Positions 1 through 64,000 of a DNA stretch of 64,000 nt are shown here, piece by piece. Numbering within the stretch: position 1 is the first letter of the stretch; each line of letters starts with the position of its first letter. The position numbers and the translations under genes are program-made. The notes below the pieces were generated by a model. It was not told the origin of the DNA, did no database searches, and saw nothing but the letters and a program-made list of their open reading frames with translations. The stretch lies in the sequence record PP680568.1; one strand, given 5' to 3'. Source of the DNA: Enterococcus phage VRE9_2.

Positions 1-232
1 AATTCTGATGGTGCTTCAAAACCAGCATAATTTGCTACAACCAAACATTGTTGTACATAATCAATAAATCTATCAAAAATCTCTGGATTATCCTTGAAAT
101 ATTCATCAGTATCCTTTTCCATAGTAAAAGCAAGCTTTGCTTCGCCCTCTTCTTCTAAATATTGGATACCAACTTTTTCATCAACAATTAATTCAAAGAA
201 AAATTTCTCATATTGTATATTGTCCAATTTTA
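1..232 (-). CDS. Hypothetical protein, partial (runs off the window start); start is ATG at 122 or upstream GTG/TTG near 220-232, overlapping the end of the next gene
   Basis: Minus-strand open frame from position 1; coding-like translation (..IQYEKFFFELIVDEKVGIQYLEEEGEAKLAFTMEKDTDEYFKDNPEIFDRF..). Confidence 0.4.
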
Positions 233-1227
233 TCACTCCAATTTCCTTCATAGGTTTTTAATTCACAATCTCCACATATAGGCATATCAGAAAAAGCATT
301 TGTTTTATTACAAGATAAACATTTTACAACAGATCCATATTTTAATATTTCAGATTCTTTTGGCTCTCCTATATATAAATTCTCTCTTTTTGATTTTATA
401 CCTAAAGTAAAATCATTATATACTTGACTTAAATTTGTTTTATAAGTTTTTATATTATCGTCATGAACTGAAATAAAATTCTCTCCAAGAGAAGAGAAGA
501 AAGTATTTTGTAAAGTATTTATTGTAAATTCTTCAATTCCGTTATTTTTATAGGGATACTGCGTAGATAACATTGCTCCTTTATAATCTTTTGAGAAAAC
601 TCCCAAGCGTCTATAAATTTTTTTATCTACGTATTCAACATCATTAAAATTGGGTTTCTCTGTCATTACATAAGTTAAAAATGTATAATTATCTAAACCT
701 GCAGAATATCCTCCAGTATAATGCTCTCCCATAGGTTTATAACATGTAGTCCATCCTCTACCAACCCCCATCATTATAAAATCATAAGGATGAACAGATA
801 TAACCAAATAACTGGATGGGAGAATATATGAATTTTTTATTTGAGAATACATTAATACAATTTCTTCTCCCAATTCTGGAGTTTGATTAATAACCTTAGA
901 TAATTTTTTGCCAGAAGAATGTTTATTCTCTATTAAATCTGAATCATTTAATAGTCCTGCTAATTTAAAGAAGCCAGCATCTATTTTTCTGGTTTCTTTA
1001 TATCGTTCCTTAAATTCTTTTTTAAAATCTCTTTCTGCTTGTGTTTTTATAGCTTTTATATTATCTATTTTAAAAACTAATCTTAGATTATTATCCATCA
1101 TAGCAATTATTTCTTTTTTCTTTTCAGCAACTTGACTGAAAAAATTTTCATAATTATTATACGAAAAGAGACTAACCCCTTGAGAGAGGTTAATCTTTTC
1201 GTACTGACTTTTCATATTTTCTGTCAA
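208..1227 (-). CDS. Unknown protein, member of a three-paralog family (with 2335..3534 and 4700..6571)
   Basis: 339 aa ORF; shared motifs with the paralogs: ..SVHPYDFIMMGV.RGWTTC.. and ..KIYRRLGVF.. (W-R-R-[LM]-G-x-F). Confidence 0.7.
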   Translation of the reverse strand: MTENMKSQYEKINLSQGVSLFSYNNYENFFSQVAEKKKEIIAMMDNNLRLVFKIDNIKAIKTQAERDFKKEFKERYKETRKIDAGFFKLAGLLNDSDLIENKHSSGKKLSKVINQTPELGEEIVLMYSQIKNSYILPSSYLVISVHPYDFIMMGVGRGWTTCYKPMGEHYTGGYSAGLDNYTFLTYVMTEKPNFNDVEYVDKKIYRRLGVFSKDYKGAMLSTQYPYKNNGIEEFTINTLQNTFFSSLGENFISVHDDNIKTYKTNLSQVYNDFTLGIKSKRENLYIGEPKESEILKYGSVVKCLSCNKTNAFSDMPICGDCELKTYEGNWSDKIGQYTI

Positions 1228-1239
1228 ATTTCCACCATC

Positions 1240-2313
1240 TTACTTTCCGTCATTATTTATAGTTTCAGTATAACGTTCTTTTTGTGATACATCTTCTAAG
1301 TATTTTTCTCGACACTCATCGCATAAATGCGACAATACTTCATTGTCTGTATCAGACCAAGAAACTGTCCCTTTATCTAAAAAGCAAAATTCGCATTGTT
1401 CAACTTCTTTTTTTTTATTGCGACTTTTATAGGGGATAAAACTCGTTTCATCATCGTCATAATTTAGATAATCCGATTCATCATAAACGTCTTCATCTCC
1501 CCAGTAACAATAAGAACCATTTTGATAATAATTAGAATATCCATAGTTACCATATCCAGCATAAGAATCTTCTTTATACTCATAAAATTTAGGATTTTGA
1601 TATTGGTCTTCTAAAATTTCCTTTACTTTTCTCTGGGTCTTATACATTTCGTTAATATAAATGCGTTCATAACATGTGTGTTCATCCATATAGCCTGCCG
1701 ATAAATTTACTCCTGCGAAACCAAATTCAGGACAAACTTGACAAATGTCTGTATAAGATCCATTGTGAGTTTTAAAACCAAAACTATTAATATATTCTTC
1801 AAAATCTGTGTTATCTAAATAATAATAGACAGATTCTCCGAAACCTTTTCGATCCAATTGAATAGCGAAATTAATCTCTGTTAAAGCTGTTTGTACATCT
1901 TCTCCAAAGTAATTTTCTACATTTTTTGTGAAGAAACTAGATCCAATAGTTCCAATTTCCTCATCCCAACAAAATAATACATGAGGACGATAGCCTTGTG
2001 TCAACATATCTAAAATGCTAAAAACTCCACAACGATCATCTCCACCAATACCATCAGGACACCATAAAACATTTTTTTCTTTATCGTGGAAAATAGTTTC
2101 CTCTGTTGGAGCTACTGTATGGACTGTATCCAAATGAGCCAACATAAGAACAGGAATATCTCCTTTAGCATAAATAAAACTACCATCAACACGATAAATA
2201 TCTCTAGAATCATACATTGATTCTATTTGACCTAATAAATAAAAATGAAGCCCCTCTTGTGTCATTTGTAAAATGTTTTTAAAGGTTTGTAAACCTAATT
2301 CTTTCTTTTGCAT
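1240..2313 (-). CDS. M20/M28-family zinc metallopeptidase-like protein with acidic, Cys-rich C-terminal tail
   Basis: HLDTVH (HxD), DGIGGDDRCG, WDEEIG (Glu-Glu) metal-ligand pattern typical of M20/M28 peptidases; C-terminal CxxC..CxxC. Confidence 0.55.
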   Translation of the reverse strand: MQKKELGLQTFKNILQMTQEGLHFYLLGQIESMYDSRDIYRVDGSFIYAKGDIPVLMLAHLDTVHTVAPTEETIFHDKEKNVLWCPDGIGGDDRCGVFSILDMLTQGYRPHVLFCWDEEIGTIGSSFFTKNVENYFGEDVQTALTEINFAIQLDRKGFGESVYYYLDNTDFEEYINSFGFKTHNGSYTDICQVCPEFGFAGVNLSAGYMDEHTCYERIYINEMYKTQRKVKEILEDQYQNPKFYEYKEDSYAGYGNYGYSNYYQNGSYCYWGDEDVYDESDYLNYDDDETSFIPYKSRNKKKEVEQCEFCFLDKGTVSWSDTDNEVLSHLCDECREKYLEDVSQKERYTETINNDGK

Positions 2314-2334
2314 TTTATAAAATTCCCCCTTTTT

Positions 2335-3534
2335 TTAATAATCCCAATCATCTTCGTCGTCCCAATATTCATCTTCATCATAATAAGCGTCTTCATCAAA
2401 AAGACCTCCAACTTCAATCGATCCATCAATAAAGAAATCACAAGTTGGGCTTATAACTGAATCAACACCTACTTCAAAACGAACATTGCATAATTCAGTT
2501 TCATCAGTTTCATCATAAAAATCTTTATTGAAATGTTTTCTTAAGATATTTTCAGAATTATTTTCTCCTTCAACATTGTATTTTTGTTTATCTAAAATAA
2601 TCATTGGAACTTTATTCATAGTCCCATGTGTAATATCATTATAGTGAATTTCACTACTTTCTCTAATAGTATTTTCTGCATCAGAAGAATCAATAAATCC
2701 ATAAGCAACATTATCTTCTCCAAAAGTATCTACAAATAATTTGCGTAAAGCTTTAGTATTATTTTTATTAACGCTTGGATATGAACGAGACAAATAAATA
2801 GCATCTAACTCTGTATTAAACATACCCATTCTACGCCAAATTTTATCTGGAATACTGTCTTGACTACCTAAAATAATTTGACAAATAAAACTTGAACCAT
2901 CTAATAAATAAGAAACTGGTCCAGCACCATAACAACCATCAATAATAGAATGACAAGAAGACCATTCTCTGGTTTTGTTTACAGACATCATTAAAATATC
3001 AAGAGGATCAATAGAAACTTCTAAAACTCCTCGAGCTAATAATGATTCATTAAATGCTGACAAATAAATTTGTATTTGGTTAACTAGTTTTTTATTTTTT
3101 AGAACACGCTTAAGAGACTTAGAAATTTTTGCTCCAGCTTGAAATGATTCGCCTAAAATTTCTTTATTTGTCATAAAACGGTTTTTTTGTAATTCTTCTA
3201 AAGAAAAACTACTAAAATAAAGTGCTATAATTTTTCCTTCATTTTCTTCCATGGTCATAGACTTAATTTTAGATAAAAATGAAGAATGAAAAGCATCTTT
3301 AATCTCTGAATTTGATAATGCGTTTTCAACGCTTCCTTCTAATCTTAATTTATTCCCAAACTTCTGAAAAATAGGAAATTTTGCTTGAGCCCAATCTCTT
3401 GCCCATGCTCGTCTAGTATCTGTATCGAAACCACCATTGATGCTATATAAAATATTATCAATTTCTTCCCAAGATTTTTTCATCATTGGTTCCATCAAAT
3501 TTAATTTTTCTTCGATAGTATATGTTTTTTCCAT
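2335..3534 (-). CDS. Unknown protein, paralog family (see 208..1227); acidic DE/W/Y-rich C-terminus
   Basis: 399 aa; motifs ..IDPLDILMMSV..REWSSC.. and ..KIWRRMGMF.. shared with paralogs. Confidence 0.7.
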   Translation of the reverse strand: MEKTYTIEEKLNLMEPMMKKSWEEIDNILYSINGGFDTDTRRAWARDWAQAKFPIFQKFGNKLRLEGSVENALSNSEIKDAFHSSFLSKIKSMTMEENEGKIIALYFSSFSLEELQKNRFMTNKEILGESFQAGAKISKSLKRVLKNKKLVNQIQIYLSAFNESLLARGVLEVSIDPLDILMMSVNKTREWSSCHSIIDGCYGAGPVSYLLDGSSFICQIILGSQDSIPDKIWRRMGMFNTELDAIYLSRSYPSVNKNNTKALRKLFVDTFGEDNVAYGFIDSSDAENTIRESSEIHYNDITHGTMNKVPMIILDKQKYNVEGENNSENILRKHFNKDFYDETDETELCNVRFEVGVDSVISPTCDFFIDGSIEVGGLFDEDAYYDEDEYWDDEDDWDY

Positions 3535-3561
3535 TGCAAAATCTCCCTTTTTTTTATTTTA

Positions 3562-3804
3562 TTATTGTAAATTAAAATTTACTCCTTGTTTTGTTAAAAA
3601 ATATTTTCGAGGAGTATCAGCAGTTTTGTCTACTAGTCCTTTTTTGTTTAATGAAGTTAATACACCTGGAACACCATTAGGCATCATAAATGCTAATTCT
3701 GCCACACGTTTCGAAAATACTGCATCTTCTTCTTTATCAATATGAGCTTCTTGTAAAGCTTTTAAAACTTGCATACCTTTTTCTGTTAATTTAATTTCTT
3801 CCAT
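3562..3804 (-). CDS. Small protein with C-terminal motif related to the six-member small-protein family
   Basis: 80 aa; ..PGVLTSLNKKGLVDKTADTPRKYFLTKQG resembles ..TPSRLKALKEEGFLEDLGGSPKKYKV of 7021..7389. Confidence 0.45.
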   Translation of the reverse strand: MEEIKLTEKGMQVLKALQEAHIDKEEDAVFSKRVAELAFMMPNGVPGVLTSLNKKGLVDKTADTPRKYFLTKQGVNFNLQ

Positions 3805-4011
3805 TTAAAATCCGCTCCTATTTTTTATTATCAATTCATTTTCTATAATATAATTATAACAAATTGAACTAACTTTTTCAAATTGTGTGTTTACATAAGC
3901 TATCTGACTTTTTGTTTCTTTCATTTAACTTATAATTAATTATATCATTTAATATATAAAAACTCAAATAAAAAATCCCAATCATCTAGATTGGGATTAA
4001 TTTTAAATAAT

Positions 4012-4326
4012 TTATGCTCCAGCTTGACTAACTGTAATTTCAATTGTAGATTGATCAGAAAGAGTAGCTGTTCCTCCAGTTACTTTACCAGATTCGTCTG
4101 TTGTTAAGGCAATAGCCGTAATAGATTTTCCATCTGTACCATTTGCCCCAGCAGCTCCTTTTGCACCGGCATCCCCCTTGTCTCCTTTAGGTCCGGCAGG
4201 TCCAGTCTCACCTGGATCTCCTTTAGGTCCTTTTTGTTCTTGTAAGAAATCTACTAAAGAAGCAAATGATTCTTGTGTCATAGTTTTACCAGTTGCAAAT
4301 AATGCTTTAATTTGTTCTGCGTTCAT
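4012..4326 (-). CDS. Collagen-like Gly-X-Y repeat protein
   Basis: GPKGDPGETGPAGPKGDKGDAGAKGAAGANGTDG triplet repeats. Confidence 0.6.
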   Translation of the reverse strand: MNAEQIKALFATGKTMTQESFASLVDFLQEQKGPKGDPGETGPAGPKGDKGDAGAKGAAGANGTDGKSITAIALTTDESGKVTGGTATLSDQSTIEITVSQAGA

Positions 4327-4387
4327 TTTGTTTCCTCCTATTTTTAAATATATTTGAGAACTTATCTCTTTTTATTATGAAAAAGTC

Positions 4388-4603
4388 TTATTCTGCTTTT
4401 CCAACTTTTGCCTTACCTACTATAGCTTTTCCTACAATAGATTCTTCACCTAATTCTTCTTCTTTTTTATAAGCAATAGCTTTATCCGTAGGACAAATCA
4501 TATAATAGAAATCTTCCGTTTTGTTTTTACGATAATTAATAACCATATAATTTTCTTCATATTCTCGTCCACAATGAGAACATACATAAATATCTTTTTT
4601 CAT
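4388..4603 (-). CDS. Small zinc-ribbon protein with VGKA repeats
   Basis: CSHCGREY...YYMICPTDK; C-terminal VGKAIVGKAKVGKAE. Confidence 0.45.
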   Translation of the reverse strand: MKKDIYVCSHCGREYEENYMVINYRKNKTEDFYYMICPTDKAIAYKKEEELGEESIVGKAIVGKAKVGKAE

Positions 4604-4699
4604 TCTCTTTCCTCCTTTTGGTAATCGCTAATACTATTAAAAAGACCTAATTTGAAACAATAAAATAAAGCCCTATTTTATAATAGGGCTTAAATCTTA

Positions 4700-6571
4700 T
4701 TATTCTTTTACTTCGCCAGTTAATAAGAAGTCAATGAATTCTTTATTAATAGGACTGTCTCCAGTCAAACGGAATTCAAAAGAACTATCTTCAAGAGGCT
4801 CCCATGAAAAACCTAAAGAATCTAAAATAATTTTAGTTTTTAATTGAAATTCTTCTTCTCGATTTTCACATTTGAAAATATAATCCTTTAGAATTTCAAA
4901 ACAATCTTTTTTAGATGTACCTAATTCTTGATACTTTTTGAAAATTTTATTCATTTTCCAAGCTTCATCAAGAATGTTTGGTAGTTCCTGAGAAAAGATT
5001 TCTTTCCATTCATCAGAATCAATATCTTCTGTATTTTCATGATATTTTCCGTCAACTTTCCAAATAAAGCAATCATGGATACAAGCAGTTACTCCATTTG
5101 ATAATTCTACAACATCTTCTTGAAGCATATAACTATCAAGAGTTTCGCACCATGCAGCATCAGAAGTTAAGAGATATTCTTCTAAATGATCTGAGTAAGT
5201 AGCATCTTTTGTATAAACCCAAGAATCTTCTTTGGAGCCAATCGCATGAACTGCTTCTTCTCCCCAAATATTTTCTCCTTCTTTGGTAGACCAAATGGTT
5301 TCTTCTCCACAGCATTCACAAACATAGACAATATCTCCAAAAGTATCTAATACTCGAACACCATAATCTTCATCAAAACGTTCTTCACAAGATGGACAAA
5401 TTGATCTTGAACCATAGTAACATTCTTCACAAAGCCCTGAACAATTTGCAGGATCATCTTTAGAACCACATTCGAGACAAACAAAGGCGCTTTGTGCATT
5501 AATTGGGATAGTTTTGCCTTCTTCCGCCTGAAAAAGAACAGGAGATCGTAAACCTCGAATTGCATCATTCCAGTTGAAAGCATCTACATAACCATATTCA
5601 TTACAATCTGAACCATTTCTCCAACGAAAACGAGTTAAATTTTCTTCAATTTGGTTAATTTTCGCATTACCTTCCCAACCCAATAAAGATAAGGTTGCAT
5701 TACTAATCATATTTTGTAATCCATTATTCAAACGGGGATATCCTTTTTGAGATAAAAGAACTGGAACAGTTTCTTCTTCATAGTCAACTTCAGAAACGAA
5801 CATCATTTGACGCCATACTTTTGGAGCTAAATAACCAAACTCTTCTAAATCTTTTTCCATTACAGTAAAACCAACAAAAGCATCTGGTCCAACCATGTAA
5901 CCTAGTGTACCATTATTATATTCACCTTCGTCAGGGTGCATACATGAACGCCAGCTATTTCCATAACTAATTAAGAATAAATCTTCTGGTCTGATAGATA
6001 GAACAATTTTTCGTCCATCAAAATTTGCCCCTGATGCAAAACTAGCCATTTCTCCACCAACAATTTTATTTTTAATGTCAGAAACCGCTTCTTTTAATTT
6101 CCTAGTTGAAGAAACGTTTTGAGCAGACAATACTGACATATCAACTAAAGAGTTTAAAACTTTAGTTAAACGTTGTCCATGGAAAGGTAACATTTTGAAT
6201 TCATCTTTCATAATTACCTTTTTATTTTCAACTCTGATTTTGTCAAAAGTATTATAAACTGATGTTTTAAAAACGTCAATGAAATTATAAGAAATATCCA
6301 AGTCACGTAAATCAGAATATAATCCATCATCTACATAATTTTTCATTTCTTCAAATGAAAATTCTTCCATGAAATCTTTGAAATCTTTAGGATCTAAGAC
6401 AATCCTTCCATTTGTTCCATCAAAGATTTTTTGTAGGTAAGAGTTTTTCATTTCCATTCCTTTTGCATAATAATCTAAATATTGTGAGTCTGATAATGAG
6501 CCCCACTCATAAAATTCATTAAAGATTTCTTTTAAATTTGCTTTAACCTCTTCAACGCTATAATTTAACAT
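4700..6571 (-). CDS. Large unknown protein, paralog family (see 208..1227) with multi-Cys zinc-ribbon cluster
   Basis: 623 aa; ..ISYGNSWRSCMHPDEG.. and ..KVWRQMMFV..; CLECGS..CSGLCEEC..CPSCEE..CECCGEE. Confidence 0.7.
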   Translation of the reverse strand: MLNYSVEEVKANLKEIFNEFYEWGSLSDSQYLDYYAKGMEMKNSYLQKIFDGTNGRIVLDPKDFKDFMEEFSFEEMKNYVDDGLYSDLRDLDISYNFIDVFKTSVYNTFDKIRVENKKVIMKDEFKMLPFHGQRLTKVLNSLVDMSVLSAQNVSSTRKLKEAVSDIKNKIVGGEMASFASGANFDGRKIVLSIRPEDLFLISYGNSWRSCMHPDEGEYNNGTLGYMVGPDAFVGFTVMEKDLEEFGYLAPKVWRQMMFVSEVDYEEETVPVLLSQKGYPRLNNGLQNMISNATLSLLGWEGNAKINQIEENLTRFRWRNGSDCNEYGYVDAFNWNDAIRGLRSPVLFQAEEGKTIPINAQSAFVCLECGSKDDPANCSGLCEECYYGSRSICPSCEERFDEDYGVRVLDTFGDIVYVCECCGEETIWSTKEGENIWGEEAVHAIGSKEDSWVYTKDATYSDHLEEYLLTSDAAWCETLDSYMLQEDVVELSNGVTACIHDCFIWKVDGKYHENTEDIDSDEWKEIFSQELPNILDEAWKMNKIFKKYQELGTSKKDCFEILKDYIFKCENREEEFQLKTKIILDSLGFSWEPLEDSSFEFRLTGDSPINKEFIDFLLTGEVKE

Positions 6572-6941
6572 AAATGAAAAACTCCCTTTCTTTAACTTAT
6601 ATAAATATTATATCATTTTAAAAATTACTTTTCAAATAATGTTTTTTAAAATCTAAACTTTATTTGAATTTTCGTTTCTAAAACTTGATTACAAAACTAT
6701 TATATAATTTTAAAAAAAGTTTTTCAACCAAGAGCAACAAGGATTTCGCCTCTGACTAAAAACGTATTTGACTTTTTTCGTTTAATATATATTTTTATAA
6801 ATATTTTTTTATATAAAAAGGAAGTTTTTTGTTCGTGCATTACAAATCGGCTCCCCCATCATTGCTCTCTTGGGTTGACTTTTTTATGTTCAATATATAT
6901 AATTAATATAGAGTTTTGAGTAATTCTCAGAGTAAAAATTC

Positions 6942-6970
6942 TTGACTTTTTGATTATTATATGTTATAAT
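6942..6970 (+). promoter_or_regulatory. Consensus sigma-A-type promoter (TTGACT-N17-TATAAT) for the rightward operon
   Basis: TTGACT at 6942-6947, TATAAT at 6965-6970, TG-extended -10 (TGTTATAAT). Confidence 0.6.
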
Positions 6971-7020
6971 TAATCATAAAGATAAATAAAGAATTAAAAT
7001 TTGAAGGAGTGTATTTTTAA

Positions 7021-7389
7021 ATGAAAGAAGAAATTATTAAAAAATTTATGAACGCCTTAAACATTTCAAGAGAAGCAGCTTTGGAGTTATATGATTATGA
7101 TGAACGAGTAGAAAAAAGTAATAAGCCTGTAGAAGGGGAAATTGTAGTTAAAAAGGTTCCTAAAACTTCAAAGAAAAAAGGTATTCAAAAAGAAGAATTA
7201 GATGCAATGAAAGATTTGTTATCTAAAATGTTTCCGAATGGAGAAGAGTTTAAAAATAGTCAATTATCTCCATTATGTGAAGAATTAAACTTAACTAATA
7301 GACAGACTCCTTCAAGATTAAAAGCATTAAAAGAAGAAGGTTTCTTAGAAGACTTAGGTGGTTCACCTAAAAAATATAAGGTTAAATAA
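7021..7389 (+). CDS. Small protein, six-member paralog family with conserved C-terminal (T/S)PxRLKxLxxxGxLE..KKYKV motif (possible winged-helix)
   Basis: 122 aa; C-terminus NRQTPSRLKALKEEGFLEDLGGSPKKYKVK nearly identical to C-terminus of 48667..49116. Confidence 0.6.
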   Translation: MKEEIIKKFMNALNISREAALELYDYDERVEKSNKPVEGEIVVKKVPKTSKKKGIQKEELDAMKDLLSKMFPNGEEFKNSQLSPLCEELNLTNRQTPSRLKALKEEGFLEDLGGSPKKYKVK

Positions 7390-7408
7390 GACAAAATGTC
7401 TTGGTTTT
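7381..7408 (+). terminator. Rho-independent terminator hairpin (AAGACA-AAA-TGTCTT + T run)
   Basis: Inverted repeat followed by GGTTTTTT; same hairpin recurs at 24321 and 29496. Confidence 0.55.
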
Positions 7409-7473
7409 TTCAGAGAAACTTTCTTATATTGAGTTTTAAATAAACTACCGATATAGGAGAGGATGAAAGTTTT

Positions 7474-9514
7474 ATGTTAAATGTAATGAAAAAAGATGGT
7501 CATATTGAAATTTTTGACACGAAGAAAATTCAGGAGGCAATTTTAGCTTCTGCAAGGAAAATTCTTTCTAATGAAGAAGAATATGATATGCAGCAAAAAG
7601 CTTTAATTATTGCGAATGAGGTAGCTCGTTTCTTAAATTCAACTGAAGATGAAAATGCAGTTATTATGACATCTAAAATTCATAATGTTGTTCTGGAGAT
7701 TCTATCCAAAGAATGGGAAGTCGTTGGAGCTTCTTATGGAATGTATAGAAACTATAGAAAACAAATGGCTAAAACATTTTTAAAAAGTTATGAGGAATCT
7801 GAAACTGTACTCCACGATGGAGATAAAGAAAATGCTAATAAAGATAGTGATTTGAATAGTACAAAACAAGCTTTAATTGCAAATAATAATATGCGTGGTT
7901 ATATGGAAACATTTGAAATGGATAAAGATTGGATTGAAGCTCATAAACAAGGTTGGATACACATTCATGATTTAGCAGAGCGTTATTTGCGCCAGCAAAA
8001 TTGTTGTTTGTTTAACATGGCAGGTTTATTAGATGGTGGGTTCCAATTAAATGGAACAGTTTATGCAGAGCCTAAACATTTTGATTCTGCTATTAATGTA
8101 GTAGGAGATGTTACTTTGTTTGCATCTGCACAGCAATATGGCGGTTTTACTATTCCTGAAATAGATACTGTTTTAGCTAAATACGCTGAAAAAAGTTATC
8201 AATCAAATTTAAAATTTATTTTAGATAAATTTGGAGATATTACTAATGAAGATATTATGGAAACACTAGAACAAACAGCTTACGACATGACTGTTAGAGA
8301 GCTAGAACAAGGCTTTCAAGGCTTTGAAACAAAATTAAATACAATTAGTAATTCTTTAGGACAAATTCCTTTTGTAACAATTACTTTTGGTTTGGATACA
8401 ACTCAATGGGGAAGAGAAATTTCTAAAGCTATTTTGAATGTACGGATTAAAGGGATTGGAGAAAATAAATCAACAGCGGTATTTCCTAAATTATCTTTTT
8501 TACATAGAAAGGAAATTAATGGAAATCCAGAATCTCCTAATTATGATATTAAACAATTAGGGATTCAATGTTCTCGATTAAGATTATATCCTGATTGGCT
8601 GTCCCTAGATAGTGGAAATCTTGCAGAAGTATATGAAAGATCTAATCAAGTTGTATCTGGGATGGGATGTCGAGCATATTTAAGTCCATTTTGGGACGAG
8701 CAAGGAAATGAAATTTACACTGGACGATCTAATATTGGAGCCGTTACATTGAACCTTCCTAAAATTGGTTTAGAATCAAAAGGGGATTGGAATAAATTTT
8801 TTGATCTAGTAGATAAATATTCTGATATTGTTTTTGCTATTCATGAAGATTATTATACTAAAATTAGTAAAACAAAAGGTTCTTCTAACCCTCTATATTT
8901 CTGTGAAGGTGGAGCTTGGACAAAAGTAGGCTATGATGAAGAAGTTGGGAAGATATATGAAGCTTCAACTGCTTCATTGGGATATATTGGAATTTATGAA
9001 ACATTAAAAGCAATGAATGTTTCAAAAGAAGAATATCTTAAATATGGGACTAAAATTGTTGCATATTTGAAAAAATTAACAGAAAAAGCTACAATTAATT
9101 ATAATCATTTATATGCACTTTATTCAACCCCAGCAGAAAGTTTATGCTATAGATTCCAGAAAATTAATCGTAAATATTATGGAGTAATTGAAGATGTAAC
9201 TGATAGAGAGTACATTACAAATTCTTTCCATGTTCCAGTATGGGAAGATGTTAGCGTTCCTGAAAAAATTGCTTTTGAAGCACCATTCCATAAACTTGCA
9301 ACAGGTGGGCGAATTTCTTATAATGAATTTGTTTATGGAGTAGATAATTCTGTGCTAGAACAAGCAATTAACTTTGCTATGGAAAATGGAATGTATTATG
9401 GAGTTAATGTTGTTGCAGGAACTTGTAATCAATGTGGTTATAGTGGAGATTTCCATGACAATTGTCCTAAATGTGGTACCCATGATATTACAGTAGTAAC
9501 GAGAGTTTGTGGGT
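7474..9514 (+). CDS. nrdD: Anaerobic ribonucleoside-triphosphate reductase NrdD, exon 1 (interrupted at the glycyl-radical RVCG|Y codon)
   Basis: N-terminal ATP-cone; ORF ends ..VVTRVCG followed by intron; last exon-1 base T at 9514 joins AT at 10541 to give Tyr. Confidence 0.8.
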
Positions 9515-10540
9515 TAACTATAAAAAGTTCTCTTTAAAAAACTTAAAGGCTCACGTAAAACAGGATAAATTGCGGGAACATCCTAAAGTTCTTAACTACT
9601 AAGCAAATATAGTGATATATTTGTGGCTGAACTAATCACTCAGGTATAGTAAAAAGGTTAAGAAATTGGACAATCCGCAGCGATACCTCTCATTAGAGAG
9701 AGACGTTCAACGACTATAAACCTGCTCTGGCTTAATTTTAAGCTAAATGTATAGTCTAGTCCGAGATAATATGTAGTATAATAGGAGTTGTTACAGTATA
9801 GATTTTTATGTATACATTCATTATACTAAAGATACAAAAGAAATATTTTATGTAGGTAAGGGTATAAATAACAGAGCTTATTCAAAAGTTAAACGAAATA
9901 AGTTTTGGTGGAATATTGTTAATAAGCATGATTATTGCTTAAAAATTTTATATTCAAATTTATCAGAAGAAAAGGCTTTCCTTTTAGAGAAGGAATTAAT
10001 TAAAAATCTAAAAGCTATTGGATTAGCAAAAGCAAACTTCCATGAAGGAGGTTCAGGAGGAAATACAATGAAATACGCCCCTCTTGGAGAAATCCAAAAG
10101 TGGAAAGAAAGTTTATGCTCCGCTCAACAAAATTTAGATTTAGAAACTAGACAAAGATTAAGTCAAATTCGTAGTCTAAATGTAAGCGGAGATAAAAATC
10201 CTCAATTTAATAAGCCTGGATTTAATACAGGTCGCAAATTTTCTGATGAACATAAAAATAAAATTAGCAATGCTTTAAAACAATATTCTATGACAGAAGA
10301 ACACAAACAAAATATAACAAAATCACACAACAAATATCTATTAAAGGTTATTACAGATAATGGAGAAGAAATGATTTTTAGTTCTCTAAAGGAAGCTTCT
10401 GAAACACTAGGAGTTCCTAAGACTACATTATCTAGTTGTGGACATGGAAATAATGGCAGAAACAAAACCCATTATTCTTCCAAATATAAACTTACTGCAT
10501 ATTATCTAACATAAGTATCCCGAAAGGGACGGTAGATTCG
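9515..10540 (+). mobile_element. Group I intron (approx. 1026 nt) in nrdD carrying a GIY-YIG homing endonuclease ORF
   Basis: Interrupts conserved RVCGY motif; contains P7-like GTTCAACGACTA (9705-9716); ends in G (10540); spliced product restores ..RVCGYLSFDQIHGDSRYNPGKQKEVKERVKHNFK. Confidence 0.7.
9777..10514 (+). CDS. Intron-encoded GIY-YIG homing endonuclease with NUMOD/IENR-like C-terminal DNA-binding region; no canonical start codon upstream of the catalytic motif
   Basis: Open frame from 9777 reads ..FYVYIHYTKDTKEIFYVGKGINNRAYSKVKRNKFWWNIVNKH..EKELIKNL (GIY..YIG..R..H..E..N), in frame with tracked ORF 10068..10514. Confidence 0.65.
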   Translation, partial: YNRSCYSIDFYVYIHYTKDTKEIFYVGKGINNRAYSKVKRNKFWWNIVNKHDYCLKILYSNLSEEKAFLLEKELIKNLKAIGLAKANFHEGGSGGNTMKYAPLGEIQKWKESLCSAQQNLDLETRQRLSQIRSLNVSGDKNPQFNKPGFNTGRKFSDEHKNKISNALKQYSMTEEHKQNITKSHNKYLLKVITDNGEEMIFSSLKEASETLGVPKTTLSSCGHGNNGRNKTHYSSKYKLTAYYLT

Positions 10541-10632
10541 ATTTATCCTTTGATCAGATTCATGGTGACTCACGTTATAATCCTGGTAAACAAAAAGAAG
10601 TTAAAGAAAGAGTTAAACATAATTTCAAATAA
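10541..10632 (+). CDS. nrdD: nrdD exon 2 (C-terminal 30 codons after the glycyl-radical site)
   Basis: Reads (Y)LSFDQIHGDSRYNPGKQKEVKERVKHNFK*, typical NrdD C-terminus. Confidence 0.7.
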
Positions 10633-10644
10633 AAGGAGAAATAT

Positions 10645-10938
10645 ATGAAAGAAAAGGAACAAGAGGTTATTGAAAAGTTATATGCTTATGTATCAGAAAT
10701 GGATATTGTTTTAGCAGAAAAGAAACTACAAACAATTTCTTTAATACTTTTTATTCTTATGGGAGGATATTGTTTAATCTTTTCTTGCCCTGTATTTATT
10801 AATATTGTTTCTTTATCCGGCTTAGCTTATTTTGCTTTTACTTTATTGGCAAATTTAATGCTTGAACAACTTTTGGATAAAGAAATTTCAAAAAATGAAG
10901 TTTTATTAGAACAAATTCTTAAAAATAAAGAGAAATAG
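10645..10938 (+). CDS. Small membrane protein
   Basis: 97 aa with two hydrophobic helices. Confidence 0.5.
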   Translation: MKEKEQEVIEKLYAYVSEMDIVLAEKKLQTISLILFILMGGYCLIFSCPVFINIVSLSGLAYFAFTLLANLMLEQLLDKEISKNEVLLEQILKNKEK

Positions 10939-10959
10939 AAAGAAAGGAAGTTTTTTAAA

Positions 10960-11124
10960 ATGATGTTTATTGCAGTTTTTTGTGGGATTTGTATCCTATT
11001 ATTAATTGGTTCTGGAATGAAAGCAAATATAGGAAGAGATACTACGAGATTAGAGAATATGGCTTACTTAATGTTTGCCATATTCTTAATTTTGTTTATC
11101 CTAATTTTAATTGGGGGAGCATAA
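10960..11124 (+). CDS. Small membrane protein (54 aa), not in ORF track
   Basis: ATG after AAAGGAAG RBS; hydrophobic MMFIAVFCGICILLLIG... Confidence 0.35.
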   Translation: MMFIAVFCGICILLLIGSGMKANIGRDTTRLENMAYLMFAIFLILFILILIGGA

Positions 11125-11125
11125 T

Positions 11126-11647
11126 ATGGCTTATTTACACAATATAAAAAAATATGATATGGAAAACAGTGGTTTAAAAGGAGCCTCAGTTTCTTTATGG
11201 TTTAATCATTGTCCACATCATTGCCCAGGATGCTGGAATTCAGAAACTTGGGAAAGAAATGAAAACTTATATGAGGATAACCAAGAGGTAATAGAAGAGG
11301 TGCTCGATGGTCTTGATGGAGGACCAATGAAATTAAATACTCTTGCTCTTTTGGGAGGAGACCCTCTCAGTCCTAAAAATATAAAAGATACATTAGAAAT
11401 TTTATCGGCAGTTAAAACAAAAAGACCAGAGACAGAGGTTATCTGTTGGACTGGTTTTACTTGGGAACAAGTAACTAAAAGTAAGTTACTTAAACCAGTA
11501 TTAGAATATTTAGATGTATTAATTGATGGTCGTTTTATGATAGACCGTAGAATCGAAGGTAAAAAATATGGTTCTGACAATCAAAGATGTATTGATGTGA
11601 AAAAATCTCTTCAATGTGATAAAATATATTTAATGGAGGGATTTTAA
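11126..11647 (+). CDS. nrdG: Anaerobic ribonucleotide reductase activating protein NrdG (radical SAM)
   Basis: CPHHCPGCWN (CxxxCxxC) near N-terminus; GGGGAG RBS before ATG 11126; follows nrdD. Confidence 0.8.
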   Translation: MAYLHNIKKYDMENSGLKGASVSLWFNHCPHHCPGCWNSETWERNENLYEDNQEVIEEVLDGLDGGPMKLNTLALLGGDPLSPKNIKDTLEILSAVKTKRPETEVICWTGFTWEQVTKSKLLKPVLEYLDVLIDGRFMIDRRIEGKKYGSDNQRCIDVKKSLQCDKIYLMEGF

Positions 11648-11955
11648 TGTTTGGTCTTAATAAAAAAACAGAAAAAAATTCTGTGAAAAAGTATCGTAAA
11701 AAACCTGTTGAAGTAGAAGTATGGCTTTTTAATAGAGAAAATTTGGAAACAGCAGAAAGTTGGGTACGCAAGTATTCAGATAAAATGGTTTTATTTTCTC
11801 AATATGGTGGAGAAAAAATTTGGATAGAAATAAAAACTTTAGAAGGTGTAATGAAAGCTTCTGAAGGAGACTATATTATAAAAGGAATCAATGGAGAATT
11901 ATATCCTTGTAAACCAGATATTTTTCTCAAAACTTATGAAGAGGTGACAAATTAA
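11647..11955 (+). CDS. Hypothetical protein
   Basis: 102 aa ORF coupled (ATGA overlap) between nrdG and the trxB-like gene. Confidence 0.5.
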   Translation: MFGLNKKTEKNSVKKYRKKPVEVEVWLFNRENLETAESWVRKYSDKMVLFSQYGGEKIWIEIKTLEGVMKASEGDYIIKGINGELYPCKPDIFLKTYEEVTN

Positions 11956-12878
11956 TGTATGAAACAATAGTTATAGGTGGCGGACCAGGAGCGATGTCTG
12001 CCATTCTTTATTTATCTCGACTTGGTTTAAAAACTGCATGGATCTATGGTTATGGTTTTGGAGGACAAATTCAAAATACAGAAGTTGTAGATAATTATCT
12101 TGGGAAGGGAAAAATTTATGCCCCAATCTTAGTAAAAGATATGTACTCTCATGTAGAAGATCTAGAACATGTTACACAAATTTTTGGTATGGCTGAAAAT
12201 GTTAATAAAATTGATGATTCAACTTTTATAGTAACTACTGATACGGGAGAAAAAATTAGTGGTAATACTGTATTAGTTGCAACTGGAGCTTCTCCTAGAA
12301 AACTTGGAGTTAAAGGAGAAGAAGATTTTGCTGGTTTTGGCGTCTCTTATTGCGCTATTTGTGATGCTCCTTTATTTAAAGATAAAGAAGTAGCAATTGT
12401 TGGTGGTGGACAAACTGCTTTAGAAGATGCACAAATCCTATCTCGTCATGCAAAAAAAGTATATTTAATTCATAGACGACAAGAATTTAGAGCAACAAAT
12501 GCCGAAGTAAAACAAGCAAAAAATACTTCAAATATCCATTTTCTCTTGGATACACAAGTTACTTCTATCATGGGAGAAGACAAAGTTGATTTTATTGTTA
12601 TTAATGAAAAGGGAATTGGTCATAGAACTTTATCAGTGGATGGTATTTTTATAGCTGTAGGACAAGTTCCGCAAACTGATTTTTTAATTGAAAATTTTAA
12701 TTATATTTTACGAGATGGTTATGTAGAAACGATGAGAAACAATAAGGTAGAAGATTTAGGCATCTTTGCCATTGGAGATGTAGTTTATGGGAATAATAAA
12801 CAAATTGCTATTGCTGTAGGAGAAGGTGCAAATGCCGCAATAGAAATTAATAAATATTTATCAGATCCTAATTTTTGA
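11955..12878 (+). CDS. trxB: Thioredoxin reductase-like FAD/NAD(P) flavoprotein disulfide reductase
   Basis: GGGPGAMSA FAD motif, redox CAIC D motif, second GGGQTALE dinucleotide motif. Confidence 0.75.
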   Translation: MYETIVIGGGPGAMSAILYLSRLGLKTAWIYGYGFGGQIQNTEVVDNYLGKGKIYAPILVKDMYSHVEDLEHVTQIFGMAENVNKIDDSTFIVTTDTGEKISGNTVLVATGASPRKLGVKGEEDFAGFGVSYCAICDAPLFKDKEVAIVGGGQTALEDAQILSRHAKKVYLIHRRQEFRATNAEVKQAKNTSNIHFLLDTQVTSIMGEDKVDFIVINEKGIGHRTLSVDGIFIAVGQVPQTDFLIENFNYILRDGYVETMRNNKVEDLGIFAIGDVVYGNNKQIAIAVGEGANAAIEINKYLSDPNF

Positions 12879-12934
12879 TTTTTTATATATAAAATGTTAA
12901 TATAAATATATAACAAAATAGGAGGACAAAAATT

Positions 12935-13747
12935 ATGACTGTATATGCTATGTCAGATATCCATGGAAATTTTCAAGCCTTAGAAAAAGCTTTAGATTTC
13001 TTATTTAATAAAACAAAAATTTCTATTGGTGAAGATAAACTTATTTTTCTTGGAGATTATATTGATCGTTCTCCTGATGGATATTCTGTTTTAAAGACTA
13101 TTTATGATTTACAGCAAAAACATGGAAAAGAAAATATTATTGTTTTAATGGGAAATCATGATGAAATGTTTTTGGAATGGTTGAAACAGCCTTATAATAC
13201 TCTTCATCTAATTAATGATAAACCATTAATAACCGTCAAAAGTTTTATAAAACCTCTTAACAAGGGGTGGAACTTGATTTTTGACGGCGTAAATGCTATT
13301 TACGATATAAGTGACCCTAATAATCAAGTTAAAGTTACACAAGAAGTTGTTGATACAATTAAAGCAGAATATAAAGAATTATTAGATTGGTATCAAGATT
13401 TAGATTATTTTTATGAATATGGAAATGCTTTGTTTGTTCATGCCGGTTTTGAAGAAGTACCAAGCTGGCATTGGACAGATTCTTCTAAAGAAGAAATGAC
13501 CTGGAAATATCCAGCTTCTTTTGGTTATACTCCGTGGAATAAACAAATTGTAGCAGGTCATATAATGACAAGAGAGTTGCATCCAGAAGGAGTTCCCCAA
13601 GAGAAAGAAGATTCAATTTATAGAAATAAGGATCATATTTTTATTGACGGGGCTACACCAATTACAAATCATATTAATATTTTGGCTTATGATGAAAATG
13701 GTTATCTATACTATGATGCTGAGACAGGAGAAATTTTACCAGAATAA
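12935..13747 (+). CDS. Calcineurin-like metallophosphatase (Ser/Thr phosphatase / ApaH-like)
   Basis: DIHGN, GDYIDRSPDG, GNHDE motifs. Confidence 0.7.
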   Translation: MTVYAMSDIHGNFQALEKALDFLFNKTKISIGEDKLIFLGDYIDRSPDGYSVLKTIYDLQQKHGKENIIVLMGNHDEMFLEWLKQPYNTLHLINDKPLITVKSFIKPLNKGWNLIFDGVNAIYDISDPNNQVKVTQEVVDTIKAEYKELLDWYQDLDYFYEYGNALFVHAGFEEVPSWHWTDSSKEEMTWKYPASFGYTPWNKQIVAGHIMTRELHPEGVPQEKEDSIYRNKDHIFIDGATPITNHINILAYDENGYLYYDAETGEILPE

Positions 13748-13825
13748 CCTAAGCTTTTTATTATCATTATTAATTTTCCCTTTTTATTATCTTTAGCAGA
13801 GATAAATAAAGAGAGGAGAATTAAC

Positions 13826-14056
13826 ATGAGAATCAATGCAGATAAAATAAGAGAATATAGAGAAGAGCATGGAATTAGCATCGATGAGATGGCTGAAATT
13901 CTTAATATAGATGGAGAAGCACTTTATGAATACGAAAGTGGAGTTCCATGGTTTGAAGAAGATGCCTTAACTATTTTTACGATTAATAATATTTGTGATA
14001 ATTTAGATTTTATTGCTATAGATGTTGATGAATTATTTGAAGAATATAATATTTAA
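13826..14056 (+). CDS. Small HTH-like protein
   Basis: 76 aa; ..HGISIDEMAEILNIDGEAL.. Confidence 0.45.
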   Translation: MRINADKIREYREEHGISIDEMAEILNIDGEALYEYESGVPWFEEDALTIFTINNICDNLDFIAIDVDELFEEYNI

Positions 14057-14153
14057 TTTTATAAAATTCAACTATTGGATTCCCTTTAGTTGAATTTTTT
14101 TATTTAAAATTATATAATATATATATAAGTTAATTAAGAAAGGAAGTTGCTTA

Positions 14154-14704
14154 ATGAAAGAAGAAATTTTGAACATCCTATTAGTTGATTTGAAAGAAGA
14201 TTTAGATAGAGAATTAATTGTAGCAGTGGATTTACTTTAGGAGGCGAAAAGTATAGAAAAAATTGTTAAGATTCATGTAGATGGAAGTTACAAGCAAAAA
14301 GTAAACCCTAATGTAGCTGGTTGGGGTTTTTGTATTGAAGCAGAAGAGCAAGAAGTTTTATATACTGCTTCCGGTATCGTAAATAACCCAGTCTCTAGAC
14401 AAATTGATGGAGAAATTCAAGCCGCCAAAGAAGCTATTAATTGGTGTCTTGAAAATGTTATAGATAAAGTAAATACAAAAATTGAAATATATCATGATTA
14501 TGAAGGCTTAGGAAAATGGGCTGATAATCTTTGGAAGACAAATAAACCCTTAACTACAGAATATAAACTTTTTGTTTCTAATGCTCGATTCTCAGGACTT
14601 AAAGTTTATTTTATATGGGAAAAAGGTCATAATAATAATTTCTTTAACGAAATTGCAGATGAATTAGCAACTTCTGCTGTTGAAGATTCTGCCAACATAA
14701 AATA
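14154..14704 (+). CDS. rnh: RNase H-like protein whose reading frame has an in-frame TAG (14238-14240) between a 28-codon leader and the RNase H domain; domain start codon unresolved
   Basis: Downstream frame reads ..KIHVDGSYKQ..AGWGFCIE..EAINWCLEN..IYHDYEGLGKWADNLWK..FIWEKGHNNNFFNEIADELA (RNase H D-E-D-H-D pattern); no ATG between TAG and domain; AGGAGG overlaps the TAG. Confidence 0.55.
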
Positions 14705-14745
14705 ATATTCTATAAGTAGAATAAATAAAAATAGGAGGTTTTAAA

Positions 14746-15471
14746 ATGAATAAAGATTTATTAGTAAGGGGTGTAAAAAGTACAGTAAAAACAGTAGAAA
14801 CAAAATTAAATAGAAAAGTTCATTCTGTATATTTAACAGGTAGTACTCTTTATGGAGTTTCTACTTCCGAAAGTGATTTTGATTTTAAGGTTTATGTATA
14901 TCCCACTTTTTCAGATTTGTGCTTTAACGAAAAGCTTTCTAAAGAGGTGGCTGTTAATGAAAATAATGTAGAACATGTCTCTGTAAGAGATGTTCGATTT
15001 CAGTATGATGAACTCAATAAATTGTCCCTCAATAGCGCCCACTTACTTCATCCTCCTCTTTTGGGGAAAAGATTATTCACAGAAGAACAATTAACACAAG
15101 TTTTGGAAGAAAGAAAAGATAATTTTCTTTTTAGTCTTGCTGGCGTCTCTTTGTCAGAATCTAAAAAGGAAGATTCAGGAAAAAAACTTTCAAGAATGTT
15201 ATTGTTAGAAAATATGTTTACTGCTGTTTTAGAGGATAAATTTACCCTAAATTATTTTTTTGATAAAGATTCTTCTAAAGAAGTATTGGTTAGAGAAAAT
15301 TTTCATAGATATACAGATTTTGCTAAATTAACTCCTGAAGAATTAATGTTGACAGCTAAAGATTTTAAAAAAGAATATAAGGTTAATCATAAAAAATTGG
15401 AAAATGTTCTAAAAAATCAATTACTACAAACAGTAAAAACATTTTACAATGTAGGAAAGGAAGTATATTAA
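14746..15471 (+). CDS. Pol-beta superfamily nucleotidyltransferase (unknown substrate)
   Basis: GS..[DE]xD pattern: YLTGSTLYGVSTSESDFDFKVYV. Confidence 0.55.
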   Translation: MNKDLLVRGVKSTVKTVETKLNRKVHSVYLTGSTLYGVSTSESDFDFKVYVYPTFSDLCFNEKLSKEVAVNENNVEHVSVRDVRFQYDELNKLSLNSAHLLHPPLLGKRLFTEEQLTQVLEERKDNFLFSLAGVSLSESKKEDSGKKLSRMLLLENMFTAVLEDKFTLNYFFDKDSSKEVLVRENFHRYTDFAKLTPEELMLTAKDFKKEYKVNHKKLENVLKNQLLQTVKTFYNVGKEVY

Positions 15472-15668
15472 TGTTTAACATATTAATTACAAAAGATATG
15501 GTAATGAACGGAATTACAATCAAAAACGTTCCTGTTAAACAATTAGAAGGTAAGGATGCTCCTGGGATTACAAAAGGAGTGGCTAGTAAAATTCAAGATT
15601 TGGTTTGGAAAGCTAATGCTCTTAAAATTGATGTAATAGATTTTAGTTATAATTTAGGGAAAGAATAG
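15471..15668 (+). CDS. Hypothetical small protein
   Basis: 65 aa, translationally coupled ATGA overlap with upstream gene. Confidence 0.45.
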   Translation: MFNILITKDMVMNGITIKNVPVKQLEGKDAPGITKGVASKIQDLVWKANALKIDVIDFSYNLGKE

Positions 15669-15682
15669 GAGAAGAGATTTTT

Positions 15683-16054
15683 ATGTTTCTTAATTATGAT
15701 GAAGGTTTAGTAAAAGATTATATAGATAAAAATATTGTTCAACCTGTACTAAAATTAATTGAACAGACAATAGAAGATGCTGGCAAAAATCCTTCAGAAT
15801 GGGATTTTTTGAATTTATCTATTTCTTTAAATGACACTGAATTAAAATATATTGAAGCTTTTGGAGAAAATAAATTTTATTTTCGGTTCATGGAAGAAAA
15901 CATTCATGTATATATTCGCAATAAAGAATTGTATATCACAAAAAAGAGAAAATCTGGAATTCAGCTTTCTGACGTCTTAAACGAAGAAAATATGGAACTA
16001 ACAGCGAATCAAATTAGTAGTTTTTTAGAACAATACTTTAAGGAGGAAGAATAA
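15683..16054 (+). CDS. Hypothetical protein
   Basis: 123 aa ORF with RBS. Confidence 0.5.
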   Translation: MFLNYDEGLVKDYIDKNIVQPVLKLIEQTIEDAGKNPSEWDFLNLSISLNDTELKYIEAFGENKFYFRFMEENIHVYIRNKELYITKKRKSGIQLSDVLNEENMELTANQISSFLEQYFKEEE

Positions 16055-16915
16055 TTGAATACATTAAAAATGGATCATTTTGTTGCATCTAGTATTTCTG
16101 AAATCCTAGACAATGGAGTTAATTCTTTAGGAGCTCGTCCTAAATACGCCTCTGATGGAAAAACCGCTAATAGTAAATATATAACAGATGTATTTATCAA
16201 ATTTTATTTAGACAAGGGAGAGTTACCCATTAGCAGATTACGTCCTGTATATACTGGATTAGCTAGGCAGGAACTTTTTTGGATATATCAAGACCAAACA
16301 TCTGATTTGCAGCCATTAAGAGATAGAGGAGTTCATTGGTGGGAAGATTGGGCTTTAGAAAATGGAACTATTGGGCAACGTTACGGAGCAACAGTTAATC
16401 GCTATAAACTAATTGATAGATTAATAGAAGGATTGGAAAAAAATCCATATAATCGTAGAAATATTATTAATTTATGGCAATATAAAGACTTAGATGAAAC
16501 AGAAGGTTTAATGCCATGTGCTTTTCAAACTATTTGGGATGTTAGAGAAGTTAATGGAGAAACGTTTTTGGATATGAGTTTAATTCAGCGTAGTTCAGAT
16601 TTTCTTGTAGCTGGTATGGGTATTAATCAAATCCAATATGTAGCATTACAAATGATGGTAGCTAAACATTTTGGGTGGAAAGTAGGAACTTTTTCTTGGC
16701 ATGTAATGAACTTGCATATTTATGATAGATATTTTACTCAAGCTCAAGAATTAGTTGCTAGATTTGAAAGGATGAACCAAGAGGAACAAAAAGAAATTGA
16801 GTTTTATTTGGACGTTCCTGACAAAACTAATTTTTATAATATAAAACCAAGCGATTTTGTACTAAAGGGTTATTCTTCTGTAGGAGATCAGATGAGATTT
16901 GATATGGCAATTTAA
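16055..16915 (+). CDS. Thymidylate synthase (ThyA)-family enzyme, dUMP-specific type; could be thymidylate synthase or a dUMP hydroxymethylase
   Basis: NRRNIINLWQ..LMPCAFQ (active-site Cys, PCH His absent), QRSSD.., GINQIQY (Asn as in uracil-specific enzymes), ..HIYDRY. Confidence 0.7.
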   Translation: MNTLKMDHFVASSISEILDNGVNSLGARPKYASDGKTANSKYITDVFIKFYLDKGELPISRLRPVYTGLARQELFWIYQDQTSDLQPLRDRGVHWWEDWALENGTIGQRYGATVNRYKLIDRLIEGLEKNPYNRRNIINLWQYKDLDETEGLMPCAFQTIWDVREVNGETFLDMSLIQRSSDFLVAGMGINQIQYVALQMMVAKHFGWKVGTFSWHVMNLHIYDRYFTQAQELVARFERMNQEEQKEIEFYLDVPDKTNFYNIKPSDFVLKGYSSVGDQMRFDMAI

Positions 16916-16920
16916 TAATA

Positions 16921-16956
16921 AATTAAGACACCTTAAATGGTGTCTTTTTTTTGTAC
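16921..16956 (+). terminator. Rho-independent terminator
   Basis: AAGACACC-TTAAAT-GGTGTCTT followed by TTTTTTTT. Confidence 0.6.
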
Positions 16957-17025
16957 TTTTTGGCTATAGGATTTTAACGTATTTGAGCTAGGAAAGTCTC
17001 AAAAAATAAAAGGAAGGTGTAAAAT

Positions 17026-17340
17026 ATGTTTAAAGAAAAAGATTTACTTATCCCAATTGGCGTATTTACAGTCGGGGAATCTAAAGAAGATTATATCGAA
17101 ATGGACCCGTATGAAAAAGGCACTGTTGACAAGTTAAAAGAATATAATGAAAATGGTGTAGTAGAGATGACTGCAGAGGGCGAAAAGAAAGATTTTGATG
17201 GATATTCAAAAGGAGATTTCTTCTCTTTTGGAGATAAGGGATTTCCAGTAGTTCGAAGCAATGAAATTTTTACTAAGTTAGATGTAGATGGACAATTACT
17301 ATCATTCCCTAATCATAAACTTATGGAAGGTGATAAATAA
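17026..17340 (+). CDS. Hypothetical protein upstream of endolysin (no transmembrane segment, so not an obvious holin)
   Basis: 104 aa, stop overlaps endolysin start (TAATG). Confidence 0.5.
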   Translation: MFKEKDLLIPIGVFTVGESKEDYIEMDPYEKGTVDKLKEYNENGVVEMTAEGEKKDFDGYSKGDFFSFGDKGFPVVRSNEIFTKLDVDGQLLSFPNHKLMEGDK

Positions 17341-18560
17341 TGACTCGTTTTTATAAAGGAATCGCTGGGCGTCGAGGGGCTAACCCATCAGGTGTAGTTA
17401 TTCACAATGATGCAGGCTCTGTTTATGCTAATGCTGCATTTTATCGTGGATGGTTACCTTCTCATGATGCAGAAAATGGCTTTGCTCATTATTACGTAGC
17501 TAGTGATGGAACATTCCAAGCAGAAGATGAAATGAATATGGCATGGCATACTGCGAACTCAACTGGTAACGCATATTATATCGGTATTGAAGCATGTCAA
17601 TCAATGGGACCAGAAAATATTTTCCGACAAAATGAAGAAAATTCTATTAAACTAGCAGCTCAAATCTTAAAGAGATATGGTTTACAACCTAATAGAAATA
17701 CTGTAAAATTGCATAAACAATTTTCAGCAACTTCTTGTCCTCATCGTTCTGTTGCTTTGCATGGCGATGGATACGTAATGCAAGATTATTTTATTGCTCG
17801 TATTAAATCTTATATGGGTTCTAATCCAACCCCAGCCCCAGCACCAAATACTGGAACTAGAAAATATAATATTGATCTAGTTAATATGAATTCAAAAGCT
17901 TTCCAAATCAAAGGTTGGTTTACCCCAGCTAAGGCTACAAAAGGTCAAGATATTTGGGTTTATATTATGAAAAAAGGTGGACCAGAAATTGCCCGCTTTA
18001 AAGCGAAAAAAATTCAACGTCCAGACGTTCAAAAAGCAGTTTCAAATCCTAACGGAGCAGATGTTGGTTTCCAAGTAGATGCTCTTACACCAGAAGGTGT
18101 CCTAGGAAAAGATTTTGATTTATTGCTTCGTTACAATAATGATAACAAAGAAGAAATTCGCACTAAAGAGCATTGGAAAGCTCCTGCATTAATTAATGAA
18201 GGATACCTAGATAAAGTTGCTGGAGATGCCAAAGGTGTTACATTCGCTGGATGGCATTTAAATACACGTCAAAAAGATGGATTTAAACATTATCTATTTG
18301 TAACTGACGCAAAAACTGGGAAAGAATATGTACGATTTGATATTACAGGAGGATCTTACTTAGCTTCTCCAGATATCACTAAAAAGTATGGTCCAGAAAT
18401 TGCTCAACGTAGTAACTGTCGTTTCCATAATTGGTGCGCATTAGCAGCAAATCATCCAGCTAGAGGTAAAACTGTTAATATTATTAGCCGTTATGCTCCT
18501 GCAAAAGAAATTGATACAAAAACTTCTACAGATAAACTGTGGGGGACTTATAGACTATAA
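17340..18560 (+). CDS. Endolysin: N-acetylmuramoyl-L-alanine amidase (amidase_2/PGRP type) with C-terminal binding domain
   Basis: N-terminal ..VVIHNDAGS..HYYVASDG..AWHTANS..GIEACQ.. amidase_2 pattern; long C-terminal region. Confidence 0.7.
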   Translation: MTRFYKGIAGRRGANPSGVVIHNDAGSVYANAAFYRGWLPSHDAENGFAHYYVASDGTFQAEDEMNMAWHTANSTGNAYYIGIEACQSMGPENIFRQNEENSIKLAAQILKRYGLQPNRNTVKLHKQFSATSCPHRSVALHGDGYVMQDYFIARIKSYMGSNPTPAPAPNTGTRKYNIDLVNMNSKAFQIKGWFTPAKATKGQDIWVYIMKKGGPEIARFKAKKIQRPDVQKAVSNPNGADVGFQVDALTPEGVLGKDFDLLLRYNNDNKEEIRTKEHWKAPALINEGYLDKVAGDAKGVTFAGWHLNTRQKDGFKHYLFVTDAKTGKEYVRFDITGGSYLASPDITKKYGPEIAQRSNCRFHNWCALAANHPARGKTVNIISRYAPAKEIDTKTSTDKLWGTYRL

Positions 18561-18561
18561 A

Positions 18562-18602
18562 AATAAGATTAAAAATACCCTTAGAAATAAGGGTATTTTT
18601 TT
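18562..18602 (+). terminator. Rho-independent terminator
   Basis: AATACCCTTAGAAATAAGGGTATT + TTTTTTT. Confidence 0.6.
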
Positions 18603-18663
18603 TGCTTTTTATAAATAAATTTGTTATAATAATAACAAATAAGATAAAAAAGGAAGTGTTTTT

Positions 18664-19171
18664 ATTGATTTATGCTGTAGCAGCAATTGGACCAAATGGA
18701 GAATTAGGATTAAATAATAAATTAATTTATCATTCTTCTGAAGATATGAAAAGATTTAAAATTTTAACTTGGAATAGAAATATTTATATGGGGTATAAAA
18801 CTTGGGAATCACTACCAGTAGAAGCATTACCTAATAGAATGAATACAGTGGTTCTTGATATGGAAAGAGGAATATCGAAAAAGCTTCAACTAGCTATGAA
18901 GAATAATGATAATTTAAAAGTCATTGATGAATCAATGTTTCTTGCTCTTTTGGAGATCCACTCATTATCTTCAGATGTTATTGTAATTATTGGTGGGGGA
19001 AGATTATATGCACAAACTCAATATTATTGGGATAGATTATATCTGACAAAATTTTATGAAAAGAGACAAGCAGATACGTTCTTTCCAGAAATAGATTATA
19101 ATAATTATACTATAAAGAACTTCCAAAAGCAAGAAGATTGTGAGTTTATTGATTTTTATCATATAAAATGA
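18664..19171 (+). CDS. folA: Dihydrofolate reductase (TTG start after AAAGGAAG RBS)
   Basis: LIYAVAAIGPNGELG..LIYHSSEDMKRFKILT DHFR N-terminal signature. Confidence 0.7.
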
Positions 19172-19206
19172 TATAATTAATATATACTTAAAAAGGAGAT
19201 AATAAA

Positions 19207-19623
19207 ATGGGAAAACTTGTAGAATATATTTTAGTTAATAAAGAATTAAATATGGGTGTTGGTAAAATTGCTGGTCAAGTTGCTCATGTACAAACAATTA
19301 TTGATAACAAAATTTTTGAATTAGATGATAAGATTTATTTTTTATCAGAAGAAATTCTTGATGAAGATATTATGGATATTCGTTTTGCCAAAGAAAAAGA
19401 ACTAATCAATAATTATTATGATTGGCTTTATTCTGGATCTCAAACAAAAATTATCTTACGAGCAAAGGAAAAAGATTTGCTTAAGGCAATTGATATGGGA
19501 GCAGTGTATATTAGAGATAATGGCTTAACTGAGATTCCCTCAGGTTCACTAACCGCTGTTGGTTTTTTCCCACAGCCAAAAGATAATCTAGTAGATTTTA
19601 CCAAAAAATTTCAATTGTTATAA
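19207..19623 (+). CDS. Peptidyl-tRNA hydrolase, PTH2-like
   Basis: ..NMGVGKIAGQVAHV.. resembles PTH2 GKGKIAAQCxHA catalytic motif; about 138 aa. Confidence 0.5.
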   Translation: MGKLVEYILVNKELNMGVGKIAGQVAHVQTIIDNKIFELDDKIYFLSEEILDEDIMDIRFAKEKELINNYYDWLYSGSQTKIILRAKEKDLLKAIDMGAVYIRDNGLTEIPSGSLTAVGFFPQPKDNLVDFTKKFQLL

Positions 19624-19638
19624 AAGGAGATTAATATA

Positions 19639-20223
19639 ATGAAAATTATTGGATATGTTTTGATGTATAGAACTTCGTATGACCAAACTTTTGTAAAACT
19701 CGAATTTAATTCAAAAGGTAAATATTTGAAATGGCTAAAATTTATGGAAGAATTTGAGTCTTTAGATTTAGATGATTTACCAGATTCTAGATTAGATAAT
19801 TTAATCGAAAAATGGTATCCTGAAGAAGGAGAAGATATTTGTTATGATTTTGGGCTAATTGATAATCACGGAGAATATGTAAACTATATGAATTCAAAAG
19901 ATTTCTTTATAGAAACCAGCGACGGGTTATATAAAAAACTTATTACTAATAGTTTAGATCAATTAGAATATTCAAAACAAGATTTAGATATTGCATATCG
20001 AACTATTATACCAAAAGCCTTAGAAGATTATACTTCTTATGTTTTAGGATTAAACCCAACATTAGATGGATTAATTCAGTTTGGTAAACCTTCTGATTTA
20101 CACAGATTTTTTCCTTCGTTATATTCCTCTTTAGATTTAATTTTAAAAGTAGTTGATACTTTTTTGGAAAAAGGATATGAGATTATTAAAAATTCTGAAG
20201 GTTGGTTCGTTAAAGTATTTTAA
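19639..20223 (+). CDS. Hypothetical protein
   Basis: 194 aa ORF with GGAG RBS. Confidence 0.5.
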   Translation: MKIIGYVLMYRTSYDQTFVKLEFNSKGKYLKWLKFMEEFESLDLDDLPDSRLDNLIEKWYPEEGEDICYDFGLIDNHGEYVNYMNSKDFFIETSDGLYKKLITNSLDQLEYSKQDLDIAYRTIIPKALEDYTSYVLGLNPTLDGLIQFGKPSDLHRFFPSLYSSLDLILKVVDTFLEKGYEIIKNSEGWFVKVF

Positions 20224-20289
20224 TTTGATTTTTTCAGAATAAGATGATATAATATTATTATAATAAATGATAAAAAGGAGAAAAACATT

Positions 20290-20517
20290 ATGAAGAAAAC
20301 AAAATTTTATGGAGTCGTCTCTACAAGCAAAAAAGTGCGTGAGGTAGTGCGAACAAAAGATTCAAAAGGACGTTGGGCTTCTGAGGTTCAAGAGATTTCT
20401 CGTCCAATTGATATTTTAGTAACTTCTGATTTTACTAATCGTATTGATGCTTTAAATGATATTGAAGCACAAGCAGCTAAATTAGGCACACTCAAATTCA
20501 CTAGTGCTTTCAAATAA
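20290..20517 (+). CDS. Hypothetical small basic protein
   Basis: 75 aa, RBS AAAGGAG, followed by terminator hairpin AAGGGAATTTTTATAATTCCCTTTTT. Confidence 0.5.
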   Translation: MKKTKFYGVVSTSKKVREVVRTKDSKGRWASEVQEISRPIDILVTSDFTNRIDALNDIEAQAAKLGTLKFTSAFK

Positions 20518-20729
20518 CATATAATATTAAAAGGGAATTTTTATAATTCCCTTTTTACATAGAAATATAAAAATAAAGGAGAGTAGAATTTTATGAAAAT
20601 TAAACCTTCTCATAAAATGAAATTGGATGAAGTAGGAGATTACCTACAAAAAGTTTCACGTGGAGTAGGAACTATTAAGCCAAAAAAGGGTAAAGGCTCG
20701 TATAAAAGAAAGCCTAAACATAAAGGGAA

Positions 20730-20969
20730 GTGGGATTAATGGATAAAGATATAAAATATACAATCTCAAGTGGAGGCGAAACAATTGGTTATTGGACGCA
20801 AGAAGAATATGAAACCTGGATGGCGAAGATTCATGGTACTCACGAATACTCTGAAGAAGAACAAAGAAAAATTGAAGAAGTTAGAAAAAGATTAAATAAT
20901 ATATCTATGATAAAAAATAGTGATGGTAGTTATAGATTTATTAAAGAGGAGGAAAACAGTGGCAATTAA
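20730..20969 (+). CDS. Hypothetical protein
   Basis: 79 aa ORF. Confidence 0.4.
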   Translation: MGLMDKDIKYTISSGGETIGYWTQEEYETWMAKIHGTHEYSEEEQRKIEEVRKRLNNISMIKNSDGSYRFIKEEENSGN

Positions 20970-21810
20970 TTTATTATATGGTAAACCAGTAGCAGATTCA
21001 ATTTATAAAGATATTCATTATCCAAATAAAAAAGTTTTGCATATTTTCCAGGTTGGAGATCTAGAGGAATCTAATCGCTATATCAGAAATAAAATTAAAA
21101 AGGCTGAATCTTTAGGTATTCCAACTCAGCTACATAAAGCTGAAACTAAAGAAAAGGTTGATAAAATTTTAGAAGAACTTATATCTTTAACAAAGATCCC
21201 TAACCGAGACAAAATATCCGGCATATTTGTTCAACTTCCTTTTGAATTTGATCGCTTTATGGAAGATACATTTTTGCGTGTAATTCCCCCAGAATTTGAT
21301 GTTGACGGTTTAACACATTATAATTTAGGACGTCTATTAGATGGGAGCAGAACTGATCTAAATTTTGTCCCAGCAACAGCACATGGAGTAGTAGATATGC
21401 TAAAATATTATAATATCCCAATAGAAGGGAAAATAGTAGGTGTTATTGGTCGATCTAACTTAGTCGGAAAACCACTTATTCCTCTTCTCTTGGAAGAAAA
21501 CGCAACTGTTATTAGCATGAACTCCTATACCGGTAAAAAGAATTTAGTTTCTCTTAGTAAACAATGCGATATATTAGTAGTGGCAATTGGAAAAGCTAAC
21601 TTTATAGATAGTGATTTTATTAAAGATAATGCTACTATTATAGATGTAGGCATTAACTTTGATGAATCAGGAAAGTTGGTTGGAGATGTAGATTTTGATT
21701 CTTTGAAAAAAGAAAGTTGGAATGGTAATCTTTCTCCAGTACCAGGTGGAGTTGGACCTTTGACAATTGCTAATTTAATGAGAAATGTAAGTATAGGAGC
21801 GTGGAGATAA
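20959..21810 (+). CDS. folD: Bifunctional methylene-THF dehydrogenase / methenyl-THF cyclohydrolase FolD (GTG start after GAGGAGG)
   Basis: VAINLLYGKPVADSI.. N-terminus, ..PVPGGVGPLTIANLM.. C-terminal FolD signature. Confidence 0.7.
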   Translation: MAINLLYGKPVADSIYKDIHYPNKKVLHIFQVGDLEESNRYIRNKIKKAESLGIPTQLHKAETKEKVDKILEELISLTKIPNRDKISGIFVQLPFEFDRFMEDTFLRVIPPEFDVDGLTHYNLGRLLDGSRTDLNFVPATAHGVVDMLKYYNIPIEGKIVGVIGRSNLVGKPLIPLLLEENATVISMNSYTGKKNLVSLSKQCDILVVAIGKANFIDSDFIKDNATIIDVGINFDESGKLVGDVDFDSLKKESWNGNLSPVPGGVGPLTIANLMRNVSIGAWR

Positions 21811-22058
21811 TGATGGATTATTTTAGTGCAGAGCAGGTTAAATATATTTTATTATTAAAAGATTTACAGGGCTATACTATTGATGCTATTTTCCAAGAAG
21901 ATACTCCAGAGCAAAGATATAACAGTTTAATTAAAGTGTTTTTGGGACTAGAAAATGTTTTTATCTGCCAAAGAAAAGATTATCTTTCTAGGGGAGATTT
22001 ATACTCTGATAATTCTATGGTAGAATCTATTGCCAAAAAAATTAAAGAATACCTGTAA
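21801..22058 (+). CDS. Hypothetical protein
   Basis: 85 aa. Confidence 0.4.
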   Translation: MEIMMDYFSAEQVKYILLLKDLQGYTIDAIFQEDTPEQRYNSLIKVFLGLENVFICQRKDYLSRGDLYSDNSMVESIAKKIKEYL

Positions 22059-22093
22059 AAAGGTATTCTTTAATTGAAATTATTAATTTAAAA

Positions 22094-22125
22094 TGATATA
22101 ATTAATTATAAAGTTAAATAAGGAG
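22094..22125 (+). promoter_or_regulatory. Conserved promoter-leader element TGATATAATTAATTATAAAGTTAAATAAGGAG (extended -10 + leader + RBS); one of about 20 copies
   Basis: Near-identical copies at 22596-22628, 27694-27730, 31401-31429 (before tRNA-Cys), 33635-33665, 35807-35839, 36813-36835, 40792-40828, 42487-42510; related at 6962, 18626, 19165, 20247, 23190, 23725, 23872, 28395, 29140, 33020. Confidence 0.65.
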
Positions 22126-22131
22126 ATAAAA

Positions 22132-22584
22132 ATGATAGAATTAGCTTCTCATATTGTAGATTTGAGTTTAGAACATAAAAAATATATTTATCAATTACAG
22201 TTACAAAAAATAACATATTATACTGTATTACAAGGGTTAAAATTAAATTTAATAGATAAAGATACACTTAAAGAATTATATAAATATGAGTCTGGTAGAT
22301 TTACACCATCAAGATATGGTCCACGATCTGAAATTATATTCCTTCGATACTGTGTGTTTGGAGCGGAAAGGATTTTTACCAATTCTTTTAACAATTCTTA
22401 TCTAAGAGATATGGATTTTTCCCACTTAAATTCTATTATTCTTCCTCTTTTGGAAGAACAGACAATGGATTTATGTAGAAAAAGTATGAAAAATCCTATT
22501 TTTGAAGAACGATTTAAAGATAATAAAGAACTTAGTATTGAAGATATATTTGAACTTAGCGAAAAATATTCAGATTTGAAATAA
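22132..22584 (+). CDS. Hypothetical protein
   Basis: 150 aa, preceded by conserved promoter-leader element. Confidence 0.5.
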   Translation: MIELASHIVDLSLEHKKYIYQLQLQKITYYTVLQGLKLNLIDKDTLKELYKYESGRFTPSRYGPRSEIIFLRYCVFGAERIFTNSFNNSYLRDMDFSHLNSIILPLLEEQTMDLCRKSMKNPIFEERFKDNKELSIEDIFELSEKYSDLK

Positions 22585-22637
22585 AAAATATAAAATGATA
22601 TAATTAATTATAAAGTTAAATAAGGAGGAAATTTTAA

Positions 22638-23168
22638 ATGAAAAAAAGTTTAGTAGGGTTTTCAATTATTGCAATGTTTGGTTTAGGTTTGGCAGGATGT
22701 GCTAAAGGAGAAGTTCCTGATGCACAATGGAAAAGTGAAGATTCTACTGAACAGACAGTAGAAAGTAGCACAGTAGAATCGTCTGAACAAAAAGAACCTT
22801 ATAAAAAAGATGAAGTTCAATTATCTACGCTAGAACAACAAGTTTTAGATGCTTTTCAACAAAGTTTTCAGTCAACAGGTCCAGTTCGTTTTGATTCTGT
22901 AAACAAATATTATATTATTACACCAACAGATCCTCAATTTACGCAAGAAATGGCAGCTATTATGGATGGCACATTAAGTTTAGACACATGGACTAATTTA
23001 GTTCAAAATGTTCAACAAACATCTTTAGGTTTACAAGATACTCTTGGTAGTGGATATACAATTATTATTGAAAATCCATTTGAAACAGGTCAAATGTTTT
23101 TGGCTGTAAGTGATGGAGAAGTTGTTTTTGATGGTTTGACAGAATATATGACTGGTCAAAACACATAA
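22638..23168 (+). CDS. Predicted lipoprotein
   Basis: Signal peptide with lipobox ..GLGLAGC at N-terminus. Confidence 0.6.
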   Translation: MKKSLVGFSIIAMFGLGLAGCAKGEVPDAQWKSEDSTEQTVESSTVESSEQKEPYKKDEVQLSTLEQQVLDAFQQSFQSTGPVRFDSVNKYYIITPTDPQFTQEMAAIMDGTLSLDTWTNLVQNVQQTSLGLQDTLGSGYTIIIENPFETGQMFLAVSDGEVVFDGLTEYMTGQNT

Positions 23169-23217
23169 TTTGAAAAAATATGAATAACATGTTATAATAT
23201 TTATATAAGATAAAGTT

Positions 23218-23293
23218 ACTTGAGTGGTCTTAAAAAGGAAAGACGCATGGTTTAATCTTCCATGAGACGTTGGTTCGAGTCCAACCTCAAGAA
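23218..23293 (+). tRNA. tRNA-like, atypical (A-A mismatch at acceptor 1-72; 9-nt anticodon loop TTTAATCTT); isotype undetermined
   Basis: Acceptor ACTTGAG/CTCAAGA, D-arm GTCT/AGAC, canonical T-arm GTTGG-TTCGAGT-CCAAC; first gene after a promoter. Confidence 0.35.
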
Positions 23294-23295
23294 TA

Positions 23296-23550
23296 TCAGG
23301 ATTGGCTATCCTTTCACCTTATAGCTAGAGGTTGATAAATATAAAGTGGAATTAACCACAGTTGGCTGCTCCCTAGGTTAAAGAAGATACCTATTGGGTC
23401 GGGGCATAAGCTAAGTTAACTAATAAACAACTTCTTTTAGTTAGCTTTTCTCACGAGTGATTGTTGAGGTTCAATTCCTTCTTAACCTATGGGCGGGACA
23501 ACACTCTATCGGAGATAAAAATATATAATTTAGTTTAATATTCTCGAGAA
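23296..23550 (+). ncRNA. Structured non-coding segment within the tRNA cluster (inverted repeats AAGCTAAGTTAACTAA...TTAGTTAGCTT; pseudo T-arm GAGGTTCAATTCC)
   Basis: No ORF; multiple hairpins; position analogous to small stable RNAs in phage tRNA clusters. Confidence 0.25.
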
Positions 23551-23554
23551 TGGT

Positions 23555-23649
23555 TGAGATATGGCGGAAAGGTAGACGCAAGGAGAGTCTCCCCATTGGA
23601 GACCCCTGTGCATGACGATGCAGTGTAGGTTCGAATCCTACTATCTCAG
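23555..23649 (+). tRNA. Type-II tRNA-like (Leu-type D-arm TGGCGGAAAGGTAGACGC, long variable arm); irregular anticodon-arm region, isotype unresolved
   Basis: Acceptor TGAGATA/TATCTCA, T-arm GTAGG-TTCGAAT-CCTAC, variable hairpin TGCAT-GACG-ATGCA; extra nucleotides between D and anticodon arms. Confidence 0.35.
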
Positions 23650-23650
23650 T

Positions 23651-23700
23651 TAAATAGGGACTAGAGCTAATTTATTTTAGCCAGTCCTTATCCCGAAAGG
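23651..23700 (+). other. Inter-tRNA hairpins incl. GNRA tetraloop TCCCGAAAGGGA
   Basis: GGACT..AGTCC hairpin then TCCC-GAAA-GGGA; same tetraloop hairpin occurs at the nrdD intron 3-prime end (10517-10530). Confidence 0.4.
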
Positions 23701-23770
23701 GAAAAATAATTTGACATTTTGAACATAATATGTTATAATTATTATATAATAAAGATAAGAAATATAAAAC

Positions 23771-23842
23771 GGCTTGTTGGTCAAGAAGTTAAGACGCTCG
23801 ACTTTCACTCGGGAATCACAGGTGCAAATCCTGTACAAGTCA
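23771..23842 (+). tRNA. tRNA-Glu (anticodon TTC)
   Basis: Acceptor GGCTTGT/ACAAGTC, anticodon arm CTCGA-CTTTCAC-TCGGG, T-arm ACAGG-TGCAAAT-CCTGT. Confidence 0.65.
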
Positions 23843-23931
23843 TTAACATTATTTGAAAAAAATCTTTCAAAATGTTATAATTAATATGTAAAAAGAAATA
23901 AAAAAAATTATTTTAAAAGGAGAGGTTCATC

Positions 23932-24324
23932 ATGGAAAAACAAACTAAAGCAGATATGTATCGTAATGCAGCAAAATTGTTGGAAGTAAATGCTCCTGAA
24001 TATGCAGAAATGTTATTGGAAGATGCTCAAAGAATTGAAGCTCGTAACGCAAGTCGTCGAAATGTTGATACCAAAGTTCAAAAAGAAAATAAACACATCG
24101 CTGCTTTAGTAATTGAGTTTTTCCATAATGATGCTGAAGATGGAATCGCTTATGACAGTGGTGAAATTGCAAATGCAGTTGGGATCGAAGTTTCTCCTCA
24201 GAAAATGTCAGCAATTATGCGTTTAGTTGGGGATGAAGTAGATAAAATGAACCAAGCTACGAATAATAAAGATCATGTTGGATATAAAAAGAAAGGAACT
24301 GAATTAGTTCCTGATGAAAAATAG
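23932..24324 (+). CDS. Small protein of the six-member paralog family (MEKQTKA.. N-terminus, C-terminal SPQKMSAIMRLVGDE..KKKG motif)
   Basis: 130 aa; N-terminus similar to MEFIMEK.. of 45220..45621 and 50746..51192. Confidence 0.55.
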   Translation: MEKQTKADMYRNAAKLLEVNAPEYAEMLLEDAQRIEARNASRRNVDTKVQKENKHIAALVIEFFHNDAEDGIAYDSGEIANAVGIEVSPQKMSAIMRLVGDEVDKMNQATNNKDHVGYKKKGTELVPDEK

Positions 24325-24371
24325 GACAAAATGTCTTAATTAAATATCCCCATATTTTATTGGGGATACAC

Positions 24372-24446
24372 CAGGGTATAGGAGAATTTGGTTAATCCGC
24401 TGCATTTGGGATGCAGAGATTGTTGGTTCAAATCCAGCTACCCTGA
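24372..24446 (+). tRNA. tRNA-Pro (anticodon TGG)
   Basis: Acceptor CAGGGTA/TACCCTG (C1-G72), anticodon arm CTGCA-TTTGGGA-TGCAG, T-arm GTTGG-TTCAAAT-CCAGC. Confidence 0.75.
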
Positions 24447-24522
24447 TTTGAACAACGTGTTAGAACGTTGGGCGTGAAGGGATTTATCCTATGAAGGGAT
24501 TTATCCTAACACGTTTAAACAT

Positions 24523-24593
24523 TCACCTATGATGAAATGGTATCATGACTGGCTGTTAACCAGTTCTTGTAGGTTCGAATCCTGCTGGGTGAG
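24523..24593 (+). tRNA. tRNA-Asn (anticodon GTT)
   Basis: Acceptor TCACCTA/TGGGTGA, D-arm ATGA/TCAT, anticodon arm ACTGG-CTGTTAA-CCAGT, T-arm GTAGG-TTCGAAT-CCTGC. Confidence 0.65.
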
Positions 24594-24599
24594 TATTTT

Positions 24600-24682
24600 G
24601 CGAGAGTGGCGGAATTGGCAGACGCACTAGATTTAGGATCTAGCGTTTTCATAACGTGTGGGTTCAAGTCCCACCTCTTGTA
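24600..24682 (+). tRNA. tRNA-Leu (anticodon TAG), type II
   Basis: D-arm TGGCGGAATTGGCAGACGC, anticodon arm CTAGA-TTTAGGA-TCTAG, variable hairpin, T-arm GTGGG-TTCAAGT-CCCAC. Confidence 0.8.
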
Positions 24683-24691
24683 TAATAAAAT

Positions 24692-24775
24692 GGAGAGTCC
24701 CTGTTGGCTAAAGGAAGAATGTTTTGAAAGCATTTGGCGGTAACACGTCCAAGGGTTCGATTCCCTTACTCTCCT
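24692..24775 (+). tRNA. tRNA-Ser (anticodon TGA), type II
   Basis: Acceptor GGAGAGT/ACTCTCC, anticodon arm AATGT-TTTGAAA-GCATT, long variable arm, T-arm AAGGG-TTCGATT-CCCTT. Confidence 0.7.
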
Positions 24776-24811
24776 TAAAGAATCTTACAGCAAATATTAA
24801 TACTTTTAATA

Positions 24812-24867
24812 ATATTTGGGAAAAAATAAGGTCTAGGTTCGACCCCTAGTATAAGTTTGGTACAACT
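24812..24867 (+). ncRNA. About 56-nt armless tRNA-like element (acceptor + D-like hairpin + canonical T-arm, no anticodon arm)
   Basis: ACTTTTA..TATAAGT acceptor pairing (one T-T), hairpin TATTT-GGGAAA-AAATA, T-arm CTAGG-TTCGACC-CCTAG. Confidence 0.3.
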
Positions 24868-24932
24868 TATATGGTGTAATGGTAGCACACAAAAGATAGA
24901 TTCTTGTTTTTGGGGAAGGTACCTCCCCAGTA
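24846..24932 (+). ncRNA. tRNA-like segment with canonical 5-prime half (acceptor ACTTATA, U8, D-arm GTGT-AATGGTA-GCAC) but non-canonical 3-prime half (GGGGA-AGGTACC-TCCCC hairpin, no matching acceptor strand)
   Basis: Direct reading of sequence; anticodon region CAAAAGATAGATTCTTGTTTTTG does not fold canonically. Confidence 0.25.
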
Positions 24933-24935
24933 TTT

Positions 24936-25019
24936 GGAGGATTATGCAAATTGGTGAAGCAAGTGGTCTGTAAAACCATGACGTAAGATACATTGGGGGT
25001 TCGAATCCCTTGTCCTCCA
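24936..25019 (+). tRNA. tRNA-Tyr (anticodon GTA), type II
   Basis: Acceptor GGAGGAT/GTCCTCC, anticodon arm GTGGT-CTGTAAA-ACCAT, long variable arm, T-arm GGGGG-TTCGAAT-CCCTT (two G-T pairs). Confidence 0.7.
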
Positions 25020-25020
25020 T

Positions 25021-25048
25021 AGACTGCCTTTGTCAAGCAGTCGAATGT
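25021..25048 (+). terminator. Hairpin GACTGC-CTTTGTCAA-GCAGTC after tRNA-Tyr
   Basis: Perfect 6-bp inverted repeat. Confidence 0.35.
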
Positions 25049-25179
25049 AACTAATTTTTTCATTAAATAAATATCAAATTGTGGCTGATTTCTACAGATT
25101 CAGAGCGGAGCATCCCCGCAGGTTGGGCATACTACAGTCCCCCATGACTTTCATGGGTTGCACATAGTTAGGAGGTAGC

Positions 25180-25365
25180 ATGATGTATTTAAAATTCATT
25201 GGTTTAAACGGAAGTTTAGGTTTAGAGAAGGACAAGATATACTTTGTTACCTCTGAGATAACTGAATATTATATTATTTTGAGAATACAGGGTGTTCACG
25301 GTAAGACAGTAATGTGTCCATACGAAACATTAGAAAAAATGTTAGAAAATTGGCAGGTCTGTTAG
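25180..25365 (+). CDS. Hypothetical small protein inside tRNA cluster
   Basis: 61 aa, GGAGG RBS 6 nt upstream. Confidence 0.45.
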   Translation: MMYLKFIGLNGSLGLEKDKIYFVTSEITEYYIILRIQGVHGKTVMCPYETLEKMLENWQVC

Positions 25366-25450
25366 TGTGTAAATAGCAAGGTCTGCATAAAACCTAAGAA
25401 ACAGCACGCACAGAAGATTATGTATTGTCTCCCTTTTGGACAAACATTTT

Positions 25451-25522
25451 GGCGCTATGGTCAAGCGGTTAAGACACTGGTCTTTCTAACCAGAATCCCG
25501 AGTTCGAATCTCGGTAGCGTCA
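25451..25522 (+). tRNA. tRNA with anticodon loop CTTTCTA (anticodon TTC, Glu-like; U at position 37 is atypical)
   Basis: Acceptor GGCGCTA/TAGCGTC, D-arm TGGTCAAGCGGTTAAGACA, anticodon stem CTGGT/ACCAG, T-arm CCGAG-TTCGAAT-CTCGG. Confidence 0.6.
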
Positions 25523-25744
25523 TAAAGAACGATACAGCAAACCTATTAAAATATTACAGAAGAGATTATGTAAGGAGCCGTAGATACCAACCGAAAAATC
25601 TACGAGTTCAATTATGGTTGGCGTTTGAGTTTTTTCTAGGTACTTTCCTTGAGTTACGTTAACACTCGAAAAAGGTCTAAACCTCGTTCTTGATAAATAA
25701 ACACAACTTTCCTTTCTTCCTGTCCATGTCACTGGACAGGTAAC
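25523..25744 (+). ncRNA. Structured spacer: interleaved inverted repeats CGTAGAT..CCAACC..ATCTACG..GGTTGG (pseudoknot-like) and 8-bp hairpin CCTGTCCA..TGGACAGG
   Basis: Direct reading; only spurious overlapping ORFs here. Confidence 0.3.
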
Positions 25745-25830
25745 GCGGGTATGGTGGAATTGGCAGACACATCAGACTTAAGATCTGACGAGAGGTATCT
25801 CTCATGCAGGTTCGACTCCTGCTATCCGTA
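25745..25830 (+). tRNA. tRNA-Leu (anticodon TAA), type II
   Basis: D-arm TGGTGGAATTGGCAGACAC, anticodon arm TCAGA-CTTAAGA-TCTGA, variable hairpin GAGAG..CTCTC, T-arm GCAGG-TTCGACT-CCTGC. Confidence 0.8.
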
Positions 25831-25903
25831 TAAAGAACCTAACAGCAATCACATTTAAAGGGATAATAGTATATCTAATAATATATAGGTTCTTGTTTTT
25901 TAT

Positions 25904-25976
25904 AGCTGGCGGCTGGTTGGATATCAGGGCAGGGTTCATAACCCAGCATAACTCAGTTCGATTCTGAGGCGTAGCA
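25904..25976 (+). pseudogene. tRNA-like with CAT anticodon loop (TTCATAA; Met/Ile2-type) and canonical T-arm but unpairable acceptor stem; possible pseudo-tRNA
   Basis: T-arm CTCAG-TTCGATT-CTGAG, anticodon stem CAGGG/CCCAG (A-A mismatch), 3-prime strand GCGTAGC has no complementary 5-prime strand. Confidence 0.3.
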
Positions 25977-25989
25977 ATATTATTGAGGA

Positions 25990-26158
25990 AGAGCTAACCT
26001 GGCGAAAATATGCTCAGAGGAAAAAACCTGGCGAAAAATTAGCCCCTAGTCAAATTTCCACTTTGGCGGCTAGGTTGAGGCGCACAATAGGCATAAAGAC
26101 ACCTCGTAAAAGGGCAAGCGCAGTGTCCTTACCCAAATAAAACAGCGGCAGCCTTTAC
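25990..26158 (+). ncRNA. Non-coding spacer with direct repeat AACCTGGCGAAAA x2 (25996, 26025) and GC-rich paired segments
   Basis: No ORF; repeats read directly. Confidence 0.25.
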
Positions 26159-26230
26159 GCTGGTTTCGTATAATGGCTATTACAGTTGACTTGTAATCTT
26201 CAAATGGGAGTTCGATTCTCTCAACCAGCA
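26159..26230 (+). tRNA. tRNA-Thr-like (anticodon loop CTTGTAA, anticodon TGT) with imperfect anticodon stem (GTTGA/TCTTC, 2 mismatches)
   Basis: Perfect acceptor GCTGGTT/AACCAGC, D-arm GTA-TAATGGCTAT-TAC, T-arm GGGAG-TTCGATT-CTCTC. Confidence 0.5.
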
Positions 26231-26327
26231 TTTATAAATGAATGAGGCATTGGTTAGGTCTAAAATAGATATAGGGGTATTTAGTTATCTACGGATGCTA
26301 AATATTGTGTAATTCATTTTATTTTTT

Positions 26328-26400
26328 TCGATGATTCGTTCAAATGGATAGGACGCTAGACTACGGATCTAGTAATAGAGGTTCAAGTCCTCTATCATCG
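26328..26400 (+). tRNA. tRNA-Arg (anticodon ACG)
   Basis: Acceptor CGATGAT/ATCATCG, anticodon arm CTAGA-CTACGGA-TCTAG, T-arm AGAGG-TTCAAGT-CCTCT. Confidence 0.75.
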
Positions 26401-26469
26401 GTAGTATAAGGAATGATATTTCGCTTATACGAAACGTTAAGAGATTCTCACACTGACGTCCCAATAGAG

Positions 26470-26510
26470 AAGGGTTTGAATAATCTTCCTTCTCTTGGTT
26501 TTTAATTTAT
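26470..26510 (+). terminator. Rho-independent terminator AGAGAAGG..CCTTCTCT + TGGTTTTT
   Basis: 8-bp stem followed by T-rich tract, between tRNA-Arg and tRNA-Trp. Confidence 0.5.
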
Positions 26511-26581
26511 GCGCTGTTGGTGTAGTGGTATCACATCTGGCTCCAAACCAGAAAATGGGGGTTCGATTCCTTCACGGCGTG
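26511..26581 (+). tRNA. tRNA-Trp (anticodon CCA)
   Basis: Acceptor GCGCTGT/ACGGCGT, anticodon arm TCTGG-CTCCAAA-CCAGA, T-arm GGGGG-TTCGATT-CCTTC. Confidence 0.75.
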
Positions 26582-26702
26582 TTAGTATTTATCCTAATAT
26601 TTATGATACCATGTAGAAGATATAAATAATAGGAAATAGGCTAGTCGTACAGAAAATGCCTATAGCAGCTTTAATAGCTGTCGCTTGATTTTTTAGCTAT
26701 TA

Positions 26703-26773
26703 CACCCCTATAATTTAATGGTAAAATACTGTGCTGATAACGCAGATTCCCTTGTTCGATTCAAGGTAGGGGT
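26703..26773 (+). tRNA. tRNA-Ile (anticodon GAT)
   Basis: Perfect acceptor ACCCCTA/TAGGGGT, D-arm ATTT/AAAT, anticodon arm CTGTG-CTGATAA-CGCAG, T-arm CCTTG-TTCGATT-CAAGG. Confidence 0.75.
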
Positions 26774-26808
26774 ATTTCTCTTTAATAAAAATAGAGGAAG
26801 GTAAAATA

Positions 26809-27300
26809 ATGTTTAGATGTGAAATTTGTGGCAAGGAATTTGACAGTCCCCTTAAACTAGGAGGGCACAAATCCTCTCATTCAAGAGGAAAGAGAAAAGA
26901 CTGCAAAAAAGAAATTAATTGTTTATATTGTAATAAAACTATGACTGTCAATAAATCAGATAAAAAACAATATTGTTCTGTTGAATGTTTTAGAGCTCAA
27001 GTACAAGAAGATAAAAACAATCGTTTTGTTGTAATTAGAAGCGAGAAACATGGCAATCATGTTTTAGACATTACTGTCAAAGAACTAGAAGACTATCGGC
27101 AAAAACAATTAGTTTGTGAGATTTGCGGCAACAAAGAAATCATCAAAAATGGAACTATAAAATTATCAGTCGATCACAACCATGAAACTTATAAATTTAG
27201 AGGTTTGCTATGCTATGCATGTAATGTTAAATTAGCTTGGTTAGAGAAAGAGTGGGATAGCATTAAATCTTACTTAGAAAGAGATAATTTTAAGTTTTAG
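26809..27300 (+). CDS. HNH endonuclease (phage endonuclease VII-like), probable homing/selfish endonuclease at edge of tRNA cluster
   Basis: ..LSVDHNHETYKFRGLLCYACN.. (DH-NH...RGLLC..CN motif) plus N-terminal CxxC pairs. Confidence 0.65.
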   Translation: MFRCEICGKEFDSPLKLGGHKSSHSRGKRKDCKKEINCLYCNKTMTVNKSDKKQYCSVECFRAQVQEDKNNRFVVIRSEKHGNHVLDITVKELEDYRQKQLVCEICGNKEIIKNGTIKLSVDHNHETYKFRGLLCYACNVKLAWLEKEWDSIKSYLERDNFKF

Positions 27301-27394
27301 TATTAATTTTTTTTTATTTAGATAGGAGAGCTTGGATAATATGAAGAAAAGATTAAACAAACTATAAATATCTTATAAAGGAGGTATTTATAAT

Positions 27395-27646
27395 ATGAGT
27401 AGAAGTAGAAAAAAACAACCATATTCAAGATATGTTTGTATGAAGAATTCTTCTGTCAGAAAATCCAAGAAACAAATAAATCGTCTTTATCGAAGAAGAA
27501 TGAAACAAGGTCTATATGATGAAGATGCCAAAATTCCAAGTTTGTATAAAAGACATGTAGACTGGGATTGGGATTATGAAATGATAAAAGGATATTTTCC
27601 TAAAGAAAAGTATCCTGATTTTTATGAAAAACTTATGAGAAAATAA
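27395..27646 (+). CDS. Hypothetical basic protein
   Basis: 83 aa, followed by terminator AAAACTCCCTAAGATAGGGAGTTTTTTATTT. Confidence 0.5.
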   Translation: MSRSRKKQPYSRYVCMKNSSVRKSKKQINRLYRRRMKQGLYDEDAKIPSLYKRHVDWDWDYEMIKGYFPKEKYPDFYEKLMRK

Positions 27647-27736
27647 AACTCCCTAAGATAGGGAGTTTTTTATTTGAAAAATTTAATTTAAAATGATATA
27701 ATTAATTATAAGGACAAATAAAAAGGAGATTCAAAA

Positions 27737-28012
27737 ATGAATAAAAGAGAAAAAATATTTAATAAAGCTAAAAATATTACTGCCAAAACTGAGTTAATTA
27801 GGGGCATAGTGCAAAATCCAATGCTTCCCGAAGAAGTAGATTTAGATGAATTCAAAAAAGAAATTCAACGTATCAAACGAGAATTAACAGATTATCAAAA
27901 TGAAGTTCTCTTATATTTTGCTTCTATTGGGGATGAAGAGAAAGAGAGAATTAAACAAGAACAATTAGAATTATCTGAATACTGGGAACAAAGGTGGGAA
28001 AATATACTATGA
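27737..28012 (+). CDS. Hypothetical protein
   Basis: 91 aa after conserved promoter-leader element. Confidence 0.5.
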   Translation: MNKREKIFNKAKNITAKTELIRGIVQNPMLPEEVDLDEFKKEIQRIKRELTDYQNEVLLYFASIGDEEKERIKQEQLELSEYWEQRWENIL

Positions 28013-28383
28013 AAGTATTTGTAGATGATTTAAGGAAGTGTCCTGAAAGATATGAATTATTTAGGAGCGCAGAAGATTTTCTTGACTGGAGACAGAAAAA
28101 TAATGATACAGAAATTGATATTTTGGCATTGGATCATGACCTAGGAGAAAACTGTTTGAATGGATATGAATTAGTTCAAGAATTAGTAGAATCTACTAGA
28201 ATGGACAATATTAAAACTATTATTTTCCACACAGATAATTTAATTGGTATGAAAAATATGTATTGTTATTTAAGTAATGCCCAAAAGCATGGGATTATTA
28301 GTGAAAATATTGTAATAAACCCAAATAAATATAATTGTTTAGATGGTAAGTTTACTCAAAGTCTATATCGTGTTATTAAATAA
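27994..28383 (+). CDS. Hypothetical protein
   Basis: 129 aa. Confidence 0.45.
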   Translation: MGKYTMKVFVDDLRKCPERYELFRSAEDFLDWRQKNNDTEIDILALDHDLGENCLNGYELVQELVESTRMDNIKTIIFHTDNLIGMKNMYCYLSNAQKHGIISENIVINPNKYNCLDGKFTQSLYRVIK

Positions 28384-28451
28384 TTTGAAATTATTAATAC
28401 AATATATTATAATTATATTATAAGATAAATAAAAGAAAGGAAGTTGTTTAA

Positions 28452-28685
28452 ATGTTGGAAGATGAATTATATGAACAAGGTTTTAATTCTGGATATATTA
28501 GTGCATTACAAAAAATTTCTCATAAACTTGCTATGAAGAAAGAGCCAATTCTTCGAGGTATTCTAGTGGGAGAACTATCTTCCGAAGAAGATTTAGCGAT
28601 ATTAAATACTATTAATGAGATTGAAAAAGTTGTTGAAGAAGAAAAAGAAAATCTTGAAGATGAAGAAAGTTGGTTAGATGAATGA
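28452..28685 (+). CDS. Hypothetical acidic protein
   Basis: 77 aa. Confidence 0.45.
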   Translation: MLEDELYEQGFNSGYISALQKISHKLAMKKEPILRGILVGELSSEEDLAILNTINEIEKVVEEEKENLEDEESWLDE

Positions 28686-28854
28686 AAGTAGGAGACACTG
28701 TTCTTATCCTTAAAGATCTTGAAGATGTTGCTTGTAAAGGGTGTATTGGAGTAATTGAAGAGATAAATATAGTCTTGAATAAAGTGTATTTTGTTTCAAA
28801 AGAAGGCATTGAAATGAATTGTTCTTTTTTTGAAGATGAGTTGGAGGTAATCTA

Positions 28855-29121
28855 ATGGTATTTGTACTTTTATTATTAAATGGAGGAGTTATATTAGCAA
28901 CGATTGGTTTAATTTTTCTTATTATTGCTACAATTTTATCTATTAAGTCAAGTGTTAGAGAAAAATATATCAATATAATTATTAAATTTTATTATATTGC
29001 AGGTATACTTTATATTATTTCAGCCTTTTTCTCTTTCGAAATTTTAACTATATTTTTAAAAGTTTTAGTTGGATTAATATGCTTATATAATGTTTATCTA
29101 ATCAAAAAAAATAAAAATTGA
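28855..29121 (+). CDS. Small membrane protein
   Basis: 88 aa, three hydrophobic segments. Confidence 0.45.
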   Translation: MVFVLLLLNGGVILATIGLIFLIIATILSIKSSVREKYINIIIKFYYIAGILYIISAFFSFEILTIFLKVLVGLICLYNVYLIKKNKN

Positions 29122-29182
29122 CTTTTTTAGCATAACATGTTATAATATTTATATAAGTTAGGAAGAAAAAACTTCCTAATAT

Positions 29183-29254
29183 GTCGCTATAGTGTAATGG
29201 ATAGCACAAGAAACTTCTAATTTCTAAGTTTAGGTTCGAGTCCTAATAGCGATG
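29183..29254 (+). tRNA. tRNA-Arg (anticodon TCT)
   Basis: Acceptor GTCGCTA/TAGCGAT, D-arm GTGT-AATGGATA-GCAC, anticodon arm AGAAA-CTTCTAA-TTTCT, T-arm TTAGG-TTCGAGT-CCTAA. Confidence 0.8.
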
Positions 29255-29259
29255 TTCAC

Positions 29260-29335
29260 AGTAGAATAGCTTATGTTTGGTTAAAGCACTCACCTTATAA
29301 GTGAGAGAGCGTGGGTTCGAACCCCACTTCTACTA
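29260..29335 (+). tRNA. tRNA-Ile (anticodon TAT), unusual UAU anticodon
   Basis: Perfect acceptor AGTAGAA/TTCTACT, D-arm GCTT/AAGC, anticodon arm CTCAC-CTTATAA-GTGAG, T-arm GTGGG-TTCGAAC-CCCAC. Confidence 0.7.
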
Positions 29336-29369
29336 TAAAGAATAAATAATGAAAGGAGAATCTCAAAAA

Positions 29370-29492
29370 ATGGAAGAAACATTAGATCGTGCAATAGAAT
29401 TATTAGAAGAAGCAGAAGATTTATTGAATAATGTTCATGCCTATGATAGCGACACATATAATTCTATTTGTGAATTTTTAGACTCTTTATAA
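29370..29492 (+). CDS. Small acidic ORF (40 aa) between tRNAs
   Basis: ATG 8 nt after GAAAGGAG; MEETLDRAIELLEEAEDLLNNVHAYDSDTYNSICEFLDSL. Confidence 0.35.
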   Translation: MEETLDRAIELLEEAEDLLNNVHAYDSDTYNSICEFLDSL

Positions 29493-29546
29493 TTAGGACA
29501 AAATGTCTTAAAGTATATGTAAATTATTTTAAAGACTTATACAGGT

Positions 29547-29602
29547 GCGAAATTAATTCAATAGGTAGAATTATTTAGATGGGTTCAAATCCCATATTTC
29601 GC
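29547..29602 (+). ncRNA. 56-nt armless tRNA-like element (perfect 7-bp acceptor GCGAAAT/ATTTCGC, D-arm ATTC-AATAGGTA-GAAT, T-arm ATGGG-TTCAAAT-CCCAT, no anticodon arm)
   Basis: Direct reading; only 7 nt (TATTTAG) between D- and T-arms; followed by the conserved AAAGAATCTTACAGCAAATAT trailer. Confidence 0.4.
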
Positions 29603-29717
29603 TTAGGTAAAGAATCTTACAGCAAATATCATATGTTTAATAGGCTAATTCAAATATATTATATAAGATTCTTGAAGTTATTTTTAGCCGATTAAGAGAT
29701 AAAGGAGATAAATAACT

Positions 29718-31214
29718 ATGACATTTTTAGATAATTTGAAAGAGGAAGCAACAGTTGGACGCACTTTCAATGGTGCAACTACTTATACTACTTCATTAAA
29801 TGCTAATGTTGATCTTTTTGCATTAGGTGGGTCTATGCGATACCAAAATGTTGGAGACAAGATTTCATTATTTGAAAAAGCATATAATGAAGACAGAGCT
29901 GTTGCATTGAGAAACCTAGTTTATATGCGAGATATTCGTAATGGTGGACTGGGTGAAAGAGCTATGTTCCACGCAGGAATTTGGTTCTTAGCTAAAAAGA
30001 AAGATGAAAAAGCACTTCATGTTATCATGAATAATGTAGCTGATTTTAGTCGTTGGGATGATCTATTTTTCATTATGAAACAAGATGAAAAATTGTTTGA
30101 TTATGGATTAATCATCATCAAAACTCAGCTTTTGGAAGATATGGACAATATGCGAAAAGGTAAAGAAATTTCTTTATTAGGGAAATGGCTACCTAATATT
30201 AATGCCAAAAGTGAAGAACGAAGAGCTTTTGGTCTTAGAGTTGCTAATGCTTTAGGATATACTAAACCTAGTGACTATAAGGTCTACCGAAAAATGTTAG
30301 TTAGATTAAGAGAAAAATTAGATTTAGTAGAAGTAAAATTAGCTGCTAAAGATTATGATTCAATTGATTTTTCTAAATTACCTTCTAGAGCAGGATTCAA
30401 GTATCGCTCAGCATTTTGGCGCCATATTTCAGATCGTTATTCTGAATTTTTAGAAGCTGTGAATAACGGCGAAGCTACAATGAATGGAAATTTGGTAATG
30501 CCAGATGAAATTATTGGAGCTTATGGATATCGGAGTTGTATTTCTTATGAAGAACAACCTGAATTAGAAGCTGCATGGAAATCTCTAAAAGATACTGTTA
30601 AGGGTTCTGACGAGAATGTAATTGTAGTTGCAGATACTTCTGCTTCTATGTGGGGTAAACCATGGGAAGTAGCAGAAGGTTTAGCAATTTATACTGCTGA
30701 ACGCTTAGAAGGACCATTCAAGAATAATTTTATCACTTTCTCTAGACGCCCACAATTGGTAACTCTACCAAGTAATTGTTCCTTACGAGATAAAATGAAC
30801 GAATATTCTCGTCATTCTATTATCGAAAACACAGATATTGAAGCAGTATTTAATCTTATTTTAGATACTGCTATCAAGAATAACACTCCAAAAGAAGAAG
30901 TTCCATCTAAAATTATCATTGTTTCAGATATGGAATTTGATCTTCAACGAGGAAATGACGTTACACATTTCAAACTTGCAAAATCTCGTTTTGAGGACGC
31001 TGGTTATGAAATGCCAGATGTAATCTTTTGGAATGTAGAAGCTAGATTAGGAAACTTGCCTGTTCGTTACAATGAACAGGGAGCAGCATTAGTATCTGGA
31101 TTCAGTACAAATATTCTAACTTCTATTTTGAATGGAAAATTAGAAACTCCAGAATCTATGATGTTAGAAACGTTGTCCAATCCAGCATTTGACTTCATTG
31201 ATGAAGCTATCTAA
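29718..31214 (+). CDS. DUF2828-like / von Willebrand factor A-like domain protein (TROVE/Ro-like family candidate)
   Basis: 498 aa; C-terminal ..VVADTSASMWGKP.. (DxSxS MIDAS-like) and overall resemblance to DUF2828 phage proteins. Confidence 0.5.
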   Translation: MTFLDNLKEEATVGRTFNGATTYTTSLNANVDLFALGGSMRYQNVGDKISLFEKAYNEDRAVALRNLVYMRDIRNGGLGERAMFHAGIWFLAKKKDEKALHVIMNNVADFSRWDDLFFIMKQDEKLFDYGLIIIKTQLLEDMDNMRKGKEISLLGKWLPNINAKSEERRAFGLRVANALGYTKPSDYKVYRKMLVRLREKLDLVEVKLAAKDYDSIDFSKLPSRAGFKYRSAFWRHISDRYSEFLEAVNNGEATMNGNLVMPDEIIGAYGYRSCISYEEQPELEAAWKSLKDTVKGSDENVIVVADTSASMWGKPWEVAEGLAIYTAERLEGPFKNNFITFSRRPQLVTLPSNCSLRDKMNEYSRHSIIENTDIEAVFNLILDTAIKNNTPKEEVPSKIIIVSDMEFDLQRGNDVTHFKLAKSRFEDAGYEMPDVIFWNVEARLGNLPVRYNEQGAALVSGFSTNILTSILNGKLETPESMMLETLSNPAFDFIDEAI

Positions 31215-31250
31215 ATTACCCCCTTTCTACCTCTTAATTGAGGTAGTTAC

Positions 31251-31324
31251 GCTTCTTTAGCTCAGTAGGTAGTAGCGCCAGTCTGAAGAACTGGAGGTCC
31301 CTGGTTCGACTCCAGGAGGAAGCA
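31251..31324 (+). tRNA. tRNA-Phe (anticodon GAA)
   Basis: Acceptor GCTTCTT/AGGAAGC, D-arm TAGCTCAGTAGGTAG, anticodon arm CCAGT-CTGAAGA-ACTGG, T-arm CCTGG-TTCGACT-CCAGG. Confidence 0.8.
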
Positions 31325-31332
31325 TTAATCCA

Positions 31333-31380
31333 GCCCAGGAAAGTGCCAATATTATATTCGCTCTCTTGGGCTTTTCATAT
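31333..31380 (+). terminator. Rho-independent terminator after tRNA-Phe
   Basis: GCCCAGG..CTTGGGC stem followed by TTTTCATATTT. Confidence 0.45.
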
Positions 31381-31441
31381 TTGAAAAAATATATTAATCA
31401 TGTTATAATTAATTATAAAGTTAATTAAGAATTTTAAAAGT

Positions 31442-31515
31442 GTCCCTGTCGCCAAGAGGCTTAAGGCTATGGATTGCAAACCCATAATACGTGAGTTCGA
31501 ATCTCACCAGGGACT
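31442..31515 (+). tRNA. tRNA-Cys (anticodon GCA)
   Basis: Perfect acceptor GTCCCTG/CAGGGAC, anticodon arm ATGGA-TTGCAAA-CCCAT, T-arm GTGAG-TTCGAAT-CTCAC; driven by the conserved TGTTATAATTAATTATAAAG promoter without RBS. Confidence 0.8.
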
Positions 31516-31542
31516 TTTAAATAAAAAGGGGTCGATAATAAA

Positions 31543-31839
31543 ATGGACAAAGAAAAAATTAAAGAATCTTGGAACTATTGTTTAGCCCAAAGTATTGGAG
31601 TTAGAAAATTAGCTTCTAAAAATGAAGCTATTAGAAAAGATAGTTTAGAAAAAAACATTGCTACTAAAACTGCCTTAGAAGTTTTAAAAGAGCAATTAAA
31701 TGTTTTAATTGAGATGCTGGAGAAAATTGATTTAGAAGAAGAACTTCTCTTAACTTGTCAAGAGAAAGCTGCGGTAGAGTATCTTATTGAAGTATATGAA
31801 AATCTTATTATTGTGAAAGAGGGGGAGCAACTTGACTAA
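31543..31839 (+). CDS. Hypothetical protein
   Basis: 98 aa. Confidence 0.5.
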   Translation: MDKEKIKESWNYCLAQSIGVRKLASKNEAIRKDSLEKNIATKTALEVLKEQLNVLIEMLEKIDLEEELLLTCQEKAAVEYLIEVYENLIIVKEGEQLD

Positions 31840-32476
31840 ATTTATTACAAGTGATTGGCATTTCTTTCATAATAATGCTTGTGGTCCAGAAGGATTCATT
31901 TCTACTAGAAAAAAGTTTTCCTCTGTAGAAGAGATGAACGATAATATTATTAAAACTATTAATCAAAAGGTTGGTAGAGATGATACTATTATTCATTTAG
32001 GAGATATTGGTTTTGGGAAACCTAAAAAATTGTTTGAAACATTAGAAAAAATCAATGGACAAATTATTTTAATTAAGGGAAATCATGATAGTTCAAAATT
32101 ATTTAAGTATATTGTAAATAATAATTATCATTATCCATATAGTAATCCTAAAAAACGTAAACAATCTCCTGACCGAGTTAAATTTTTAGTTGAAGAAGTT
32201 GGTTTAAGGGAAAAAATGAATGGTAAGGTTTACTATTTAACTCATTACCCATTTCAGTTAGGAGAACAACGTAAAAATATGCGTTCAATTTGTGGACATA
32301 TTCATGAGCAGATTGCTCCTGAGGCTAATATGATTAACGTAGGTATTGATTCTCCTGAAATTGCTTCAAAGATTTCTAATTTTGGAGAACCTCTTCTTCT
32401 GGAAGATGCAATAGAATTAGTTGATAAAAAATGGGAAAAATGGTATAATGATACTATAAGAATTTTGGGAAGTTAA
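31832..32476 (+). CDS. Calcineurin-like metallophosphoesterase
   Basis: SDWHFFH, LGDIGFG, GNHD motifs. Confidence 0.65.
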   Translation: MTKFITSDWHFFHNNACGPEGFISTRKKFSSVEEMNDNIIKTINQKVGRDDTIIHLGDIGFGKPKKLFETLEKINGQIILIKGNHDSSKLFKYIVNNNYHYPYSNPKKRKQSPDRVKFLVEEVGLREKMNGKVYYLTHYPFQLGEQRKNMRSICGHIHEQIAPEANMINVGIDSPEIASKISNFGEPLLLEDAIELVDKKWEKWYNDTIRILGS

Positions 32477-32489
32477 TCTTCCCTTTTAT

Positions 32490-32579
32490 GGAGCTATGAC
32501 TGAGAGGTTGAAGGTGACGCACTGCTAATGCGTTAGTCGGCATAAGGTTGGCTCATGGGTTCGAATCCCATTAGCTCCT
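32490..32579 (+). tRNA. tRNA-Ser (anticodon GCT), type II
   Basis: Perfect acceptor GGAGCTA/TAGCTCC, anticodon arm ACGCA-CTGCTAA-TGCGT, long variable arm, T-arm ATGGG-TTCGAAT-CCCAT. Confidence 0.8.
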
Positions 32580-32605
32580 TTTATAAAAAAATAGGGGGTT
32601 TTTAC

Positions 32606-32821
32606 ATGTTCGGTGCTAAATTAGCATTTTTTCTATATGTTGTCGCAATAATTACATTTATGATTTTACTTGCTCCAATTGTATTATATCTAATTTGGAA
32701 TTTTGTAGTAGCAATAGCATTTCCAGGATTATTTACATTAACTTTTTTCCAATGTTTTAGTATAACATTATTGCTTACCTTTATAAAAGCAATTTTCATT
32801 AATAAAAAATCTAACGACTAA
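32606..32821 (+). CDS. Small membrane protein (start taken at ATG 32606; the tracked ORF start at 32555 overlaps tRNA-Ser)
   Basis: MFGAKLAFFLYVVAIITFMILLAPIVLYLIWNFVVAIAF.. hydrophobic. Confidence 0.45.
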   Translation: MFGAKLAFFLYVVAIITFMILLAPIVLYLIWNFVVAIAFPGLFTLTFFQCFSITLLLTFIKAIFINKKSND

Positions 32822-32851
32822 AAATTAAAATTAAAGGAGAATGATATAAAT

Positions 32852-32992
32852 ATGGCGAAAAAACAAAATACTACTAAAGAACCAGTTGAATTGACACAAA
32901 AGATTGATTTTACTGAATGGTTGAAAAAACAGGAAGCAGCTTTTAGAAATAAAGTTTATAAAGAACACAAAAAATCTAAGCCCGTTAAATAG
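32852..32992 (+). CDS. Small basic ORF (46 aa) followed by terminator
   Basis: ATG after AAAGGAG; terminator AAGCCCGTTAAATAGGGCTTTTTTTCTT overlaps stop. Confidence 0.35.
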   Translation: MAKKQNTTKEPVELTQKIDFTEWLKKQEAAFRNKVYKEHKKSKPVK

Positions 32993-33066
32993 GGCTTTTT
33001 TTCTTGACTTTATTTGATATACATGTTATAATATAAGTATAATAAAAAATAAGGAGGAATATCACA

Positions 33067-33378
33067 TTGTCAGATAAAACTAATACAGTAGATGTTGAAT
33101 ATTTAACATATTGGAAACTAACTCCAACAGAAAAAGATAGGTTAAAAACAGATTATGGTATTTCTAGAAATAAAGCTAAATATGATATTAATAAACATAT
33201 AATCGTACCGCAGCCAGTAAATGCGGAAGATTTAGATTTCTTTCCTGGTGAATTCGTAGCTTCTTTTGTTATCTATGAAGGACAAAATTATCCGGTATTT
33301 TTAAAAATTAATGATCCTAATGAATACGTTGATTTACCGATTGAATCAACTCCAAAAGGAGATGAGTTAATTGATTAA
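33067..33378 (+). CDS. Hypothetical protein
   Basis: 103 aa after promoter TGTTATAATATAAGTATAAT and AAGGAGG. Confidence 0.5.
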   Translation: MSDKTNTVDVEYLTYWKLTPTEKDRLKTDYGISRNKAKYDINKHIIVPQPVNAEDLDFFPGEFVASFVIYEGQNYPVFLKINDPNEYVDLPIESTPKGDELID

Positions 33379-33598
33379 TGACAAATATGCCTTTCAACAA
33401 GAAATGAACGCCCGCACAAAACTAGTATTTAAAAGTCCTATGGATGGAATTAACTTCTATGATATAGCTTTTGTTGAAGCTAAAAAACTTGATAAAAAGC
33501 TTAAATCTGAAGGAAATCCATTAAAATCTTGGGATGATGAACGATTATTATCGTTTTTTGAAGAAATTGCTAGTAGATATAATGTAAATATGGGGTAG
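33371..33598 (+). CDS. Hypothetical protein
   Basis: 75 aa, overlapping coupling. Confidence 0.45.
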   Translation: MINDKYAFQQEMNARTKLVFKSPMDGINFYDIAFVEAKKLDKKLKSEGNPLKSWDDERLLSFFEEIASRYNVNMG

Positions 33599-33717
33599 CC
33601 TATGCTACCCTTTTTTGATTTTTTGTAAATAAAATGGTATAATTAATTATAAAGTTAAATAAGAAATCCTTCCTTTTTCATAGAGAGTATAAGATAATAT
33701 AGAAAAGGAGGGATTAT

Positions 33718-33972
33718 ATGGCTATTAGAAAAGATTATAATTGGCTTTCTAGTGAATCTAATAAGAAAGCACTAGAAGAAAAACTTTCTTTCTTCAAAGA
33801 AAAAACTGGTCTTGATATAAAACATTATTACGATAAAGGAAACTTTTGTTCTGGTTTTGCTCATGACCATGTAGTAATAGAAGCAAATAAGAAAATTTTT
33901 GCTATTTCAGACGATAAAACTATTTATATTAATAGAAATAATAATTGGGAGGTCTTTAAATATGAAAGTTAG
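33718..33972 (+). CDS. Hypothetical protein
   Basis: 84 aa after conserved promoter-leader. Confidence 0.5.
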   Translation: MAIRKDYNWLSSESNKKALEEKLSFFKEKTGLDIKHYYDKGNFCSGFAHDHVVIEANKKIFAISDDKTIYINRNNNWEVFKYES

Positions 33973-34297
33973 TTTAGAATTAAATAACGTAGAACCAGGA
34001 TTGCTTGATTCAATTGTAAGATTAGTAGGAGATAATCAAGTAAAATTTGATATGACAGAAGAAGTTGAAGCCTCCTTAGAAGAAATTATTTTAGATTCAT
34101 CTTATTTGTATCAAATCAATGGAGAATATCATTCTATTGTAGATATTGACCAAGAAACTCAAATTGTTATTTTTTCTGATATATATGCAAATTTCTTAGA
34201 TACTTTACAATTTTATAATATTAAAAGAATGGCTGATCCGAGTTTATTAGATAAGTTTTTAGAAAAACAAATTGAACTTGATGGGGGATTAGAATGA
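33962..34297 (+). CDS. Hypothetical acidic protein (start at ATG 33962 rather than tracked 33899)
   Basis: MKVSLELNN.. follows GGGAGG RBS. Confidence 0.45.
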   Translation: MKVSLELNNVEPGLLDSIVRLVGDNQVKFDMTEEVEASLEEIILDSSYLYQINGEYHSIVDIDQETQIVIFSDIYANFLDTLQFYNIKRMADPSLLDKFLEKQIELDGGLE

Positions 34298-34557
34298 AAG
34301 TAATTACAGACCCAGTAAGTTCAACGCCATATATAGTTTTAAAAGAAAATCCAAATATTCTGGCTCTCTTGGTTTTTGACAAAAATGTTTTTAGTGATTT
34401 AGATATTGTATATCTAGAGCCTGAAAAAGTTAAACATTTTCACGAAGTAGAATTAAATGATTTTTTTATAGAAATTATGAAATTTACTCGTGAACGAGAA
34501 GGTAAAATAGTAAAAAGTATTGAATCATATAGAATTTTGCCAAAGGAGGATAATTAA
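34294..34557 (+). CDS. Hypothetical protein
   Basis: 87 aa. Confidence 0.45.
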   Translation: MKVITDPVSSTPYIVLKENPNILALLVFDKNVFSDLDIVYLEPEKVKHFHEVELNDFFIEIMKFTREREGKIVKSIESYRILPKEDN

Positions 34558-34810
34558 TTTGAGAGAATATCTTGATTTTGTTATGTATAAGATTAATCAT
34601 TCAATGAGACCAATTTTAATTGGTGGAATAGCTTTTGTTGCATTAATTGCTTTTGCTTTCCCACAAATAGCTTCTATTACTATATTCGGATACGCCTTAG
34701 TATTTTTAGTAGGATTAATAATTTCGATTTTAGGAGTAATTTTAGCCAATACAATATACTTTCTTGTCGTAAAACAAGAACAAAGGAAAGAAAAGAGGCG
34801 AGAAAAATAA
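34520..34810 (+). CDS. Small membrane protein (true start probably TTG 34559)
   Basis: Hydrophobic segments IGGIAFVALIAFAF.. and LVFLVGLIISILGVIL. Confidence 0.4.
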   Translation: MNHIEFCQRRIINLREYLDFVMYKINHSMRPILIGGIAFVALIAFAFPQIASITIFGYALVFLVGLIISILGVILANTIYFLVVKQEQRKEKRREK

Positions 34811-35019
34811 TGAGAGATTTAGATTTGGAAAGCCTAGAAGAACATAAACCCCCACGAACAATTACAATTCCTGACGGAGTCAATATTAGACTTGATTTCT
34901 TTAAAAGACAGGGTGAAGACAAAAAACCAGTTATACTATTAAATAATCCAGGATTGAGCGAATTAGAAAAAATGTTTACCGATCCTAATACAAAAGTTTA
35001 TGGATGGAAAAAAGACTAG
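34810..35019 (+). CDS. Hypothetical protein
   Basis: 69 aa, ATAATG coupling. Confidence 0.4.
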   Translation: MRDLDLESLEEHKPPRTITIPDGVNIRLDFFKRQGEDKKPVILLNNPGLSELEKMFTDPNTKVYGWKKD

Positions 35020-35026
35020 ATTTTTT

Positions 35027-35722
35027 CTAGTCTTTTTTATTTTGCCAATATTCTTTTATACCTACATTAATTTCTTCTTCATCAGGAATATAGATATCCC
35101 CAAAAACTTCTTCAATAGTTGGAAAATTACTTCTAACGATTTCATCCTTTACTTCAATTACAGCATATACTTTATATTCTCCAAATTTACCTTTTTTCTT
35201 TTGACATGCTAATTTAACTAAGCCCAATTTATCTAGTAAGTCTAAAATAGAATCCATAGCATCATAAGCTGAACCCGAAGATTTTTTACCTAATATTTCG
35301 GTAATCAAATAACGTTTAGTAAAGAAAAAGATTTTATTCTTATCTTGATAATACCACTGCATAGCTCGAAGAAAAGAATAAATTGTAATAACATTATCTG
35401 TCTGTATTTGATATAGGTATTTAAGTGTTTCAGGATGAATAGTAGTAAATAAATGTTTTATAGGGAGTTTCATTTTATCATTTTCTTCTAAAATAAAACC
35501 ATATTCTTTTAGCTTATTAATTTGACGATTTATGGTTCGGCTTGACACACATAATTCGTTTGCAGCTTCTTGACTAGAAAAGTCTTTTTTATTAATATAT
35601 CTTGGTTCTCCCTTTTTCCCATTCCATTTAGAAATTACCTGCAAATATCCATATAATCTATCAATATTTCTCAAACTTGTAAAATCTTGTGTCGTTGGAA
35701 TTTGATTTTTATGATTATTCAA
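35027..35722 (-). CDS. HTH-domain transcriptional regulator, lone minus-strand gene within a plus-strand block
   Basis: ..SQEAANELCVSSRTINRQINKLKEYGFILEE.. helix-turn-helix. Confidence 0.55.
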   Translation of the reverse strand: MNNHKNQIPTTQDFTSLRNIDRLYGYLQVISKWNGKKGEPRYINKKDFSSQEAANELCVSSRTINRQINKLKEYGFILEENDKMKLPIKHLFTTIHPETLKYLYQIQTDNVITIYSFLRAMQWYYQDKNKIFFFTKRYLITEILGKKSSGSAYDAMDSILDLLDKLGLVKLACQKKKGKFGEYKVYAVIEVKDEIVRSNFPTIEEVFGDIYIPDEEEINVGIKEYWQNKKD

Positions 35723-35850
35723 ACTTTCTGACCCCCCTTCTACTGAAATAGAAAAAAATTAGGACAGTTTGTCTTGAGATACCCATTTGATTTTTTATAT
35801 ATATCATGATATAATTAATTATAAAGTTAAATAAGGAGGATAAACAGTAA

Positions 35851-36405
35851 ATGATATTTTTTATTATAGTATTTGCTGCAATATTTGTCAATATGTACCG
35901 ACGTGGACGAAAAGTAATTGACAAAGAAGACCAGGGCGTAACCTTTTTATTTTCTGTCGCTATTGGAAGTATATTTCAAGCTACTGCTATTGCTTTAGTA
36001 GCTATATTCATAACATTAAGTTATTATAAAATAACTAATAGTTATGAATTATCTATGGTAGTTACTCCATTAACATATATTAATTCAGAGCAAGATTATA
36101 TAGTTCATAAAGATGGAGAATCAGATGAAATTGATTTTTATACCTTTGCTACATTAGATGTAGATGGGAATACAAAGTTATATAAAAACATTCAAATGAA
36201 TGAAAATACTGATGTTGTTATAGATAATAAAACAAAAAGACCACGATTAGAAAGAGCAGTAGGTTTAATTCCATCAACTCCATGGACATATATTATAAGT
36301 TTAAATCGTAAAGAAGCTACTACTATTGGTTATAAATTAATAGTGCCAGAAGGAACTGTTATAGAAATGCACGAACAGGAGGAATTAGATGCGGGTAGAA
36401 AATAA
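35851..36405 (+). CDS. Membrane protein
   Basis: 184 aa, two N-terminal TM segments. Confidence 0.5.
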   Translation: MIFFIIVFAAIFVNMYRRGRKVIDKEDQGVTFLFSVAIGSIFQATAIALVAIFITLSYYKITNSYELSMVVTPLTYINSEQDYIVHKDGESDEIDFYTFATLDVDGNTKLYKNIQMNENTDVVIDNKTKRPRLERAVGLIPSTPWTYIISLNRKEATTIGYKLIVPEGTVIEMHEQEELDAGRK

Positions 36406-36589
36406 AGCAATTAAAAAACTAATTAAAGAAATGGATCAATCTTTTGAAGAATTTGAGAAAAGTATGAACTATACTTTATCTGCAACACCTCTTATTCAAG
36501 AAATTAAGGAAGTAATGGATCAGCAAAAAGAAACCCAAAAGAGCGAGAAAAGGAGTTGGCGTGATTGGTTAAAGAAATTGTGGCATTAA
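36389..36589 (+). CDS. Hypothetical small protein
   Basis: 66 aa. Confidence 0.4.
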   Translation: MRVENKAIKKLIKEMDQSFEEFEKSMNYTLSATPLIQEIKEVMDQQKETQKSEKRSWRDWLKKLWH

Positions 36590-36780
36590 TTACTGTTTTG
36601 TTTTTAGGTATTGTTGGTGGTTTTATTATTTTGTTTAGTATAGTTGGAACTCTTATGCTGGTGCCAGCTAATATTATTGGAATGGTCATTGTTATTATTG
36701 TTGGACTAGTTATGAGTAAATTATATTCAATTGCAGTTCAAAAAATTATGCCTTATATAAATAATAAATTAATCAACTAA
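36565..36780 (+). CDS. Small membrane protein
   Basis: 71 aa, hydrophobic. Confidence 0.4.
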   Translation: MVKEIVALITVLFLGIVGGFIILFSIVGTLMLVPANIIGMVIVIIVGLVMSKLYSIAVQKIMPYINNKLIN

Positions 36781-36855
36781 GAGTGACTCTTAGTTGATTT
36801 TTCTTTTTTAAAATGATATAATTAATATATAAGGAAATGAAATGGAGAGAAGAAA

Positions 36856-37359
36856 ATGAATTTTTTAGATTTTATTTTTAAGAAATTAAACCCCAAAAAA
36901 GCACAAACAAAAAATATTTATTTAAATAAAGAGGGTAGAGATTTAATAGTTAAATTATATACCGAAACAGAAAATGAAAATGATATTACGTTTAGAAAAA
37001 TATTTCATTATGAAATAAATTTATTAGAATATGGGTTAGAAATTTCTAAAATAGAAGAAACTTTTACTTATTTTCGACTAGAATCGGAAGAAGACAAAAA
37101 TAAAGCTATCCGAGCTATTGCTTCGGGATATTTTTATCCAGGAGTTATTGTTGGGAAACAAGAAGACAATCCTTATATTAAAAATAAACTAAGAGAATTA
37201 GCTTATGAAAACGAACGACTAGAAAGATTCCATTGGGCTTTATATAATACAGAAATTTCTGGAGTTCTTGATATTGAACTTGAGAAGAAATTTAAAAATA
37301 TTGATGACCCAGATAATCAAAATATAGATTCTGTTGGATTTTTATTTTGGAATAAATAG
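36856..37359 (+). CDS. Hypothetical protein
   Basis: 167 aa after promoter-leader element. Confidence 0.5.
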   Translation: MNFLDFIFKKLNPKKAQTKNIYLNKEGRDLIVKLYTETENENDITFRKIFHYEINLLEYGLEISKIEETFTYFRLESEEDKNKAIRAIASGYFYPGVIVGKQEDNPYIKNKLRELAYENERLERFHWALYNTEISGVLDIELEKKFKNIDDPDNQNIDSVGFLFWNK

Positions 37360-37505
37360 AGAAGGCGGTAATCTTATGTTATTGAATATATTTTATTTAG
37401 CAGGATTAATATTTTGTGGATATATTTATATCATGTTTATAGTCGAAGAATTTCTTAAAAGTATACGAAAACGACCATATCGAAGAAAGTGAGTTGATTC
37501 TATAA

Positions 37506-37706
37506 GTGACAGATTTTCTATTATTAATCTTTATTGCTATCATCGCCCCAACATTTCTTTTAATATCTTTGTTTCCTCTTGGAATAGCATTTATTTTTAT
37601 GAATTTAGTGCATTTCTTTATTTTAAAAGCAATAATTTTAGGAATAGGTTTTTATTTAACAATAAAGTTAGGAAATTTAATGGGAATGATTTTATTTGTA
37701 GGATAG
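37506..37706 (+). CDS. Small membrane protein
   Basis: 66 aa hydrophobic. Confidence 0.35.
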   Translation: MTDFLLLIFIAIIAPTFLLISLFPLGIAFIFMNLVHFFILKAIILGIGFYLTIKLGNLMGMILFVG

Positions 37707-37721
37707 AAAGGAATTTAAATA

Positions 37722-38144
37722 ATGGAAGAATTAAGAAAAGATTTAGATAATTTAATAAAAAGCTATGAAGAAATTGCATTTTCTGAAAGTTATGGTTTTG
37801 ATAAATACGATATTCCAATTGTAGCTGAGCGAAATGCCTATAAAAAAGTTTTGCTTGATTTATACAAGTTTCGAAGCAAACATACTAAATTAAAGGCTGT
37901 TCCAATTCCAGTTATGAAATGGATAATCGAATGTAAAGAAAAGCATTTAACTTTAAATGACTCAATTGAACAATTAATAAAATTAAGGTTTAATGATAAA
38001 AAAAATTGGCAAGAGTACGTAGAAATTCTTCATTGGTGGACTGAAAATAGTGTTTTATATGAAGAAGCTTGGTTTAAAGGTCCTACTGTTGCTGCAGTAG
38101 AAAAATTTCAAGATGAATTGGAGGATTTTTATGATAAATTGTAA
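37722..38144 (+). CDS. Hypothetical protein
   Basis: 140 aa. Confidence 0.5.
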   Translation: MEELRKDLDNLIKSYEEIAFSESYGFDKYDIPIVAERNAYKKVLLDLYKFRSKHTKLKAVPIPVMKWIIECKEKHLTLNDSIEQLIKLRFNDKKNWQEYVEILHWWTENSVLYEEAWFKGPTVAAVEKFQDELEDFYDKL

Positions 38145-38334
38145 GTTTCATAAAGGAGATATAATTGGTTCTACGACTGAACCAGGTAAGTACTATGTAA
38201 TTACAGAAATCAACGTTGTTGGCAAAACATATGTTATGAGAAAAATTGAAATGGATTTATTTGATGATAGAGCAACTGTTACTGAAGGTTTAATTTCAGT
38301 AATTGATAAAGATTTTTATAGAGTAATTACGTAA
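38113..38334 (+). CDS. Hypothetical protein
   Basis: 73 aa. Confidence 0.4.
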   Translation: MNWRIFMINCKFHKGDIIGSTTEPGKYYVITEINVVGKTYVMRKIEMDLFDDRATVTEGLISVIDKDFYRVIT

Positions 38335-38357
38335 ATTGATAAGGAGGCTAAATTAAA

Positions 38358-38693
38358 ATGTTAATGATTAGTGGTTCAAGAGGTAGTGGAAAAACTTTTG
38401 CTGCTTTACTATATGCTAGTAAAATGGCTTATCCTTTAGTGGTTAGAGACGAGCGAATGGTTAATTATGTAAGAACTTTGGCAAATGTAATGAATATTCC
38501 ATTAACTAAAGCACCAATTACTTTTAAAGAATATGCTAAAATTTGCAAAAGAGAGTCTGGTGATGAGTTAGAATTTGGTTATGTACTTGATGAACTTCAA
38601 GATTTCGAACGATCTTTTTCTGATGTTAAATTACTTAACTGTCAAGCCTATACATGTACTCTATTAGAAAGTTTTTTCAAAAATGAAAAATAA
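38358..38693 (+). CDS. Small P-loop (Walker A) protein
   Basis: MLMISGSRGSGKTFAALLY.. (GxxxxGKT) within a 111 aa ORF. Confidence 0.45.
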   Translation: MLMISGSRGSGKTFAALLYASKMAYPLVVRDERMVNYVRTLANVMNIPLTKAPITFKEYAKICKRESGDELEFGYVLDELQDFERSFSDVKLLNCQAYTCTLLESFFKNEK

Positions 38694-38705
38694 AGAGGGA
38701 TAAAA

Positions 38706-38966
38706 ATGAAATATGTAGCAATTTTTATACCAGATTTACTTTATATGGATGATAAAGTAGGGGACTTCCATTTCATTTGGAATCCCCAGACAAGAATGTT
38801 TCATCAGCGTTGTGATTTTGAAACAGCTTATCCGCCACTTGTTATTCTTGAAGGTTCTGATTGGTTATTATTCTTGGCTGATGGACGTGATGGTTGGGGT
38901 GAAATTAAAAAAGCGTCTAAAACTCAATTTATAATTTCACAAATCGCCATGGAGGGTCAATTATGA
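38706..38966 (+). CDS. Hypothetical protein
   Basis: 86 aa. Confidence 0.45.
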   Translation: MKYVAIFIPDLLYMDDKVGDFHFIWNPQTRMFHQRCDFETAYPPLVILEGSDWLLFLADGRDGWGEIKKASKTQFIISQIAMEGQL

Positions 38967-39169
38967 ATCTAAATTTAAAAGCATTTCTGATTACCACTGG
39001 GCTAGTTTTGTTTGCAGCATTTTCATTACTTTTTATAGCTCAGAATATGGCGTTAGCTGGTAATTTATTTATTATTGGTTGTTTAATTGGGTGTATCTAT
39101 ATTTTATTCAATATTGTAAAAGAGGTATTAATATATAAAGAAAATAATAAAAAGGATGATGAAAAATGA
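38963..39169 (+). CDS. Small membrane protein
   Basis: 68 aa hydrophobic. Confidence 0.4.
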   Translation: MNLNLKAFLITTGLVLFAAFSLLFIAQNMALAGNLFIIGCLIGCIYILFNIVKEVLIYKENNKKDDEK

Positions 39170-39888
39170 GCGATTTTCAATTAAGTGTAGGATCAAGAGT
39201 TGTTGTTACTGTTGAGGGAATATTTAAAAATGAAGTAGGAACTGTCGAACAGATTTACTTTGATGATTTAAGTGCGAATGTTTTCTTAGATTCTTATGGA
39301 GCGCCCGAGATCTTCAGTTTTTCTTATTTACGTCCTATTGATGATGATCGTTTACCTATACCTAGCGTAGAAGAAATGGTTGAAGAAGCCAAAGAAATTC
39401 TTGCAATTGATAAATTTGAAATTGGTGGTAAAGTTGAGATTCTTACTGGAGAATTCACTGGTTCTGTCGGAACAGTTAAATGTATTAATCAAGATAAAAA
39501 CTCTGTTACTATTATACTTCCAATTAGCACCACTTATTCTAAAACTCTTGATTTTAAGCCAGATGAATTAGCTGTAGTTCATACTAAAGATAGTCTACCG
39601 ATTAGCGTCCTCAAAATCTCCGAACTTGAAGAAGTTCTTCGTTTGAAAAAGGATATTCAAACTTTTAAGCCAGATGAATTAGCTGTAGTTCATACTAAAG
39701 ATAGTCTACCGATTAGCGTCCTCAAAATCTCCGAACTTGAAGAAGTTCTTCGTTTGAAAAAGGATATTCAAACCCAAGAAAATTTTGCGAGAATGCACAA
39801 TGAACAAGCTAAAAAATTCAAAAAACAACTTGAAGAATTTTACGTCAAGCTTCAAGATAAATATGGGGCCCACAGCAATGAAGACTAA
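39166..39888 (+). CDS. Hypothetical protein containing a perfect 37-aa tandem duplication
   Basis: FKPDELAVVHTKDSLPISVLKISELEEVLRLKKDIQT repeated twice (DNA 39553-39663 and 39664-39772). Confidence 0.55.
   Translation: MSDFQLSVGSRVVVTVEGIFKNEVGTVEQIYFDDLSANVFLDSYGAPEIFSFSYLRPIDDDRLPIPSVEEMVEEAKEILAIDKFEIGGKVEILTGEFTGSVGTVKCINQDKNSVTIILPISTTYSKTLDFKPDELAVVHTKDSLPISVLKISELEEVLRLKKDIQTFKPDELAVVHTKDSLPISVLKISELEEVLRLKKDIQTQENFARMHNEQAKKFKKQLEEFYVKLQDKYGAHSNED
39553..39772 (+). repeat. Perfect tandem duplication of about 110 bp (period 111) inside ORF 39166..39888
   Basis: Identical copies starting TTTAAGCCAGATGAATTAGCTG at 39553 and 39664. Confidence 0.8.
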
Positions 39889-40150
39889 AGTAATTGCCAT
39901 TTGCGCCACCATGTTAGTAATACTTGCTCTCTTGGGGTTATTATTTTTTCCAACACTTATAGGAATGTATCCAATCTTAGGAGATTGTATTTTTTGGACG
40001 GTTATGATTATAGCTAGTATATCTCTGATTGTTTTGATATATCAAGAAATATTATATAGGTTAAAAAGCGTAAGAAAGAAAAAGAACTTGAAGAACTTCA
40101 ACAGTATCTTTATAGCGATAAATTGGAAAAACCAAAGGTTAAAGGGGTGA
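39879..40150 (+). CDS. Small membrane protein (start at ATG 39879)
   Basis: MKTKVIAICATMLVILALLGLLFFPTLIGMYPILG.. Confidence 0.4.
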
Positions 40151-40306
40151 TTCTTCATAAATGAATATAAAGAATTAGAATAATGGAAAGATATAGAAGG
40201 TTTTGATGGTAATTATCAAATTTCTTCATTTAGAATGGATTACCCAAAAATAAAATTTAAATCATGGGAAAGAAGCCACAAATTACAATAGATAGGAAGA
40301 ATTAAA

Positions 40307-40519
40307 ATGTATATTGTAGAAATTATTGATCCAGCGAGAGCAGAGTTAGCCTATAGTCCAAAAGTTTTCAGTACTCAAACAGAAGCAAAAGAGTATCTAC
40401 AAGAAGCTTGTGATAATACACATGGACTAGAAGGCGTTATCGTATCAGTATTACTAGAAAAGAATTTCAGTGATAACCGAATGATTCTGACGTCAGCGGA
40501 TATTTTCTATCACACATAA
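40307..40519 (+). CDS. Hypothetical protein
   Basis: 70 aa. Confidence 0.4.
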   Translation: MYIVEIIDPARAELAYSPKVFSTQTEAKEYLQEACDNTHGLEGVIVSVLLEKNFSDNRMILTSADIFYHT

Positions 40520-40836
40520 CAGAAGAGGATGACAAAATATAGTGAAAACTGTACGGACTATATAAACCTTCTATATTAAATATAGAGTACGAAGAGCTAT
40601 ATTAGAAATTTTTCGAGACATATTTCTCGCACTTGAAAGTACTTTTGAAGACATATTTCGCGATTAAGTAATATATAGCGTTCCCTTCGGGAACGTAAAT
40701 AATAGCCTTATATTTTACTCACTTCGTTCGTAAAATATAAGGTACTGGGCGGCTTCGTACGTGGTGATTCTTATTTGAAATTTTTAGTTTTGCGTGCTAT
40801 AATTAATTATAAAGTTAAATAAGAAGGGATTGAAAA

Positions 40837-41184
40837 ATGTTGAGGAAATATTTTATTGATTCGTTGTTGGGTAGTGTGCCACGAGTTCGTGGTAGAAAGA
40901 GAATTATTTTTTATATTGAGAACGATAGTGCATTGGAAGAAGATTTATTGGAAGCCTTACAAGAATCTAAGTACGATGTTAAATGGCAATCTGGTGTTTC
41001 CCCAACACTTTTTAGTGCTATTAAAATGAATGGTTCAATTGCAATTTCTTGTACCGAGAGAGAATCAATGGATAGTTTTATATTAACTTATTATGATTTA
41101 AATTCTGTTTTTTCTTGCGACCACGAAGAAGTTTCTCGTAGACTTCATTATAGGCTTTTTGCTAGAACTTGGAGGGGTAAATGA
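40837..41184 (+). CDS. Hypothetical protein
   Basis: 115 aa after conserved promoter-leader (40792-40828). Confidence 0.5.
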   Translation: MLRKYFIDSLLGSVPRVRGRKRIIFYIENDSALEEDLLEALQESKYDVKWQSGVSPTLFSAIKMNGSIAISCTERESMDSFILTYYDLNSVFSCDHEEVSRRLHYRLFARTWRGK

Positions 41185-41503
41185 TATGAGTATGTTACAA
41201 TATTATTTGTCGAATTTATTGAAGCAATGCCGAGAAGATGGTATTTTTTATATACAGTTTGATGTAGGTAATAATAGAAATGTAATGAAAAAACTATTAG
41301 CTTCGCTTATGACAATGGAAGGATACAATATTACTTGGGGTGGCTCAGGAGATCCTCTTATAAATTATTGTCCTGTTATTGCTCAGACAATTGTCCTAGT
41401 TAAAGAGAATACTATATTCACAACTTGTGTTATCAATCATGATGACGATTATTCTGTATATGTTCCATTTCATTTAATAAGTAAAGTATTGGAGGAAGGA
41501 TAA
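41178..41503 (+). CDS. Hypothetical protein
   Basis: about 108 aa. Confidence 0.45.
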
Positions 41504-41742
41504 TGGCAATTAAGATAGTAGGACCGATTAAAGAATTAACGGAGAATGAAGATCTTGTATGTTGGGTTTCTCCTACAATGGATGTTTTTAAAGGTAAGAT
41601 TTTTCAAAAAGAGGATTTTACTAAAGTGGAAACTTGGAGTGGTATAAACACATATATTCCTAAGTCTGGTGGCTTTACTTATGCAAAAAGATGGGTCTTG
41701 GACACAGAAGATATTAGGTCTGATTGGTTCAAACACGAGTAA
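41503..41742 (+). CDS. Hypothetical protein
   Basis: 79 aa, ATAATG coupling. Confidence 0.45.
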   Translation: MAIKIVGPIKELTENEDLVCWVSPTMDVFKGKIFQKEDFTKVETWSGINTYIPKSGGFTYAKRWVLDTEDIRSDWFKHE

Positions 41743-41904
41743 AATCCTCCGTTTTGGTAAAAAAATAAGGAAAAATAAAAAAGAAAAAATCCGTGTGATA
41801 GACGGTTAAGACGCACAAAACCTAGCCTAGAGGACACATTAGACGGGAAAATATACGAAAAATTATTCGAGGGCGTCGAAAAATCTTAATATTGAAGAGG
41901 AAAT

Positions 41905-42025
41905 TCTCGAAATTGAAATGGAAACCCTCGATAAACTTCAAAAACCCTCAATGTTGAGATAAAGATTATTGAAAACCCTCAATGTTAAAATGAAAACCCT
42001 CAATGTTGTGTGGCACCCTCCAGTC
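41905..42025 (+). repeat. Iteron-like direct repeats of GAAAACCCTCAATGTT (3 perfect + 2 degenerate copies)
   Basis: Copies at 41941, 41971, 41992; degenerate GGAAACCCTCGATAAAC at 41920 and GGCACCCTCCAG at 42012. Confidence 0.6.
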
Positions 42026-42096
42026 TCAGTTTAACGCAAGGCTAGCCCCGTCCTCCCTTATAACAAACACGACGATACGCGACAAACCTAGAAAGG

Positions 42097-42459
42097 ATGA
42101 TTTATTTGAGTAAACAGCTTAAAATGGCAGTAATTCAAAGTGACGAAATGATATGTTATTTTGATGATGAAACTAGAGAGGTTCAGCGTTATAGTGATAT
42201 ATGGAATATAGATCGAATGAGGCTCCACGTAATTAAACAGGGCGCCACCTTCGTATGTGCAGTATCGACTCCTAGTGGTTATATAAGAGAATATTATGTT
42301 AATAACAAGCCAAAAGTGCAGAGTATATCTATGAACGAGCTATTCAAATCTGGTGTCGACAACATTGGACTGGCCCAGCCCCACAATCCATGGAGAGAAG
42401 ACAAGCCCCAAACAGAGAGCCGCCTAGATGAGAATGCTTACTCCTCTCTCTCTTGGTAG
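42097..42459 (+). CDS. Hypothetical protein
   Basis: 120 aa. Confidence 0.45.
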   Translation: MIYLSKQLKMAVIQSDEMICYFDDETREVQRYSDIWNIDRMRLHVIKQGATFVCAVSTPSGYIREYYVNNKPKVQSISMNELFKSGVDNIGLAQPHNPWREDKPQTESRLDENAYSSLSW

Positions 42460-42633
42460 ACACCATTTGAAAAATTATATTCATAATGATATAATTAATA
42501 TATAAATGAGATATGAAAAATAAATAAAAACATAGGGGGCGGACATATCCCCCTAGTTTACTCCCCCAGTTTCGGGAGGAGCATTTAGGATTTTCAATTT
42601 TCGTTTTTCAATTTTGAAAGGGGATTTTAGATT

Positions 42634-43803
42634 ATGAAATTATCACGACTAACTCAGGAAGATGTTATTAAAATTATAGAAAGCACTCCAAGAACACAAC
42701 TTGAAAGACGAGGATCTGAAGAAGGCTTTACATTAGGATTTATTCTTAATAAATTAGCTCGTAGTATGGTAGTGGCAGAAACGCAAGAAGAATTTTCTAA
42801 TCTTAGAACTAATGCAGATGGATTCTTAACTGGAGAAGAACGGTATAGTGAATCTACTGGTTTCTATATCATATCTGAAAAAGAGGTTGATGGAAATTAT
42901 ATTAGTATTAGTCAATCTGAAAATATCTCTAATTTAATTTTGTATCCTCAACTTTATACTCGTGAAGAAGCCCAAGTAATTGGAATGCGTTTGCGTACAG
43001 CGATTAATGATTTATTGTCTTATAGCTCTAGTCTTACAGCAGACACAAAAGTAGATCCATATGCAATCGTTCAAAAAGGATTATTAAATTATCTAATGCC
43101 TAAAGAGGCTCGAGTTATCTCAAGCGCTTATGAATATATGTATAATAATCTAACAGACAAAAAGATTGGAGACGTTGTTAGTCCTTTCTATCTATCTGAA
43201 GAAGTGCGTGCAGGAGCTCCATTCTCTGTTAAGAAATCATTAGAAAAGATTGACCCTAATTTCGAACTGAAGAATCGTATTGGCTTATTTGCAATCTGGT
43301 CATGGTCTCAACTATTCACCGCTATCGAAGAAAATGGTTGGGCAGGTTCACCTACGTTAAATGACCTAGGTGTTGATTCAGACTTTATCCAAGAAACACT
43401 TGGAAAATTTGATGAAGATTTGAAGAAACATATTGTGGAAATGCAATACGTATATACTTCACGTAAATATTTGGGTTATGAATACCTACGTGATAATCTA
43501 ACTAAATATCAATCCCCTACGAAGATCGGTCCGTTTGAATATGGAATGGCAACTGTTTATAGTGGGACTACTGGAGCTTATATTTTAGTATCTGTTCGAG
43601 GTAAACATACATTCTCTAACCCTCGACACATGGAAGGATTCCTTCAACCTGCGACTTACGAAGAAGCAGTTGATGACCTAACTATTGGAAATATTATTTC
43701 AACTGAACCTTATAACCAAGACAAGATTGTCTTTGAGAAAGCAAGCAATAGTGTAGCTCGTTATATCTTAAACAATCTAAAAACCATTGAAGAAGAAGAA
43801 TAA
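42634..43803 (+). CDS. Hypothetical protein (389 aa)
   Basis: Long ORF with RBS; strong terminator AAGGACCCCTCGTGGGTCTTTTTTTG at 43808-43833. Confidence 0.6.
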   Translation: MKLSRLTQEDVIKIIESTPRTQLERRGSEEGFTLGFILNKLARSMVVAETQEEFSNLRTNADGFLTGEERYSESTGFYIISEKEVDGNYISISQSENISNLILYPQLYTREEAQVIGMRLRTAINDLLSYSSSLTADTKVDPYAIVQKGLLNYLMPKEARVISSAYEYMYNNLTDKKIGDVVSPFYLSEEVRAGAPFSVKKSLEKIDPNFELKNRIGLFAIWSWSQLFTAIEENGWAGSPTLNDLGVDSDFIQETLGKFDEDLKKHIVEMQYVYTSRKYLGYEYLRDNLTKYQSPTKIGPFEYGMATVYSGTTGAYILVSVRGKHTFSNPRHMEGFLQPATYEEAVDDLTIGNIISTEPYNQDKIVFEKASNSVARYILNNLKTIEEEE

Positions 43804-43989
43804 AGGTAAGGACCCCTCGTGGGTCTTTTTTTGTATTAGTCAGGATAATTTATCCTCTCTGTTTTATTATAACATTTTATACAGAAAAAATCAAGGGGTG
43901 CTGAGTTTTAGGAAAAAATCCTGGCTTTACGAGGCAAGCCTTTAACGTGGCAAAAATCTAGCGTGGTGGTCAGCATTAGGCTGGGTTCC

Positions 43990-44230
43990 GGCCGTGCGCG
44001 ACCGGCCAAAAAATAACACCCCATTATGAGAGAATTCTAATTTTCACAAATTAAAATAACGGTTTTGGGATTTTGGATTTTTATTCATGTTATTGAATAT
44101 TAATTCAAGAAGCTGAAAAGCCCGTCATATCAACGTTTTGGGGCGGTGTTATTTTATAAATTAAGTTTTTTCTGTTATTTTATGTTTTTTAGATAACAAG
44201 AGAGTTTTAATTTTTCACAAACTATTATTA
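43990..44230. repeat. Repeat-rich noncoding region: AAAATAACAC / GTGTTATTTT motifs plus GC hairpin GGCCGTGCGCGACCGGCC
   Basis: Multiple copies of ATAACAC and its complement within 250 bp of AT-rich noncoding DNA. Confidence 0.5.
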
Positions 44231-44378
44231 AAAAATAACAAAAACATTATTAGAAATTTCTAATTTTCTAATTTTGAGAAAAAATTGATTTTCAGAAAAT
44301 TTCATGAAAACTTTCAAAAATATTTTCATTTTCATAGATTAAAAAATAGTGAGATTTCTCTCACTATTTTCTTATTTC

Positions 44379-45137
44379 TTAATTTTGAAAACTTGCTTCA
44401 AAATCTTTCATGTTAATTTCAGAAATTTTTTCAGAATGAACTTTCGTAGGGATACGCCAACACATTCTATTAATTTTCCGATTCATTTTTTTGTGTTGTT
44501 TATAACACCATGCCATTATTGCCGTTTCTATATATACATCAGCTAGACCAGTATGTTCTTCTACAAAATCGGTTGTTTTCATCATCCAATTATAGGCTAC
44601 TTCTGCATTAGTTTTCAGATTGCCAGCTTTTGAGTAGTAACCATTTTCAAACGCCCACTTTGGAAAACTTTTTTGTGAAAAAATTGTTTGGCAAGCCATA
44701 TGCCAGATACAATTTATTTCTAAATTTTTTCCTACTTCATAAGGGAAGAAAAATGGATAATTTGTTAATTCTTGCCATGTATTATTTAAGGCTTTAACAA
44801 AATCAAAATAAGCGTTATATGCTGCTACCGTTTTGATATTGTATTTTTCTATAATGTTTAAAATAACTCTTCTTACATATCTAAAAGGCTTCACCTTCAT
44901 AATTCCTTGAGAAATTTTTTCACGATATAAAGGCAATTTTGTATAATAATAAGCGCTACGCATTAAAGCATCATCGTCAAAAATTTCTGAAATTGCGAAC
45001 GAATGTTCTTCATAGATATTGCCTTTTTTGTCAGCTACCACAAAGCCCACATCATAACATAATGGATTTTTTTCAACGTCGCCGGCTGTTTCTACATCTA
45101 ATACTAAAATATATTTTTTTCTTTTGTCAATTTTCAT
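44379..45137 (-). CDS. DnaQ-like 3-prime-5-prime exonuclease (DEDD family)
   Basis: ILVLDVETAGD.. Exo I motif; paralog of 49933..50664. Confidence 0.6.
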   Translation of the reverse strand: MKIDKRKKYILVLDVETAGDVEKNPLCYDVGFVVADKKGNIYEEHSFAISEIFDDDALMRSAYYYTKLPLYREKISQGIMKVKPFRYVRRVILNIIEKYNIKTVAAYNAYFDFVKALNNTWQELTNYPFFFPYEVGKNLEINCIWHMACQTIFSQKSFPKWAFENGYYSKAGNLKTNAEVAYNWMMKTTDFVEEHTGLADVYIETAIMAWCYKQHKKMNRKINRMCWRIPTKVHSEKISEINMKDFEASFQN

Positions 45138-45219
45138 GCTTACTTTTCCACCTTTTTAATAAAATATTTTTTTTGAAAAAATTAAAGGCTAGGTTTTTAC
45201 GCCTAGCCCTAGACGTTTC

Positions 45220-45621
45220 TTAGATAATTTTGTAGCCCACTTTTTTCTTGTCACTTGTTGCAATTCCTTTTTCTAAAATTCCTTGTTCTACTAGACCTTT
45301 TAAGCGTGGGGTCATTTTTTGCGGTGTGTAATCGAACTCTAAAGCTTCATTGACTTCTTGACTTGTGTAAAATGTTTCTGTGTCTGCTTCTTCAAAGAAC
45401 CATTCTTGAATTTTTTGCATATCTGCAATTTTTTCTTTATTGGTCTTGCTTTGGCTAGGTTTGCGGTTAGCGTTACGTTTTTGAGCTTGTTCGCCTTTTT
45501 CTACTACAAAATCAATGACTTCTTGTGGTGCTTTCACGTTTGCCAAGATACGAGCAACTTCTGCAAATTTTTCAGCTACGACTAGTTTTTCAAATTGTGT
45601 TTTTTCCATGATAAATTCCAC
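45220..45621 (-). CDS. Small protein of the six-member paralog family (MEFIMEKTQ.. N-terminus)
   Basis: C-terminal ..TPQKMTPRLKGLVEQGILEKG..KKKVGYKII. Confidence 0.55.
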   Translation of the reverse strand: MEFIMEKTQFEKLVVAEKFAEVARILANVKAPQEVIDFVVEKGEQAQKRNANRKPSQSKTNKEKIADMQKIQEWFFEEADTETFYTSQEVNEALEFDYTPQKMTPRLKGLVEQGILEKGIATSDKKKVGYKII

Positions 45622-45890
45622 CTTTTTAAAATTTTGTTAGTAAGTTGTTCCCTTACTACTCTTTAAGTATAAACGATTTTCAATTATTTTGCAAGTCTTT
45701 TTTTGCTTTATTAGAAAATTCTCATTTAAGCTTAAAGAGTAACAAGTGAACTTCCCTCTTAAGTATACCATACTTTTTTTAACTTTGCAAGTATAAAGTT
45801 TATTTATTTTTCAAAGAACTTTTTGCAATCTCTTTCCTTATCTCTAATACTATTATAATAAATTTGAAAAGAGATTGCAAGTATAAAGTT

Positions 45891-46517
45891 TTAAATAATT
45901 TTATCAATCGTAATTTTTTTGATGAGTGTTTCAAGTGTTTGTTTTGTTGGTTCTACTAATAAGCGATAATCAGCATGTTTAAATAATCCGTAATCGCTCG
46001 CAGTATCTCCCCAAGCCTCTATATAACTATATTCATTTGTATTTATATTCCACTGAATGCAGTCATCTTTTTGTGATTCTGAAAACATACCGTTAACCTT
46101 TCCAGTGAAACAATCGTCAGCTTTTAAATATTCTGTCGCATGATATGAACAACCTAAAAAGTTAGCTAAATGCTTAATTAGAAAATCGCTTGAGCCTGTA
46201 ACAAGAACAACTTCAAAGCCTTGTAAAATTTTTTCTTTTAAATCGTTTAAAGTTTCATACCAATTTTTTTCATCTTTCAAAAATTGAGAAACAAACTCTT
46301 TTGCGTGCATTTCTTTTTCTGTTTTTCCTGTTATCTCGTTACGATAGTTTTCAGCAACGGCAACAATCAAACTTTCATTCTTAACATCTTTTTTCCATGC
46401 CTTATAAGAACCGTCATCTTTGATAATTCCTTTTTCAATTAAAAAACCCGCATGAGATAAAACAACGCTCTTTCTTGTAAGTGTTCCGTCTACATCTGTT
46501 AAAATTAAATTTTTCAT
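45891..46517 (-). CDS. HAD-superfamily hydrolase (phosphatase, possibly nucleotidase)
   Basis: N-terminal LILTDVDGTLT (DxDGT motif I). Confidence 0.6.
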   Translation of the reverse strand: MKNLILTDVDGTLTRKSVVLSHAGFLIEKGIIKDDGSYKAWKKDVKNESLIVAVAENYRNEITGKTEKEMHAKEFVSQFLKDEKNWYETLNDLKEKILQGFEVVLVTGSSDFLIKHLANFLGCSYHATEYLKADDCFTGKVNGMFSESQKDDCIQWNINTNEYSYIEAWGDTASDYGLFKHADYRLLVEPTKQTLETLIKKITIDKII

Positions 46518-46619
46518 TTCTTTTATCCTCCCTTTATCTTATATACTTATTATAGGGGATAAACGATAAAAAGTAAAGCATTTTACACATTAAAATTATT
46601 AAAGTTTAATGAGAATTGT

Positions 46620-47310
46620 TTCTAATTTACACACAATTCGCCAGGCGTTATTTTATAATTAAATAACAGCTTTTCTTTGAACACATGTTATTTTATAAAC
46701 TTGTAAGCGCTTACAAACTGCGTCAGATCAAGCTTTCAATAGATTTTCAGAAATTTTCATTGTTGTTTCAATAACAAGCAAAAATTACATGTGAAATAAT
46801 TCACAAACATAAAATAACACCCAAGAGGAGAAAAAATAACACACTTTGACTTGTGCGCACATTCACATTCTCTTGCTCTCTTGGAATGAAAAGGCTGTGA
46901 AAGCTTGGTATAATAGGCTTTCTGATTGTGAAAAAATTCACATGCACGGACTTTTGGGATATTAAAATAACATTAAAAAACAATTAAATAACAAGCCAAA
47001 AACTTGACAGGGATAAAATAACACAGTAAAATGGCGCTCGCCAGCGAGCGGCCGAAAAATAACGTCCTCTATTTGTTATTTTATTCATTTCACAAACTTT
47101 AGTTTCAGGATTCTGTTATTTTATTTTTGAAAATCAGTTTTCAATTTATGAAAATGAAAATGAAAGCTTGATACATCAAGGTTTTGGGAACCTCGCCCCG
47201 CAATGTTATTTTATCTTCTTCCTTTTGGACTGTTATTTTATTTTATACATTTCACAAACTTCACTTTTAAAATAACACGTATTTCTTTGTGAAATTTTTC
47301 ACAAGTAAAA
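46620..47310. repeat. Noncoding repeat region: more than 12 copies of (A)AAATAACA(C)/GTTATTTTAT, one TGTAAGCGCTTACA palindrome (46702-46715), GC hairpin CGCTCGCCAGCGAGCG (47033-47048)
   Basis: Direct reading; no ORF above 60 aa except spurious 46801..46983. Confidence 0.55.
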
Positions 47311-47570
47311 TTAAAAAAAGATGAGAAAAATCTCATCTTTTATTTTTATGATAATCACTAAATTTTTTTAGCTCTGCTGTGTTAATAATATATTCATTAC
47401 ATAAATCTAATAGAAAATCTTCAAAACTTTCTTTTTCATTTCCTCTTGTCTCCCAAAGTCTTTCTAATCTTTTATACATCTTTTTATTACTTAAAATAAT
47501 CATTTAAATTCATTTCCTTTCCTTTACTATATATAGTATAACATGAAAATTTTTTCGTGTCAACTATTAT

Positions 47571-47822
47571 TTAAAAAATATTTTCTAGGTCATAATCAAC
47601 GCTATATTCAAAATCTGAATAGTCATTGATAACATCAACAAATTCAAAAAATTCAAATACCATTTTTTCAGCTGATTCAGAATCTAAATATCCATTCATT
47701 ATTTCATCAGTCATTTTTAATACTTTTTCAATTTTCCTAAGTACTTCCATAAGTTTCACTTTGTCGTATGTTTCAATCAGAAAATTTTGTCCTGTAGGCA
47801 TTTTTATAATTACATTTTCCAT
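47571..47822 (-). CDS. Small acidic protein (host-takeover-like array)
   Basis: 83 aa; own TTGACA-N17-TATAAT promoter upstream on minus strand. Confidence 0.5.
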   Translation of the reverse strand: MENVIIKMPTGQNFLIETYDKVKLMEVLRKIEKVLKMTDEIMNGYLDSESAEKMVFEFFEFVDVINDYSDFEYSVDYDLENIF

Positions 47823-47879
47823 TTAATTCATTCCTTCCTTAACTTTCTATAATTATTATATCAAGGAAAGGGCTGTTTG

Positions 47880-48182
47880 TCAACCCTTTTCCTCAATTTC
47901 TTTGATAATTCTTTTTTCATCTTCTGGTAACATTTGAATAACAGTTTTTACTACTATAGTTTTATCTGTTTCATTACAAACATATAAACGAGAACCAAAA
48001 ACCCACAATTTAAATTCATTCTCTTCATTTTTTGGCGTTTTCTTCCTTACGTTTTTAATTTGAAAATCATTAAGAATTGCCGAACGAACTTGTCTATTAT
48101 TCATTTGTTCTTTAGCTACTCTTTCTAAATAACGCTCTTTAGCGTGTTGTGTGATAATAACTTTTTTGGTGAATAAAAGCAT
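47880..48182 (-). CDS. Small protein (array member)
   Basis: 100 aa; promoter AAGGGTTGACT..N17..TATAAT at 48190-48245 (minus). Confidence 0.5.
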   Translation of the reverse strand: MLLFTKKVIITQHAKERYLERVAKEQMNNRQVRSAILNDFQIKNVRKKTPKNEENEFKLWVFGSRLYVCNETDKTIVVKTVIQMLPEDEKRIIKEIEEKG

Positions 48183-48240
48183 TTGTTACAACTCCTCTCT
48201 ATATTTTTATTATATATTATAAGGGTTGAAAAGTCAACCC

Positions 48241-48621
48241 TTAACTCTCAAAAAACTTTTTAGTAATTTTTTCTTTTACATTAATTTTTTCAATATTTTC
48301 TTTTGCTACGAAATCAGTTACATCGATACTATGGATTCTATGCTTATCATTGTCACTAATAAAATTATTCGACCCAAAAAGGTTATATATTTCTATTAAT
48401 TCATGGGCTTCTTTATCCTCAAAAAATTCAACTAGTCTATAGTCATATTCATTTTGAATTTTTCGTTTTCTTTTTGCGACTAAAGAACCTTTATAGTATA
48501 ATTTAATAGTCATATTATTAGTTAATAAGTTAAACTTTCCAGTATAAATGCAAGGTTCATCTACCCCAATTAGTTTTACTTTCTTTTCTTCAAATGTTTT
48601 AAAAATTTGCATTTCATTCAC
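48241..48621 (-). CDS. Small protein (array member)
   Basis: 126 aa. Confidence 0.5.
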   Translation of the reverse strand: MNEMQIFKTFEEKKVKLIGVDEPCIYTGKFNLLTNNMTIKLYYKGSLVAKRKRKIQNEYDYRLVEFFEDKEAHELIEIYNLFGSNNFISDNDKHRIHSIDVTDFVAKENIEKINVKEKITKKFFES

Positions 48622-48666
48622 TCCTTATTCTTTATACTATTATTATAACAGTTGGTAAAGGGTTTG

Positions 48667-49116
48667 TCAACCCTTTACCTTATATTTTTTAGGACTTCCT
48701 CCTAAGTCTTCTAAGTATCCTTTTTCTTTCATCTTTTTCAATCTGCTAGGTGTCTGGCGGTTTGTGTATTTGTCAGCTACCAGTAAATGAAAATCTTTAT
48801 TTTGAAAATACTCTTTACCACTAAAAGCAATTTTTACTACATTATTAAATAAGTTGTTAATTTCATCATCTGTAATTTTTGCCTTTGCATTTTTGGCTTT
48901 CTTGATTTCTTTTTGTTCTTTTTCAAAATCTGTTTTCTTGTCACTTTCAAACTTATCAAACTCTCGTAGCTCGATAGCTTCAGCAAGATTCAACTCTAAT
49001 TTTTCAACCATTTCATCAATTAGTTTCCAATCGTGAGAAGTAATCTTTTCGCCGTTAGAAAATGTTTCTTGCATATAACACCATTCCTTTCCTTTACTAT
49101 ATATATAGTATAACAT
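48667..49116 (-). CDS. Small protein of the six-member paralog family (C-terminus NRQTPSRLKKMKEKGYLEDLGGSPKKYKVKG)
   Basis: 149 aa; C-terminal 35 aa nearly identical to 7021..7389. Confidence 0.55.
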   Translation of the reverse strand: MLYYIYSKGKEWCYMQETFSNGEKITSHDWKLIDEMVEKLELNLAEAIELREFDKFESDKKTDFEKEQKEIKKAKNAKAKITDDEINNLFNNVVKIAFSGKEYFQNKDFHLLVADKYTNRQTPSRLKKMKEKGYLEDLGGSPKKYKVKG

Positions 49117-49144
49117 GTAAGTAAAAGGGAGTCAACCCTTTTAC

Positions 49145-49402
49145 TTAATTTTCTTTATTAAATTTTTCTAATCGTTTTAATAAAATTTTTCCATTTATTT
49201 TGGCTACTAATTTACCAATTAAACCGTTTGACATAGATAAATTTTTAAACCTTAAATGATAAAAATCACTTTTATTTTCTCCTTTCCTAAATTCATAAAC
49301 TAGCTTATCATTGAATATTTGATGATGAATAAAAATCTTTATTTCTGGGAAACTTTCAATAATATAATAATCTCCACCATTTACAAAAATATCTGTTTGC
49401 AT
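49145..49402 (-). CDS. Small protein (array member)
   Basis: 85 aa. Confidence 0.45.
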   Translation of the reverse strand: MQTDIFVNGGDYYIIESFPEIKIFIHHQIFNDKLVYEFRKGENKSDFYHLRFKNLSMSNGLIGKLVAKINGKILLKRLEKFNKEN

Positions 49403-49632
49403 TTAAATTCATTCCTTTCTTAACTTTCTATAATAAGTATAACAGATAAAACTAAAAAAATCAAATAATAAATACATGAGTTTTAGGATATTTTTTCTCA
49501 TTAAACTTTTAGAAAAAATTTTGATTTTTTTCTTGACATAGACCTAATTTTGTGGTAAAATTTCCGCCCGAAAACGGCAAATTTGTTCACTATTTCACAA
49601 GCCTTCAATATAAAAAAGATAGCCTTTTTAGG

Positions 49633-49881
49633 CTATCCCAAAATATGATCGTATAAGATATATAAGCTACCCCAACTATAAAGATAAAGAAAAATCAAAC
49701 TAATTACATTTTTAAAAGTGAAAACAAACCCAATAGAGAAAGAATAGATTGTAACAATTATTGGTGTAAAAATAAAAAATAATACTAGCAATATGACTGC
49801 AAGACCAACGAGCGCCACTATAATTTTTTCTTTCTTCTCTTGGGCTTTTCTTTTTCTTTTGTAACTTCTTGTTATTAGCAT
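49633..49881 (-). CDS. Small membrane protein (array member)
   Basis: 82 aa, hydrophobic core. Confidence 0.45.
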   Translation of the reverse strand: MLITRSYKRKRKAQEKKEKIIVALVGLAVILLVLFFIFTPIIVTIYSFSIGFVFTFKNVISLIFLYLYSWGSLYILYDHILG

Positions 49882-49932
49882 ATAATATCATTCCTTTCTA
49901 TAGTTATATTATAGCAAAGAAAAAGAGTTGTG

Positions 49933-50664
49933 TCAACTCTTTTTCTTATTTAAATTTTCTTCATTCACAATCCGCCACGCTTGAGGGTTAATAGAATAAG
50001 CATGGATAGGAATTTCTTTTTCTTGGTTCAATAGAGAATGTAAAATTTTTGTTTCGTCTATGCTATCTTGCAAAGCAGTATGCTCTTCAATGTAATTTGT
50101 ATCATTAAACAAAAATTTATAGGTTGCTTCTGCGCCGGTTTGATAGTTCCCTTTTTCTGTTAAAAGATTGTGAGTTTTTGCAAACTCTTTATATTCTGGT
50201 GTATTTAATACAGTATAAGCGGCTACGGGATAAATATCAATTAAAAAGAAATTATCAAAGAAATCAAAATCTTTTCCCGAAAAGAAGAAATGAGTTTTTG
50301 CAATTACACGAGTATCAAAGCCCAAGTTATAGGCGCCAACGTAAGCAACGTTATATTTTTTACAATCTTTTTTAAGTTGCCCGATAATGTTTGCCCACTT
50401 GCTAACAATAATTCTTTTTTCAAGTAATTTTGTAAAATATACTTTTCCATCAACTACATTTTCATCAATCAAGAAAGCACGTTTTTTATTCAATGCTTGA
50501 AATTTAAATTGTTCTACCATATAAGAACGTTCTACTAAAATATTGCCTTGTTTATCTGAAATAGCCCAACCAATATCGAAAACTGATTGATAAGGCATTC
50601 CCTCGCCCTCTTTTGTCGTTTCAGTATCTAAAATCAAAAATGTTTCTTGCATGTAATTTTCCAC
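49933..50664 (-). CDS. DnaQ-like 3-prime-5-prime exonuclease, paralog of 44379..45137
   Basis: FLILDTETTKEG.. Exo I motif; ..EEHTALQD.. Exo III-like. Confidence 0.6.
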   Translation of the reverse strand: MENYMQETFLILDTETTKEGEGMPYQSVFDIGWAISDKQGNILVERSYMVEQFKFQALNKKRAFLIDENVVDGKVYFTKLLEKRIIVSKWANIIGQLKKDCKKYNVAYVGAYNLGFDTRVIAKTHFFFSGKDFDFFDNFFLIDIYPVAAYTVLNTPEYKEFAKTHNLLTEKGNYQTGAEATYKFLFNDTNYIEEHTALQDSIDETKILHSLLNQEKEIPIHAYSINPQAWRIVNEENLNKKKS

Positions 50665-50745
50665 CTTTTCAATAAATTTATTTGTTCCTTAACTACTATT
50701 TAAGTATAACAAAAGGGCTTGAGCTTGTCAAGCCCTTTTACTAAC

Positions 50746-51192
50746 TTATTTCAATTTGTAAGCTACTTTTTTATCCTTTACAACTTTTTCAAATTCTTCA
50801 TTGTCTACTAATGGTTTCATGATTGCCGTTAATTTTTGAGGTGTAGCGCCAACAAGCCCAATCAATTCAGCAATTTCATTCAGTGTTAAGGCTGTTTCTG
50901 GTTCTAAGTCAAGAAATGCTTTTCGTACTTTATCCATGTTTTCAGCTTTTTCTTTTGCTGTTTTGCTTACGCCTTTTTTGCCACGTTTTGCCTTGTCTTG
51001 TTTTACTTGTTGCATGTGCATAGCTTCCAATTTTTCAGTTAATTCTTCTGGTTGAAATTCTACTACAGATTTCATTTTATCTGTAATATTAGTTGGCACT
51101 TCAATTGCTAGGTCTTTCCATGCTTGTGCTAAAATAGTTGCGACTTCCAATGCTTGTGCTTTTGTAATTTGTTTTTCCATGATAAATTCCAC
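50746..51192 (-). CDS. Small protein of the six-member paralog family (MEFIMEKQI..)
   Basis: C-terminal ..ATPQKLTAIMKPLVDNEEFEKVVKDKKVAYKLK. Confidence 0.55.
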   Translation of the reverse strand: MEFIMEKQITKAQALEVATILAQAWKDLAIEVPTNITDKMKSVVEFQPEELTEKLEAMHMQQVKQDKAKRGKKGVSKTAKEKAENMDKVRKAFLDLEPETALTLNEIAELIGLVGATPQKLTAIMKPLVDNEEFEKVVKDKKVAYKLK

Positions 51193-51343
51193 CTTTTTAA
51201 AATATTTTTTTGTAACAATTTCTTATTACATTCTTAGTATAAAACATTTTGATTTGTTTGTCAAGTGTTTTATACTAATTTCTAACAAGAAATTTTTTAT
51301 TGCTTTCTTTATACTCTTATTATAGAGTATTGAGAAAGGCTTG

Positions 51344-51547
51344 TCAAGCCTTTTCCCAATTTTCTTTTAAGAAAGTAACAACGCTATAACTTGTAATAGT
51401 TGTTAAAGCAATAAGCAACAAGCTTTGAATAGAGAAGAAACCAGTGTACAAAATAGCTTGATAAGTGAAGTAGAACGGTACTAAAATACCTCCTGCAATT
51501 AAAATTCCTACAAAAACGATTAATAATACTAATTCTGATAATTTCAT
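51344..51547 (-). CDS. Small membrane protein
   Basis: 67 aa two TM. Confidence 0.4.
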   Translation of the reverse strand: MKLSELVLLIVFVGILIAGGILVPFYFTYQAILYTGFFSIQSLLLIALTTITSYSVVTFLKENWEKA

Positions 51548-51616
51548 TTTAAAACTTCCTTTCCTTTTCTATATATTAAGTATATCATTGTTAAAATGGT
51601 TTGTCAATACTTTTGG

Positions 51617-51775
51617 CTAAATAATTTCAAATTTTCTATTTTTATATTCTTCTTTGAAATCTTGGATAGCTTGCTCATAAGTATCAGCTTCAACTAAAAT
51701 TTCTTCAATTTTAGGATAACCACTATCCAAACTAATTTCATCTAAGAATTTAACAAGTAAAATATATTTATTCAT
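51617..51775 (-). CDS. Small ORF (52 aa), not in track
   Basis: MNKYILLVKFLDEISLDSGYPKIEEILVEADTYEQAIQDFKEEYKNRKFEII; preceded on minus strand by TTGACA-N17-TATAAT. Confidence 0.35.
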   Translation of the reverse strand: MNKYILLVKFLDEISLDSGYPKIEEILVEADTYEQAIQDFKEEYKNRKFEII

Positions 51776-51792
51776 TTCTTTCATTCCTTTCC

Positions 51793-51933
51793 TTATCTTG
51801 ATTCTATTATAACACGACTTAATTCATCTGTCAACACTTTTATCATTTTATCTGCTTTTTCTTTTCGGTCAATTTCTTTTTCTCTTTGGTTCTTTCTAGC
51901 AATCAATTTCAATCTTAAATATTTGTTTTTCAT
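51793..51933 (-). CDS. Small basic ORF (46 aa), not in track
   Basis: MKNKYLRLKLIARKNQREKEIDRKEKADKMIKVLTDELSRVIIESR. Confidence 0.3.
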   Translation of the reverse strand: MKNKYLRLKLIARKNQREKEIDRKEKADKMIKVLTDELSRVIIESR

Positions 51934-51948
51934 TTTAATCATTCCTTT

Positions 51949-52149
51949 CTATAATTCTATATTAACAGAGTTTAAAGCTTCTGTCAAGCATTTTATTAAA
52001 TTTTTTGCATTTTCTGGTGTCAGATAAACTTCTGAATAAAAGTCTTTCTTATCATCAGTAACTAAAATAATTCTAGGTACTTCATTAGTTGAAATATTAA
52101 TTTCACAATTATCTACCTCATTAGGTTTAATAGTTTTATCATATTTCAT
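51949..52149 (-). CDS. Small protein (array member)
   Basis: 66 aa. Confidence 0.4.
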   Translation of the reverse strand: MKYDKTIKPNEVDNCEINISTNEVPRIILVTDDKKDFYSEVYLTPENAKNLIKCLTEALNSVNIEL

Positions 52150-52333
52150 TTTTGTTCCCTCCTTAACTTTCTATAATTATTATAGCATAGACCAAGAGGA
52201 AAGACAATAATAAAACACTGTAATTTTAATTAGAATTTTCTCATTTTGTATGAAAGATGAAAGCGCTTTCATTTTATGGTTCCCTCCCTCCTTACAGTTT
52301 CAGTATAACAAAAAAATAAGGGTTTGTCAACCC

Positions 52334-52741
52334 TTATTTTTCTTTTAATTCTACTTTATAAGTTGTATTTTCACCAATCATAAAAAATAAAATCTTTGCT
52401 GTTTTAGGATATTCATATTTTGTAATAGTTACTTTATTTTCTTGCTGATTCTTTTTAAAGCTTAAAATTTGACTTGCTTCAATACTTTTTGTTCCTGTTT
52501 CAGTTGCATAAGTGAAAACTGTTTGGCTGCTATTCATTTTATGAGTTTCTTCTGAAAAATTTCCACTAATAAACGTTTCTTGTGTGGTACTAACTTCAGT
52601 CTGTTTATCACTATATAGCATAAGACCACCAAAGAAAATCAAACCCCCTAATATAAAACTTCCTAAAAACTTAAACCCTGCATAGGTATCAAGTTTCCAA
52701 TCTAACCAACACATAGCAATAAACATAATAATATAAATCAT
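52334..52741 (-). CDS. Membrane-anchored protein (array member)
   Basis: 135 aa, two N-terminal TM segments. Confidence 0.5.
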   Translation of the reverse strand: MIYIIMFIAMCWLDWKLDTYAGFKFLGSFILGGLIFFGGLMLYSDKQTEVSTTQETFISGNFSEETHKMNSSQTVFTYATETGTKSIEASQILSFKKNQQENKVTITKYEYPKTAKILFFMIGENTTYKVELKEK

Positions 52742-52784
52742 TCTTACAACCTTCTTTCTTTATTTATATATTTATTATAACAAG

Positions 52785-52830
52785 TAAAAAAGGGTTTGTC
52801 AACCCTTTTACTTAAATTCATTATATAAAT
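52785..52830 (-). promoter_or_regulatory. Representative array unit: hairpin AAGGGTTTGTCAACCCTT carrying -35 TTGACA on minus strand, then 17-nt spacer and TATAAT
   Basis: Minus-strand reading GGGTTGACAAACCCTTTTTACTTGTTATAAT; equivalent units at about 47861, 48222, 48646, 49124, 49921, 50715, 51330, 51595, 51820, 51965, 52308, 53262, 53740, 54310, 54740. Confidence 0.6.
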
Positions 52831-53233
52831 TTTCTAATTCAATTTCTTTCTTTTTCTGTTTCTCTCTTTCTTCCACATAATAAAACATATCTCTTACAAA
52901 AGGTAAGTCAATCAATCTGAGATTTCCTTTTTTATATTCTGATAACATTAATAGATTTTCTTTTTCTGTTGTTTCATCCCATTTATCTTTATAACTATAT
53001 TTCACAGAATAAATAATTTCTACTTTCTTTTTTCTTGAAAACATTTTTTTCTTTTCTACAAAATTCATTAATGAGATTGTAAAATATTCAGTTCGCCAAT
53101 CTCTAGCAATAAGAACATTTTCAATTATAAGAAATTTATATCCCTCTATCTCTTCATGTAATTCTACTATCGCAGTTTTTTCATCTAATCTCTTGATATA
53201 TTCTTTTTGTTCTACTGTAAGCATTTCATTCAC
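52808..53233 (-). CDS. Small protein (array member)
   Basis: 141 aa. Confidence 0.5.
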   Translation of the reverse strand: MNEMLTVEQKEYIKRLDEKTAIVELHEEIEGYKFLIIENVLIARDWRTEYFTISLMNFVEKKKMFSRKKKVEIIYSVKYSYKDKWDETTEKENLLMLSEYKKGNLRLIDLPFVRDMFYYVEEREKQKKKEIELENLYNEFK

Positions 53234-53285
53234 TCCTTATTCTTTATATTATTATCATAACAGAAAGAGATAATCCTGTCAAGGA

Positions 53286-53612
53286 TTATCTTCTTAAAAT
53301 TTTTGCAACAAACACATCTCGTCTTATTTGTTCGGCTTGCTCAAGATATATTAATTCAAACGAATTTTTATAGATACGATGATTTTTTATATCTAAAGTC
53401 TTTTGTGTTGAGAAAAAAACATCTAAAGCATTTTTTGAAGCTGTTATTATATCATTATCATAGAAACCTTCTTTTAATTGCTCTTTTATATATTCTGCAA
53501 AATCTTTATGAAGCGTTGTAATCAAAAGATGATGATTCATCAAACGTTTTTCAGTTCTTTCAACCTCTTTCTTCATTTCGTTAATTTTTTCTTGCATTTC
53601 TTTTTCTAGCAT
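53286..53612 (-). CDS. Small protein (array member), coiled-coil-like N-terminus
   Basis: 108 aa. Confidence 0.45.
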   Translation of the reverse strand: MLEKEMQEKINEMKKEVERTEKRLMNHHLLITTLHKDFAEYIKEQLKEGFYDNDIITASKNALDVFFSTQKTLDIKNHRIYKNSFELIYLEQAEQIRRDVFVAKILRR

Positions 53613-53781
53613 GTTTAATCACTCCTTATTCTTTATAATATAATTATATCACAGTTATAGGATAAGTCAATAGAAAAGCGCCAAAAAGTTTAAAAATATT
53701 TTTCCAATGAAAGCGCTTACATTTCTTTCCTCTCTTGGTACAATATTATTGTAGCACAAAAAAAGGACTTTTGCAAGTCCT

Positions 53782-54267
53782 TTATACTAATTCTTTTCCG
53801 ATTATACTTCTTTTTAATACGTCAATTTTTTCTTTCATTTCTTCACTATCTAAAAATTTATTCAAGTTTTCTTCATTAAAATTCTTAGATAATTTAAGAG
53901 CCAAAATTTCGCTATCTGTCAATGGATAATTATGATTGTTTATTCTTCCGCCAACTACTGAAAAGCATACCTGTTCATTAGTATCAGAATCAATTAAATA
54001 TATATCTAAAATTGAAACTTGAAGCCATGAAATAGCAGAATCAGCGTTTCTTACAATTTTTTTAGAAACTTCTGGGTTTGCTCGAAACATTATTACATCA
54101 GTAACTCTATTATTTATTGTTGTTACTGTTACTTTTTTATCCATTAGTTTTGGGTCATGGTTATATATTCTTCTTCTGTACCACGCCTCATGAATACTAT
54201 AACCAACCATAAATAATAAAATACCTATTGAGGCAACTAAAATAATACTACAAAAAATTATTTTCAT
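53782..54267 (-). CDS. Membrane-anchored protein (array member)
   Basis: 161 aa, N-terminal TM. Confidence 0.5.
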   Translation of the reverse strand: MKIIFCSIILVASIGILLFMVGYSIHEAWYRRRIYNHDPKLMDKKVTVTTINNRVTDVIMFRANPEVSKKIVRNADSAISWLQVSILDIYLIDSDTNEQVCFSVVGGRINNHNYPLTDSEILALKLSKNFNEENLNKFLDSEEMKEKIDVLKRSIIGKELV

Positions 54268-54338
54268 TTAAAAATCATTCCTTTCTTTTAACTATAATTA
54301 GTATAACATGGTTAGGGGTTGTTGTCAACCCCTAACAC

Positions 54339-54701
54339 TTATCTTTTTCTTTCCCAGAAATATTTTTCAAGAAAATCGCAAAAATCTGTTTTTTCATCAA
54401 TTTTCCACACTATTTTAATTTCATTAGTATTATTAAGTAAGCAAATTCTTTCAGTTATAAAGCCAACAAAGTCATGAAATTTATTTGTGTCACTTGTTCG
54501 TTGTTTATTTCTAAAAAGCTTTTTAGGAAGTTCTACATAATTACATCTTTCAGGCAACCAACTAGTATAAGCTTTTAAATATAAACTTTTTTCGTTGTTT
54601 TCACTTCTAAACATTTCTTCATTATATTGTGACTTTGTTATTACTTGTATAGGATATTTTTCATTAGTTTCTAAATTGACTATTTCAATAATCTCTATCA
54701 T
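54339..54701 (-). CDS. Small protein (array member)
   Basis: 120 aa. Confidence 0.45.
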   Translation of the reverse strand: MIEIIEIVNLETNEKYPIQVITKSQYNEEMFRSENNEKSLYLKAYTSWLPERCNYVELPKKLFRNKQRTSDTNKFHDFVGFITERICLLNNTNEIKIVWKIDEKTDFCDFLEKYFWERKR

Positions 54702-54752
54702 ACATTATCATTCCTTTCTATATATCTAATATATCATAGTTTCGGGACGGTG

Positions 54753-54989
54753 TCAATAAATATTTTCATTTAACCATTTAACAAAATCATTATACACTTG
54801 ATGAATATCAAATCTATTTTGAAATTGCATATTAAAATCATATTTATTTCGTAACCATTCACTGAGTGCATAGCTATCAACTAAAGGGCTAGTAAGTTCT
54901 TTCTTATATTTAGATAGGTACTTTCGTTCTAGGTCATATTCTAAAGCAAATTCTAAAATCTCAATAGCTTCAAGAGTCTCGTTATTCAT
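54753..54989 (-). CDS. Small protein (first gene of the leftward array)
   Basis: 78 aa. Confidence 0.45.
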   Translation of the reverse strand: MNNETLEAIEILEFALEYDLERKYLSKYKKELTSPLVDSYALSEWLRNKYDFNMQFQNRFDIHQVYNDFVKWLNENIY

Positions 54990-55019
54990 TTTGAATACCT
55001 CTTTTCAATAGGTTTTGGG

Positions 55020-56300
55020 GCTATTCATCTAATCCCTATAAATAGTATAATATATAAAACCCTAATTGTCAAATGATTTTTAACATTAGACAAAATATTT
55101 TTATATACATTATGTGTGCATATATACATTCGATAACAGATGTTATTTTAATAGACTATCGAGAGATGTAAGCGCTTACAAAAGATTTACTTAAACAGAT
55201 GAATTGAAAGCGCTTTATTTTACGTTTTAAGAGCTTTTCATATTATTTGGCATAATTATCTATTAAGCATTATAAAACCCAAGAGAAGAGCAAAGAAGTA
55301 TATTGCGGACGTTGTTATTGTCTTTTATTAAGGCGCTATAATAAATAGTCTTATATAAAATAACATTTATCAGTTATTATAACAAGTGTTATTTTTGGTG
55401 GCAGAGATGTGATGAGCTAATATATTGTGAAACATTTCACGCATGTACAGTCATTCATATAATAATTTATTCATATGTATTGATGAACAGATGAACATAT
55501 ATTCATATGTATTCACTGCTAGTCTGTGAACGTTGTCACAGATGTAAGCGCTTACAACTCATTGACGCAAGGTGTCAAGTAAAATTACTTGGCGCACATA
55601 TGTTCGGTTGGCTCCCAGCAACTTGATGAATAACAAAGGTTATTTAATTTTATAGTTCGGCATTTTAAATAACAAGTGTTATTTAAATATACTTAAATAC
55701 TTGAATAGATATACATATGAACATATATTCATATATTGTGGCAGTAGGTACAGATGGACTAGACCAATCATAACTCTAAACGATTGTGAAATATTTCACA
55801 AGGATTCCACTCAATGTTAGAAATTAGTTGATATTATTAAATAACAAGTGTTATTTTTGGTGGCAGTAACGCAGATGAGCGTTATTTAATAAACAAGGGA
55901 GTTAGTGGCAAGGGATGCACAGGTCGTTATTTAATTAGGTCAATAAGTTTTTGTAACAGTAGTAAAAGGCTTGTTATCATTAGGGTTTGGGCGTTTTCAG
56001 GAATGGAATTGAGATTGGAATTCGATTTACGATTGTTATTTTAGCCCATGGGGGTTGGGTTCATGCGGGTGTTATAGGCTGTTATTTTTTCTGAAATAGC
56101 TTTTGGTGGGGATGGTTTTGGGATTTGTGAAAATATTCACAAGTCAATCAGGGAAGCCGCGGCAACAACACTTAATCAGAGCTTCAAAATTGAAAATCGC
56201 ATGACTATCTTTTTTCTACAACGTCTCACGGTTGGGGTAGATTTATCTATAGTTCTGCCCAGTTTTTATATTGATACCAGAGTAAATGTAAATAAAGGAG
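55020..56300. repeat. 1.3-kb noncoding region with operator-like palindromes: TGTAAGCGCTTACA (55167-55180, 55544-55557), AAATAACAAGTGTTATTT (55667-55684, 55839-55856), 24-bp direct repeat AACAAGTGTTATTTTTGGTGGCAG (55381, 55843), many GTTATTT half-sites; candidate origin/regulatory hub
   Basis: Direct reading; no credible ORF. Confidence 0.6.
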
Positions 56301-56309
56301 GAGTTCGAC

Positions 56310-56510
56310 ATGGCAAAACACGTCATAGAAGAAGAGCTTCTACATGGTTCGGGCTTTAACGTCGTAACTAATGGAGAAGTAGAGATTACCGCTGATAACG
56401 CTGAGCGGATCTTAAAATTTATTACCGATGGCACAATTGATATTGACGTTGTTAATCATAATATTAAATTTAGCTCTCGAGTTCCAGTATTCACAACATT
56501 AGATTGGTAA
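56310..56510 (+). CDS. Hypothetical small protein upstream of tail fiber
   Basis: 66 aa, GGAGGAG RBS. Confidence 0.5.
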   Translation: MAKHVIEEELLHGSGFNVVTNGEVEITADNAERILKFITDGTIDIDVVNHNIKFSSRVPVFTTLDW

Positions 56511-56526
56511 AGGAGGATGTGAATAA

Positions 56527-58389
56527 ATGATTAAGTTTCACAAGGTTAGCGGCAAACCCGCTAAAGTAGAATCTGGCGATGAAAATATTTGGTTTTCTTA
56601 TCCAAACGGTATTTATGTTGCCGATAATCAAGGCAACCCACGACTAATTTCCCCAGGGAAAATGATTGGCGATGCTGTTCCTGTTGGAGTACCAAACGAA
56701 CCAGGTCTATTTTATTATAATACATCAAATAAGAAAAACTATATTTCTACCGCAGAAAAATGGGTTGAAATTGGTACTGGTAGTATTCCAGGGACAGGAG
56801 GAGGCAGCAATATCGCTGGCAATGTTTTAATCGACGATGCCGCCGATAATTATACTTCGGTCGATGTTGAGGGCGCTCTTGCTGAGATTGCCGAAAAATT
56901 CCCATGGTACTTTGGTAAAATGCAATTAAAAGATTTTAATGGTGACATTAATACTCTATTAAAATCCACTGAAAATTATATTACAACTAGCGCCACAAAT
57001 CGCCCCAATGACAAAACAGGTTGGCTCATCCAACGTAAGGCTTCTAATAACAATACTTATGGATTCGTCATTGGTGATGATGGCACCGCCCAAACAAGGG
57101 TCAACAATAAGTTCACCCCACTAGCGGCCCAAGCCGACCTCGCCAAACTACAAGATACTGTTGATTCCTCTCTTGGAGAATTAAAGGTAAATGTAGGGAA
57201 AGGATTAGCTTCTGATGGAAAGACATTAGCAAATGGGCAAACTATTTCATTGGCACAAGATATTTTAGATAAGATTGATGCTGCCGGAGCTGGAGCTAAT
57301 TTTGTTAAAAAAGCTGGAGATACTATGACTGGTCCTCTAGTAATGAAAGCTGGTTCTGGACAAGTTTCTCAAGTACAATTTAGTAGTACAGGTTCTGCTA
57401 ATAATGTAGCAATATTGGATGATCCAAGAGGGACGTCCAAGAATTCTCCTTATGGAGGGAAAGAAGGCGGTTCTCGTTTTAGAATTGCTAATGTGAAAAA
57501 GAATTTCGATATTATGTCGGCTTATAGTGATGGGTCGGTTGATATCCATGCAAATGGTCCTCGTGCGGTATTTGGCAATGCAAGCACTAATGGACGAACT
57601 ACTATTTTAAATAATAATAATAGTGGTGGGACTTCAGTTGATATTGTTGCGCCTTTTAGTGACGTTCCATTATTTGTTAAGGGTAAGAATGGACAATTAC
57701 ATTATAAGGTTAATGGTGGAATGAACAGTTTGCTTTCTGGTAACAGTAGCAGTGGTCGTAAAAATCTACGTATTGCTGGTATGGGAAGTAATTCTGAATT
57801 AGCTACATTGTATTTTGAAGCATGGAATACAAGAGCTAAAGGTAAAATTCATTCTGGTTCGGCTATTAATGTTGGTTTTAACCATGAGACTTCTAAGGGT
57901 ACTGGTGATGGGGATGTATGTCTACGTATTTTCCCAAGAAAAGCTGGGCTTAATGGTGAGGCAAATGCTTTGAGAAACTATGCTGTATTATATTATGAGC
58001 AATATAGTCAGACTTTAGTTGTTGACTCATTCAAGGGTAATGCAAACTTTACAAGCAACGAACGTAATAATTTTGTACGTTTATCTTCTGATGGTTTTAT
58101 TACACGTTCTTCAGTAAAATATAAGAATCCTATTAAGAAATTTGAAGAAGATGCTTTATCAAAAGTTAAAGAAGTTACACCCGAATTATATGCCTATAAA
58201 AATGATCCAAAACAAAGTACTCAATTAGGATTTATTATTGAACATGGTCTTCCCCAAGAGGTAGTAGAGATGGAAGGGCGAGGCGTGAACGCTTATGCGC
58301 TGACAGCTTACTTATGGAGAGCAACGCAACAACTGTCTCAAGAAGTAGATTCATTAAAAGAAGAATTGAAAAATTTAAGAAATAGTTAA
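56527..58389 (+). CDS. Tail fiber protein with probable C-terminal intramolecular-chaperone (S74-like) domain
   Basis: 620 aa Gly/Ser/Asn/Thr-rich fibrous composition; C-terminal ..LGFIIEHGLPQEVVEMEGRGVNAYALTAYLWRATQQLSQEVDSLKEELKNL. Confidence 0.6.
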   Translation: MIKFHKVSGKPAKVESGDENIWFSYPNGIYVADNQGNPRLISPGKMIGDAVPVGVPNEPGLFYYNTSNKKNYISTAEKWVEIGTGSIPGTGGGSNIAGNVLIDDAADNYTSVDVEGALAEIAEKFPWYFGKMQLKDFNGDINTLLKSTENYITTSATNRPNDKTGWLIQRKASNNNTYGFVIGDDGTAQTRVNNKFTPLAAQADLAKLQDTVDSSLGELKVNVGKGLASDGKTLANGQTISLAQDILDKIDAAGAGANFVKKAGDTMTGPLVMKAGSGQVSQVQFSSTGSANNVAILDDPRGTSKNSPYGGKEGGSRFRIANVKKNFDIMSAYSDGSVDIHANGPRAVFGNASTNGRTTILNNNNSGGTSVDIVAPFSDVPLFVKGKNGQLHYKVNGGMNSLLSGNSSSGRKNLRIAGMGSNSELATLYFEAWNTRAKGKIHSGSAINVGFNHETSKGTGDGDVCLRIFPRKAGLNGEANALRNYAVLYYEQYSQTLVVDSFKGNANFTSNERNNFVRLSSDGFITRSSVKYKNPIKKFEEDALSKVKEVTPELYAYKNDPKQSTQLGFIIEHGLPQEVVEMEGRGVNAYALTAYLWRATQQLSQEVDSLKEELKNLRNS

Positions 58390-58390
58390 G

Positions 58391-58425
58391 ATTAAAAAGA
58401 GAACTTGAAAAAGTTCTCTTTTTTT
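58391..58425 (+). terminator. Rho-independent terminator after tail fiber
   Basis: AAAAAGAGAACTT-GAAA-AAGTTCTCTTTTTTT. Confidence 0.65.
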
Positions 58426-58428
58426 ACT

Positions 58429-58463
58429 TGACATTATTTAGTCTATATGCTATAATATAAATA
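58429..58463 (+). promoter_or_regulatory. Consensus promoter TTGACA-N17-TATAAT
   Basis: TTGACATTATTTAGTCTATATGCTATAAT. Confidence 0.6.
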
Positions 58464-58498
58464 TAGAAAGACATAAAATATTGGAGGAATAAATATAG

Positions 58499-59518
58499 AT
58501 GGCATCATTACAATTAAATAATGCTTTGCAAACCTATGAAGAAAGGTTAGAATGGGTTAACAAAGAGATAAAAAGAATTGGAGAAGATAAATTAACTCCA
58601 TATCAACGAGATAAAATTGCTACATATTTAATAGATGGGACAAATCCAGAATCTCGTGGAGAAATTATTACAGCTAATCGTTTAGTTACAGTAAATAAAA
58701 GAGAAACTTCAAGAGAAGGATTAATGGAAAAACTTGAAGGAGGAGAAAGTGCCTTTCATCAATTAATTAAACAAGATAAAAATGTAATTTTAACACCAAA
58801 AGTAGAGATAACAGAAGAAGATATTGCGGAAGTACCTGGCTTGGCACAATTGAGAGAAGAAATTGATAAATTGCAAAAATATTTAGATGAAAATCCAGAT
58901 ATGCCTAAAAAACTAGCAGGAAAAATTAAACAAACCATCATTGAAATGCGTAGAGATCAGTATGTTCTTAAAAATTCTCATCGTCAACCAATCTTTGGAA
59001 GAGGTAATACAGGAAATATTGAACAGGATATTCATTATGATACAATTAATTTACAACAACGAGATCAAGTATTGTCATTATTGATTAACTATAGTAGCTT
59101 AAAAATTGAATTTAAAGATAATAATGATTCAGATATTAAATGGATTTTAGAAGATCTTGATAGATTAATTCAAAAATCTCTTGCCGAAAAACCTACTTTA
59201 CTTTATATTTTAAATGAAAAAATTATTGGGTCACGCAATGATGAAATCAGAGAAGGACTTATTGAAATTTTTGGAGTAGATCATACACAAGAATATATTT
59301 CATCTTTATATAGAAATAAAATTCCACAAATTATTGCAGATGCTGCGACAGAAGAGTGGATTGATTATATGTATATGAACAAACTTAAGGGGACTTACAA
59401 ACGTTGTTCTCGTTGTAAAGAAATTAAATTAGCAAATAATCGTAATTTTAGTATTAATAGAACATCTTCATCACAGTTTTATTCAATTTGTAAAGAGTGT
59501 CGTAACAACAAAAAATAA
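58499..59518 (+). CDS. Hypothetical protein with C-terminal zinc ribbon
   Basis: 339 aa; ..CSRCKEIK..CKECRNNKK. Confidence 0.5.
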   Translation: MASLQLNNALQTYEERLEWVNKEIKRIGEDKLTPYQRDKIATYLIDGTNPESRGEIITANRLVTVNKRETSREGLMEKLEGGESAFHQLIKQDKNVILTPKVEITEEDIAEVPGLAQLREEIDKLQKYLDENPDMPKKLAGKIKQTIIEMRRDQYVLKNSHRQPIFGRGNTGNIEQDIHYDTINLQQRDQVLSLLINYSSLKIEFKDNNDSDIKWILEDLDRLIQKSLAEKPTLLYILNEKIIGSRNDEIREGLIEIFGVDHTQEYISSLYRNKIPQIIADAATEEWIDYMYMNKLKGTYKRCSRCKEIKLANNRNFSINRTSSSQFYSICKECRNNKK

Positions 59519-59534
59519 CGAGGAGTTACTTAAT

Positions 59535-60818
59535 ATGGCAGATAAGAAACGAGTAATTTTGGATACAAATATTTTGATGAGTACAAAAAGAATTAACAGT
59601 TTAATTGAGGAATTTGAAGATTGTGATTTGTTAGTTACACTTGGAACCTTAGGAGAACTAGATAGATTAAAAACCGCTGAGGGTCAGCGAGGGTTTGAAG
59701 CTAGAAATGGCTTAAGAATGCTGCGAGAAAATGAAGATTTATTCACGATTATCGACACCGAAAATCCAGAAAGACCCTCTTATGATAAATCTACTGTAGA
59801 TGGAGATATCATATTCTTGGCGCAAAAAGAGAATCGTTTGCTTTCCGAGATCGAGGTAGTAACTAACGACTTATCTATGGGAACAGTAGCTAAAGCAAAT
59901 AAGGTTAATGTACGAACCTTCTACGAAGACGCAGACAAATATCGAGAAGGATATACAGTTGTTGATGTCTCTGATGAACTAGAAGATGATACAAATGCAA
60001 TGCTATTCGCCCTAGCTAATCAATATATCTCCTCTCTTGGGTTATTAGAAAATGAATATTTAGTTTTAGAAAAACATGGAGAACCTTATTTCTTTGTTGT
60101 AGAAGAAGGTAGAGCAACAAAAATTTTCGATGATAACCCTGTAAGACATAATAAACATATCAATATATGTTCTTCGGAATTTGGTACTTTAAACCCTAAA
60201 GAAAAAGACTATGCTCAATTTTGCGCTTTTGATATGTTAGGTAAGCATGATATTTCATTATTAACTGGTCCTGCTGGATCTGGGAAAACTTATTTAATGC
60301 TTGCAAAACAATTTGAAATGTTAGAAAAAGAAGAAATTTGCAAAATTACAATATTTGTTAATCCAGAAAAGGCTCGTGGAGCTAAAACGCTTGGTTTTTA
60401 TAAAGGTGACAGAAATCTAAAATTAATGCAAGAATCTATTGGAGGAATCTTAGCTTCAAAAATTGGCGAACGAGAAAGAGCAATTGAATATATTGAATCT
60501 GGACTTATTGAAATTATTCCTATTTCAGATATTCGTGGTTATGAAGTAACAGAAAATTCTTCTTTATATATTACAGAAGCTCAAAATTTAAATAAAGATT
60601 TAATGCAGTTAGCTTTGCAACGTGCTGGAGAAGGAACTAAAGTTTTTATTGAAGGAGATCCAACTACGCAATTGGATTCATGGGCTTATGAAGGCGATAA
60701 TAATGGTATGCTTAAATTAATTGAAGTTTTTGCTGGAACGGAAGTTTTCGGTAATATTCATTTAAGTAATATCTATCGCTCTCGTGTTGCAGATTTAGCA
60801 GAACAAATGACAAAATGA
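59535..60818 (+). CDS. phoH: PhoH-like ATPase with N-terminal PIN domain
   Basis: N-terminal VILDTNILM (PIN), Walker A GPAGSGKT, Walker B-like ..LYITEAQNL.. Confidence 0.7.
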   Translation: MADKKRVILDTNILMSTKRINSLIEEFEDCDLLVTLGTLGELDRLKTAEGQRGFEARNGLRMLRENEDLFTIIDTENPERPSYDKSTVDGDIIFLAQKENRLLSEIEVVTNDLSMGTVAKANKVNVRTFYEDADKYREGYTVVDVSDELEDDTNAMLFALANQYISSLGLLENEYLVLEKHGEPYFFVVEEGRATKIFDDNPVRHNKHINICSSEFGTLNPKEKDYAQFCAFDMLGKHDISLLTGPAGSGKTYLMLAKQFEMLEKEEICKITIFVNPEKARGAKTLGFYKGDRNLKLMQESIGGILASKIGERERAIEYIESGLIEIIPISDIRGYEVTENSSLYITEAQNLNKDLMQLALQRAGEGTKVFIEGDPTTQLDSWAYEGDNNGMLKLIEVFAGTEVFGNIHLSNIYRSRVADLAEQMTK

Positions 60819-60889
60819 TATAAGACATTATGTCCAGCTTTCAATTATTCTGAAGCTGGACATTTTTATTAAATTAAGGAGGTTTAAAA

Positions 60890-62053
60890 ATGGCTCAGGA
60901 AGAAAAACAAAAATCGGTAGTAGAAATGCAAGCAGAAAAAATTCACTGCGAACATTGTAATAGATTTTATCCTGCAAAGGATTTTTATAAAGATAAAAAT
61001 GGAGACCCAATGAAAAAATGTAAGAAATGTATGGCATCTCTTATTGATTTAAAATCTCCATCAACAGTAATGAAGATTATGGAAGAAATTGATATTCCAT
61101 ATATTCCAGATGAATGGAATTCATTAAGAGAACGATATGAATTCTCAACATCTAAAGATGGTAAAACTATTCGTAACAAAAATGCAAACCAATCTGTTTT
61201 AGGACGCTATATTGGTAAAATGCGATTAGAACAATATAAAGGCTATAAATTCTCTGATACTCCTCAATTTATGGAACAACACGATCAAGAAATTCAGCAA
61301 AAACGTGATATACTCCATCAAAAACTAGAGGATTTATTAGATAAAGGGTATGATCCTGACACCGCTATGCAATTAATGGCAGGAAGAATTGATACAGAAG
61401 ATGAAGATCCTGCACTAACTAAAACTCAAATAAAAGAATTAAAAATTAAATGGGGAACTTTATATAATGAAGAAGAGTTAATTCAATTAGAAACTTTTTA
61501 TGGGGAAATGCACGAATCTTATGATATCACTTCTGCTTCTCATGAAGATTACTTAAAACAAATCTGTAAAGTTTCTCTACGTATGCACAGTTTAATTGAT
61601 TCAGGAATGTATGACGAATACCAAAAATTATCTAATACTTATGATAAAATGATGAAATCTGCTAAATTTACTGCTTCCCAAGAGAAAGAGGAAGATAAAT
61701 TTATTGATAGTATCTCTGAAATGGTGCGTTTGTGTGAAGAAGAAGGATTTATTCCTGTTTATCATACAGATGAGCCACAAGATATCGTAGATGTTACATT
61801 ACGAGATTTCACAAACTATGTGCGTAATTTAGTTGAAAAAGAATTAAACTTAGATTCTCTAATTGAAAAAGGCTTAGAACAAATTAAATTAGACGAAGAA
61901 AAAGAACAAATGTCTGCAGATGATGCTCTGTTTGTAGAAGAAGACATGGTTTCTGATGATGATTTATTGTTTGAAGCTGTTAATACCGAGGTTCTGCCAG
62001 AACTTACTGATGAAGCTAAGTTATTGGGGGTAGAACTTGATGGCAAAGAATAA
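60890..62053 (+). CDS. Hypothetical protein with N-terminal zinc ribbon, immediately upstream of terminase large subunit (small terminase candidate by position only)
   Basis: 387 aa; CEHCNRFY..CKKC; overlaps TerL start. Confidence 0.45.
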   Translation: MAQEEKQKSVVEMQAEKIHCEHCNRFYPAKDFYKDKNGDPMKKCKKCMASLIDLKSPSTVMKIMEEIDIPYIPDEWNSLRERYEFSTSKDGKTIRNKNANQSVLGRYIGKMRLEQYKGYKFSDTPQFMEQHDQEIQQKRDILHQKLEDLLDKGYDPDTAMQLMAGRIDTEDEDPALTKTQIKELKIKWGTLYNEEELIQLETFYGEMHESYDITSASHEDYLKQICKVSLRMHSLIDSGMYDEYQKLSNTYDKMMKSAKFTASQEKEEDKFIDSISEMVRLCEEEGFIPVYHTDEPQDIVDVTLRDFTNYVRNLVEKELNLDSLIEKGLEQIKLDEEKEQMSADDALFVEEDMVSDDDLLFEAVNTEVLPELTDEAKLLGVELDGKE

Positions 62054-62765
62054 AAAACATGAAGATAAAAATACAACTCTTATTGATATTAAATCAGATT
62101 TTATTAACTCCAAAAAAAATCGAGAAGTATTCTTAACAGAAGAGAGAGTGCGCAAAAGCATACCCACTTTTACAGAATACGTCTCCTTTTGGAGAGAATA
62201 TCCAGATATGTTTATTGATATGATAAAGGGACCAGACAGCAAATTTAATTTTTTCTTTTACCAAAGATTATTTTTACGTGCTGCTATGAGGCATAAATAC
62301 TTTTTTGGTACTTTTACACGTGCCTTTTCTAAATCATTTTTATCTGTTATGCTAATGATGGAAAAATGTATTTTATATCCAGGAATTAAAGTATTTATTA
62401 CTTCTGGTGGTAAAGAGCAGGCTGCTGGTATTGCTGCAGAAAAAATTAATGAAATTTGTGATATGATACCATCAATTAAAAAAGAAATCAATTGGGCGCC
62501 AGGACAAACGAAGCTTAATGGTAAAGATTATGTGCAGGTTGTATTTAAAAATGGTAGTCGATTCGACGTAGTAGCAGCTAAAGAAAGTTCTCGTGGTGGA
62601 CGTCGACATTCAGGACTTATTGATGAGGTTATTTTGGTTGATGGAGAAAAATTCTCACAAGTTATTTTACCTATGATGAACGTATCTCGTCGAGCTGCTA
62701 ATGGACAAGTAGATCCTAATGATAAAATGAATAAATCTCAAGTTTATATCACGTTAATAATCTAA
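62037..62765 (+). CDS. terL: Terminase large subunit, N-terminal ATPase exon (T4 gp17-like); reading frame runs into intron and stops at 62765
   Basis: ..FGTFTRAFSKSF.. Walker A-like, ..GSRFDVVAAKESSRGGRRHSGLIDEV.. Walker B (IDE) region, matching T4-type TerL order. Confidence 0.6.
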   Translation: MMAKNKKHEDKNTTLIDIKSDFINSKKNREVFLTEERVRKSIPTFTEYVSFWREYPDMFIDMIKGPDSKFNFFFYQRLFLRAAMRHKYFFGTFTRAFSKSFLSVMLMMEKCILYPGIKVFITSGGKEQAAGIAAEKINEICDMIPSIKKEINWAPGQTKLNGKDYVQVVFKNGSRFDVVAAKESSRGGRRHSGLIDEVILVDGEKFSQVILPMMNVSRRAANGQVDPNDKMNKSQVYITLII

Positions 62766-64000
62766 AAGTTATAATTCACTTGTACTTTATTTTATAATAA
62801 ATAAAATATAAAATAAAGGAGTTTTTAAAAATGGAAGAAGATAAAAAATTTACTTATTGGTTTTACAAAATAGAAAATAAAATAAACTCTAAAAAATATA
62901 TTGGTCTAACTAGTAATATAGCTAGAAGACAGTTGAGGCATTTTACAGATTTACTGACACAAAGACATCATAATTCTTTTTTACAAAAAGAATATAATTT
63001 GTTTGGTAAAGAAGCTTTTTCTTTTGAAATTATAGAAGAAAAAAGTTTAAGTGTAAAAGAAGCTTCTCAAAGAGAGATTTTTTGGATTCAGAATTTTGAT
63101 TCATATAATAATGGATATAATCAAAATCCAGGAGGTCTTGGAGGACATACTGGAGCTACAAATGGAGGTTCTCATTTAATAGAATCAGATATATATGCAA
63201 TTAATTCTGCATTAGAATTTTCTTCGAGACCTGGTGCAGTTTTATCTGAAATTTTTAATGTAACAACAACAACAATAAGTAGAATTAAAAAAGGAAGTAG
63301 CCATTTCCAATACACACTAAAATATCAAAAGTTGGATTATGATAAAAGATTTGAAATTTTTAAATCTTTTTGTCAAAGCTCAGACTTTATTTCGAAAAAA
63401 CGAAATAGTACTATTATGCCAACCTCAAAAAGAAAACTGAATGAATTTCAAGTTCATTGTGTTTTACTGAATGAAGAACAAGGAAGAATAGTTCCTTTGA
63501 AGAGATTAGCAAGATATTTTAATGTTAGAGGAAATGTTTTAACTGAAATAATAAACGATAGGTCTTATAGAGATTATCGTGATACCTTCCTTAAAAAAAC
63601 AAGTGAAGAAAAACAAGAGATGGCGTCATTCTTGCGTGAGCAAGAAAAGCAAACTTCTCGAATTGCTGGGACCCCTTTGAGAGCAACAAACCACAATATT
63701 TCTGAAAAGAAAATATGAAGGTTAGAAAATTGTTGCTTATGAGGCAATCAGCAGCCAAGCCCCTAAGTCAAAATGATATGGGGAAGGTTCAACGACTAAG
63801 TATCCTAGTACACTAGGTAGCGGGAAGCTCTTCTTAATAAGAAGATGAAGATATAGTCTGGTCTATATAGAAATATATAGGAAATTGATTAATGGTCAAT
63901 TTCATAACATCACGCGGCAGGCTTTAAAGATCATTTTAGTTATCAAAAACAAATTCAGCTCTTAGTATGGCAATTAATTAAACCTGGTACTGCTATTATT
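62766..64000 (+). mobile_element. Group I intron (5-prime boundary approximate, 3-prime end beyond window) carrying GIY-YIG homing endonuclease; interrupts terL
   Basis: TerL frame terminates prematurely; intervening GIY-YIG ORF; P7-like GGTTCAACGACTA at 63786-63798, same 12-mer as in nrdD intron. Confidence 0.55.
62831..63718 (+). CDS. GIY-YIG homing endonuclease (intron-encoded)
   Basis: ..FTYWFYKIENKINSKKYIGLTSNIARRQLRHF..FSFEIIEE..EIFWIQNF..GYNQN. Confidence 0.75.
   Translation: MEEDKKFTYWFYKIENKINSKKYIGLTSNIARRQLRHFTDLLTQRHHNSFLQKEYNLFGKEAFSFEIIEEKSLSVKEASQREIFWIQNFDSYNNGYNQNPGGLGGHTGATNGGSHLIESDIYAINSALEFSSRPGAVLSEIFNVTTTTISRIKKGSSHFQYTLKYQKLDYDKRFEIFKSFCQSSDFISKKRNSTIMPTSKRKLNEFQVHCVLLNEEQGRIVPLKRLARYFNVRGNVLTEIINDRSYRDYRDTFLKKTSEEKQEMASFLREQEKQTSRIAGTPLRATNHNISEKKI

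Follow-up and report, generated by a model that had tools for sequence, protein, structure and literature searches.

A leftward array of 19 small open reading frames in a VRE9_2-like Enterococcus phage of approximately 140 kb is probably an early gene block, dependent on the host RNA polymerase and built from repeated terminator-promoter cassettes with the logic of the promoter-early stem-loop (PeSL) cassettes of T4-like phages (Arbiol et al. 2010, PMC2839356; Comeau et al. 2014, PMC4122927). The regulatory cassette, dispersed through the block and 60-85 nt long, would open with the final codons and stop of the upstream gene, followed by a GC-cored hairpin that has an A-run on one side and a T-run on the other. 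Next would come an extended -10 sigma-A promoter close to consensus, its -35 hexamer in the hairpin loop and adjoining stem, and then a short leader with a strong ribosome binding site (RBS). As RNA, the hairpin would end or attenuate the upstream transcript within the spacer of the next promoter and guard its 3' end, whilst the next transcript would begin about 30 nt further on and not include it; most genes would therefore be transcribed strongly, each as a monocistronic unit of its own that read-through does not reach.

Results

Promoters and coding sequences of the array

The window analysed here is a 64,000 nt stretch of this genome, which has a GC content of 30%. A reading of the sequence alone had proposed an array of about 20 small leftward genes at 47570-54990; the 19 open reading frames found (46-239 aa, from 47333 to 54989) agree with this, but the limits of the array are the first promoter, at 55072, and a final terminator at 47316 (Table 1). 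The same direction of transcription continues past the array to around 44379.

Table 1. Features of the probable early gene array, in the direction of transcription (positions in the window)
Feature	Position	Strand	Details
Whole early-gene array	47316..55072	-	20 sigma-A-type promoters, 19 small ORFs, 12 composite hairpin-promoters, 2 stand-alone terminators
First promoter	55044..55072	-	TTGACA-N17-TATACT; no upstream gene, no hairpin
Hairpin-less promoter	54728..54756	-	upstream stop is TGA within TTGACA
Composite cassette	54300..54336	-	hairpin 54311-54336, 11-bp stem, loop ACAA, -18.9 kcal/mol; -35 TTGACA 54323-54328; -10 TATACT 54300-54305; upstream stop 11 nt before -35
Composite cassette	53748..53783	-	hairpin 53762-53783 (9 bp) then T7; -35 TTGCAA, -10 TACAAT; drives ORF-less unit holding AAGCGCTT palindrome
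Hairpin-less tandem second promoter	53643..53670	-	TTGACT-N16-TATAAT; nearest gene end 112 nt away
Composite cassette	53254..53291	-	hairpin 53268-53291 (10 bp, AGATAATCC/GGATTATCT); -35 TTGACA, -10 TATGAT
Composite cassette	52774..52809	-	hairpin 52788-52809 (AAAAGGGTT-GACA-AACCCTTTT) then T-run; perfect TTGACA-N17-TATAAT
Composite cassette	52302..52341	-	hairpin 52312-52341 (13 bp) then T-run; -10 TATACT; drives ORF-less unit with palindrome ATGAAAGCGCTTTCAT
Palindrome ATGAAAGCGCTTTCAT, candidate operator	52257..52272	.	within array; second copy 53706-53723
Hairpin-less tandem second promoter	52179..52207	-	TTGTCT-N17-TATAAT
Perfect promoter without hairpin	51806..51834	-	within 3' end of 46-aa ORF
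Hairpin-less promoter	51579..51607	-	stop codon 10 nt before
Composite cassette	51319..51353	-	hairpin 51335-51353 (8 bp, GGCTT/AAGCC); upstream stop is TGA within TTGACA
Hairpin-less tandem second promoter	51236..51264	-	upstream of winged-helix gene
144-aa protein, C-terminal winged-helix domain	50746..51180	-	paralogue at 45220-45609
Composite cassette	50703..50739	-	between winged-helix and exonuclease genes; hairpin 50711-50739 (12 bp)
DEDDh (DnaQ-like) 3'-5' exonuclease-fold protein, 239 aa	49933..50652	-	paralogue at 44379-45137
Composite cassette	49908..49947	-	hairpin 49917-49947 (14 bp); exonuclease gene stop is TGA within TTGACA
Stand-alone intrinsic terminator	49616..49639	-	after 82-aa membrane-protein gene; stem, then 7 T in 8 nt
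Composite cassette	49107..49147	-	hairpin 49118-49147 (12 bp); loop is entire TTGACT hexamer
Composite cassette	48642..48679	-	hairpin 48654-48679 (11 bp); stop TGA within TTGACA
Composite cassette	48209..48243	-	hairpin 48220-48243 (10 bp, TAAGGGTTGA-CTTT-TCAACCCTTA); -35 TTGACT spans 5' arm and loop
Composite cassette	47855..47897	-	imperfect hairpin, -18.3 kcal/mol; stop TGA within TTGACA
Last promoter, hairpin-less	47535..47563	-	
Stand-alone terminator closing array	47316..47341	-	bidirectional-looking

On the minus strand, 20 matches to TTGAC[AT]-N16-18-TAnnnT are found at 47563-55072, as against only three in the remaining 56 kb. Seventeen sites in 7.6 kb match at least 11 of the 12 consensus positions, where first-order Markov simulations of the region averaged 0.42 and never exceeded three, an enrichment of around 40-fold; across the whole genome of the relative H1, the 10-kb bin containing the array has 18 strong promoters, compared with 0-7 per strand elsewhere. 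The density of consensus promoters originally described is thus confirmed, although their perfection was overstated: at least 15 copies of TTGAC(A/T)-N17-TATAAT had been claimed, but only seven were counted, most other promoters having TATACT. Similarly, the 17 nt spacer ascribed to every unit is present in 18 of the 20 listed promoters, with two deviating. The extended -10 TG occurs in 16 of the 20, and in 14, all with a clear RBS, the -35 lies 55-61 nt from the start codon.

The protein content corresponds to what had been recognised from the sequence. The 239 aa product retains invariant DEDDh residues, and its confident structural model, for which the best PDB matches are all DEDDh exonucleases, supports a predicted exonuclease fold; a winged-helix fold is likewise supported at the C terminus of the 144 aa protein, and transmembrane-like segments occur in four proteins. 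Adjoining the array is a homologue of phage sigma factors (phrog_5767, E = 1e-100) that has a perfect promoter to itself, which fits with a switch from host to phage sigma factor.

Hairpins enclosing the -35 hexamer

A hairpin had been reported in every unit; in fact a strong hairpin surrounds the -35 in 12 of the 20 promoters, whilst folding detected none at the other eight (Table 1). The stems are perfect over 8-14 bp in 11 of the 12, the exception being that at 47883. Folding energies at the 12 range from -12.8 to -18.9 kcal/mol, as against -3.4 to -6.4 kcal/mol for shuffled flanks, with at most 0.7% of shuffles reaching the observed value; ten promoter-like sites elsewhere in the window gave weak folds only (-1 to -5.6 kcal/mol). 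Four compensatory changes of stem pairs were found among relatives with 91-94% identity: two independent ones in hairpin 49917-49947 (G-C to U-A in L001, A-U to G-C in L002), one in hairpin 52312-52341 (A-U to G-C in L025) and one in hairpin 48654-48679 (A-U to G-C in L002 and L025). Between cassettes, stems differ yet are still complementary, eight of 11 pairs changing on both sides, an illustration only, as the set was picked for pairing. Because folding exceeds that of shuffles and compensatory changes are found in relatives, the hairpin around the -35 is a selected structure.

Association of the hairpins with gene ends

In the window and seven relatives, 39 of 41 hairpin promoters are situated at ORF ends, compared with 15 of 54 hairpin-less ones (Fisher p = 8e-12, these genomes not being independent samples). 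In five cases the stop of the gene upstream is located in the 5' arm or is itself the TGA of TTGACA; three promoters directly following a stop codon lack a hairpin (54756, 51607 and 47563). At the junction of the winged-helix and exonuclease genes, the window, L032, L034 and L037 have a composite cassette, whereas L030, L035 and L036 have a stand-alone terminator, its hairpin followed by a TTTT run (AAATTTTAAAAAA), and a hairpin-less promoter. These comparisons support the assignment of the hairpin to the 3' end of the upstream gene and not to the promoter. The gene-end link, the covariation and the terminator substitution also lend comparative support to the proposal, first made from the sequence, that one hairpin could serve as terminator or 3' element of one gene and carry the -35 of the next.

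It is possible, although unlikely, that the hairpins do not terminate, and instead act within long read-through transcripts as RNA processing sites, or as blocks to 3' exonucleases, that set the stability of mRNA segments; the gene-end link and stem covariation fit this equally well. A good U-tract, with at least 5 T in 8 nt, follows no more than about half of the composite hairpins, the rest having 3-4, and the T content of the spacers differs modestly between hairpin and hairpin-less promoters (0.42 against 0.35, p = 0.03), hence several composite hairpins might attenuate transcription or just stabilise RNA. However, six are followed by 5-7 T in 8 nt, both stand-alone terminators having seven and the same shape as the composites (A-run, GC stem, T-run), and relatives substitute a stand-alone hairpin with its TTTT run at the syntenic junction. 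Furthermore, a near-consensus promoter for each gene would be redundant in a read-through operon, and PeSL stem-loops terminate in vivo as well as rrnB T1 (PMC2839356).

Without exception the hairpin cassettes place the -35 in the loop or at its edge, and this geometry recurs in unrelated phage lineages. Were the hairpin instead a component of the promoter, a DNA cruciform or hairpin would expose or mask the -35, and the promoter would be sensitive to supercoiling or dependent on single-stranded DNA, much like the hairpin promoters of phage N4. This seems quite improbable, given that promoters of the same consensus without an upstream gene end have no hairpin (the first of the array, the second of each tandem pair, and 39 of the 54 hairpin-less sites), that hairpin-less promoters replace composites at the same junction, and that both hexamers are of the standard sigma-A type that works in double-stranded DNA, with the extended TG.

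Very little likelihood attaches to the palindromes being operators at which a dimeric phage regulator, such as one of the winged-helix proteins, shuts off early promoters: each is a perfect inverted repeat with the -35 at its centre, and winged-helix proteins are encoded in the array, but their arms vary between cassettes (GGGTT, GGCTT, GGACTT, GAGTTG, AATCC) with compensatory pair changes, so that complementarity is conserved and sequence is not, and a separate, sequence-conserved palindrome, TGWAAGCGCTTWCA, is a much better operator candidate. Finally, a by-product of AT-rich composition, with ordinary terminators beside ordinary promoters in short intergenic spacers, is hardly credible: weak promoter-like matches are indeed common at this GC content (111 in a lenient scan, 69 expected), but the explanation is contradicted by the enrichment of strong sites, the fixed register of hairpin and -35, the hairpin/gene-end link, and the conservation of the design both in a relative with an exonuclease homologue only 25% identical and in distant gut phages of independent lineages.

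A cassette family and possible gene exchange

The terminator-promoter cassettes form a repeat family, with ten copies of 64 nt sharing 60-78% identity and 5' UTR sub-families reaching 95-100%. Since they resemble one another, they may act as junction points at which genes are gained, lost, swapped and moved between related phages, through recombination that would occur within cassettes. In comparisons with five relatives, 15 of 24 ends of homology blocks lie in cassette intervals, which make up 21% of the region (p = 1.6e-5), although selection for intact genes alone would also give intergenic breakpoints, and the ends of BLAST blocks are pulled towards shared cassette sequence. The gene at 49145-49402 is found in another slot in both VRE9_4 and H1, and the array has 6-10 genes in L034-L037 as against 19 here.

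Discussion

PeSL cassettes, unnamed in the sequence-only reading, are a closer precedent than the SPO1 module to which it had likened the array. They combine a strong sigma-70 promoter with a stem-loop terminator, which overlaps the -35 in one subclass, as it does here, and have stems in phage nt-1 of the form A3-4G3-loop-C3T3-4 (PMC2839356, PMC4122927). The array shares the joining of a stem-loop terminator and a near-consensus host-sigma promoter in one unit whose 3' end carries an RBS and start codon; the stems of A-run, G-run, loop, C-run and T-run; the similarity of copies over 60-100 nt; the position of cassettes flanking small ORFans in a hyperplastic region; and the indels, replacements and displacements between close relatives that stop at cassettes. 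It differs in belonging to an unrelated lineage with a Gram-positive host and extended -10 TG sigma-A promoters, and in the dominance of one geometry, in which the loop contains the -35 and the reading frame upstream closes either within the 5' arm or at the TGA of TTGACA. In RB49 and phi1, by contrast, most stem-loops cover the -10 or occupy the spacer separating it from the -35. Both activities of PeSL cassettes, termination and promotion, have been tested experimentally (PMC2839356, PMC4122927), whilst those of the array are predicted from its sequence.

The comparison with the SPO1 host-takeover module is an organisational analogy only. SPO1 (1998, as cited in PMC6873191) is likewise a large lytic Firmicute phage encoding its own sigma factor, with dense small early genes, strong sigma-A promoters and strong RBSs, and many products without assigned function, including some membrane proteins; its genes are, however, grouped in operons, whereas nearly every gene of the array has its own promoter. 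The resemblance does not extend to the proteins, gp36-60 giving a best E of 0.038 over 22 queries, or to the promoters, the five strongest consensus matches in the SPO1 module having A-rich upstream regions and no GC hairpin at the -35. The morons of lambdoid phages, units of promoter, gene and terminator, are also independent transcription units of one gene each, which a genome can acquire (PMC2839356), but they lack conserved flanking cassettes, are usually isolated and are often antisense to their surroundings, whereas the array units follow one another in tandem and in one orientation, with a repeated composite element at their borders.

By analogy, one possible reason for a promoter to sit directly on a terminator is the recycling of RNA polymerase, in which polymerase remaining on DNA after RNA release restarts at a nearby promoter, as demonstrated only for the E. 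coli enzyme in single-molecule assays on artificial templates (PMC6978380, PMC6978322, PMC11364550). With early firing by host sigma-A and termination at the hairpins, around 19 small early genes would be expressed one by one. As a Gram-positive counterpart of the described PeSL cassettes, the array would hence be a tidy example of a known design rather than a new mechanism.

Promoters and genes of the predicted early array

Between 54989 and 47333, the minus strand encodes 19 ORFs (46-239 aa), bearing out the leftward array of about 20 small, individually promoted genes proposed in the sequence-only reading. Sequences matching TTGAC[AT]-N16-18-TAnnnT occur 20 times between 47563 and 55072, compared with three times on the same strand in the other 56 kb. 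Seventeen of these near-consensus sigma-70/sigma-A promoters match the consensus at 11 or more of the 12 positions, whereas simulated sequence of the same composition had a mean of 0.42 such sites, and a maximum of three. Each promoter is followed directly by an RBS and a start codon, with the -35 box 55-61 nt from the latter in 14 of the 20; the spacer is 17 nt in 18 of them, and 16 have an extended -10 TG. The stop codon of the upstream gene is located between 3 nt inside and 15 nt before the -35 box; in five cases, it is the TGA within T-TGA-CA. Perfect TTGAC(A/T)-N17-TATAAT promoters number seven, so that the original estimate of at least 15 was too high.

The array is contained within a minus-strand block of approximately 44.4-55.1 kb, evident from GC skew, and a HAD-family hydrolase gene follows the array. 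The diverging plus-strand block encodes a 620-aa tail-like protein, PhoH and a sigma factor, the last of these with a perfect promoter of its own at 58428. The window has a GC content of 30%, contains 17 tRNA genes and also codes for NrdD, an endolysin, PhoH and a phage sigma-factor homologue.

A 7.4-kb stretch matches the Enterococcus phages VRE9_4, H1, VRE9_3, EF1 and EF5 (134-142 kb) with 91-94% identity over only 59-83% of its length, this partial coverage indicating that the region is mosaic. Phages of this group are unclassified Caudoviricetes, and one protein from the window is 100% identical to a VRE9_2 protein. No paper was found for accession OP534061, and the search term 'VRE9' yielded none describing these phages. 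No repeat links the two ends of the H1 record, and the public records start at arbitrary points. The PHANOTATE annotations of VRE9_4 and VRE9_3 include many ORFs of 30-40 aa on both strands, extending across cassettes and non-coding regions, which are almost certainly spurious; neither public record has any annotated regulatory features.

Hairpins at the -35 boxes

The -35 box is surrounded by a hairpin in 12 of the 20 promoters, rather than in every unit as first described; 11 have perfect stems of 8-14 bp, with that at 47883 being imperfect. The folding energies of these 12 structures range from -12.8 to -18.9 kcal/mol, compared with -3.4 to -6.4 kcal/mol for shuffled flanks and -1 to -5.6 kcal/mol for ten promoter-like control sites in other parts of the window. 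A stable stem-loop, following the upstream stop codon, overlaps each of these promoters, forming a composite cassette.

In the window, each hairpin promoter is found immediately 3' of a gene end; promoters without a hairpin include the one that opens the array and the second member of each of three tandem pairs. Strong promoters were pooled from the window and seven relatives, giving a non-redundant set of 95; 39 of the 41 with hairpins are located at the end of an ORF (at least 40 codons), compared with 15 of the 54 without (odds ratio 51, p = 8e-12, which is optimistic because the samples are related to each other). This set spans relatives with exonuclease homologues 57-67% identical to that in the window, and Phass-1, in which the identity falls to 25%. 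The equivalent figures for the window alone are 10 of 10 and 3 of 7. As the hairpins are tied to ORF ends, they are therefore part of the upstream gene's 3' end rather than of the promoter.

Stem pairs vary among the cassettes yet stay complementary (GGGTT/AACCC, GGCTT/AAGCC, GGACTT/AAGTCC, GAGTTG/CAACTC and AGATAATCC/GGATTATCT), and four compensatory pair changes were found in relatives 6-9% divergent from the window, one each in the cassettes at 52330 and 48670 and two in that at 49936. Across 16 cassettes of one geometry, 8 of 11 stem pairs have changed on both sides, although this serves only as an illustration, as the set was picked for pairing and the count is thus partly circular. The idea that the -35 palindromes are operators was rejected, given that their arms covary and the arm sequence is not conserved. 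A scan of 43000-57000 against Rfam, in E-value mode, returned only two chance matches to miRNA models.

The junction between the winged-helix and exonuclease genes, which is syntenic across relatives, contains a composite in the window and in the relatives L032, L034 and L037. In L030, L035 and L036, the same junction has a stand-alone, GC-rich terminator-like hairpin with a short T-run, followed by a hairpin-less TTGACT promoter. The two stand-alone terminators of the array are built in the same way as the composites (see table). All 12 composites have GC-cored stems; the number of T nucleotides in the 8 nt after the stem is 5-7 in six of them and 3-4 in the other six, compared with seven in both stand-alone terminators.

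Position, covariation, substitution and shape point the same way, suggesting a role for the hairpin at the 3' end of the upstream transcript. The proposal that it acts both as the terminator or RNA-processing site of one gene and as the -35 of the next is favoured as regards its position, pairing and exchange with terminators, but weakened by the poor U-tract in half of the cassettes; some composite hairpins may attenuate transcription, or merely protect the 3' end of the RNA.

Coordinates of terminators, palindromes and long non-coding stretches in the window
Feature	Coordinates	Strand	Description
Stand-alone terminator	49616-49639	minus	A-run, GC stem, 4-nt loop, T-run
Stand-alone terminator	47316-47341	minus	A-run, GC stem, 4-nt loop, T-run
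Palindrome TG[TA]AAGCGCTT[TA]CA	52257-52272		
Palindrome TG[TA]AAGCGCTT[TA]CA	53706-53723		
Palindrome TG[TA]AAGCGCTT[TA]CA	55167-55180		
Palindrome TG[TA]AAGCGCTT[TA]CA	55205-55218		
Palindrome TG[TA]AAGCGCTT[TA]CA	55543-55556		
Palindrome TG[TA]AAGCGCTT[TA]CA	46702-46715		
Palindrome TG[TA]AAGCGCTT[TA]CA	43122-43129		
Long non-coding stretch	55100-56250		
Long non-coding stretch	46560-47330		
Long non-coding stretch	43850-44340		

Cassettes as repeats and junctions

The cassettes constitute a dispersed repeat, with ten copies of 64 nt sharing 60-78% identity; within these, cassette sub-families are 84-100% identical over 22-49 nt, and leader sub-families reach 95-100% over 22-38 nt. When homology blocks of at least 200 nt and at least 85% identity were defined between the window and five close relatives, their ends clustered at 24 positions, of which 15 fall inside the 83-nt cassette intervals, which occupy 21% of the region (p = 1.6e-5). 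The remainder are mostly at stand-alone terminators or within around 20 nt of a start codon. The small ORFans of this hypervariable region are subject to indels and replacements that end at cassettes, even between close relatives, and the gene at 49145-49402 occupies a different slot in VRE9_4 and H1. This pattern is consistent with cassette-mediated exchange without proving it, since junctions would also fall in intergenic DNA if selection simply kept the genes intact.

Products of the array genes

None of the array proteins matched Pfam, even at E = 1, and searches of PHROGs gave only families of unknown function and a weak match to an exonuclease subunit; the other products belong to PHROG families of unknown function, or to none at all. 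Four have transmembrane-like segments.

The sequence-only reading had included a DnaQ exonuclease and two wH-family members, and structural models lend credence to both assignments. Although Pfam and PDB sequence searches with the 239-aa protein gave no matches, an alignment of 16 sequences, down to 26% identity, revealed D9, E11, N109, D113, H191 and D196 to be invariant, filling the Exo I (DxE), Exo II (NxxxD) and Exo III (Hx4D) motifs of a predicted DEDDh exonuclease with an RNase H-like fold. The top Foldseek matches in the PDB to its AlphaFold2 model (pLDDT 91.7) were nearly all DEDD-type 3'-5' exonucleases (best E 4e-5), being either DEDDh enzymes or the exonuclease domains of DNA polymerases, and included DinG, ERI3, DnaQ, 3'hExo, Orn, TREX1 and ExoI. 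A paralogue at 44379-45137 likewise has the invariant DEDDh residues.

The 144-aa protein produced only chance matches in a PDB sequence search, but residues 73-143 of its model (pLDDT 85-89) have exactly the H1-S1-H2-H3-S2-wing-S3 order of a winged-helix domain. The top PDB structures matched are almost all winged-helix domains, with an rmsd of 2.2-3.2 A over around 66 residues, albeit with E values of only 0.02-0.1. The paralogue at 45220-45609 similarly has the predicted domain at the end of the protein.

These genes form a two-gene unit, a winged-helix protein followed by a DEDDh exonuclease, present twice in the window, at 44379-45609 and 49933-51180, the two protein pairs sharing 34% and 26% identity. 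The two-copy arrangement recurs in distant relatives and in the IMG/VR contig L015, adjoining genes for HAD-family hydrolases or 5'-deoxyribonucleotidase-like proteins, which speculatively suggests an early nuclease plus nucleotidase function.

Distribution of the design in other phages

Eighteen strong promoters, ten of which have hairpins, are found in the 90-100 kb bin of the complete H1 genome, whereas the other 10-kb bins have between zero and seven. H1 has four more composites in its replication-gene region, at 15263, 23018, 26263 and 28090, and these have a second geometry: a TTGACT -35 box makes up the 3' arm of the terminator hairpin (AAAGTCAAG-loop-CTTGACTTT) and precedes the T-run TTTTTATTTTT.

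More distant relatives, drawn from ENA and Logan assemblies, have 6-10 array genes, compared with the 19 in the window. In Phass-1, a member of the code-15 clade, 23 strong promoters lie within 18 kb, several of them with hairpins of the G-run/TTGACA/C-run type. Protein-based searches for the locus in IMG/VR recovered just one near-identical contig, whilst an exact search with AAGGGTTGACAAACCCTT identified 20, in 18 of which a -10 box was correctly spaced; these represent about eight lineages of 34-49% GC. One of these contigs, L006, has 27 strong promoters in 12.4 kb, 13 having hairpins. Another, L015, has 19 promoters, five with hairpins; the exonuclease family of the array also occurs twice in it, marking the contig as a distant relative of the module in the window.

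Palindromes and non-coding blocks

The palindrome TG[TA]AAGCGCTT[TA]CA, of 14-16 bp, is found seven times in the window against an expectation of 0.67, with all copies within 43.1-55.6 kb. The sequence is kept in relatives with exonuclease homologues 57-67% identical, and in H1 (138 kb) six of seven copies are in the divergent control region and early array. The copies in the array are around 45 nt after the start of the hairpin promoters 53776 and 52330, in units that lack an ORF, one of which reads ATG-TAA, and a second promoter follows. The palindrome looks like an operator, possibly for the winged-helix proteins.

The three long non-coding stretches are dense in AAATAACA/TGTTATTT words, some arranged as AAATAACAAGTGTTATTT palindromes, and also contain GTGAAnnnTTCAC palindromes and CAGATG words. 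They are iteron-like, and might function as an origin, as a partition site or as a regulatory hub.

An ORF-less block of 240 nt at 49412-49653 is 94% identical in VRE9_3 and EF1, despite their differing flanking genes. It has an antisense TTGACA-N17-TAAAAT site on the plus strand at 49533; a small antisense RNA starting at this site was considered but not adopted, as the downstream RNA folds unremarkably (z = -2.5) and the plus strand lacks a U-tract. Upstream of the second winged-helix gene, at 45694-45900, are three tandem promoter-like TTGCAA-N17-TATA(A/C)T sites carrying the repeated word AACTTTATACTTGCAA; a duplication junction in EF1 lies in the same interval, with blocks ending at 45891 and 45785.

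Relationship to known early-gene cassettes

Among known systems, the cassettes most resemble the PeSLs of T4-like phages, which combine a strong sigma-70 promoter with a stem-loop terminator; one subclass overlaps the -35 box, and phage nt-1 has stems of the form A3-4G3-loop-C3T3-4 (PMC2839356, PMC4122927). In hyperplastic regions, PeSLs border ORFans and mark sites of indels and replacements, and their termination and promoter activities have been observed through reporter assays in RB49 and phi1 (PMC2839356, PMC4122927). The VRE9_2 cassettes share every sequence-level feature of PeSLs; the experimental features of PeSLs are termination, promoter activity and the excision of mini-circles by recombination between cassettes. 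Within the journals covered by the literature search, 'PeSL' is used in T4-type, cyanophage and jumbo-phage contexts only, and no description of similar cassettes in Gram-positive phages was found.

The resemblance to the SPO1 host-takeover module (PMC6873191) extends only to organisation: both have small early genes, strong sigma-A promoters and strong RBSs, with early timing in the array inferred from promoter type. The SPO1 module is placed in the long terminal redundancy, and its products shut off macromolecular synthesis or cell division in the host. Searching 22 proteins against bases 1-14000 of SPO1 with tblastn, for homology to gp37-gp60, gave no significant match (best E 0.038), and the five strongest consensus promoter matches in the SPO1 host-takeover region lack a GC hairpin at the -35 box.

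Possible coupling of termination and re-initiation

The overlap could represent more than compaction, instead coupling termination to re-initiation, with a single polymerase doing both in immediate succession. The enzyme would release its RNA at the hairpin and T-run whilst positioned on the spacer and -10 box of the consensus promoter that follows; still on the DNA, it could then take up sigma again and begin a new transcript. Post-termination recycling of polymerase has been described (PMC6978380, PMC6978322), but we consider such a hand-off improbable here. Were it to occur, the array would be a relay in which a few captured host polymerases cycle through the phage early genes, and the same geometry in unrelated phage lineages would reflect selection for it.

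The array is real and well structured, but is an instance of a known design, and does not reveal a new mechanism. PeSL composite cassettes both drive and shuffle small early genes (PMC2839356, PMC4122927), and the cassettes described here extend the concept from T4-like phages of Gram-negative hosts to the barely characterised 135-142 kb Enterococcus phages and, further, to distant gut phages (Phass-1) and several metagenomic lineages. They also supply an annotation rule for these genomes, the current records of which contain many spurious 30-aa ORFs and no regulatory sites. The compact, strong and insulated expression cassettes are predicted to form a set usable in Firmicutes. The array also provides around 19 separately promoted early ORFans as candidate host-takeover or anti-defence genes; phages of this kind are being isolated against vancomycin-resistant E. 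faecium.

Follow-up and report, generated by a model that had tools for sequence, protein, structure and literature searches.

The window analysed here is a 64,000-nucleotide stretch of Enterococcus phage VRE9_2 (PP680568.1), a large (~134 kb) virulent siphophage that shares some SPbeta-type head-gene domains (YonG_N, YonD_N). The annotation of this phage group contains no lysogeny genes, and literature searches by accession and name returned only incidental citations. At positions 54990..56309 the window carries a non-coding hub, to which no strand is assigned, located between a leftward array of small early genes and a rightward operon encoding a 66-aa protein, a 620-aa tail-fibre-like protein, a sigma-like protein, PhoH, terminase (~4 kb downstream of the hub) and portal. 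Each gene of the leftward array has a TTGACA-17-TATAAT promoter. The array is bounded by repeat clusters and spans ~12 kb, or ~9% of the genome. This gene layout agrees with a first-pass annotation, which had described a gene-free stretch at 55020-56300 dividing the leftward early array from rightward tail and packaging genes; there is indeed no open reading frame of at least 40 aa in 54989-56201.

Comparison with relatives also speaks against a coding gene in the hub. A 117-aa ORF annotated in phages H1 and EF1 is interrupted by two in-frame stops in the window, and at the hub of VRE9_3 and VRE9_4 PHANOTATE calls only tiny ORFs, whose scores are near zero. No match to Rfam 15 was found in the hub when the whole window was searched at the gathering score. 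At E values up to 1 across 43.5-56.6 kb there were only two chance miRNA matches, both outside the hub, and ARAGORN found no tRNA in it. The surroundings are AT-rich (28% GC). A strong sigma-A-type promoter (TTGACA-17-TATACT, 55044..55072, minus strand; 11/12 in the promoter scan) precedes the first leftward early gene (54989..54753). It is unchanged in every close relative, and an equivalent TTGACAAAT... promoter is present in the distant relatives L013 and L093. The same scan revealed no strong rightward sigma-A promoter at the hub, and for most hub sites described below there is no confident promoter to which they are clearly positioned.

The first-pass annotation's palindromes and direct repeats are present and far above chance, with coordinates that needed shifting by 1-4 nucleotides. 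Rather than two families of palindromes, the hub contains at least five repeat families. The first consists of the 14-bp palindrome TGTAAGCGCTTACA, which occurs at 46702, 55167 and 55543 (earlier placed at 55544; the other two positions were exact), with copies carrying one mismatch at 53708 and two at 52258. These five sites compare with 0.09 expected from shuffles. Two of three positions previously listed as half-sites (52255, 53708 and 55205) are in fact full palindromes, TGAAAGCGCTTTCA at 52258 and TGAAAGCGCTTACA at 53708, and the true half-site is at ~55206.

This family matches the catabolite-responsive element (cre) bound by CcpA, whose 16-nucleotide consensus is WTGNNARCGNWWWCAW or TGWAANCGNTNWCA, with G3, C14 and the central CG being critical (PMC3074128, PMC8262876). 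Five sites match WTGNNARCGNWWWCAW at 16 of 16 positions (46701, 52257, 53707, 55166 and 55542), with 0.16 strand matches, or ~0.08 sites, expected. Two of them lie in the hub, neither assigned a strand: cre box 1 (ATGTAAGCGCTTACAA, 55166..55181) is invariant in relatives, and in cre box 2 (ATGTAAGCGCTTACAA, 55542..55557) the sole variable column is the outer W. The half-site TTGAAAGCGCTTTA (55204..55217, no strand) has a homologous counterpart, CAGCGCTTTATTTG, in L013. A cre site represses when it overlaps a sigma-A promoter or closely follows it, and activates from a position upstream of the -35. Outside the hub, ATGAAAGCGCTTACAT (53707..53722) is located at about +19..+35 of a leftward TTGCAA-17-TACAAT promoter, and ATGAAAGCGCTTTCAT (52257..52272) at about +23..+38 of a leftward TTGACA-17-TATACT promoter, where it overlaps the start codon of a 30-aa ORF (MKALSS...). 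L013, L015, L016 and L017 retain both this site and the start of the ORF. The fifth box (46701-46716) lies in a second repeat cluster and, like those at 55166 and 55542, has no confident promoter partner.

A position matrix built from 21 cre sites of four phages reads W-T-G-W-A-A-R-C-G-Y-T-T-W-C-A-W, as in the consensus. The copies differ at positions 4 and 13 (W), R7, Y10 and the A/T flanks, which are the degenerate positions of the host consensus. The sites in this phage, approximately five per genome, are perfect palindromes or "super-consensus" sequences. Among the E. faecalis host cre sites in the part of the PMC8262876 listing compared here, none is a perfect palindrome. The consensus match suggests that the TGTAAGCGCTTACA family comprises candidate cre boxes and hence predicted CcpA operators.

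A second family had gone unnoticed in the first-pass annotation and resembles the operator of Rex (ROP), an 18-nucleotide palindrome with consensus TTGTGAA-N4-TTCACAA and an A/T-rich spacer (PMC8376106, PMC3441419). It comprises TTGTGAAATATTTCACAA at 55784, variants at 55425 and 56125, and further copies at 46789, 46926 and 47287. The match to the consensus is 14/14 at 47287, 55784 and 56125, 13/14 at 46789 and 46926, and 12/14 at 55425; a scan allowing up to two mismatches found seven sites compared with 0.84 expected, and we count approximately six Rex-type sites per genome. The box at 55784..55801 (TTGTGAAATATTTCACAA) is perfect and invariant in relatives, and is identical to the core of the ROP oligonucleotide that was co-crystallised with Rex (PMC8376106, PMC3441419). 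The box at 55425..55442 (TTGTGAAACATTTCACGC) carries two mismatches, although only one in relatives, and overlaps the -35 of a plus-strand TTCACG-16-TATAAT promoter-like site. That at 56125..56142 (TTGTGAAAATATTCACAA) is again perfect; it is embedded in a conserved G-rich module ~185 nucleotides upstream of the first rightward gene. None of these three is assigned a strand. In the second cluster, the box at 46926 occupies about +5..+22 of an extended -10 promoter at 46886-46914.

All Rex boxes in the window have an N4 spacer, and it is in this spacer alone that the copies differ. The promoter-proximal box has an N3 spacer in L013, L014 and L093, while other boxes in L014 and L094 keep N4. Because the spacing is required for the dimer, Rex binding should be impaired at the shorter promoter-proximal boxes of these distant relatives. 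Judged on sequence alone, the TGTGA-N6-TCACA boxes could belong to Rex or to a Crp/Fnr-type protein (ArcR).

The commonest element of the hub, which we term P1, has no assignable host match. It consists of the palindrome AAATAACAnnTGTTATTT with half-site ATAAAATAACA. The 8-2-8 form AAATAACAAGTGTTATTT is found at 55667 (55667..55684, no strand) and 55839, as previously described; a degenerate copy starts at 55377 rather than 55376, and an additional one is present at 55628. The scan gave six strand matches compared with 0.73 expected. Two P1 palindromes are part of a direct repeat, which proved to be 26 nucleotides (ATAACAAGTGTTATTTTTGGTGGCAG, at 55379 and 55841) and not 24 (55381 and 55843). 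The first copy (55379..55404, plus strand) begins a 111-nucleotide module that is tandemly duplicated in phage VRE9_4. The second (55839..55866, plus strand) overlaps a TTGATA-18-TATTTT extended -10 promoter-like site, and in relatives varies at the central dinucleotide only. Further family members without assigned strand are ATAACAGATGTTAT (55133..55146), with an identical variant at 9379 in L013, and ATAACAAAGGTTAT (55630..55643; one mismatch). None of 60 P1 arm columns varies in relatives.

The half-site ATAAAATAACA occurs in three clusters, at 44.0-44.25 kb, at 46.6-47.3 kb and in the hub, and 21 of the 31 occurrences of AAATAACA in the 64 kb fall within 2.1 kb. The second non-coding cluster (46518..47332, within the early array) contains at least 14 ATAAAATAACA half-sites in addition to the cre box at 46701-46716 and the Rex boxes at 46789, 46926 and 47287. 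The third (43804..44378, at the left end of the early array) contains ATAAAATAACA half-sites, a pair of ARG-box-like sites (44074/44094) and a CodY-like site (44287). This cluster shares homology with the second one, 43998-44199 aligning to 47044-47257 (62% identity, E = 2e-11). We rejected the P1 right arm as an extended -10 or a phage-sigma promoter as the main reading, as L093 conserves both arms symmetrically while the flanks vary; L014, moreover, keeps the sigma-like gene and lacks P1. A fixed spacing from GTTATTT to a recurring AGATG was also discarded, the distances being an inconsistent 17, 21 and 23 nucleotides. P1 and its half-site appear to be specific to this phage lineage and to be read by a putative dimeric DNA-binding protein, a proposal that shares the roughly even standing of the hub reading developed below.

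Several other sites resemble operators of host regulators. The sequence CGCACATATGTTCG (55593..55606, no strand) is one mismatch from the Firmicutes LexA consensus CGAACATATGTTCG. The Firmicutes LexA or Cheo box has a GAAC-N4-GTTC core (CGAACRNRYGTTYC) (PMC2248561), and since the mismatch falls within this core we do not class the window copy as an SOS box. CGCACATATGTTCG also occurs in L013, and perfect GAAC-N4-GTTC cores are present in the hubs of L093 (three), L014 (one) and L094 (one), with 0.10 expected.

A fourth family, P4, had likewise been missed. Its palindromes, neither assigned a strand, are AGATGAACATATATTCATAT at 55489..55508, with the ARG-box-like form TGAAyWWWWATTCA, and ATATGAACATATATTCATAT, found at 55489 and 55715, the latter copy (55715..55734) overlapping the -10 of a TTGAAT-17-TATATT promoter-like site. 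The related sequence ATGAACATATATTCATATG is conserved in four to five copies in L014. Compared with the ARG box TGAAT-W4-ATTCA, P4 (TGAACATATATTCA) has one mismatch, a C that is conserved in every copy. ARG boxes are usually paired ~20-21 bp apart. A scan for ARG-box-like sites gave a weak excess (six compared with 2.2 expected), and the sole pair with proper spacing is 44074 and 44094. The near-palindrome TGGACTAGACCA (55755..55766, no strand) occurs as an identical 12-mer in L093, a relative from a Carnobacterium MAG, and resembles a GntR/HutC (NagR/DasR-type) operator. The ARG-box and NagR assignments are tentative one-mismatch resemblances, a point that weighs against reading the hub through host regulators. 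Matches to the CodY box AATTTTCWGAAAATT with up to three mismatches are not enriched (37 compared with 32 expected); isolated good matches lie at 44287 and 46742.

At its 3' end the hub carries a conserved module (56085..56200, plus strand) with a G-rich tract, the Rex-like box, the sequence GCCGyGGCAAC and a T-run, which aligns across relatives with 33-50% protein identity. A structured RNA finds no support there: the single-sequence fold has z = -0.98, and RNAalifold predicts a stem around the box with an unfavourable covariation term. A sigma-54-type reading of TGGCAG was dismissed on inspection because the spacing is wrong.

The hub is 94-95% identical in five GenBank Enterococcus phages, and blastn in 'distant' mode found no nucleotide relatives beyond the five 95%-identical phages. 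Distant hubs were instead found through the neighbouring 620-aa protein; they are 0.75-1.6 kb long and occupy the same position. Among close relatives, the motifs vary in 6 of 214 columns and the remainder of the hub in 123 of 1105 (Fisher p = 4e-5), and these counts indicate that the motifs are under purifying selection in the 95%-identical relatives. Seven hubs, including that of the window and one from a Carnobacterium MAG, total 9.6 kb, with the anchor protein 33-50% identical to that in the window. They contain 8 perfect cre boxes, 10 Rex boxes, 5 perfect LexA cores and 18 P1 sites, compared with 0.05, 0.01, 0.10 and 0.01, respectively, in shuffles. An unbiased 8-mer enrichment over six hubs returned the same families as top matches. 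Absence or lack of conservation of the palindromes in related phages had been named in advance as an outcome that would refute the origin-or-switch reading; we looked and find them conserved. The constancy of the operators across strongly diverged phages fits constraint from conserved host proteins.

The repertoire nevertheless varies: cre is absent from L094 and L097, and P1 from L014, L094 and L097, all of which keep the hub. VRE9_4 has a complete genome of 134 kb, whose early region at 116-128.3 kb takes in every Rex, P4 and half-site match, every convincing P1 match (0-1 mismatch) and, with a single exception, every cre match. For the wider survey of IMG/VR we used clusters alone and excluded single exact cre or ROP matches, which we estimate to be at approximately chance level.

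Pfam and PHROG scans of 25 early-region proteins and their neighbours found no LacI-, Rex- or ArgR-like protein, and no HTH domain was detected in the 25. The full annotation of the relative VRE9_4 likewise lists no LacI, Rex or ArgR homologue and no HTH domain. The early array encodes ~25 small proteins of unknown fold. A 231-aa wHTH protein (35027..35722), encoded by a lone leftward gene, has a weak, HTH-only match to a 'replication initiation protein' PHROG. In the unrelated phage contigs L073/L060, L040 and L059, cre-like arrays are located beside one to three paralogous genes for 80-aa winged-helix-like proteins. From this co-occurrence, cre-reading phage proteins may exist, although the 80-aa family has no homologue in the window or in the whole VRE9_4 genome.

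We consider it about an even bet that the hub is a transcription-control region in which host global regulators, together with one phage-lineage factor, gate promoters used by the host RNA polymerase. The region would be a mosaic of short dimer-type operators. The cre boxes would be high-affinity operators of CcpA-HPr(Ser-P), a sensor of glycolytic flux, and the ROP boxes those of Rex, a sensor of the NADH/NAD+ ratio. A third family would correspond to the SOS box of LexA, degenerate in this phage and perfect in relatives, the fourth to the ARG-box-like P4, and the fifth (AAATAACAnnTGTTATTT/ATAAAATAACA) to sites of the putative dimeric phage-lineage binder. As the early genes and hub promoters are presumably transcribed by host sigma-A RNA polymerase, we propose that host sensors at these operators block or modulate transcription leaving the hub, both into the early array and in the direction of the sigma-like, packaging and tail genes. 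The advance of the lytic programme would thereby be coupled to the carbon and redox status of the cell and to its DNA damage. We infer the binding of CcpA, Rex and LexA, and the sign of regulation, from the operator sequences and their placement, which suggest that the phage reads, or manipulates, the metabolic state of its host. Several observations weigh against this reading: the scarcity of clear promoter partners at the hub, the N3 spacer of the promoter-proximal Rex-like box in distant relatives, the uneven repertoire among relatives, the lack of CodY enrichment, the possible cre-reading phage proteins of other contigs, and the prominence of P1 and its half-sites, which might serve another purpose such as an origin.

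The first-pass annotation had proposed a replication origin or a master regulatory switch. The switch fits the evidence, as conserved dimer-type palindromes lie between divergent units, several at classical repressor positions by sigma-A-type promoters: the cre boxes at 53707 and 52257 are ~19-38 nucleotides past strong promoters, the Rex box at 46926 occupies +5..+22, and the Rex-like box at 55425 overlaps a -35. In other lytic phages of E. faecalis, circumstantial evidence comes from ccpA and ptsP mutations that arise in the host under phage pressure (PMC8924694).

The same annotation assigned the palindromes to phage DNA-binding proteins. Dimer-type operators they are, but the first family and the Rex family have a host consensus and are not evidently phage operators. 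If all palindromes were nonetheless read by phage-encoded proteins, the likeness to cre, ROP and SOS boxes would be coincidence, or deliberate mimicry that competes with or replaces host regulators. We judge this rather unlikely. The lineage-specific P1 and half-sites without a host match, the winged-helix-like genes beside cre-like arrays in unrelated contigs, the small early proteins of unknown fold and the 231-aa wHTH protein can all be cited for it. However, the winged-helix-like family is missing where it would be needed, no DNA-binding domain was detected in any early protein, and for each of two to three unrelated families there is a separate host global regulator whose optimal operator it matches, with variation solely at the degenerate positions of that regulator. 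Co-evolving phage repressor-operator pairs usually drift, while here the operators stay constant as the phage proteins diverge to 33% identity. The origin half of the earlier proposal lacks positive support, and we regard it as improbable that the hub, or its iteron-like P1 and ATAAAATAACA clusters, is a replication origin whose iterons bind a phage initiator, with host factors modulating firing. Such an origin would account for a short site in many copies, in both orientations and three clusters, in AT-rich DNA (28% GC); the tandem module duplication of VRE9_4 resembles iteron-number variation at origins, and the PHROG match of the wHTH protein points the same way. Against this, the hub contains no DnaA boxes, and no initiator gene adjoins it, since the replication genes (polymerase, DnaB-like helicase and others) are ~50 kb away and adjoin a different divergent promoter region at 6.6-7.0 kb of the window. 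GC skew shifts only with gene orientation, the loss of P1 from three relatives that keep the hub would be odd for an essential origin, and origins are not built from cre, Rex and LexA boxes.

The lack of an obvious promoter partner for many hub sites invites another explanation, in which amplification of the phage genome yields optimal cre and ROP sites by the hundreds to thousands, a decoy that titrates CcpA and Rex off the chromosome. Host carbon-uptake and NAD+-regenerating fermentation genes would then be de-repressed to the benefit of the phage. The perfect or "super-consensus" form of the phage sites, unmatched in the portion of the host cre listing noted above, agrees with such a role. 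We keep titration as a reading because of tandem arrays in unrelated phage contigs, with six cre boxes at a 24-bp period in L059, 8-14 in L078, L040 and L073, and ~25 Rex-like boxes at a 29-bp period in L019. Yet there are just ~5 cre and 6 Rex sites per genome here, they are dispersed with several at classical operator positions, and in some other phages the arrays co-occur with a candidate phage binder. Titration by the hub is thus a doubtful prospect, and we attach the same low probability to the broader idea that Firmicutes phages carry 'operator sponges' that, with no phage protein involved, would reset carbon and redox metabolism in the host, the hub being a dispersed form and the 6-25-copy arrays of L059, L078, L040, L073 and L019 an extreme one. 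Highly improbable, finally, is a feature of virion DNA, whether the inner boundary of a terminal redundancy that contains the early genes (as in SPO1), an injection stop (as in T5) or a packaging signal preceding the terminase operon. An early array of ~12 kb (~9% of the genome), in which small genes have their own strong host-type promoters and are flanked by repeat clusters, has parallels in the host-takeover module of SPO1 and in the T5 pre-early region with its adjoining repeat-rich non-coding stretch. The metagenomic contig L012 terminates within the last Rex-like box, and terminase is ~4 kb downstream. However, every record has the hub at one place and none has two copies, a contig break in a repeat is an expected assembly artefact, there is no sequence mark of termini, and the host-operator consensus of the repeats would be left unexplained.

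If CcpA, Rex and LexA do occupy these sites, as the transcription-control reading predicts, a virulent phage would possess a metabolic and stress checkpoint built from host sensors only, which would directly connect, at the molecular level, the nutritional or redox state of Enterococcus with how an infection ends. The success of phage therapy against VRE would then vary with carbon source and with oxygen, and mutants of ccpA or rex would be possible routes to tolerance. Clustered perfect cre or ROP boxes in phage non-coding DNA offer a signature for surveys of phage genomes, and the arrays of unrelated contigs point to a widespread, so far undescribed phenomenon.

The hub can be compared with several known systems. 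Iteron-type origins, such as lambda ori and SPP1 oriL, also cluster short binding-site repeats in AT-rich non-coding DNA with strain-dependent copy number; such origins have an AT-rich unwinding element, adjoin or lie within an initiator gene, and often carry host DnaA boxes. The hub differs in having no DnaA boxes or adjacent initiator, in the loss of P1 from some relatives that retain it, and in that most of its other repeats are transcription factor operators. As in T5 pre-early DNA and the SPO1 module, small early genes with strong host-type promoters abut more than 1 kb of repeat-rich non-coding DNA, although the phage described here is a siphovirus with some SPbeta-type head-gene domains (YonG_N, YonD_N). 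LexA (SOS) boxes are found in control regions of coliphage 186 (tum), CTXphi and Bacillus phage GIL01. The perfect GAAC-N4-GTTC sites in the hubs of relatives similarly place a host repressor operator in phage regulatory DNA. In contrast, those phages are temperate or chronic and LexA governs their induction, whereas here no lysogeny genes are annotated and the window copy has one core mismatch.

The control region of the E. faecalis arcABCRD (arginine deiminase) operon carries sites for ArgR1/ArgR2 and CcpA, and the operon encodes a Crp/Fnr regulator, ArcR (PMC3319582). There too, cre, a TGTGA-N6-TCACA palindrome and ARG-box-like sites are packed into one Enterococcus sigma-A control region. 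By comparison, the hub is larger by a factor of ten, contains each site in several copies together with an extra lineage-specific palindrome, and is not the control region of a metabolic operon. A further parallel is the Bacillus phage phi29, in which Meijer, Castilla-Llorente and Salas reportedly described Spo0A boxes in the early promoter region. Both are strictly lytic Firmicutes phages with operators of a host global regulator in the early control region, and in both host physiology gates lytic development, a prediction in the present case. The candidate regulators here are instead CcpA, Rex and LexA, and several operator families are distributed over a 1.3-kb hub and a 12-kb early region. 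If our reading is correct, the phi29-Spo0A precedent would be widened to the main carbon and redox regulators of the Firmicutes.

The hub, a non-coding stretch at 54990-56309 between the leftward early array and a rightward operon, contains no ORF of at least 40 aa before 56201, and a 117-aa ORF annotated there in phages H1 and EF1 is interrupted by two stop codons in the window. Neither Rfam families nor tRNAs were found within it. The palindromes and direct repeats listed in the first-pass annotation were all recovered, with coordinates shifted by 1-4 nt. Its two palindrome families are real, but the count was too low, as at least five are present: TGTAAGCGCTTACA, resembling the CcpA operator cre; the 8-2-8 palindrome P1, AAATAACAAGTGTTATTT, whose half-site ATAAAATAACA forms two more clusters outside the hub (44.0-44.25 kb and 46.6-47.3 kb); the Rex operator-like TTGTGAAATATTTCACAA; P4, ATATGAACATATATTCATAT; and the SOS-like CGCACATATGTTCG. 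All five far exceed shuffle expectation, and an unbiased 8-mer enrichment over six homologous hubs returned exactly these families as top matches. Most operator-like boxes are directly preceded on the plus strand by CAGATG or AGATG (55136, 55164, 55201, 55406, 55487, 55539, 55753, 55872), replaced by GCGATG at equivalent places in relatives.

With their flanks, all five window copies of the first family fit the cre consensus WTGNNARCGNWWWCAW (PMC3074128, PMC8262876) at 16/16 positions (0.16 strand matches expected) and vary solely where the consensus is degenerate. A position matrix built on 21 sites in four diverged phages gives W-T-G-W-A-A-R-C-G-Y-T-T-W-C-A-W. Three window boxes match the Rex operator consensus TTGTGAA-N4-TTCACAA (PMC3441419) at 14/14 and two at 13/14, with variation limited to the 4-nt spacer; the box at 55784-55801 exactly reproduces the core of the Rex co-crystal oligonucleotide (PMC8376106). 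Judged by sequence, a Crp/Fnr-type protein could be an alternative reader of their TGTGA-N6-TCACA core. The SOS-like family has one mismatch to the Firmicutes SOS box CGAACATATGTTCG (PMC2248561) and failed a strict test in the window; perfect GAAC-N4-GTTC cores occur at the same place in relatives. P4 is ARG-box-like, with one mismatch that is constant across copies. P1 is a symmetric site with a free central dinucleotide, and its reader is therefore presumably a dimer. CodY boxes showed no enrichment. The sequence TGGACTAGACCA at 55755, common to the window and a Carnobacterium-associated relative, resembles NagR/DasR-type operators.

Five GenBank Enterococcus phages (VRE9_4, VRE9_3, H1, EF1 and EF5; 134-142 kb, from E. 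faecium or E. faecalis) share 94-95% identity with the hub region, and no further nucleotide relatives of it were found. Across five 95%-identical genomes only 6 of 214 operator columns vary, versus 123 of 1105 in the remaining hub (p = 4e-5). In the full 134 kb of VRE9_4, the early region at 116-128.3 kb accounts for every Rex, P4 and half-site match, every convincing P1 site (0-1 mismatch) and, apart from one in coding sequence, every cre match. A 111-nt tandem duplication in VRE9_4 (L001 8400-8520, aligned to window 55397) of a module running GTGGCAG...Rex-like box...P4 shows that the hub evolves by module duplication.

Using the neighboring 620-aa protein as an anchor, we identified homologous hubs in phages with 33-50% protein identity (L013-L017, L094, L097 and L093), where the palindrome families recur. 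Seven hubs (9.6 kb; the window and six distant ones, omitting L015 and L017 as close to L013) contain 8 perfect cre sites, 10 Rex boxes, 5 perfect LexA cores and 18 perfect P1 sites, against 0.05, 0.01, 0.10 and 0.01 expected from composition-matched shuffles. The repertoire is mixed and matched between relatives: L014 has cre, Rex and P4 without P1, L094 has Rex and LexA without cre, and L093 has cre, LexA and seven P1 sites identical to those of the window. Constant operators in such diverged phages would be the expected outcome of constraint from conserved host proteins. Both the hub and the operon are found on L093 (NZ_JBEMAR010000008.1), a contig of phage-genome size (139,141 bp) binned as a Carnobacterium sp. 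MAG. L093 is probably the complete genome of a phage from this family that was binned together with its host, pointing to a second host genus, Carnobacterium. L012, a 51.7-kb contig from a relative at 46% identity, starts exactly inside the promoter-proximal Rex-like palindrome (1-14), which more probably reflects an assembly break at the repeat than a genome end.

In VRE9_4 as annotated, the structural, tail and lysis genes form a rightward block with an 8-kb tape-measure gene, identifying the phage as a siphovirus. Replication genes make up a leftward block, nucleotide-metabolism and tRNA genes a rightward one, and about 25 small genes annotated without function a leftward array; the hub separates this array from a rightward operon encoding a 66-aa protein, the 620-aa protein (ending in a Peptidase_S74 tail-fibre chaperone domain), a 339-aa protein (a sigma factor according to PHROGs), PhoH, terminase and portal. 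Head genes of relatives carry SPbeta-type YonG_N and YonD_N domains, and the annotation contains no lysogeny genes. In the window, 17-18 tRNA genes cluster at 23218-32579 within the rightward nucleotide-metabolism block, and a group I intron lies in the terminase region (63583-63880; RF00028, 95 bits), an area that in relatives holds genes for homing endonucleases of the HNH, GIY-YIG and LAGLIDADG types.

A separate TTGACA-17-TATAAT promoter serves every small leftward gene, and its -35 often falls in a hairpin loop (repeat family D1), which makes the array an early module dependent on host RNA polymerase. These promoters form a 64-nt repeat family with ten copies in 47841-53303 (e.g. 48628-48691 and 52760-52823), whose G+C hairpin AAAGGGTTGACAAACCCTTT holds the TTGACA -35 hexamer in its loop and also resembles a terminator for the gene upstream. 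Two of the cre boxes in the early array are placed ~20-38 nt downstream of strong promoters. The Rex box at 46926 occupies +5..+22 of a promoter with an extended -10, while the Rex-like box at 55425 coincides in part with a -35; all of these positions are typical of classical repressors. The cre at 52257 overlaps the start of a 30-aa ORF with a strong Shine-Dalgarno (MKALSSFIQNEKILIKITVFYYCLSSWSML; 52179-52271, minus strand), and this start, ATGAAAGCG, is kept with its cre in L013, L015, L016 and L017.

Other elements recur in the non-coding regions. The two non-coding clusters outside the hub have a homologous module of ~220 nt in common (43998-44199 and 47044-47257; 62% identity, E = 2e-11), made up of a G+C hairpin, TTTCACAAA, GGTTTTGGGA and multiple GTTATTTTAT half-sites. 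A good plus-strand sigma-A promoter, TTGACA-17-TAAAAT, opposes the leftward early genes, with a bidirectional terminator ~300 nt further on (47316-47341); this unit (47004-47341) could produce an antisense or small RNA, and L014 has a similar promoter-hairpin-terminator unit at 676-810. CCAAGAG...CTCTTGG inverted repeats with 20-130-nt loops occur in the window (6735-6745/6865-6877, 46822-46832/46875-46890 and 55277) and in distant relatives (L013 8690-8740, L014 2566-2740, L093 4695-4740).

Perfect cre-consensus boxes are also clustered or tandemly arrayed in unrelated IMG/VR phage contigs. L059 has six copies (3604-3739) that repeat every 24 bp and end shortly before a TTGTAA-17-TATAAT promoter, L078 about 12 with a 27-28-bp period (847-1170), and L073, the same contig as L060, 14-17 around strong promoters (600-2250); others occur in L040 (5990-8340), L076 (420-489), L041 and L055. 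In L019 (IMGVR_UViG_3300045988_163471; 94.7 kb, 26% GC), which comes from the metagenome that also yielded the window's own contig, about 25 Rex-like boxes, WTGTGAAANNNTTCACAA, form two arrays with a period of ~29 bp (1-700 and 2300-2860). A ~80-aa winged-helix-like family (…NSAHLTALVNRGLVV…) without Pfam or PHROG assignment adjoins cre arrays in three independent contigs (L073 715-957, 1578-1823 and 2252-2500; L040 6224-6445 and 7797-8030; L059 6913-7173); it may represent phage proteins that bind cre, or genes under CcpA control.

The first-pass annotation proposed a replication origin or a master switch with operators for phage proteins. A regulatory operator hub is favored, but its best matches are host CcpA and Rex operators, and no LacI-, Rex- or ArgR-like protein or HTH domain was found in 25 early-region proteins or among the annotated genes of a complete relative. 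That the palindromes serve phage-encoded proteins is unlikely, although P1 keeps this reading alive; the winged-helix-like family beside cre arrays in other phages also speaks for it, but is absent from the window and VRE9_4. A 231-aa winged-helix protein (35027-35722, minus strand), the lone leftward gene inside a rightward block, has HTH_11, a PHROG 'ScpB' assignment and a weak HTH-only match to a replication-initiator PHROG. The protein is a candidate for binding P1 or the half-sites, but no P1 site was found in its own promoter region.

We consider an origin still less probable: the iteron-like character of P1 and its half-sites speaks for one, as does the module duplication in VRE9_4, but the hub lacks DnaA boxes, replication genes are distant, skew tracks gene orientation and P1 is lost in three relatives. 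Equally doubtful is a sponge for regulators, suggested by arrays of 6-14 cre or ~25 Rex-like boxes in other contigs and by phage sites that are perfect palindromes, unlike host cre sites listed in PMC8262876; the sites in this phage are few and dispersed. A terminal-repeat, injection-stop or packaging feature is very improbable and leaves the motif identities unexplained.

Repressor-type positions and the lack of regulator homologues among the early-region phage proteins instead favor control by host sensors, a reading to which we give roughly even credence and for which we infer both binding and sign of regulation. Host proteins that sense glycolytic flux, redox state and DNA damage would occupy the hub operators, one lineage-specific P1 binder would act alongside them, and host-polymerase transcription leaving the hub would be gated in both directions.

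Use of host operators by phages is already known from LexA in temperate phages and from Spo0A, the host regulator that gates lytic development of phi29 and provides a precedent for such control of a lytic phage. We found no description in the literature of a conserved hub joining optimal CcpA and Rex operators in a large virulent phage family, or of CcpA/Rex operator arrays in other phages; the nearest link is the emergence of ccpA and ptsP mutations when lytic enterococcal phages exert selection (PMC8924694). The composite logic of the hub resembles that of the arc operon control region in E. faecalis (arcABCRD; PMC3319582).

Follow-up and report, generated by a model that had tools for sequence, protein, structure and literature searches.

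The 64,000-nt stretch of Enterococcus phage VRE9_2 analysed here (PP680568.1; hereafter the window) ends inside a split gene for the large terminase subunit (terL), whose exons are separated by a group I intron carrying a GIY-YIG homing endonuclease gene (Table 1). An earlier sequence-only reading placed the first exon in a frame opening with TTG at 62037 or ATG at 62040 and ending in TAA at 62765. These coordinates are correct, however the stop codon does not mark the end of the exon, which closes at position 62754; the 11 nt from 62755 to 62765 are already intron. The nuclease-domain exon had been placed wholly beyond the window and does lie downstream, but its first 86 nt (29 codons, from 63915) fall inside. 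Removing the intron in silico, with the 5′ splice site after U62754 and the 3′ splice site after G63914, gives the junction ...ATC ACG T↓CG GCA GGC... and the protein ...NKSQVYIT↓SAGFKDH..., in which 265 of 267 residues match TerL of Enterococcus phage H1, a 591-aa protein encoded without interruption. By tblastn, residues 1–238 of H1 TerL align to 62040–62753 at 99.2% identity and residues 239–267 to the start of exon 2 at 96.6%; the same query finds no second TerL-like sequence in the window, where a complete TerL had been named as evidence against a split gene. Extension downstream, also proposed in that reading, was achieved through contigs that carry the same intron and a complete exon 2. 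In one of these (L004) exon 2 runs to a stop codon to give a 591-aa TerL, and the protein spliced with this exon is identical to H1 TerL at 587 of 591 residues over its full length.

Table 1. Features of the split terL locus of phage VRE9_2, in window coordinates.
Feature	Position	Strand	Evidence or remark
terL exon 1	62040..62754	+	Codons 1–238 and first base of Ser239; ATPase domain
P1 5′ strand	62751..62756	+	Exon ACGU and intron UA; splice-site U62754 pairs with G63623
IA-like group I intron of 1,160 nt	62755..63914	+	Rfam, frame restoration, covariation
Shine-Dalgarno AAGGAG	62816..62821	+	In P1 loop; ATG 62831 is 9 nt downstream
GIY-YIG homing endonuclease gene, 295 aa	62831..63718	+	Pfam, I-TevI alignment, PHROG
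Internal guide sequence (P1 3′ strand, UGGCGU)	63621..63626	+	Also encodes endonuclease Met-Ala-Ser; covaries across 22 homologues
P2 hairpin, 7 bp, GUGA (GNRA) tetraloop	63629..63646	+	Compensatory change at 6 of 7 pairs
Catalytic core P3–P9	63654..63880	+	Rfam alignment, covariation counts, MFE fold
P5a/b extension	63682–63737	+	Part of P3–P9 core
P6	63755–63787	+	Part of P3–P9 core
J6/7-P7 with 12-mer	63787–63798	+	Part of P3–P9 core
P7.1 hairpin	63804–63817	+	Part of P3–P9 core
P8	63829–63845	+	Part of P3–P9 core
P7 3′ strand	63854–63858	+	Part of P3–P9 core
P9, GAAA loop	63863–63880	+	Part of P3–P9 core
P9.1 hairpin (63881–63903) and 11-nt tail to terminal G63914	63881..63914	+	MFE fold; junction from frame restoration
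terL exon 2 start	63915..64000	+	CG of Ser239, then AGFKDHFSYQKQIQLLVWQLIKPGTAII...; continues past window end

The spliced junctions of 21 homologues (contig L017 was left out of this translation) are all colinear and read NKSQ(I/V)(Y/F)(I/V)T(T/S)AG, placing the insertion point within codons of the invariant stretch NKSQ-x-Y-x-T-x-AG. Intron-less terL alleles have ACC AGT where intron-containing alleles have ACG TCG, and the intron-less site of phages H1 and VRE9_4 contains ...TATATCACCAGTGCAGGC.... Other splice junctions were dropped, as the combination of U62754 and G63914 alone satisfies the U/G rule and restores ITSAG. The hexamer ATCACG, present at both the end of exon 1 and the 3′ end of the intron, was considered as a leftover from an earlier exon 2 or as a target-site duplication and rejected; the repeat is not kept in related contigs, where the exon ends in ATTACG (L004–L009) or the intron tail reads AAAUG (L011) or ACAAUG (L017), and it is best regarded as coincidence.

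The sequence-only reading had described structured RNA-like sequence ahead of the missing exon and suggested a covariance-model search for group I introns. This search returned a full-length match to the Rfam group I intron model RF00028 at 63583–63880 (95.1 bits against a GA of 50, E = 3.2e-23, model positions 1–253 of 253), which together with the frame restoration bears out the central claim that terL is interrupted by an intron with a GIY-YIG element. The MFE fold (z = −5.2) contains the same helices as the core assignment. In an alignment of 22 diverged introns from this terL site, pairing holds for 95.9% of cells and compensatory change is seen at 33 of 54 pairs; sliding the partners by 1–3 columns lowers the paired share to 35–47%. 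Covariation in these introns supports P1 to P9, with P7 uninformative because it is invariant, and the conserved terminal G of the homologues is partly built into the method, since their 3′ splice sites were located by a pattern that requires a G. P1 includes just four exon pairs and its strands lie 866 nt apart; in the 22 homologues 99.2% of its cells are paired, four of its six pairs show compensatory change, the splice-site U·G is present in 22 of 22, and exon positions −2, −3 and −4 and intron position +1 covary with the guide sequence. The GNRA loop of P2 is kept in all homologues compared, and P10 is weak, with at most two pairs found by eye. Two other candidates for the guide sequence, GCGTGA at 63634–63639 (6 bp with a U·G) and CGTGATA at 63578–63584 (7 bp, no U·G), were rejected as neither is conserved in L011, L017 and L014; the former in reality makes up the loop and 5′ strand of P2, a hairpin that covaries.

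The endonuclease gene and its own ribosome-binding site are present as first described, but the gene is no free-standing unit: the intron contains it, within the loop of P1, and it runs into the ribozyme core. The initial 790 nt of the gene fall within the P1 loop, and its final 98 nt are shared with the P1 3′ strand, P2, P3, P4, P5 and P5a/b, so that the last ~32 codons double as guide sequence and P2 to P5. No promoter above background was found on the positive strand of the intron upstream of the gene. The product matches the Pfam GIY-YIG family PF01541 (34.1 bits, cut-off 22.6), its PHROG matches are homing-endonuclease families, and its catalytic domain aligns to residues 5–91 of I-TevI (1mk0/1ln0; E = 5.5e-10 for 1mk0) with the Tyr, Arg, Glu and Asn positions aligned; in 23 relatives, residues Y12, Y23, G25, R33, H37, E82 and N94 do not vary. 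There is no Pfam match past residue 97 of the VRE9_2 protein, and in the relatives helix-turn-helix (HTH) families are matched, namely CENP-B_N in 8 of 23 (best E = 5.6e-07), HTH_Tnp_4 and HTH_11.

The identity of the interrupted protein called for a fold comparison, as TerL has no curated sequence-family match. No Pfam family was found at E ≤ 1, sequence (phmmer) and profile searches against the PDB were not significant, and its PHROG matches are families of 'unknown function' that correspond to split pieces. An AF2 model of a homologue that is 73% identical (P0121) matches T4 gp17 (3cpe, E = 2.2e-12) and the G20c nuclease domain (TM 0.69, target-normalised), and the best 27 PDB fold matches of the model are large terminases in 27 of 27 cases. 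The model has the ATPase and RNase H-like nuclease fold common to solved terminases, with the ATPase half poorly modelled and a pLDDT <50 for residues 176–310, around the insertion site. On the basis of this predicted fold and the depositor's annotation of phage H1, the encoded protein is identified as a sequence-divergent TerL. The stretch holding the insertion site may represent ATPase motif III (coupling motif), an assignment of ITSAG that stays provisional because this region is modelled with low confidence.

Eight near-identical copies of the intron were recovered from gut metagenomes, differing by 0–1.1% within the intron and by up to ~8% in the flanking exons in most comparisons (more in a few), while one pair of contigs is identical throughout. 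This low intron divergence relative to the flanks suggests recent spread. All full-length endonuclease relatives with genomic context (31 of 31; 41–62% identical) lie inside a terL intron at TerL residues 237–239. No record with the terL intron of VRE9_2 was returned when 50,697 phage genomes were searched with the region by megablast, and an IMG/VR search with a single protein returned one contig. The locus is a member of a large family of gut-phage introns specific to terL that had not been characterised before.

Also reported in the sequence-only reading were GGTTCAACGACTA at 63786–63798 and a second occurrence of the 12-mer GTTCAACGACTA at 9705–9716 in the nrdD intron. Both positions are correct, and exact matches to the 12-mer number two in the window and zero in 100 shuffles. 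This exact match, unexpected by chance, would fit an origin of the terL and nrdD introns as recent duplicates or close relatives spread within the genome, as would the U↓UAA start, IA-like core and endonuclease ORF that both possess. However, the kinship drawn from the 12-mer did not hold up, as the 12-mer is the class-wide J6/7-P7 core; it agrees with the Rfam consensus GGUUCAaAGACUA and occurs in group I introns of 46 fetched loci, other terL sites included, and in nearly every intron examined. Comparison of the two cores, as had been suggested, gives 61% identity, inside the 51–72% range of introns at different sites, and blastn finds nothing significant beyond the 12-mer. The endonucleases have no significant similarity (BLASTP E >1), with the nrdD ORF matching NUMOD3 and I-HmuI-like domains and not HTH families, and the ORF lies 3′ of the catalytic core in the nrdD intron instead of in the P1 loop. 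Recent duplication or close kinship of the two introns is therefore highly unlikely. The nrdD intron scores 45.9 bits in a local Rfam scan; it is missing from the whole-window E-value-mode scan due to a filter effect, not absence.

Free-standing GIY-YIG genes are common in phages, and a truncated terL pseudogene followed by such a gene, with no splicing and a functional TerL elsewhere, would account for the stop codon that closes the exon 1 frame and for the endonuclease gene having its own ribosome-binding site. It would leave unexplained a complete group I core that adjoins and overlaps the ORF, the exact frame regained on excision, the exon 2 of sister contigs that completes a full-length TerL, the lack of any other TerL in the window, and the covariation across 22 phages between exon end and guide sequence, so that this explanation is scarcely credible. 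A true group I intron with an endonuclease that is inactive or does not drive homing, kept only by vertical descent and general recombination between co-infecting phages, is unlikely. In its favour, defunct intron endonucleases exist, such as I-TevIII of T4 (PMC2790892), activity in VRE9_2 is predicted from sequence, and the 24 C-terminal codons are dictated by the ribozyme. Against it, an intact ORF is found in 8 of 8 near-identical copies and in over 100 relatives of 260–295 aa, the residues aligned to the I-TevI active site are invariant, and most pairwise comparisons show more divergence in the flanks than in the intron. Splitting of terL by a mobile IA-type group I intron with a GIY-YIG gene, with splicing and homing explaining the locus as a whole, is very probably the correct reading of the sequence data.

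In the proposed splicing and homing pathway, the exon end ACGU and intron UA would pair with UGGCGU 866 nt downstream to form P1 with the usual U·G at the cleavage site, and the folded P3–P9 core would direct attack by an external guanosine after U62754. The terminal G63914 would then replace the guanosine, allowing ligation of the exons into an mRNA for the intact 591-aa TerL. For some Bastillevirinae introns splicing was observed in vivo and not in vitro (PMC11878797), so the VRE9_2 intron cannot be taken to be self-sufficient. The P1-loop gene is predicted to yield an I-TevI-type GIY-YIG enzyme consisting of a catalytic domain followed by HTH-type DNA-binding modules; in mixed infections this enzyme would cut intron-less terL near the insertion site, and repair off the intron-containing allele would copy the intron and some flanking exon into the recipient. 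Translation of the ORF through the guide sequence and P2–P5 would require ribosomes to unfold the ribozyme, and endonuclease synthesis and splicing are consequently expected to compete on each transcript. A more speculative pair of linked proposals, put forward tentatively and rather improbable at present, is that this competition acts as a translation-splicing switch timing DNA packaging and that the Enterococcus-phage branch has undergone a natural shift in insertion site. If the former were true, each transcript would give either endonuclease or spliced terL mRNA and the intron would be a packaging switch or timer, not a neutral passenger; if the latter were true, the observed 5-nt offset would reflect a downstream move within the same motif, a natural case of an intron sliding or being retargeted, perhaps through imprecise repair or through reverse splicing into an ACGU close by. 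The branch would have kept its guide GCGU in such a move, as some members at the original site use this guide too.

The terL intron of VRE9_2 leaves the current understanding of group I introns unchanged, and its practical bearing is on annotation. TerL sequences are standard markers in the phylogeny of phages and in packaging-mechanism typing, and terL is routinely miscalled in the EF1/EF5/H1/VRE9 group: in EF5 and VRE9_3 it is annotated as several 'hypothetical proteins', and PHROG 15503 and 24618 are split pieces. The splice coordinates given here recover the true 591-aa TerL. The endonuclease could recognise a long, specific target useful in engineering, and the intron may influence competition among co-infecting therapeutic Enterococcus phages, because intron carriers can convert or exclude intron-less phages.

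Interruption of terL is already known from Twort-like and Bastille-like phages (PMC6409932, PMC11878797); the Twort terL introns are cited in PMC6409932, and splicing of SIOphi terL has been shown in vitro and in vivo (PMC11878797). These Herelleviridae introns, from Twort-like staphylococcal phages and Bastillevirinae such as SIOphi, share with VRE9_2 the gene, the ribozyme class (mostly IA) and an intronic endonuclease gene, often with several introns per terL. They differ in that the endonucleases reported in Bastillevirinae terL are VSR-like 'HNH' proteins (PMC11878797, Table 2), not GIY-YIG; the phage lineage is also another one, as VRE9_2 belongs to the EF1/EF5/H1/VRE9 group, Enterococcus phages placed under unclassified Caudoviricetes, and its TerL lacks a Pfam terminase match. 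The td intron of T4 resembles the VRE9_2 intron in its IA-type core, with the same J6/7-P7 and J8/7 sequences, in its insertion into a conserved DNA-metabolism gene, and apparently in the layout of its endonuclease I-TevI, a GIY-YIG catalytic domain followed by a separate DNA-binding region. The td ORF is looped out of P6, however, whereas that of VRE9_2 occupies the P1 loop and continues through the guide sequence and P2–P5; past residue 98 there is no detectable similarity to I-TevI, and the putative DNA-binding part of the relatives matches HTH of the CENP-B/psq/HTH_11 type.

The closest relatives of the host phage, EF5 and EF1 (a 250-nt intron with no ORF) and VRE9_3 (an intron with an HNH gene), have introns in the same gene and conserved motif with cores ~72% identical to that of VRE9_2. 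These are inserted 8 nt downstream, after the GGT of AG↓F and not inside the Ser codon, have a different guide sequence, and carry either no endonuclease or a different one; contig L017 carries both introns, with an exon of 8 nt between them. The metagenomic terL introns L014–L016 and L019–L044 encode a homologous endonuclease (41–54% identity) from a P1-loop ORF that likewise contains the guide sequence and P2, in the same TerL motif. They lie 5 nt upstream (Y AT↓A ACx, phase 2) of the site used by VRE9_2, L011 and L017 (ACG T↓CG, phase 1), have a short P5, and most of their ORFs end in or near P2. Between P7 and the 3′ strand of P3 they form both P7.1 and P7.2, the extra pair of hairpins that marks subgroup IA2 (T4 td / Twort type), where VRE9_2 has a single hairpin. 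The overlap of ORF and ribozyme and the 5-nt-shifted insertion are two modest twists on an otherwise ordinary intron, and the terL intron of VRE9_2 is an ordinary instance of a known selfish element in a gene known as a favourite target.

The large terminase gene (terL) near the 3′ end of the window is split by a group I intron carrying a GIY-YIG endonuclease gene. Its first reading frame (start TTG 62037 or ATG 62040) stops at 62763-62765. The 12 kb upstream and the terL region share 94-98% identity with the Enterococcus phages VRE9_4, H1, VRE9_3, EF1 and EF5; in H1, listed in the database as an unclassified Caudoviricetes, the gene annotated as large terminase subunit is uninterrupted over 1,776 nt. 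The first part of H1 terL aligns to 62037-62752 and the directly following part to 63917-64000, leaving 4 bases unaligned at the join. Only one pair of splice sites, U62754 at the exon 1 end and G63914 at the intron end, keeps the frame and obeys the group I rules applied (U preceding the 5′ splice site, G preceding the 3′ splice site), and this pair therefore sets the intron boundaries (table below). Ligated in silico, the exons read ...TAT ATC ACG T/CG GCA GGC TTT... (slash, splice junction), translating to ...VYIT/SAGFKDH..., and the spliced TerL is identical to that of H1 at 265 of 267 residues.

A sequence-only reading had recognized the split and the frame stop at 62765, followed by a ribosome-binding site and a GIY-YIG reading frame, all of which are borne out; it had also placed the nuclease exon beyond the window, yet exon 2 begins inside it. 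The downstream extension it proposed is supplied by gut-metagenome contigs L004-L009 and IMG/VR contig L010, which encode exactly the same endonuclease; joining the L004 exons yields a 591-aa protein with 587 residues identical to H1 TerL. The alternative of a truncated terL pseudogene with a complete TerL encoded elsewhere was ruled out, the 64-kb window holding no second TerL-like sequence. Upstream, a gene for a PIN-PhoH fusion protein (59535-60818) precedes one for a YonG_N-domain protein (60890-62053), whose last 14 nt overlap the beginning of terL, and a YonD_N-domain protein is encoded downstream of terL in L004; the packaging module thereby resembles the one in Bacillus prophage SPbeta.

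Coordinates of features of the terL and nrdD introns
Feature	Position	Size or structure	Content or basis
terL intron	62755-63914	1,160 nt	splice rules and frame restoration against H1
terL exon 2 start	63915, inside the window		frame restoration against H1
P1	62751-62756 (exon ACGU + intron UA) with 63621-63626 (UGGCGU)		covariation
P1 loop	62757-63620	864 nt	contains ribosome-binding site and first 790 nt of endonuclease gene
P2	63629-63646	7-bp hairpin, GNRA loop	6/7 pairs compensatory
AAGGAG	62816-62821		upstream of endonuclease ORF
Endonuclease ORF	62831-63718	295 codons	
nrdD intron	9515-10540		exon 1 end ...TGT GGG T (9514), exon 2 start AT TTA TCC (10541)
nrdD intron endonuclease-like ORF	9777-10514		

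The window TerL matches no Pfam family, terminase families included, its PHROG matches are confined to families of unknown function that correspond to the split pieces, and PDB sequence and profile searches returned nothing significant. The fold of P0121, a full-length homologue with 73% identity, was therefore the basis for comparison, modelled from an alignment of 33 relatives (mean pLDDT 66; C-terminal half good, residues 176-310 poor). Foldseek ranked T4 gp17 first in the PDB (E 2e-12), all of the top 27 matches are large terminases, and the G20c nuclease domain aligns to the model with a TM score of 0.69 normalised to the target, so that the assignment as TerL holds by predicted fold. The intron lies within the stretch NKSQ-x-Y-x-T-x-AG, in which N, K, S, Q, T, A and G do not vary among 33 homologues. 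Because a Walker-B-like GLIDEV is found ~43 residues upstream, we infer that ITSAG is the putative ATPase coupling motif (motif III), in a region where the P0121 model is weak.

An Rfam scan of the whole window at gathering thresholds identified a single group I intron (63583-63880; 95.1 bits against a threshold of 50, E 3e-23, full model covered), giving an identity to what had been described as structured RNA-like sequence. The remaining matches were 17 tRNAs, whose genes are clustered at 23218-32579 on the + strand. The intron match begins 130 nt 5′ of the end of the endonuclease ORF, and ORF and ribozyme thus overlap. No guide sequence could be located in the 76 nt from the 5′ splice site to the endonuclease ATG; two candidates further downstream proved wrong, and the correct one was provided by relatives. 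For covariation, 22 distinct introns were aligned, with the exon end and first intron bases joined to the segment from guide sequence to exon 2, and pairs were counted on the structure derived from the window sequence. Paired cells amount to 95.9%, against 35-47% when partners are slid 1-3 columns; both sides have changed in 33 of 54 pairs, and none of 500 shuffles reached the observed covariation score. The U.G pair at the splice site is present in all 22 introns, and P1 covaries at positions -2 (G-C/A-U), -3 (C-G/U-A), -4 (A-U/U-A) and +1 (U-A/A-U/G-C). Like P2, helices P3, P4, P5, P6, P8 and P9 are supported by the 22-intron counts; P7 is invariant. A thermodynamic fold of 63615-63914 reproduced the same helices (z = -5.2).

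The endonuclease gene has its own ribosome-binding site, as had been read from the sequence, but it is not free-standing: it starts in the P1 loop, its last 98 nt also form the guide sequence (Met-Ala-Ser), P2, the 5′ strands of P3 and P4, P5 and P5a/b, and its stop codon UGA (63716-63718) falls within P5b. ORFs running into the intron core are a recognized arrangement (PMC3984707, Figure 2), so this layout is uncommon but not new. The hexamer ATCACG occurs both at 62748-62753, before the final T of exon 1, and at the intron end (63909-63914), and each of the two could base-pair with CGTGAT at 63578-63583. The repeat is probably coincidence, since sister copies have ATTACG at the exon end and L011 and L017, which carry diverged relatives of the intron, lack it.

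The Pfam GIY-YIG domain spans ORF residues 9-97 (34.1 bits, cut-off 22.6), and the I-TevI catalytic domain (1mk0/1ln0) aligns to residues 11-98 (E 5.5e-10), the positions aligned with its Tyr, Arg, Glu and Asn being invariant in 23 family members. Downstream of the catalytic domain relatives match helix-turn-helix families (CENP-B_N in 8 of 23, plus HTH_Tnp_4 and HTH_11), suggesting the modular build of I-TevI with a different putative DNA-binding part. No protein in 50,697 phage genomes matches the endonuclease beyond the catalytic domain; over 250 metagenomic homologues were found, and all 31 full-length ones fetched with their genomic context (L011-L017, L019-L044) lie within a group I intron that interrupts terL at the codons for residues 237-239.

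The sequence-only reading had proposed kinship with an intron in nrdD through a shared 12-mer. Exactly two copies of the 12-mer, GTTCAACGACTA, are indeed present in the window, one at 9705 and one at 63787, the latter within the 13-mer noted at 63786-63798 (0 of 100 shuffles), and the nrdD gene does contain an intron: joining its exons by sequence reading restores RVCG/YLSF, and a group I core (9497-9765; 45.9 bits, just under the gathering score of 50, E 6e-10) was detected in a local Rfam scan only, being absent from the whole-window E-value scan. The 12-mer, however, lies in J6/7-P7, matches the Rfam consensus and is shared by group I introns from 46 fetched loci, some of which interrupt terL elsewhere. 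The terL and nrdD cores are 61% identical, within the 51-72% range of introns at different sites, against 88% between the window terL intron and that of L011; blastn found nothing significant between the two introns besides the 12-mer. Their ORF products are unrelated, that of nrdD being encoded 3′ of the catalytic core and showing NUMOD3 and I-HmuI NUMOD-like motifs. As judged from these comparisons, the two introns belong to one class with no sign of the special relationship proposed. By eye, the nrdD ORF has a GIY...YVG-like N-terminus; its frame contains no ATG, GTG or TTG upstream of 10068, and TAGGAG (9782-9787) stands 10 nt 5′ of an ATA at 9798, so that the gene either uses a non-canonical start codon or is decaying.

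Eight near-identical terL intron copies (window, L004-L010) differ by 0-1.1% over 1,160 nt. Divergence of their exon flanks, taken as the terminal 120 nt of exon 1 and the initial 86 nt of exon 2, reaches ~8% at most in the majority of comparisons. Some upstream values are higher, and upstream values involving L007 are inflated by a neighbouring intron; L006 and L010 are identical throughout. Where alleles lacking the intron (H1, as well as EF5 and VRE9_3 at that site) have ACC AGT, those containing it have ACG TCG (window 62751-62756, compared with fetched locus L001 3213-3220), a synonymous Thr-Ser change that switches the serine codon family entirely and yields the ACGU needed for P1. The switch fits co-conversion or selection for this ACGU; together with the low intron divergence it is consistent with, but no proof of, homing with co-conversion of flanks.

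The Ser codon is interrupted by the intron in three family members, namely the window, L011 and L017 (phase 1, ...ACG U/CG...); in the 19 others with translated junctions (L014 and 18 of L019-L044) the intron lies 5 nt upstream (phase 2, ...UAY RU/A ACN...), and every translated spliced product is colinear. The guide follows the exon sequence at both points, and the window GCGU is also the guide of upstream-site members L024, L032 and L038, whose exons likewise end in ACGU, which argues for a 5-nt shift of the insertion point within the intron lineage. In the relatives L014, L016 (both 2918-2920 and 3775-3777), L027 and L037, an in-frame TAG stands at conserved glutamines of TerL (KS-TAG-IY) and the endonuclease (LLRN-TAG-QKQ). 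Database protein P0017 has Q at the TAG position and the TAG loci do not translate to the query; in these phages TAG is probably decoded as glutamine.

Introns accumulate in terL, a hot spot for them in this group of phages and among relatives. In EF5 and VRE9_3 the gene is interrupted two to three times at other positions, one of these being the site of a different intron 8 nt downstream; L011 terL is broken into six pieces with HNH and GIY-YIG genes between (1-6000), and that of L008 has 3 interruptions (4200-8952), further loci being L002 (2504-5612) and L003 (3004-5622). GenBank annotates the pieces as hypothetical proteins. In L017, an 8-nt exon, CAGCCGGT (2867-2874), separates the intron studied here from the GGT/TTT-site intron that EF5 and VRE9_3 carry as well. 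Since the target regions of the two endonucleases must overlap, each intron may disturb the homing of the other or guard against it.

A literature search found no paper that describes introns in the terL of these Enterococcus phages. The interest is mainly one of annotation, and the intron also provides clean natural data for studying how guide sequences covary and how an insertion site shifts. Terminases are listed among typical phage intron targets (PMC3984707), and the split terL of phage iF6 was ascribed to inserted VSR endonuclease genes (PMC10054541). The precedent invoked by the sequence-only reading, split terL in SPO1-like staphylococcal phages, is documented for Twort-like staphylococcal phages, whose terL group I introns with endonuclease genes are cited in PMC6409932. 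Such introns are documented in the Bastillevirinae too, where 5 of 52 terL genes are split; splicing of SIOphi terL was seen both in vitro and in vivo, exon skipping occurs in the same gene, and a ribonucleotide reductase gene contains a small internal exon (PMC11878797). The anatomy predicted for the window terL intron is solidly supported, and the kind of element is already known.
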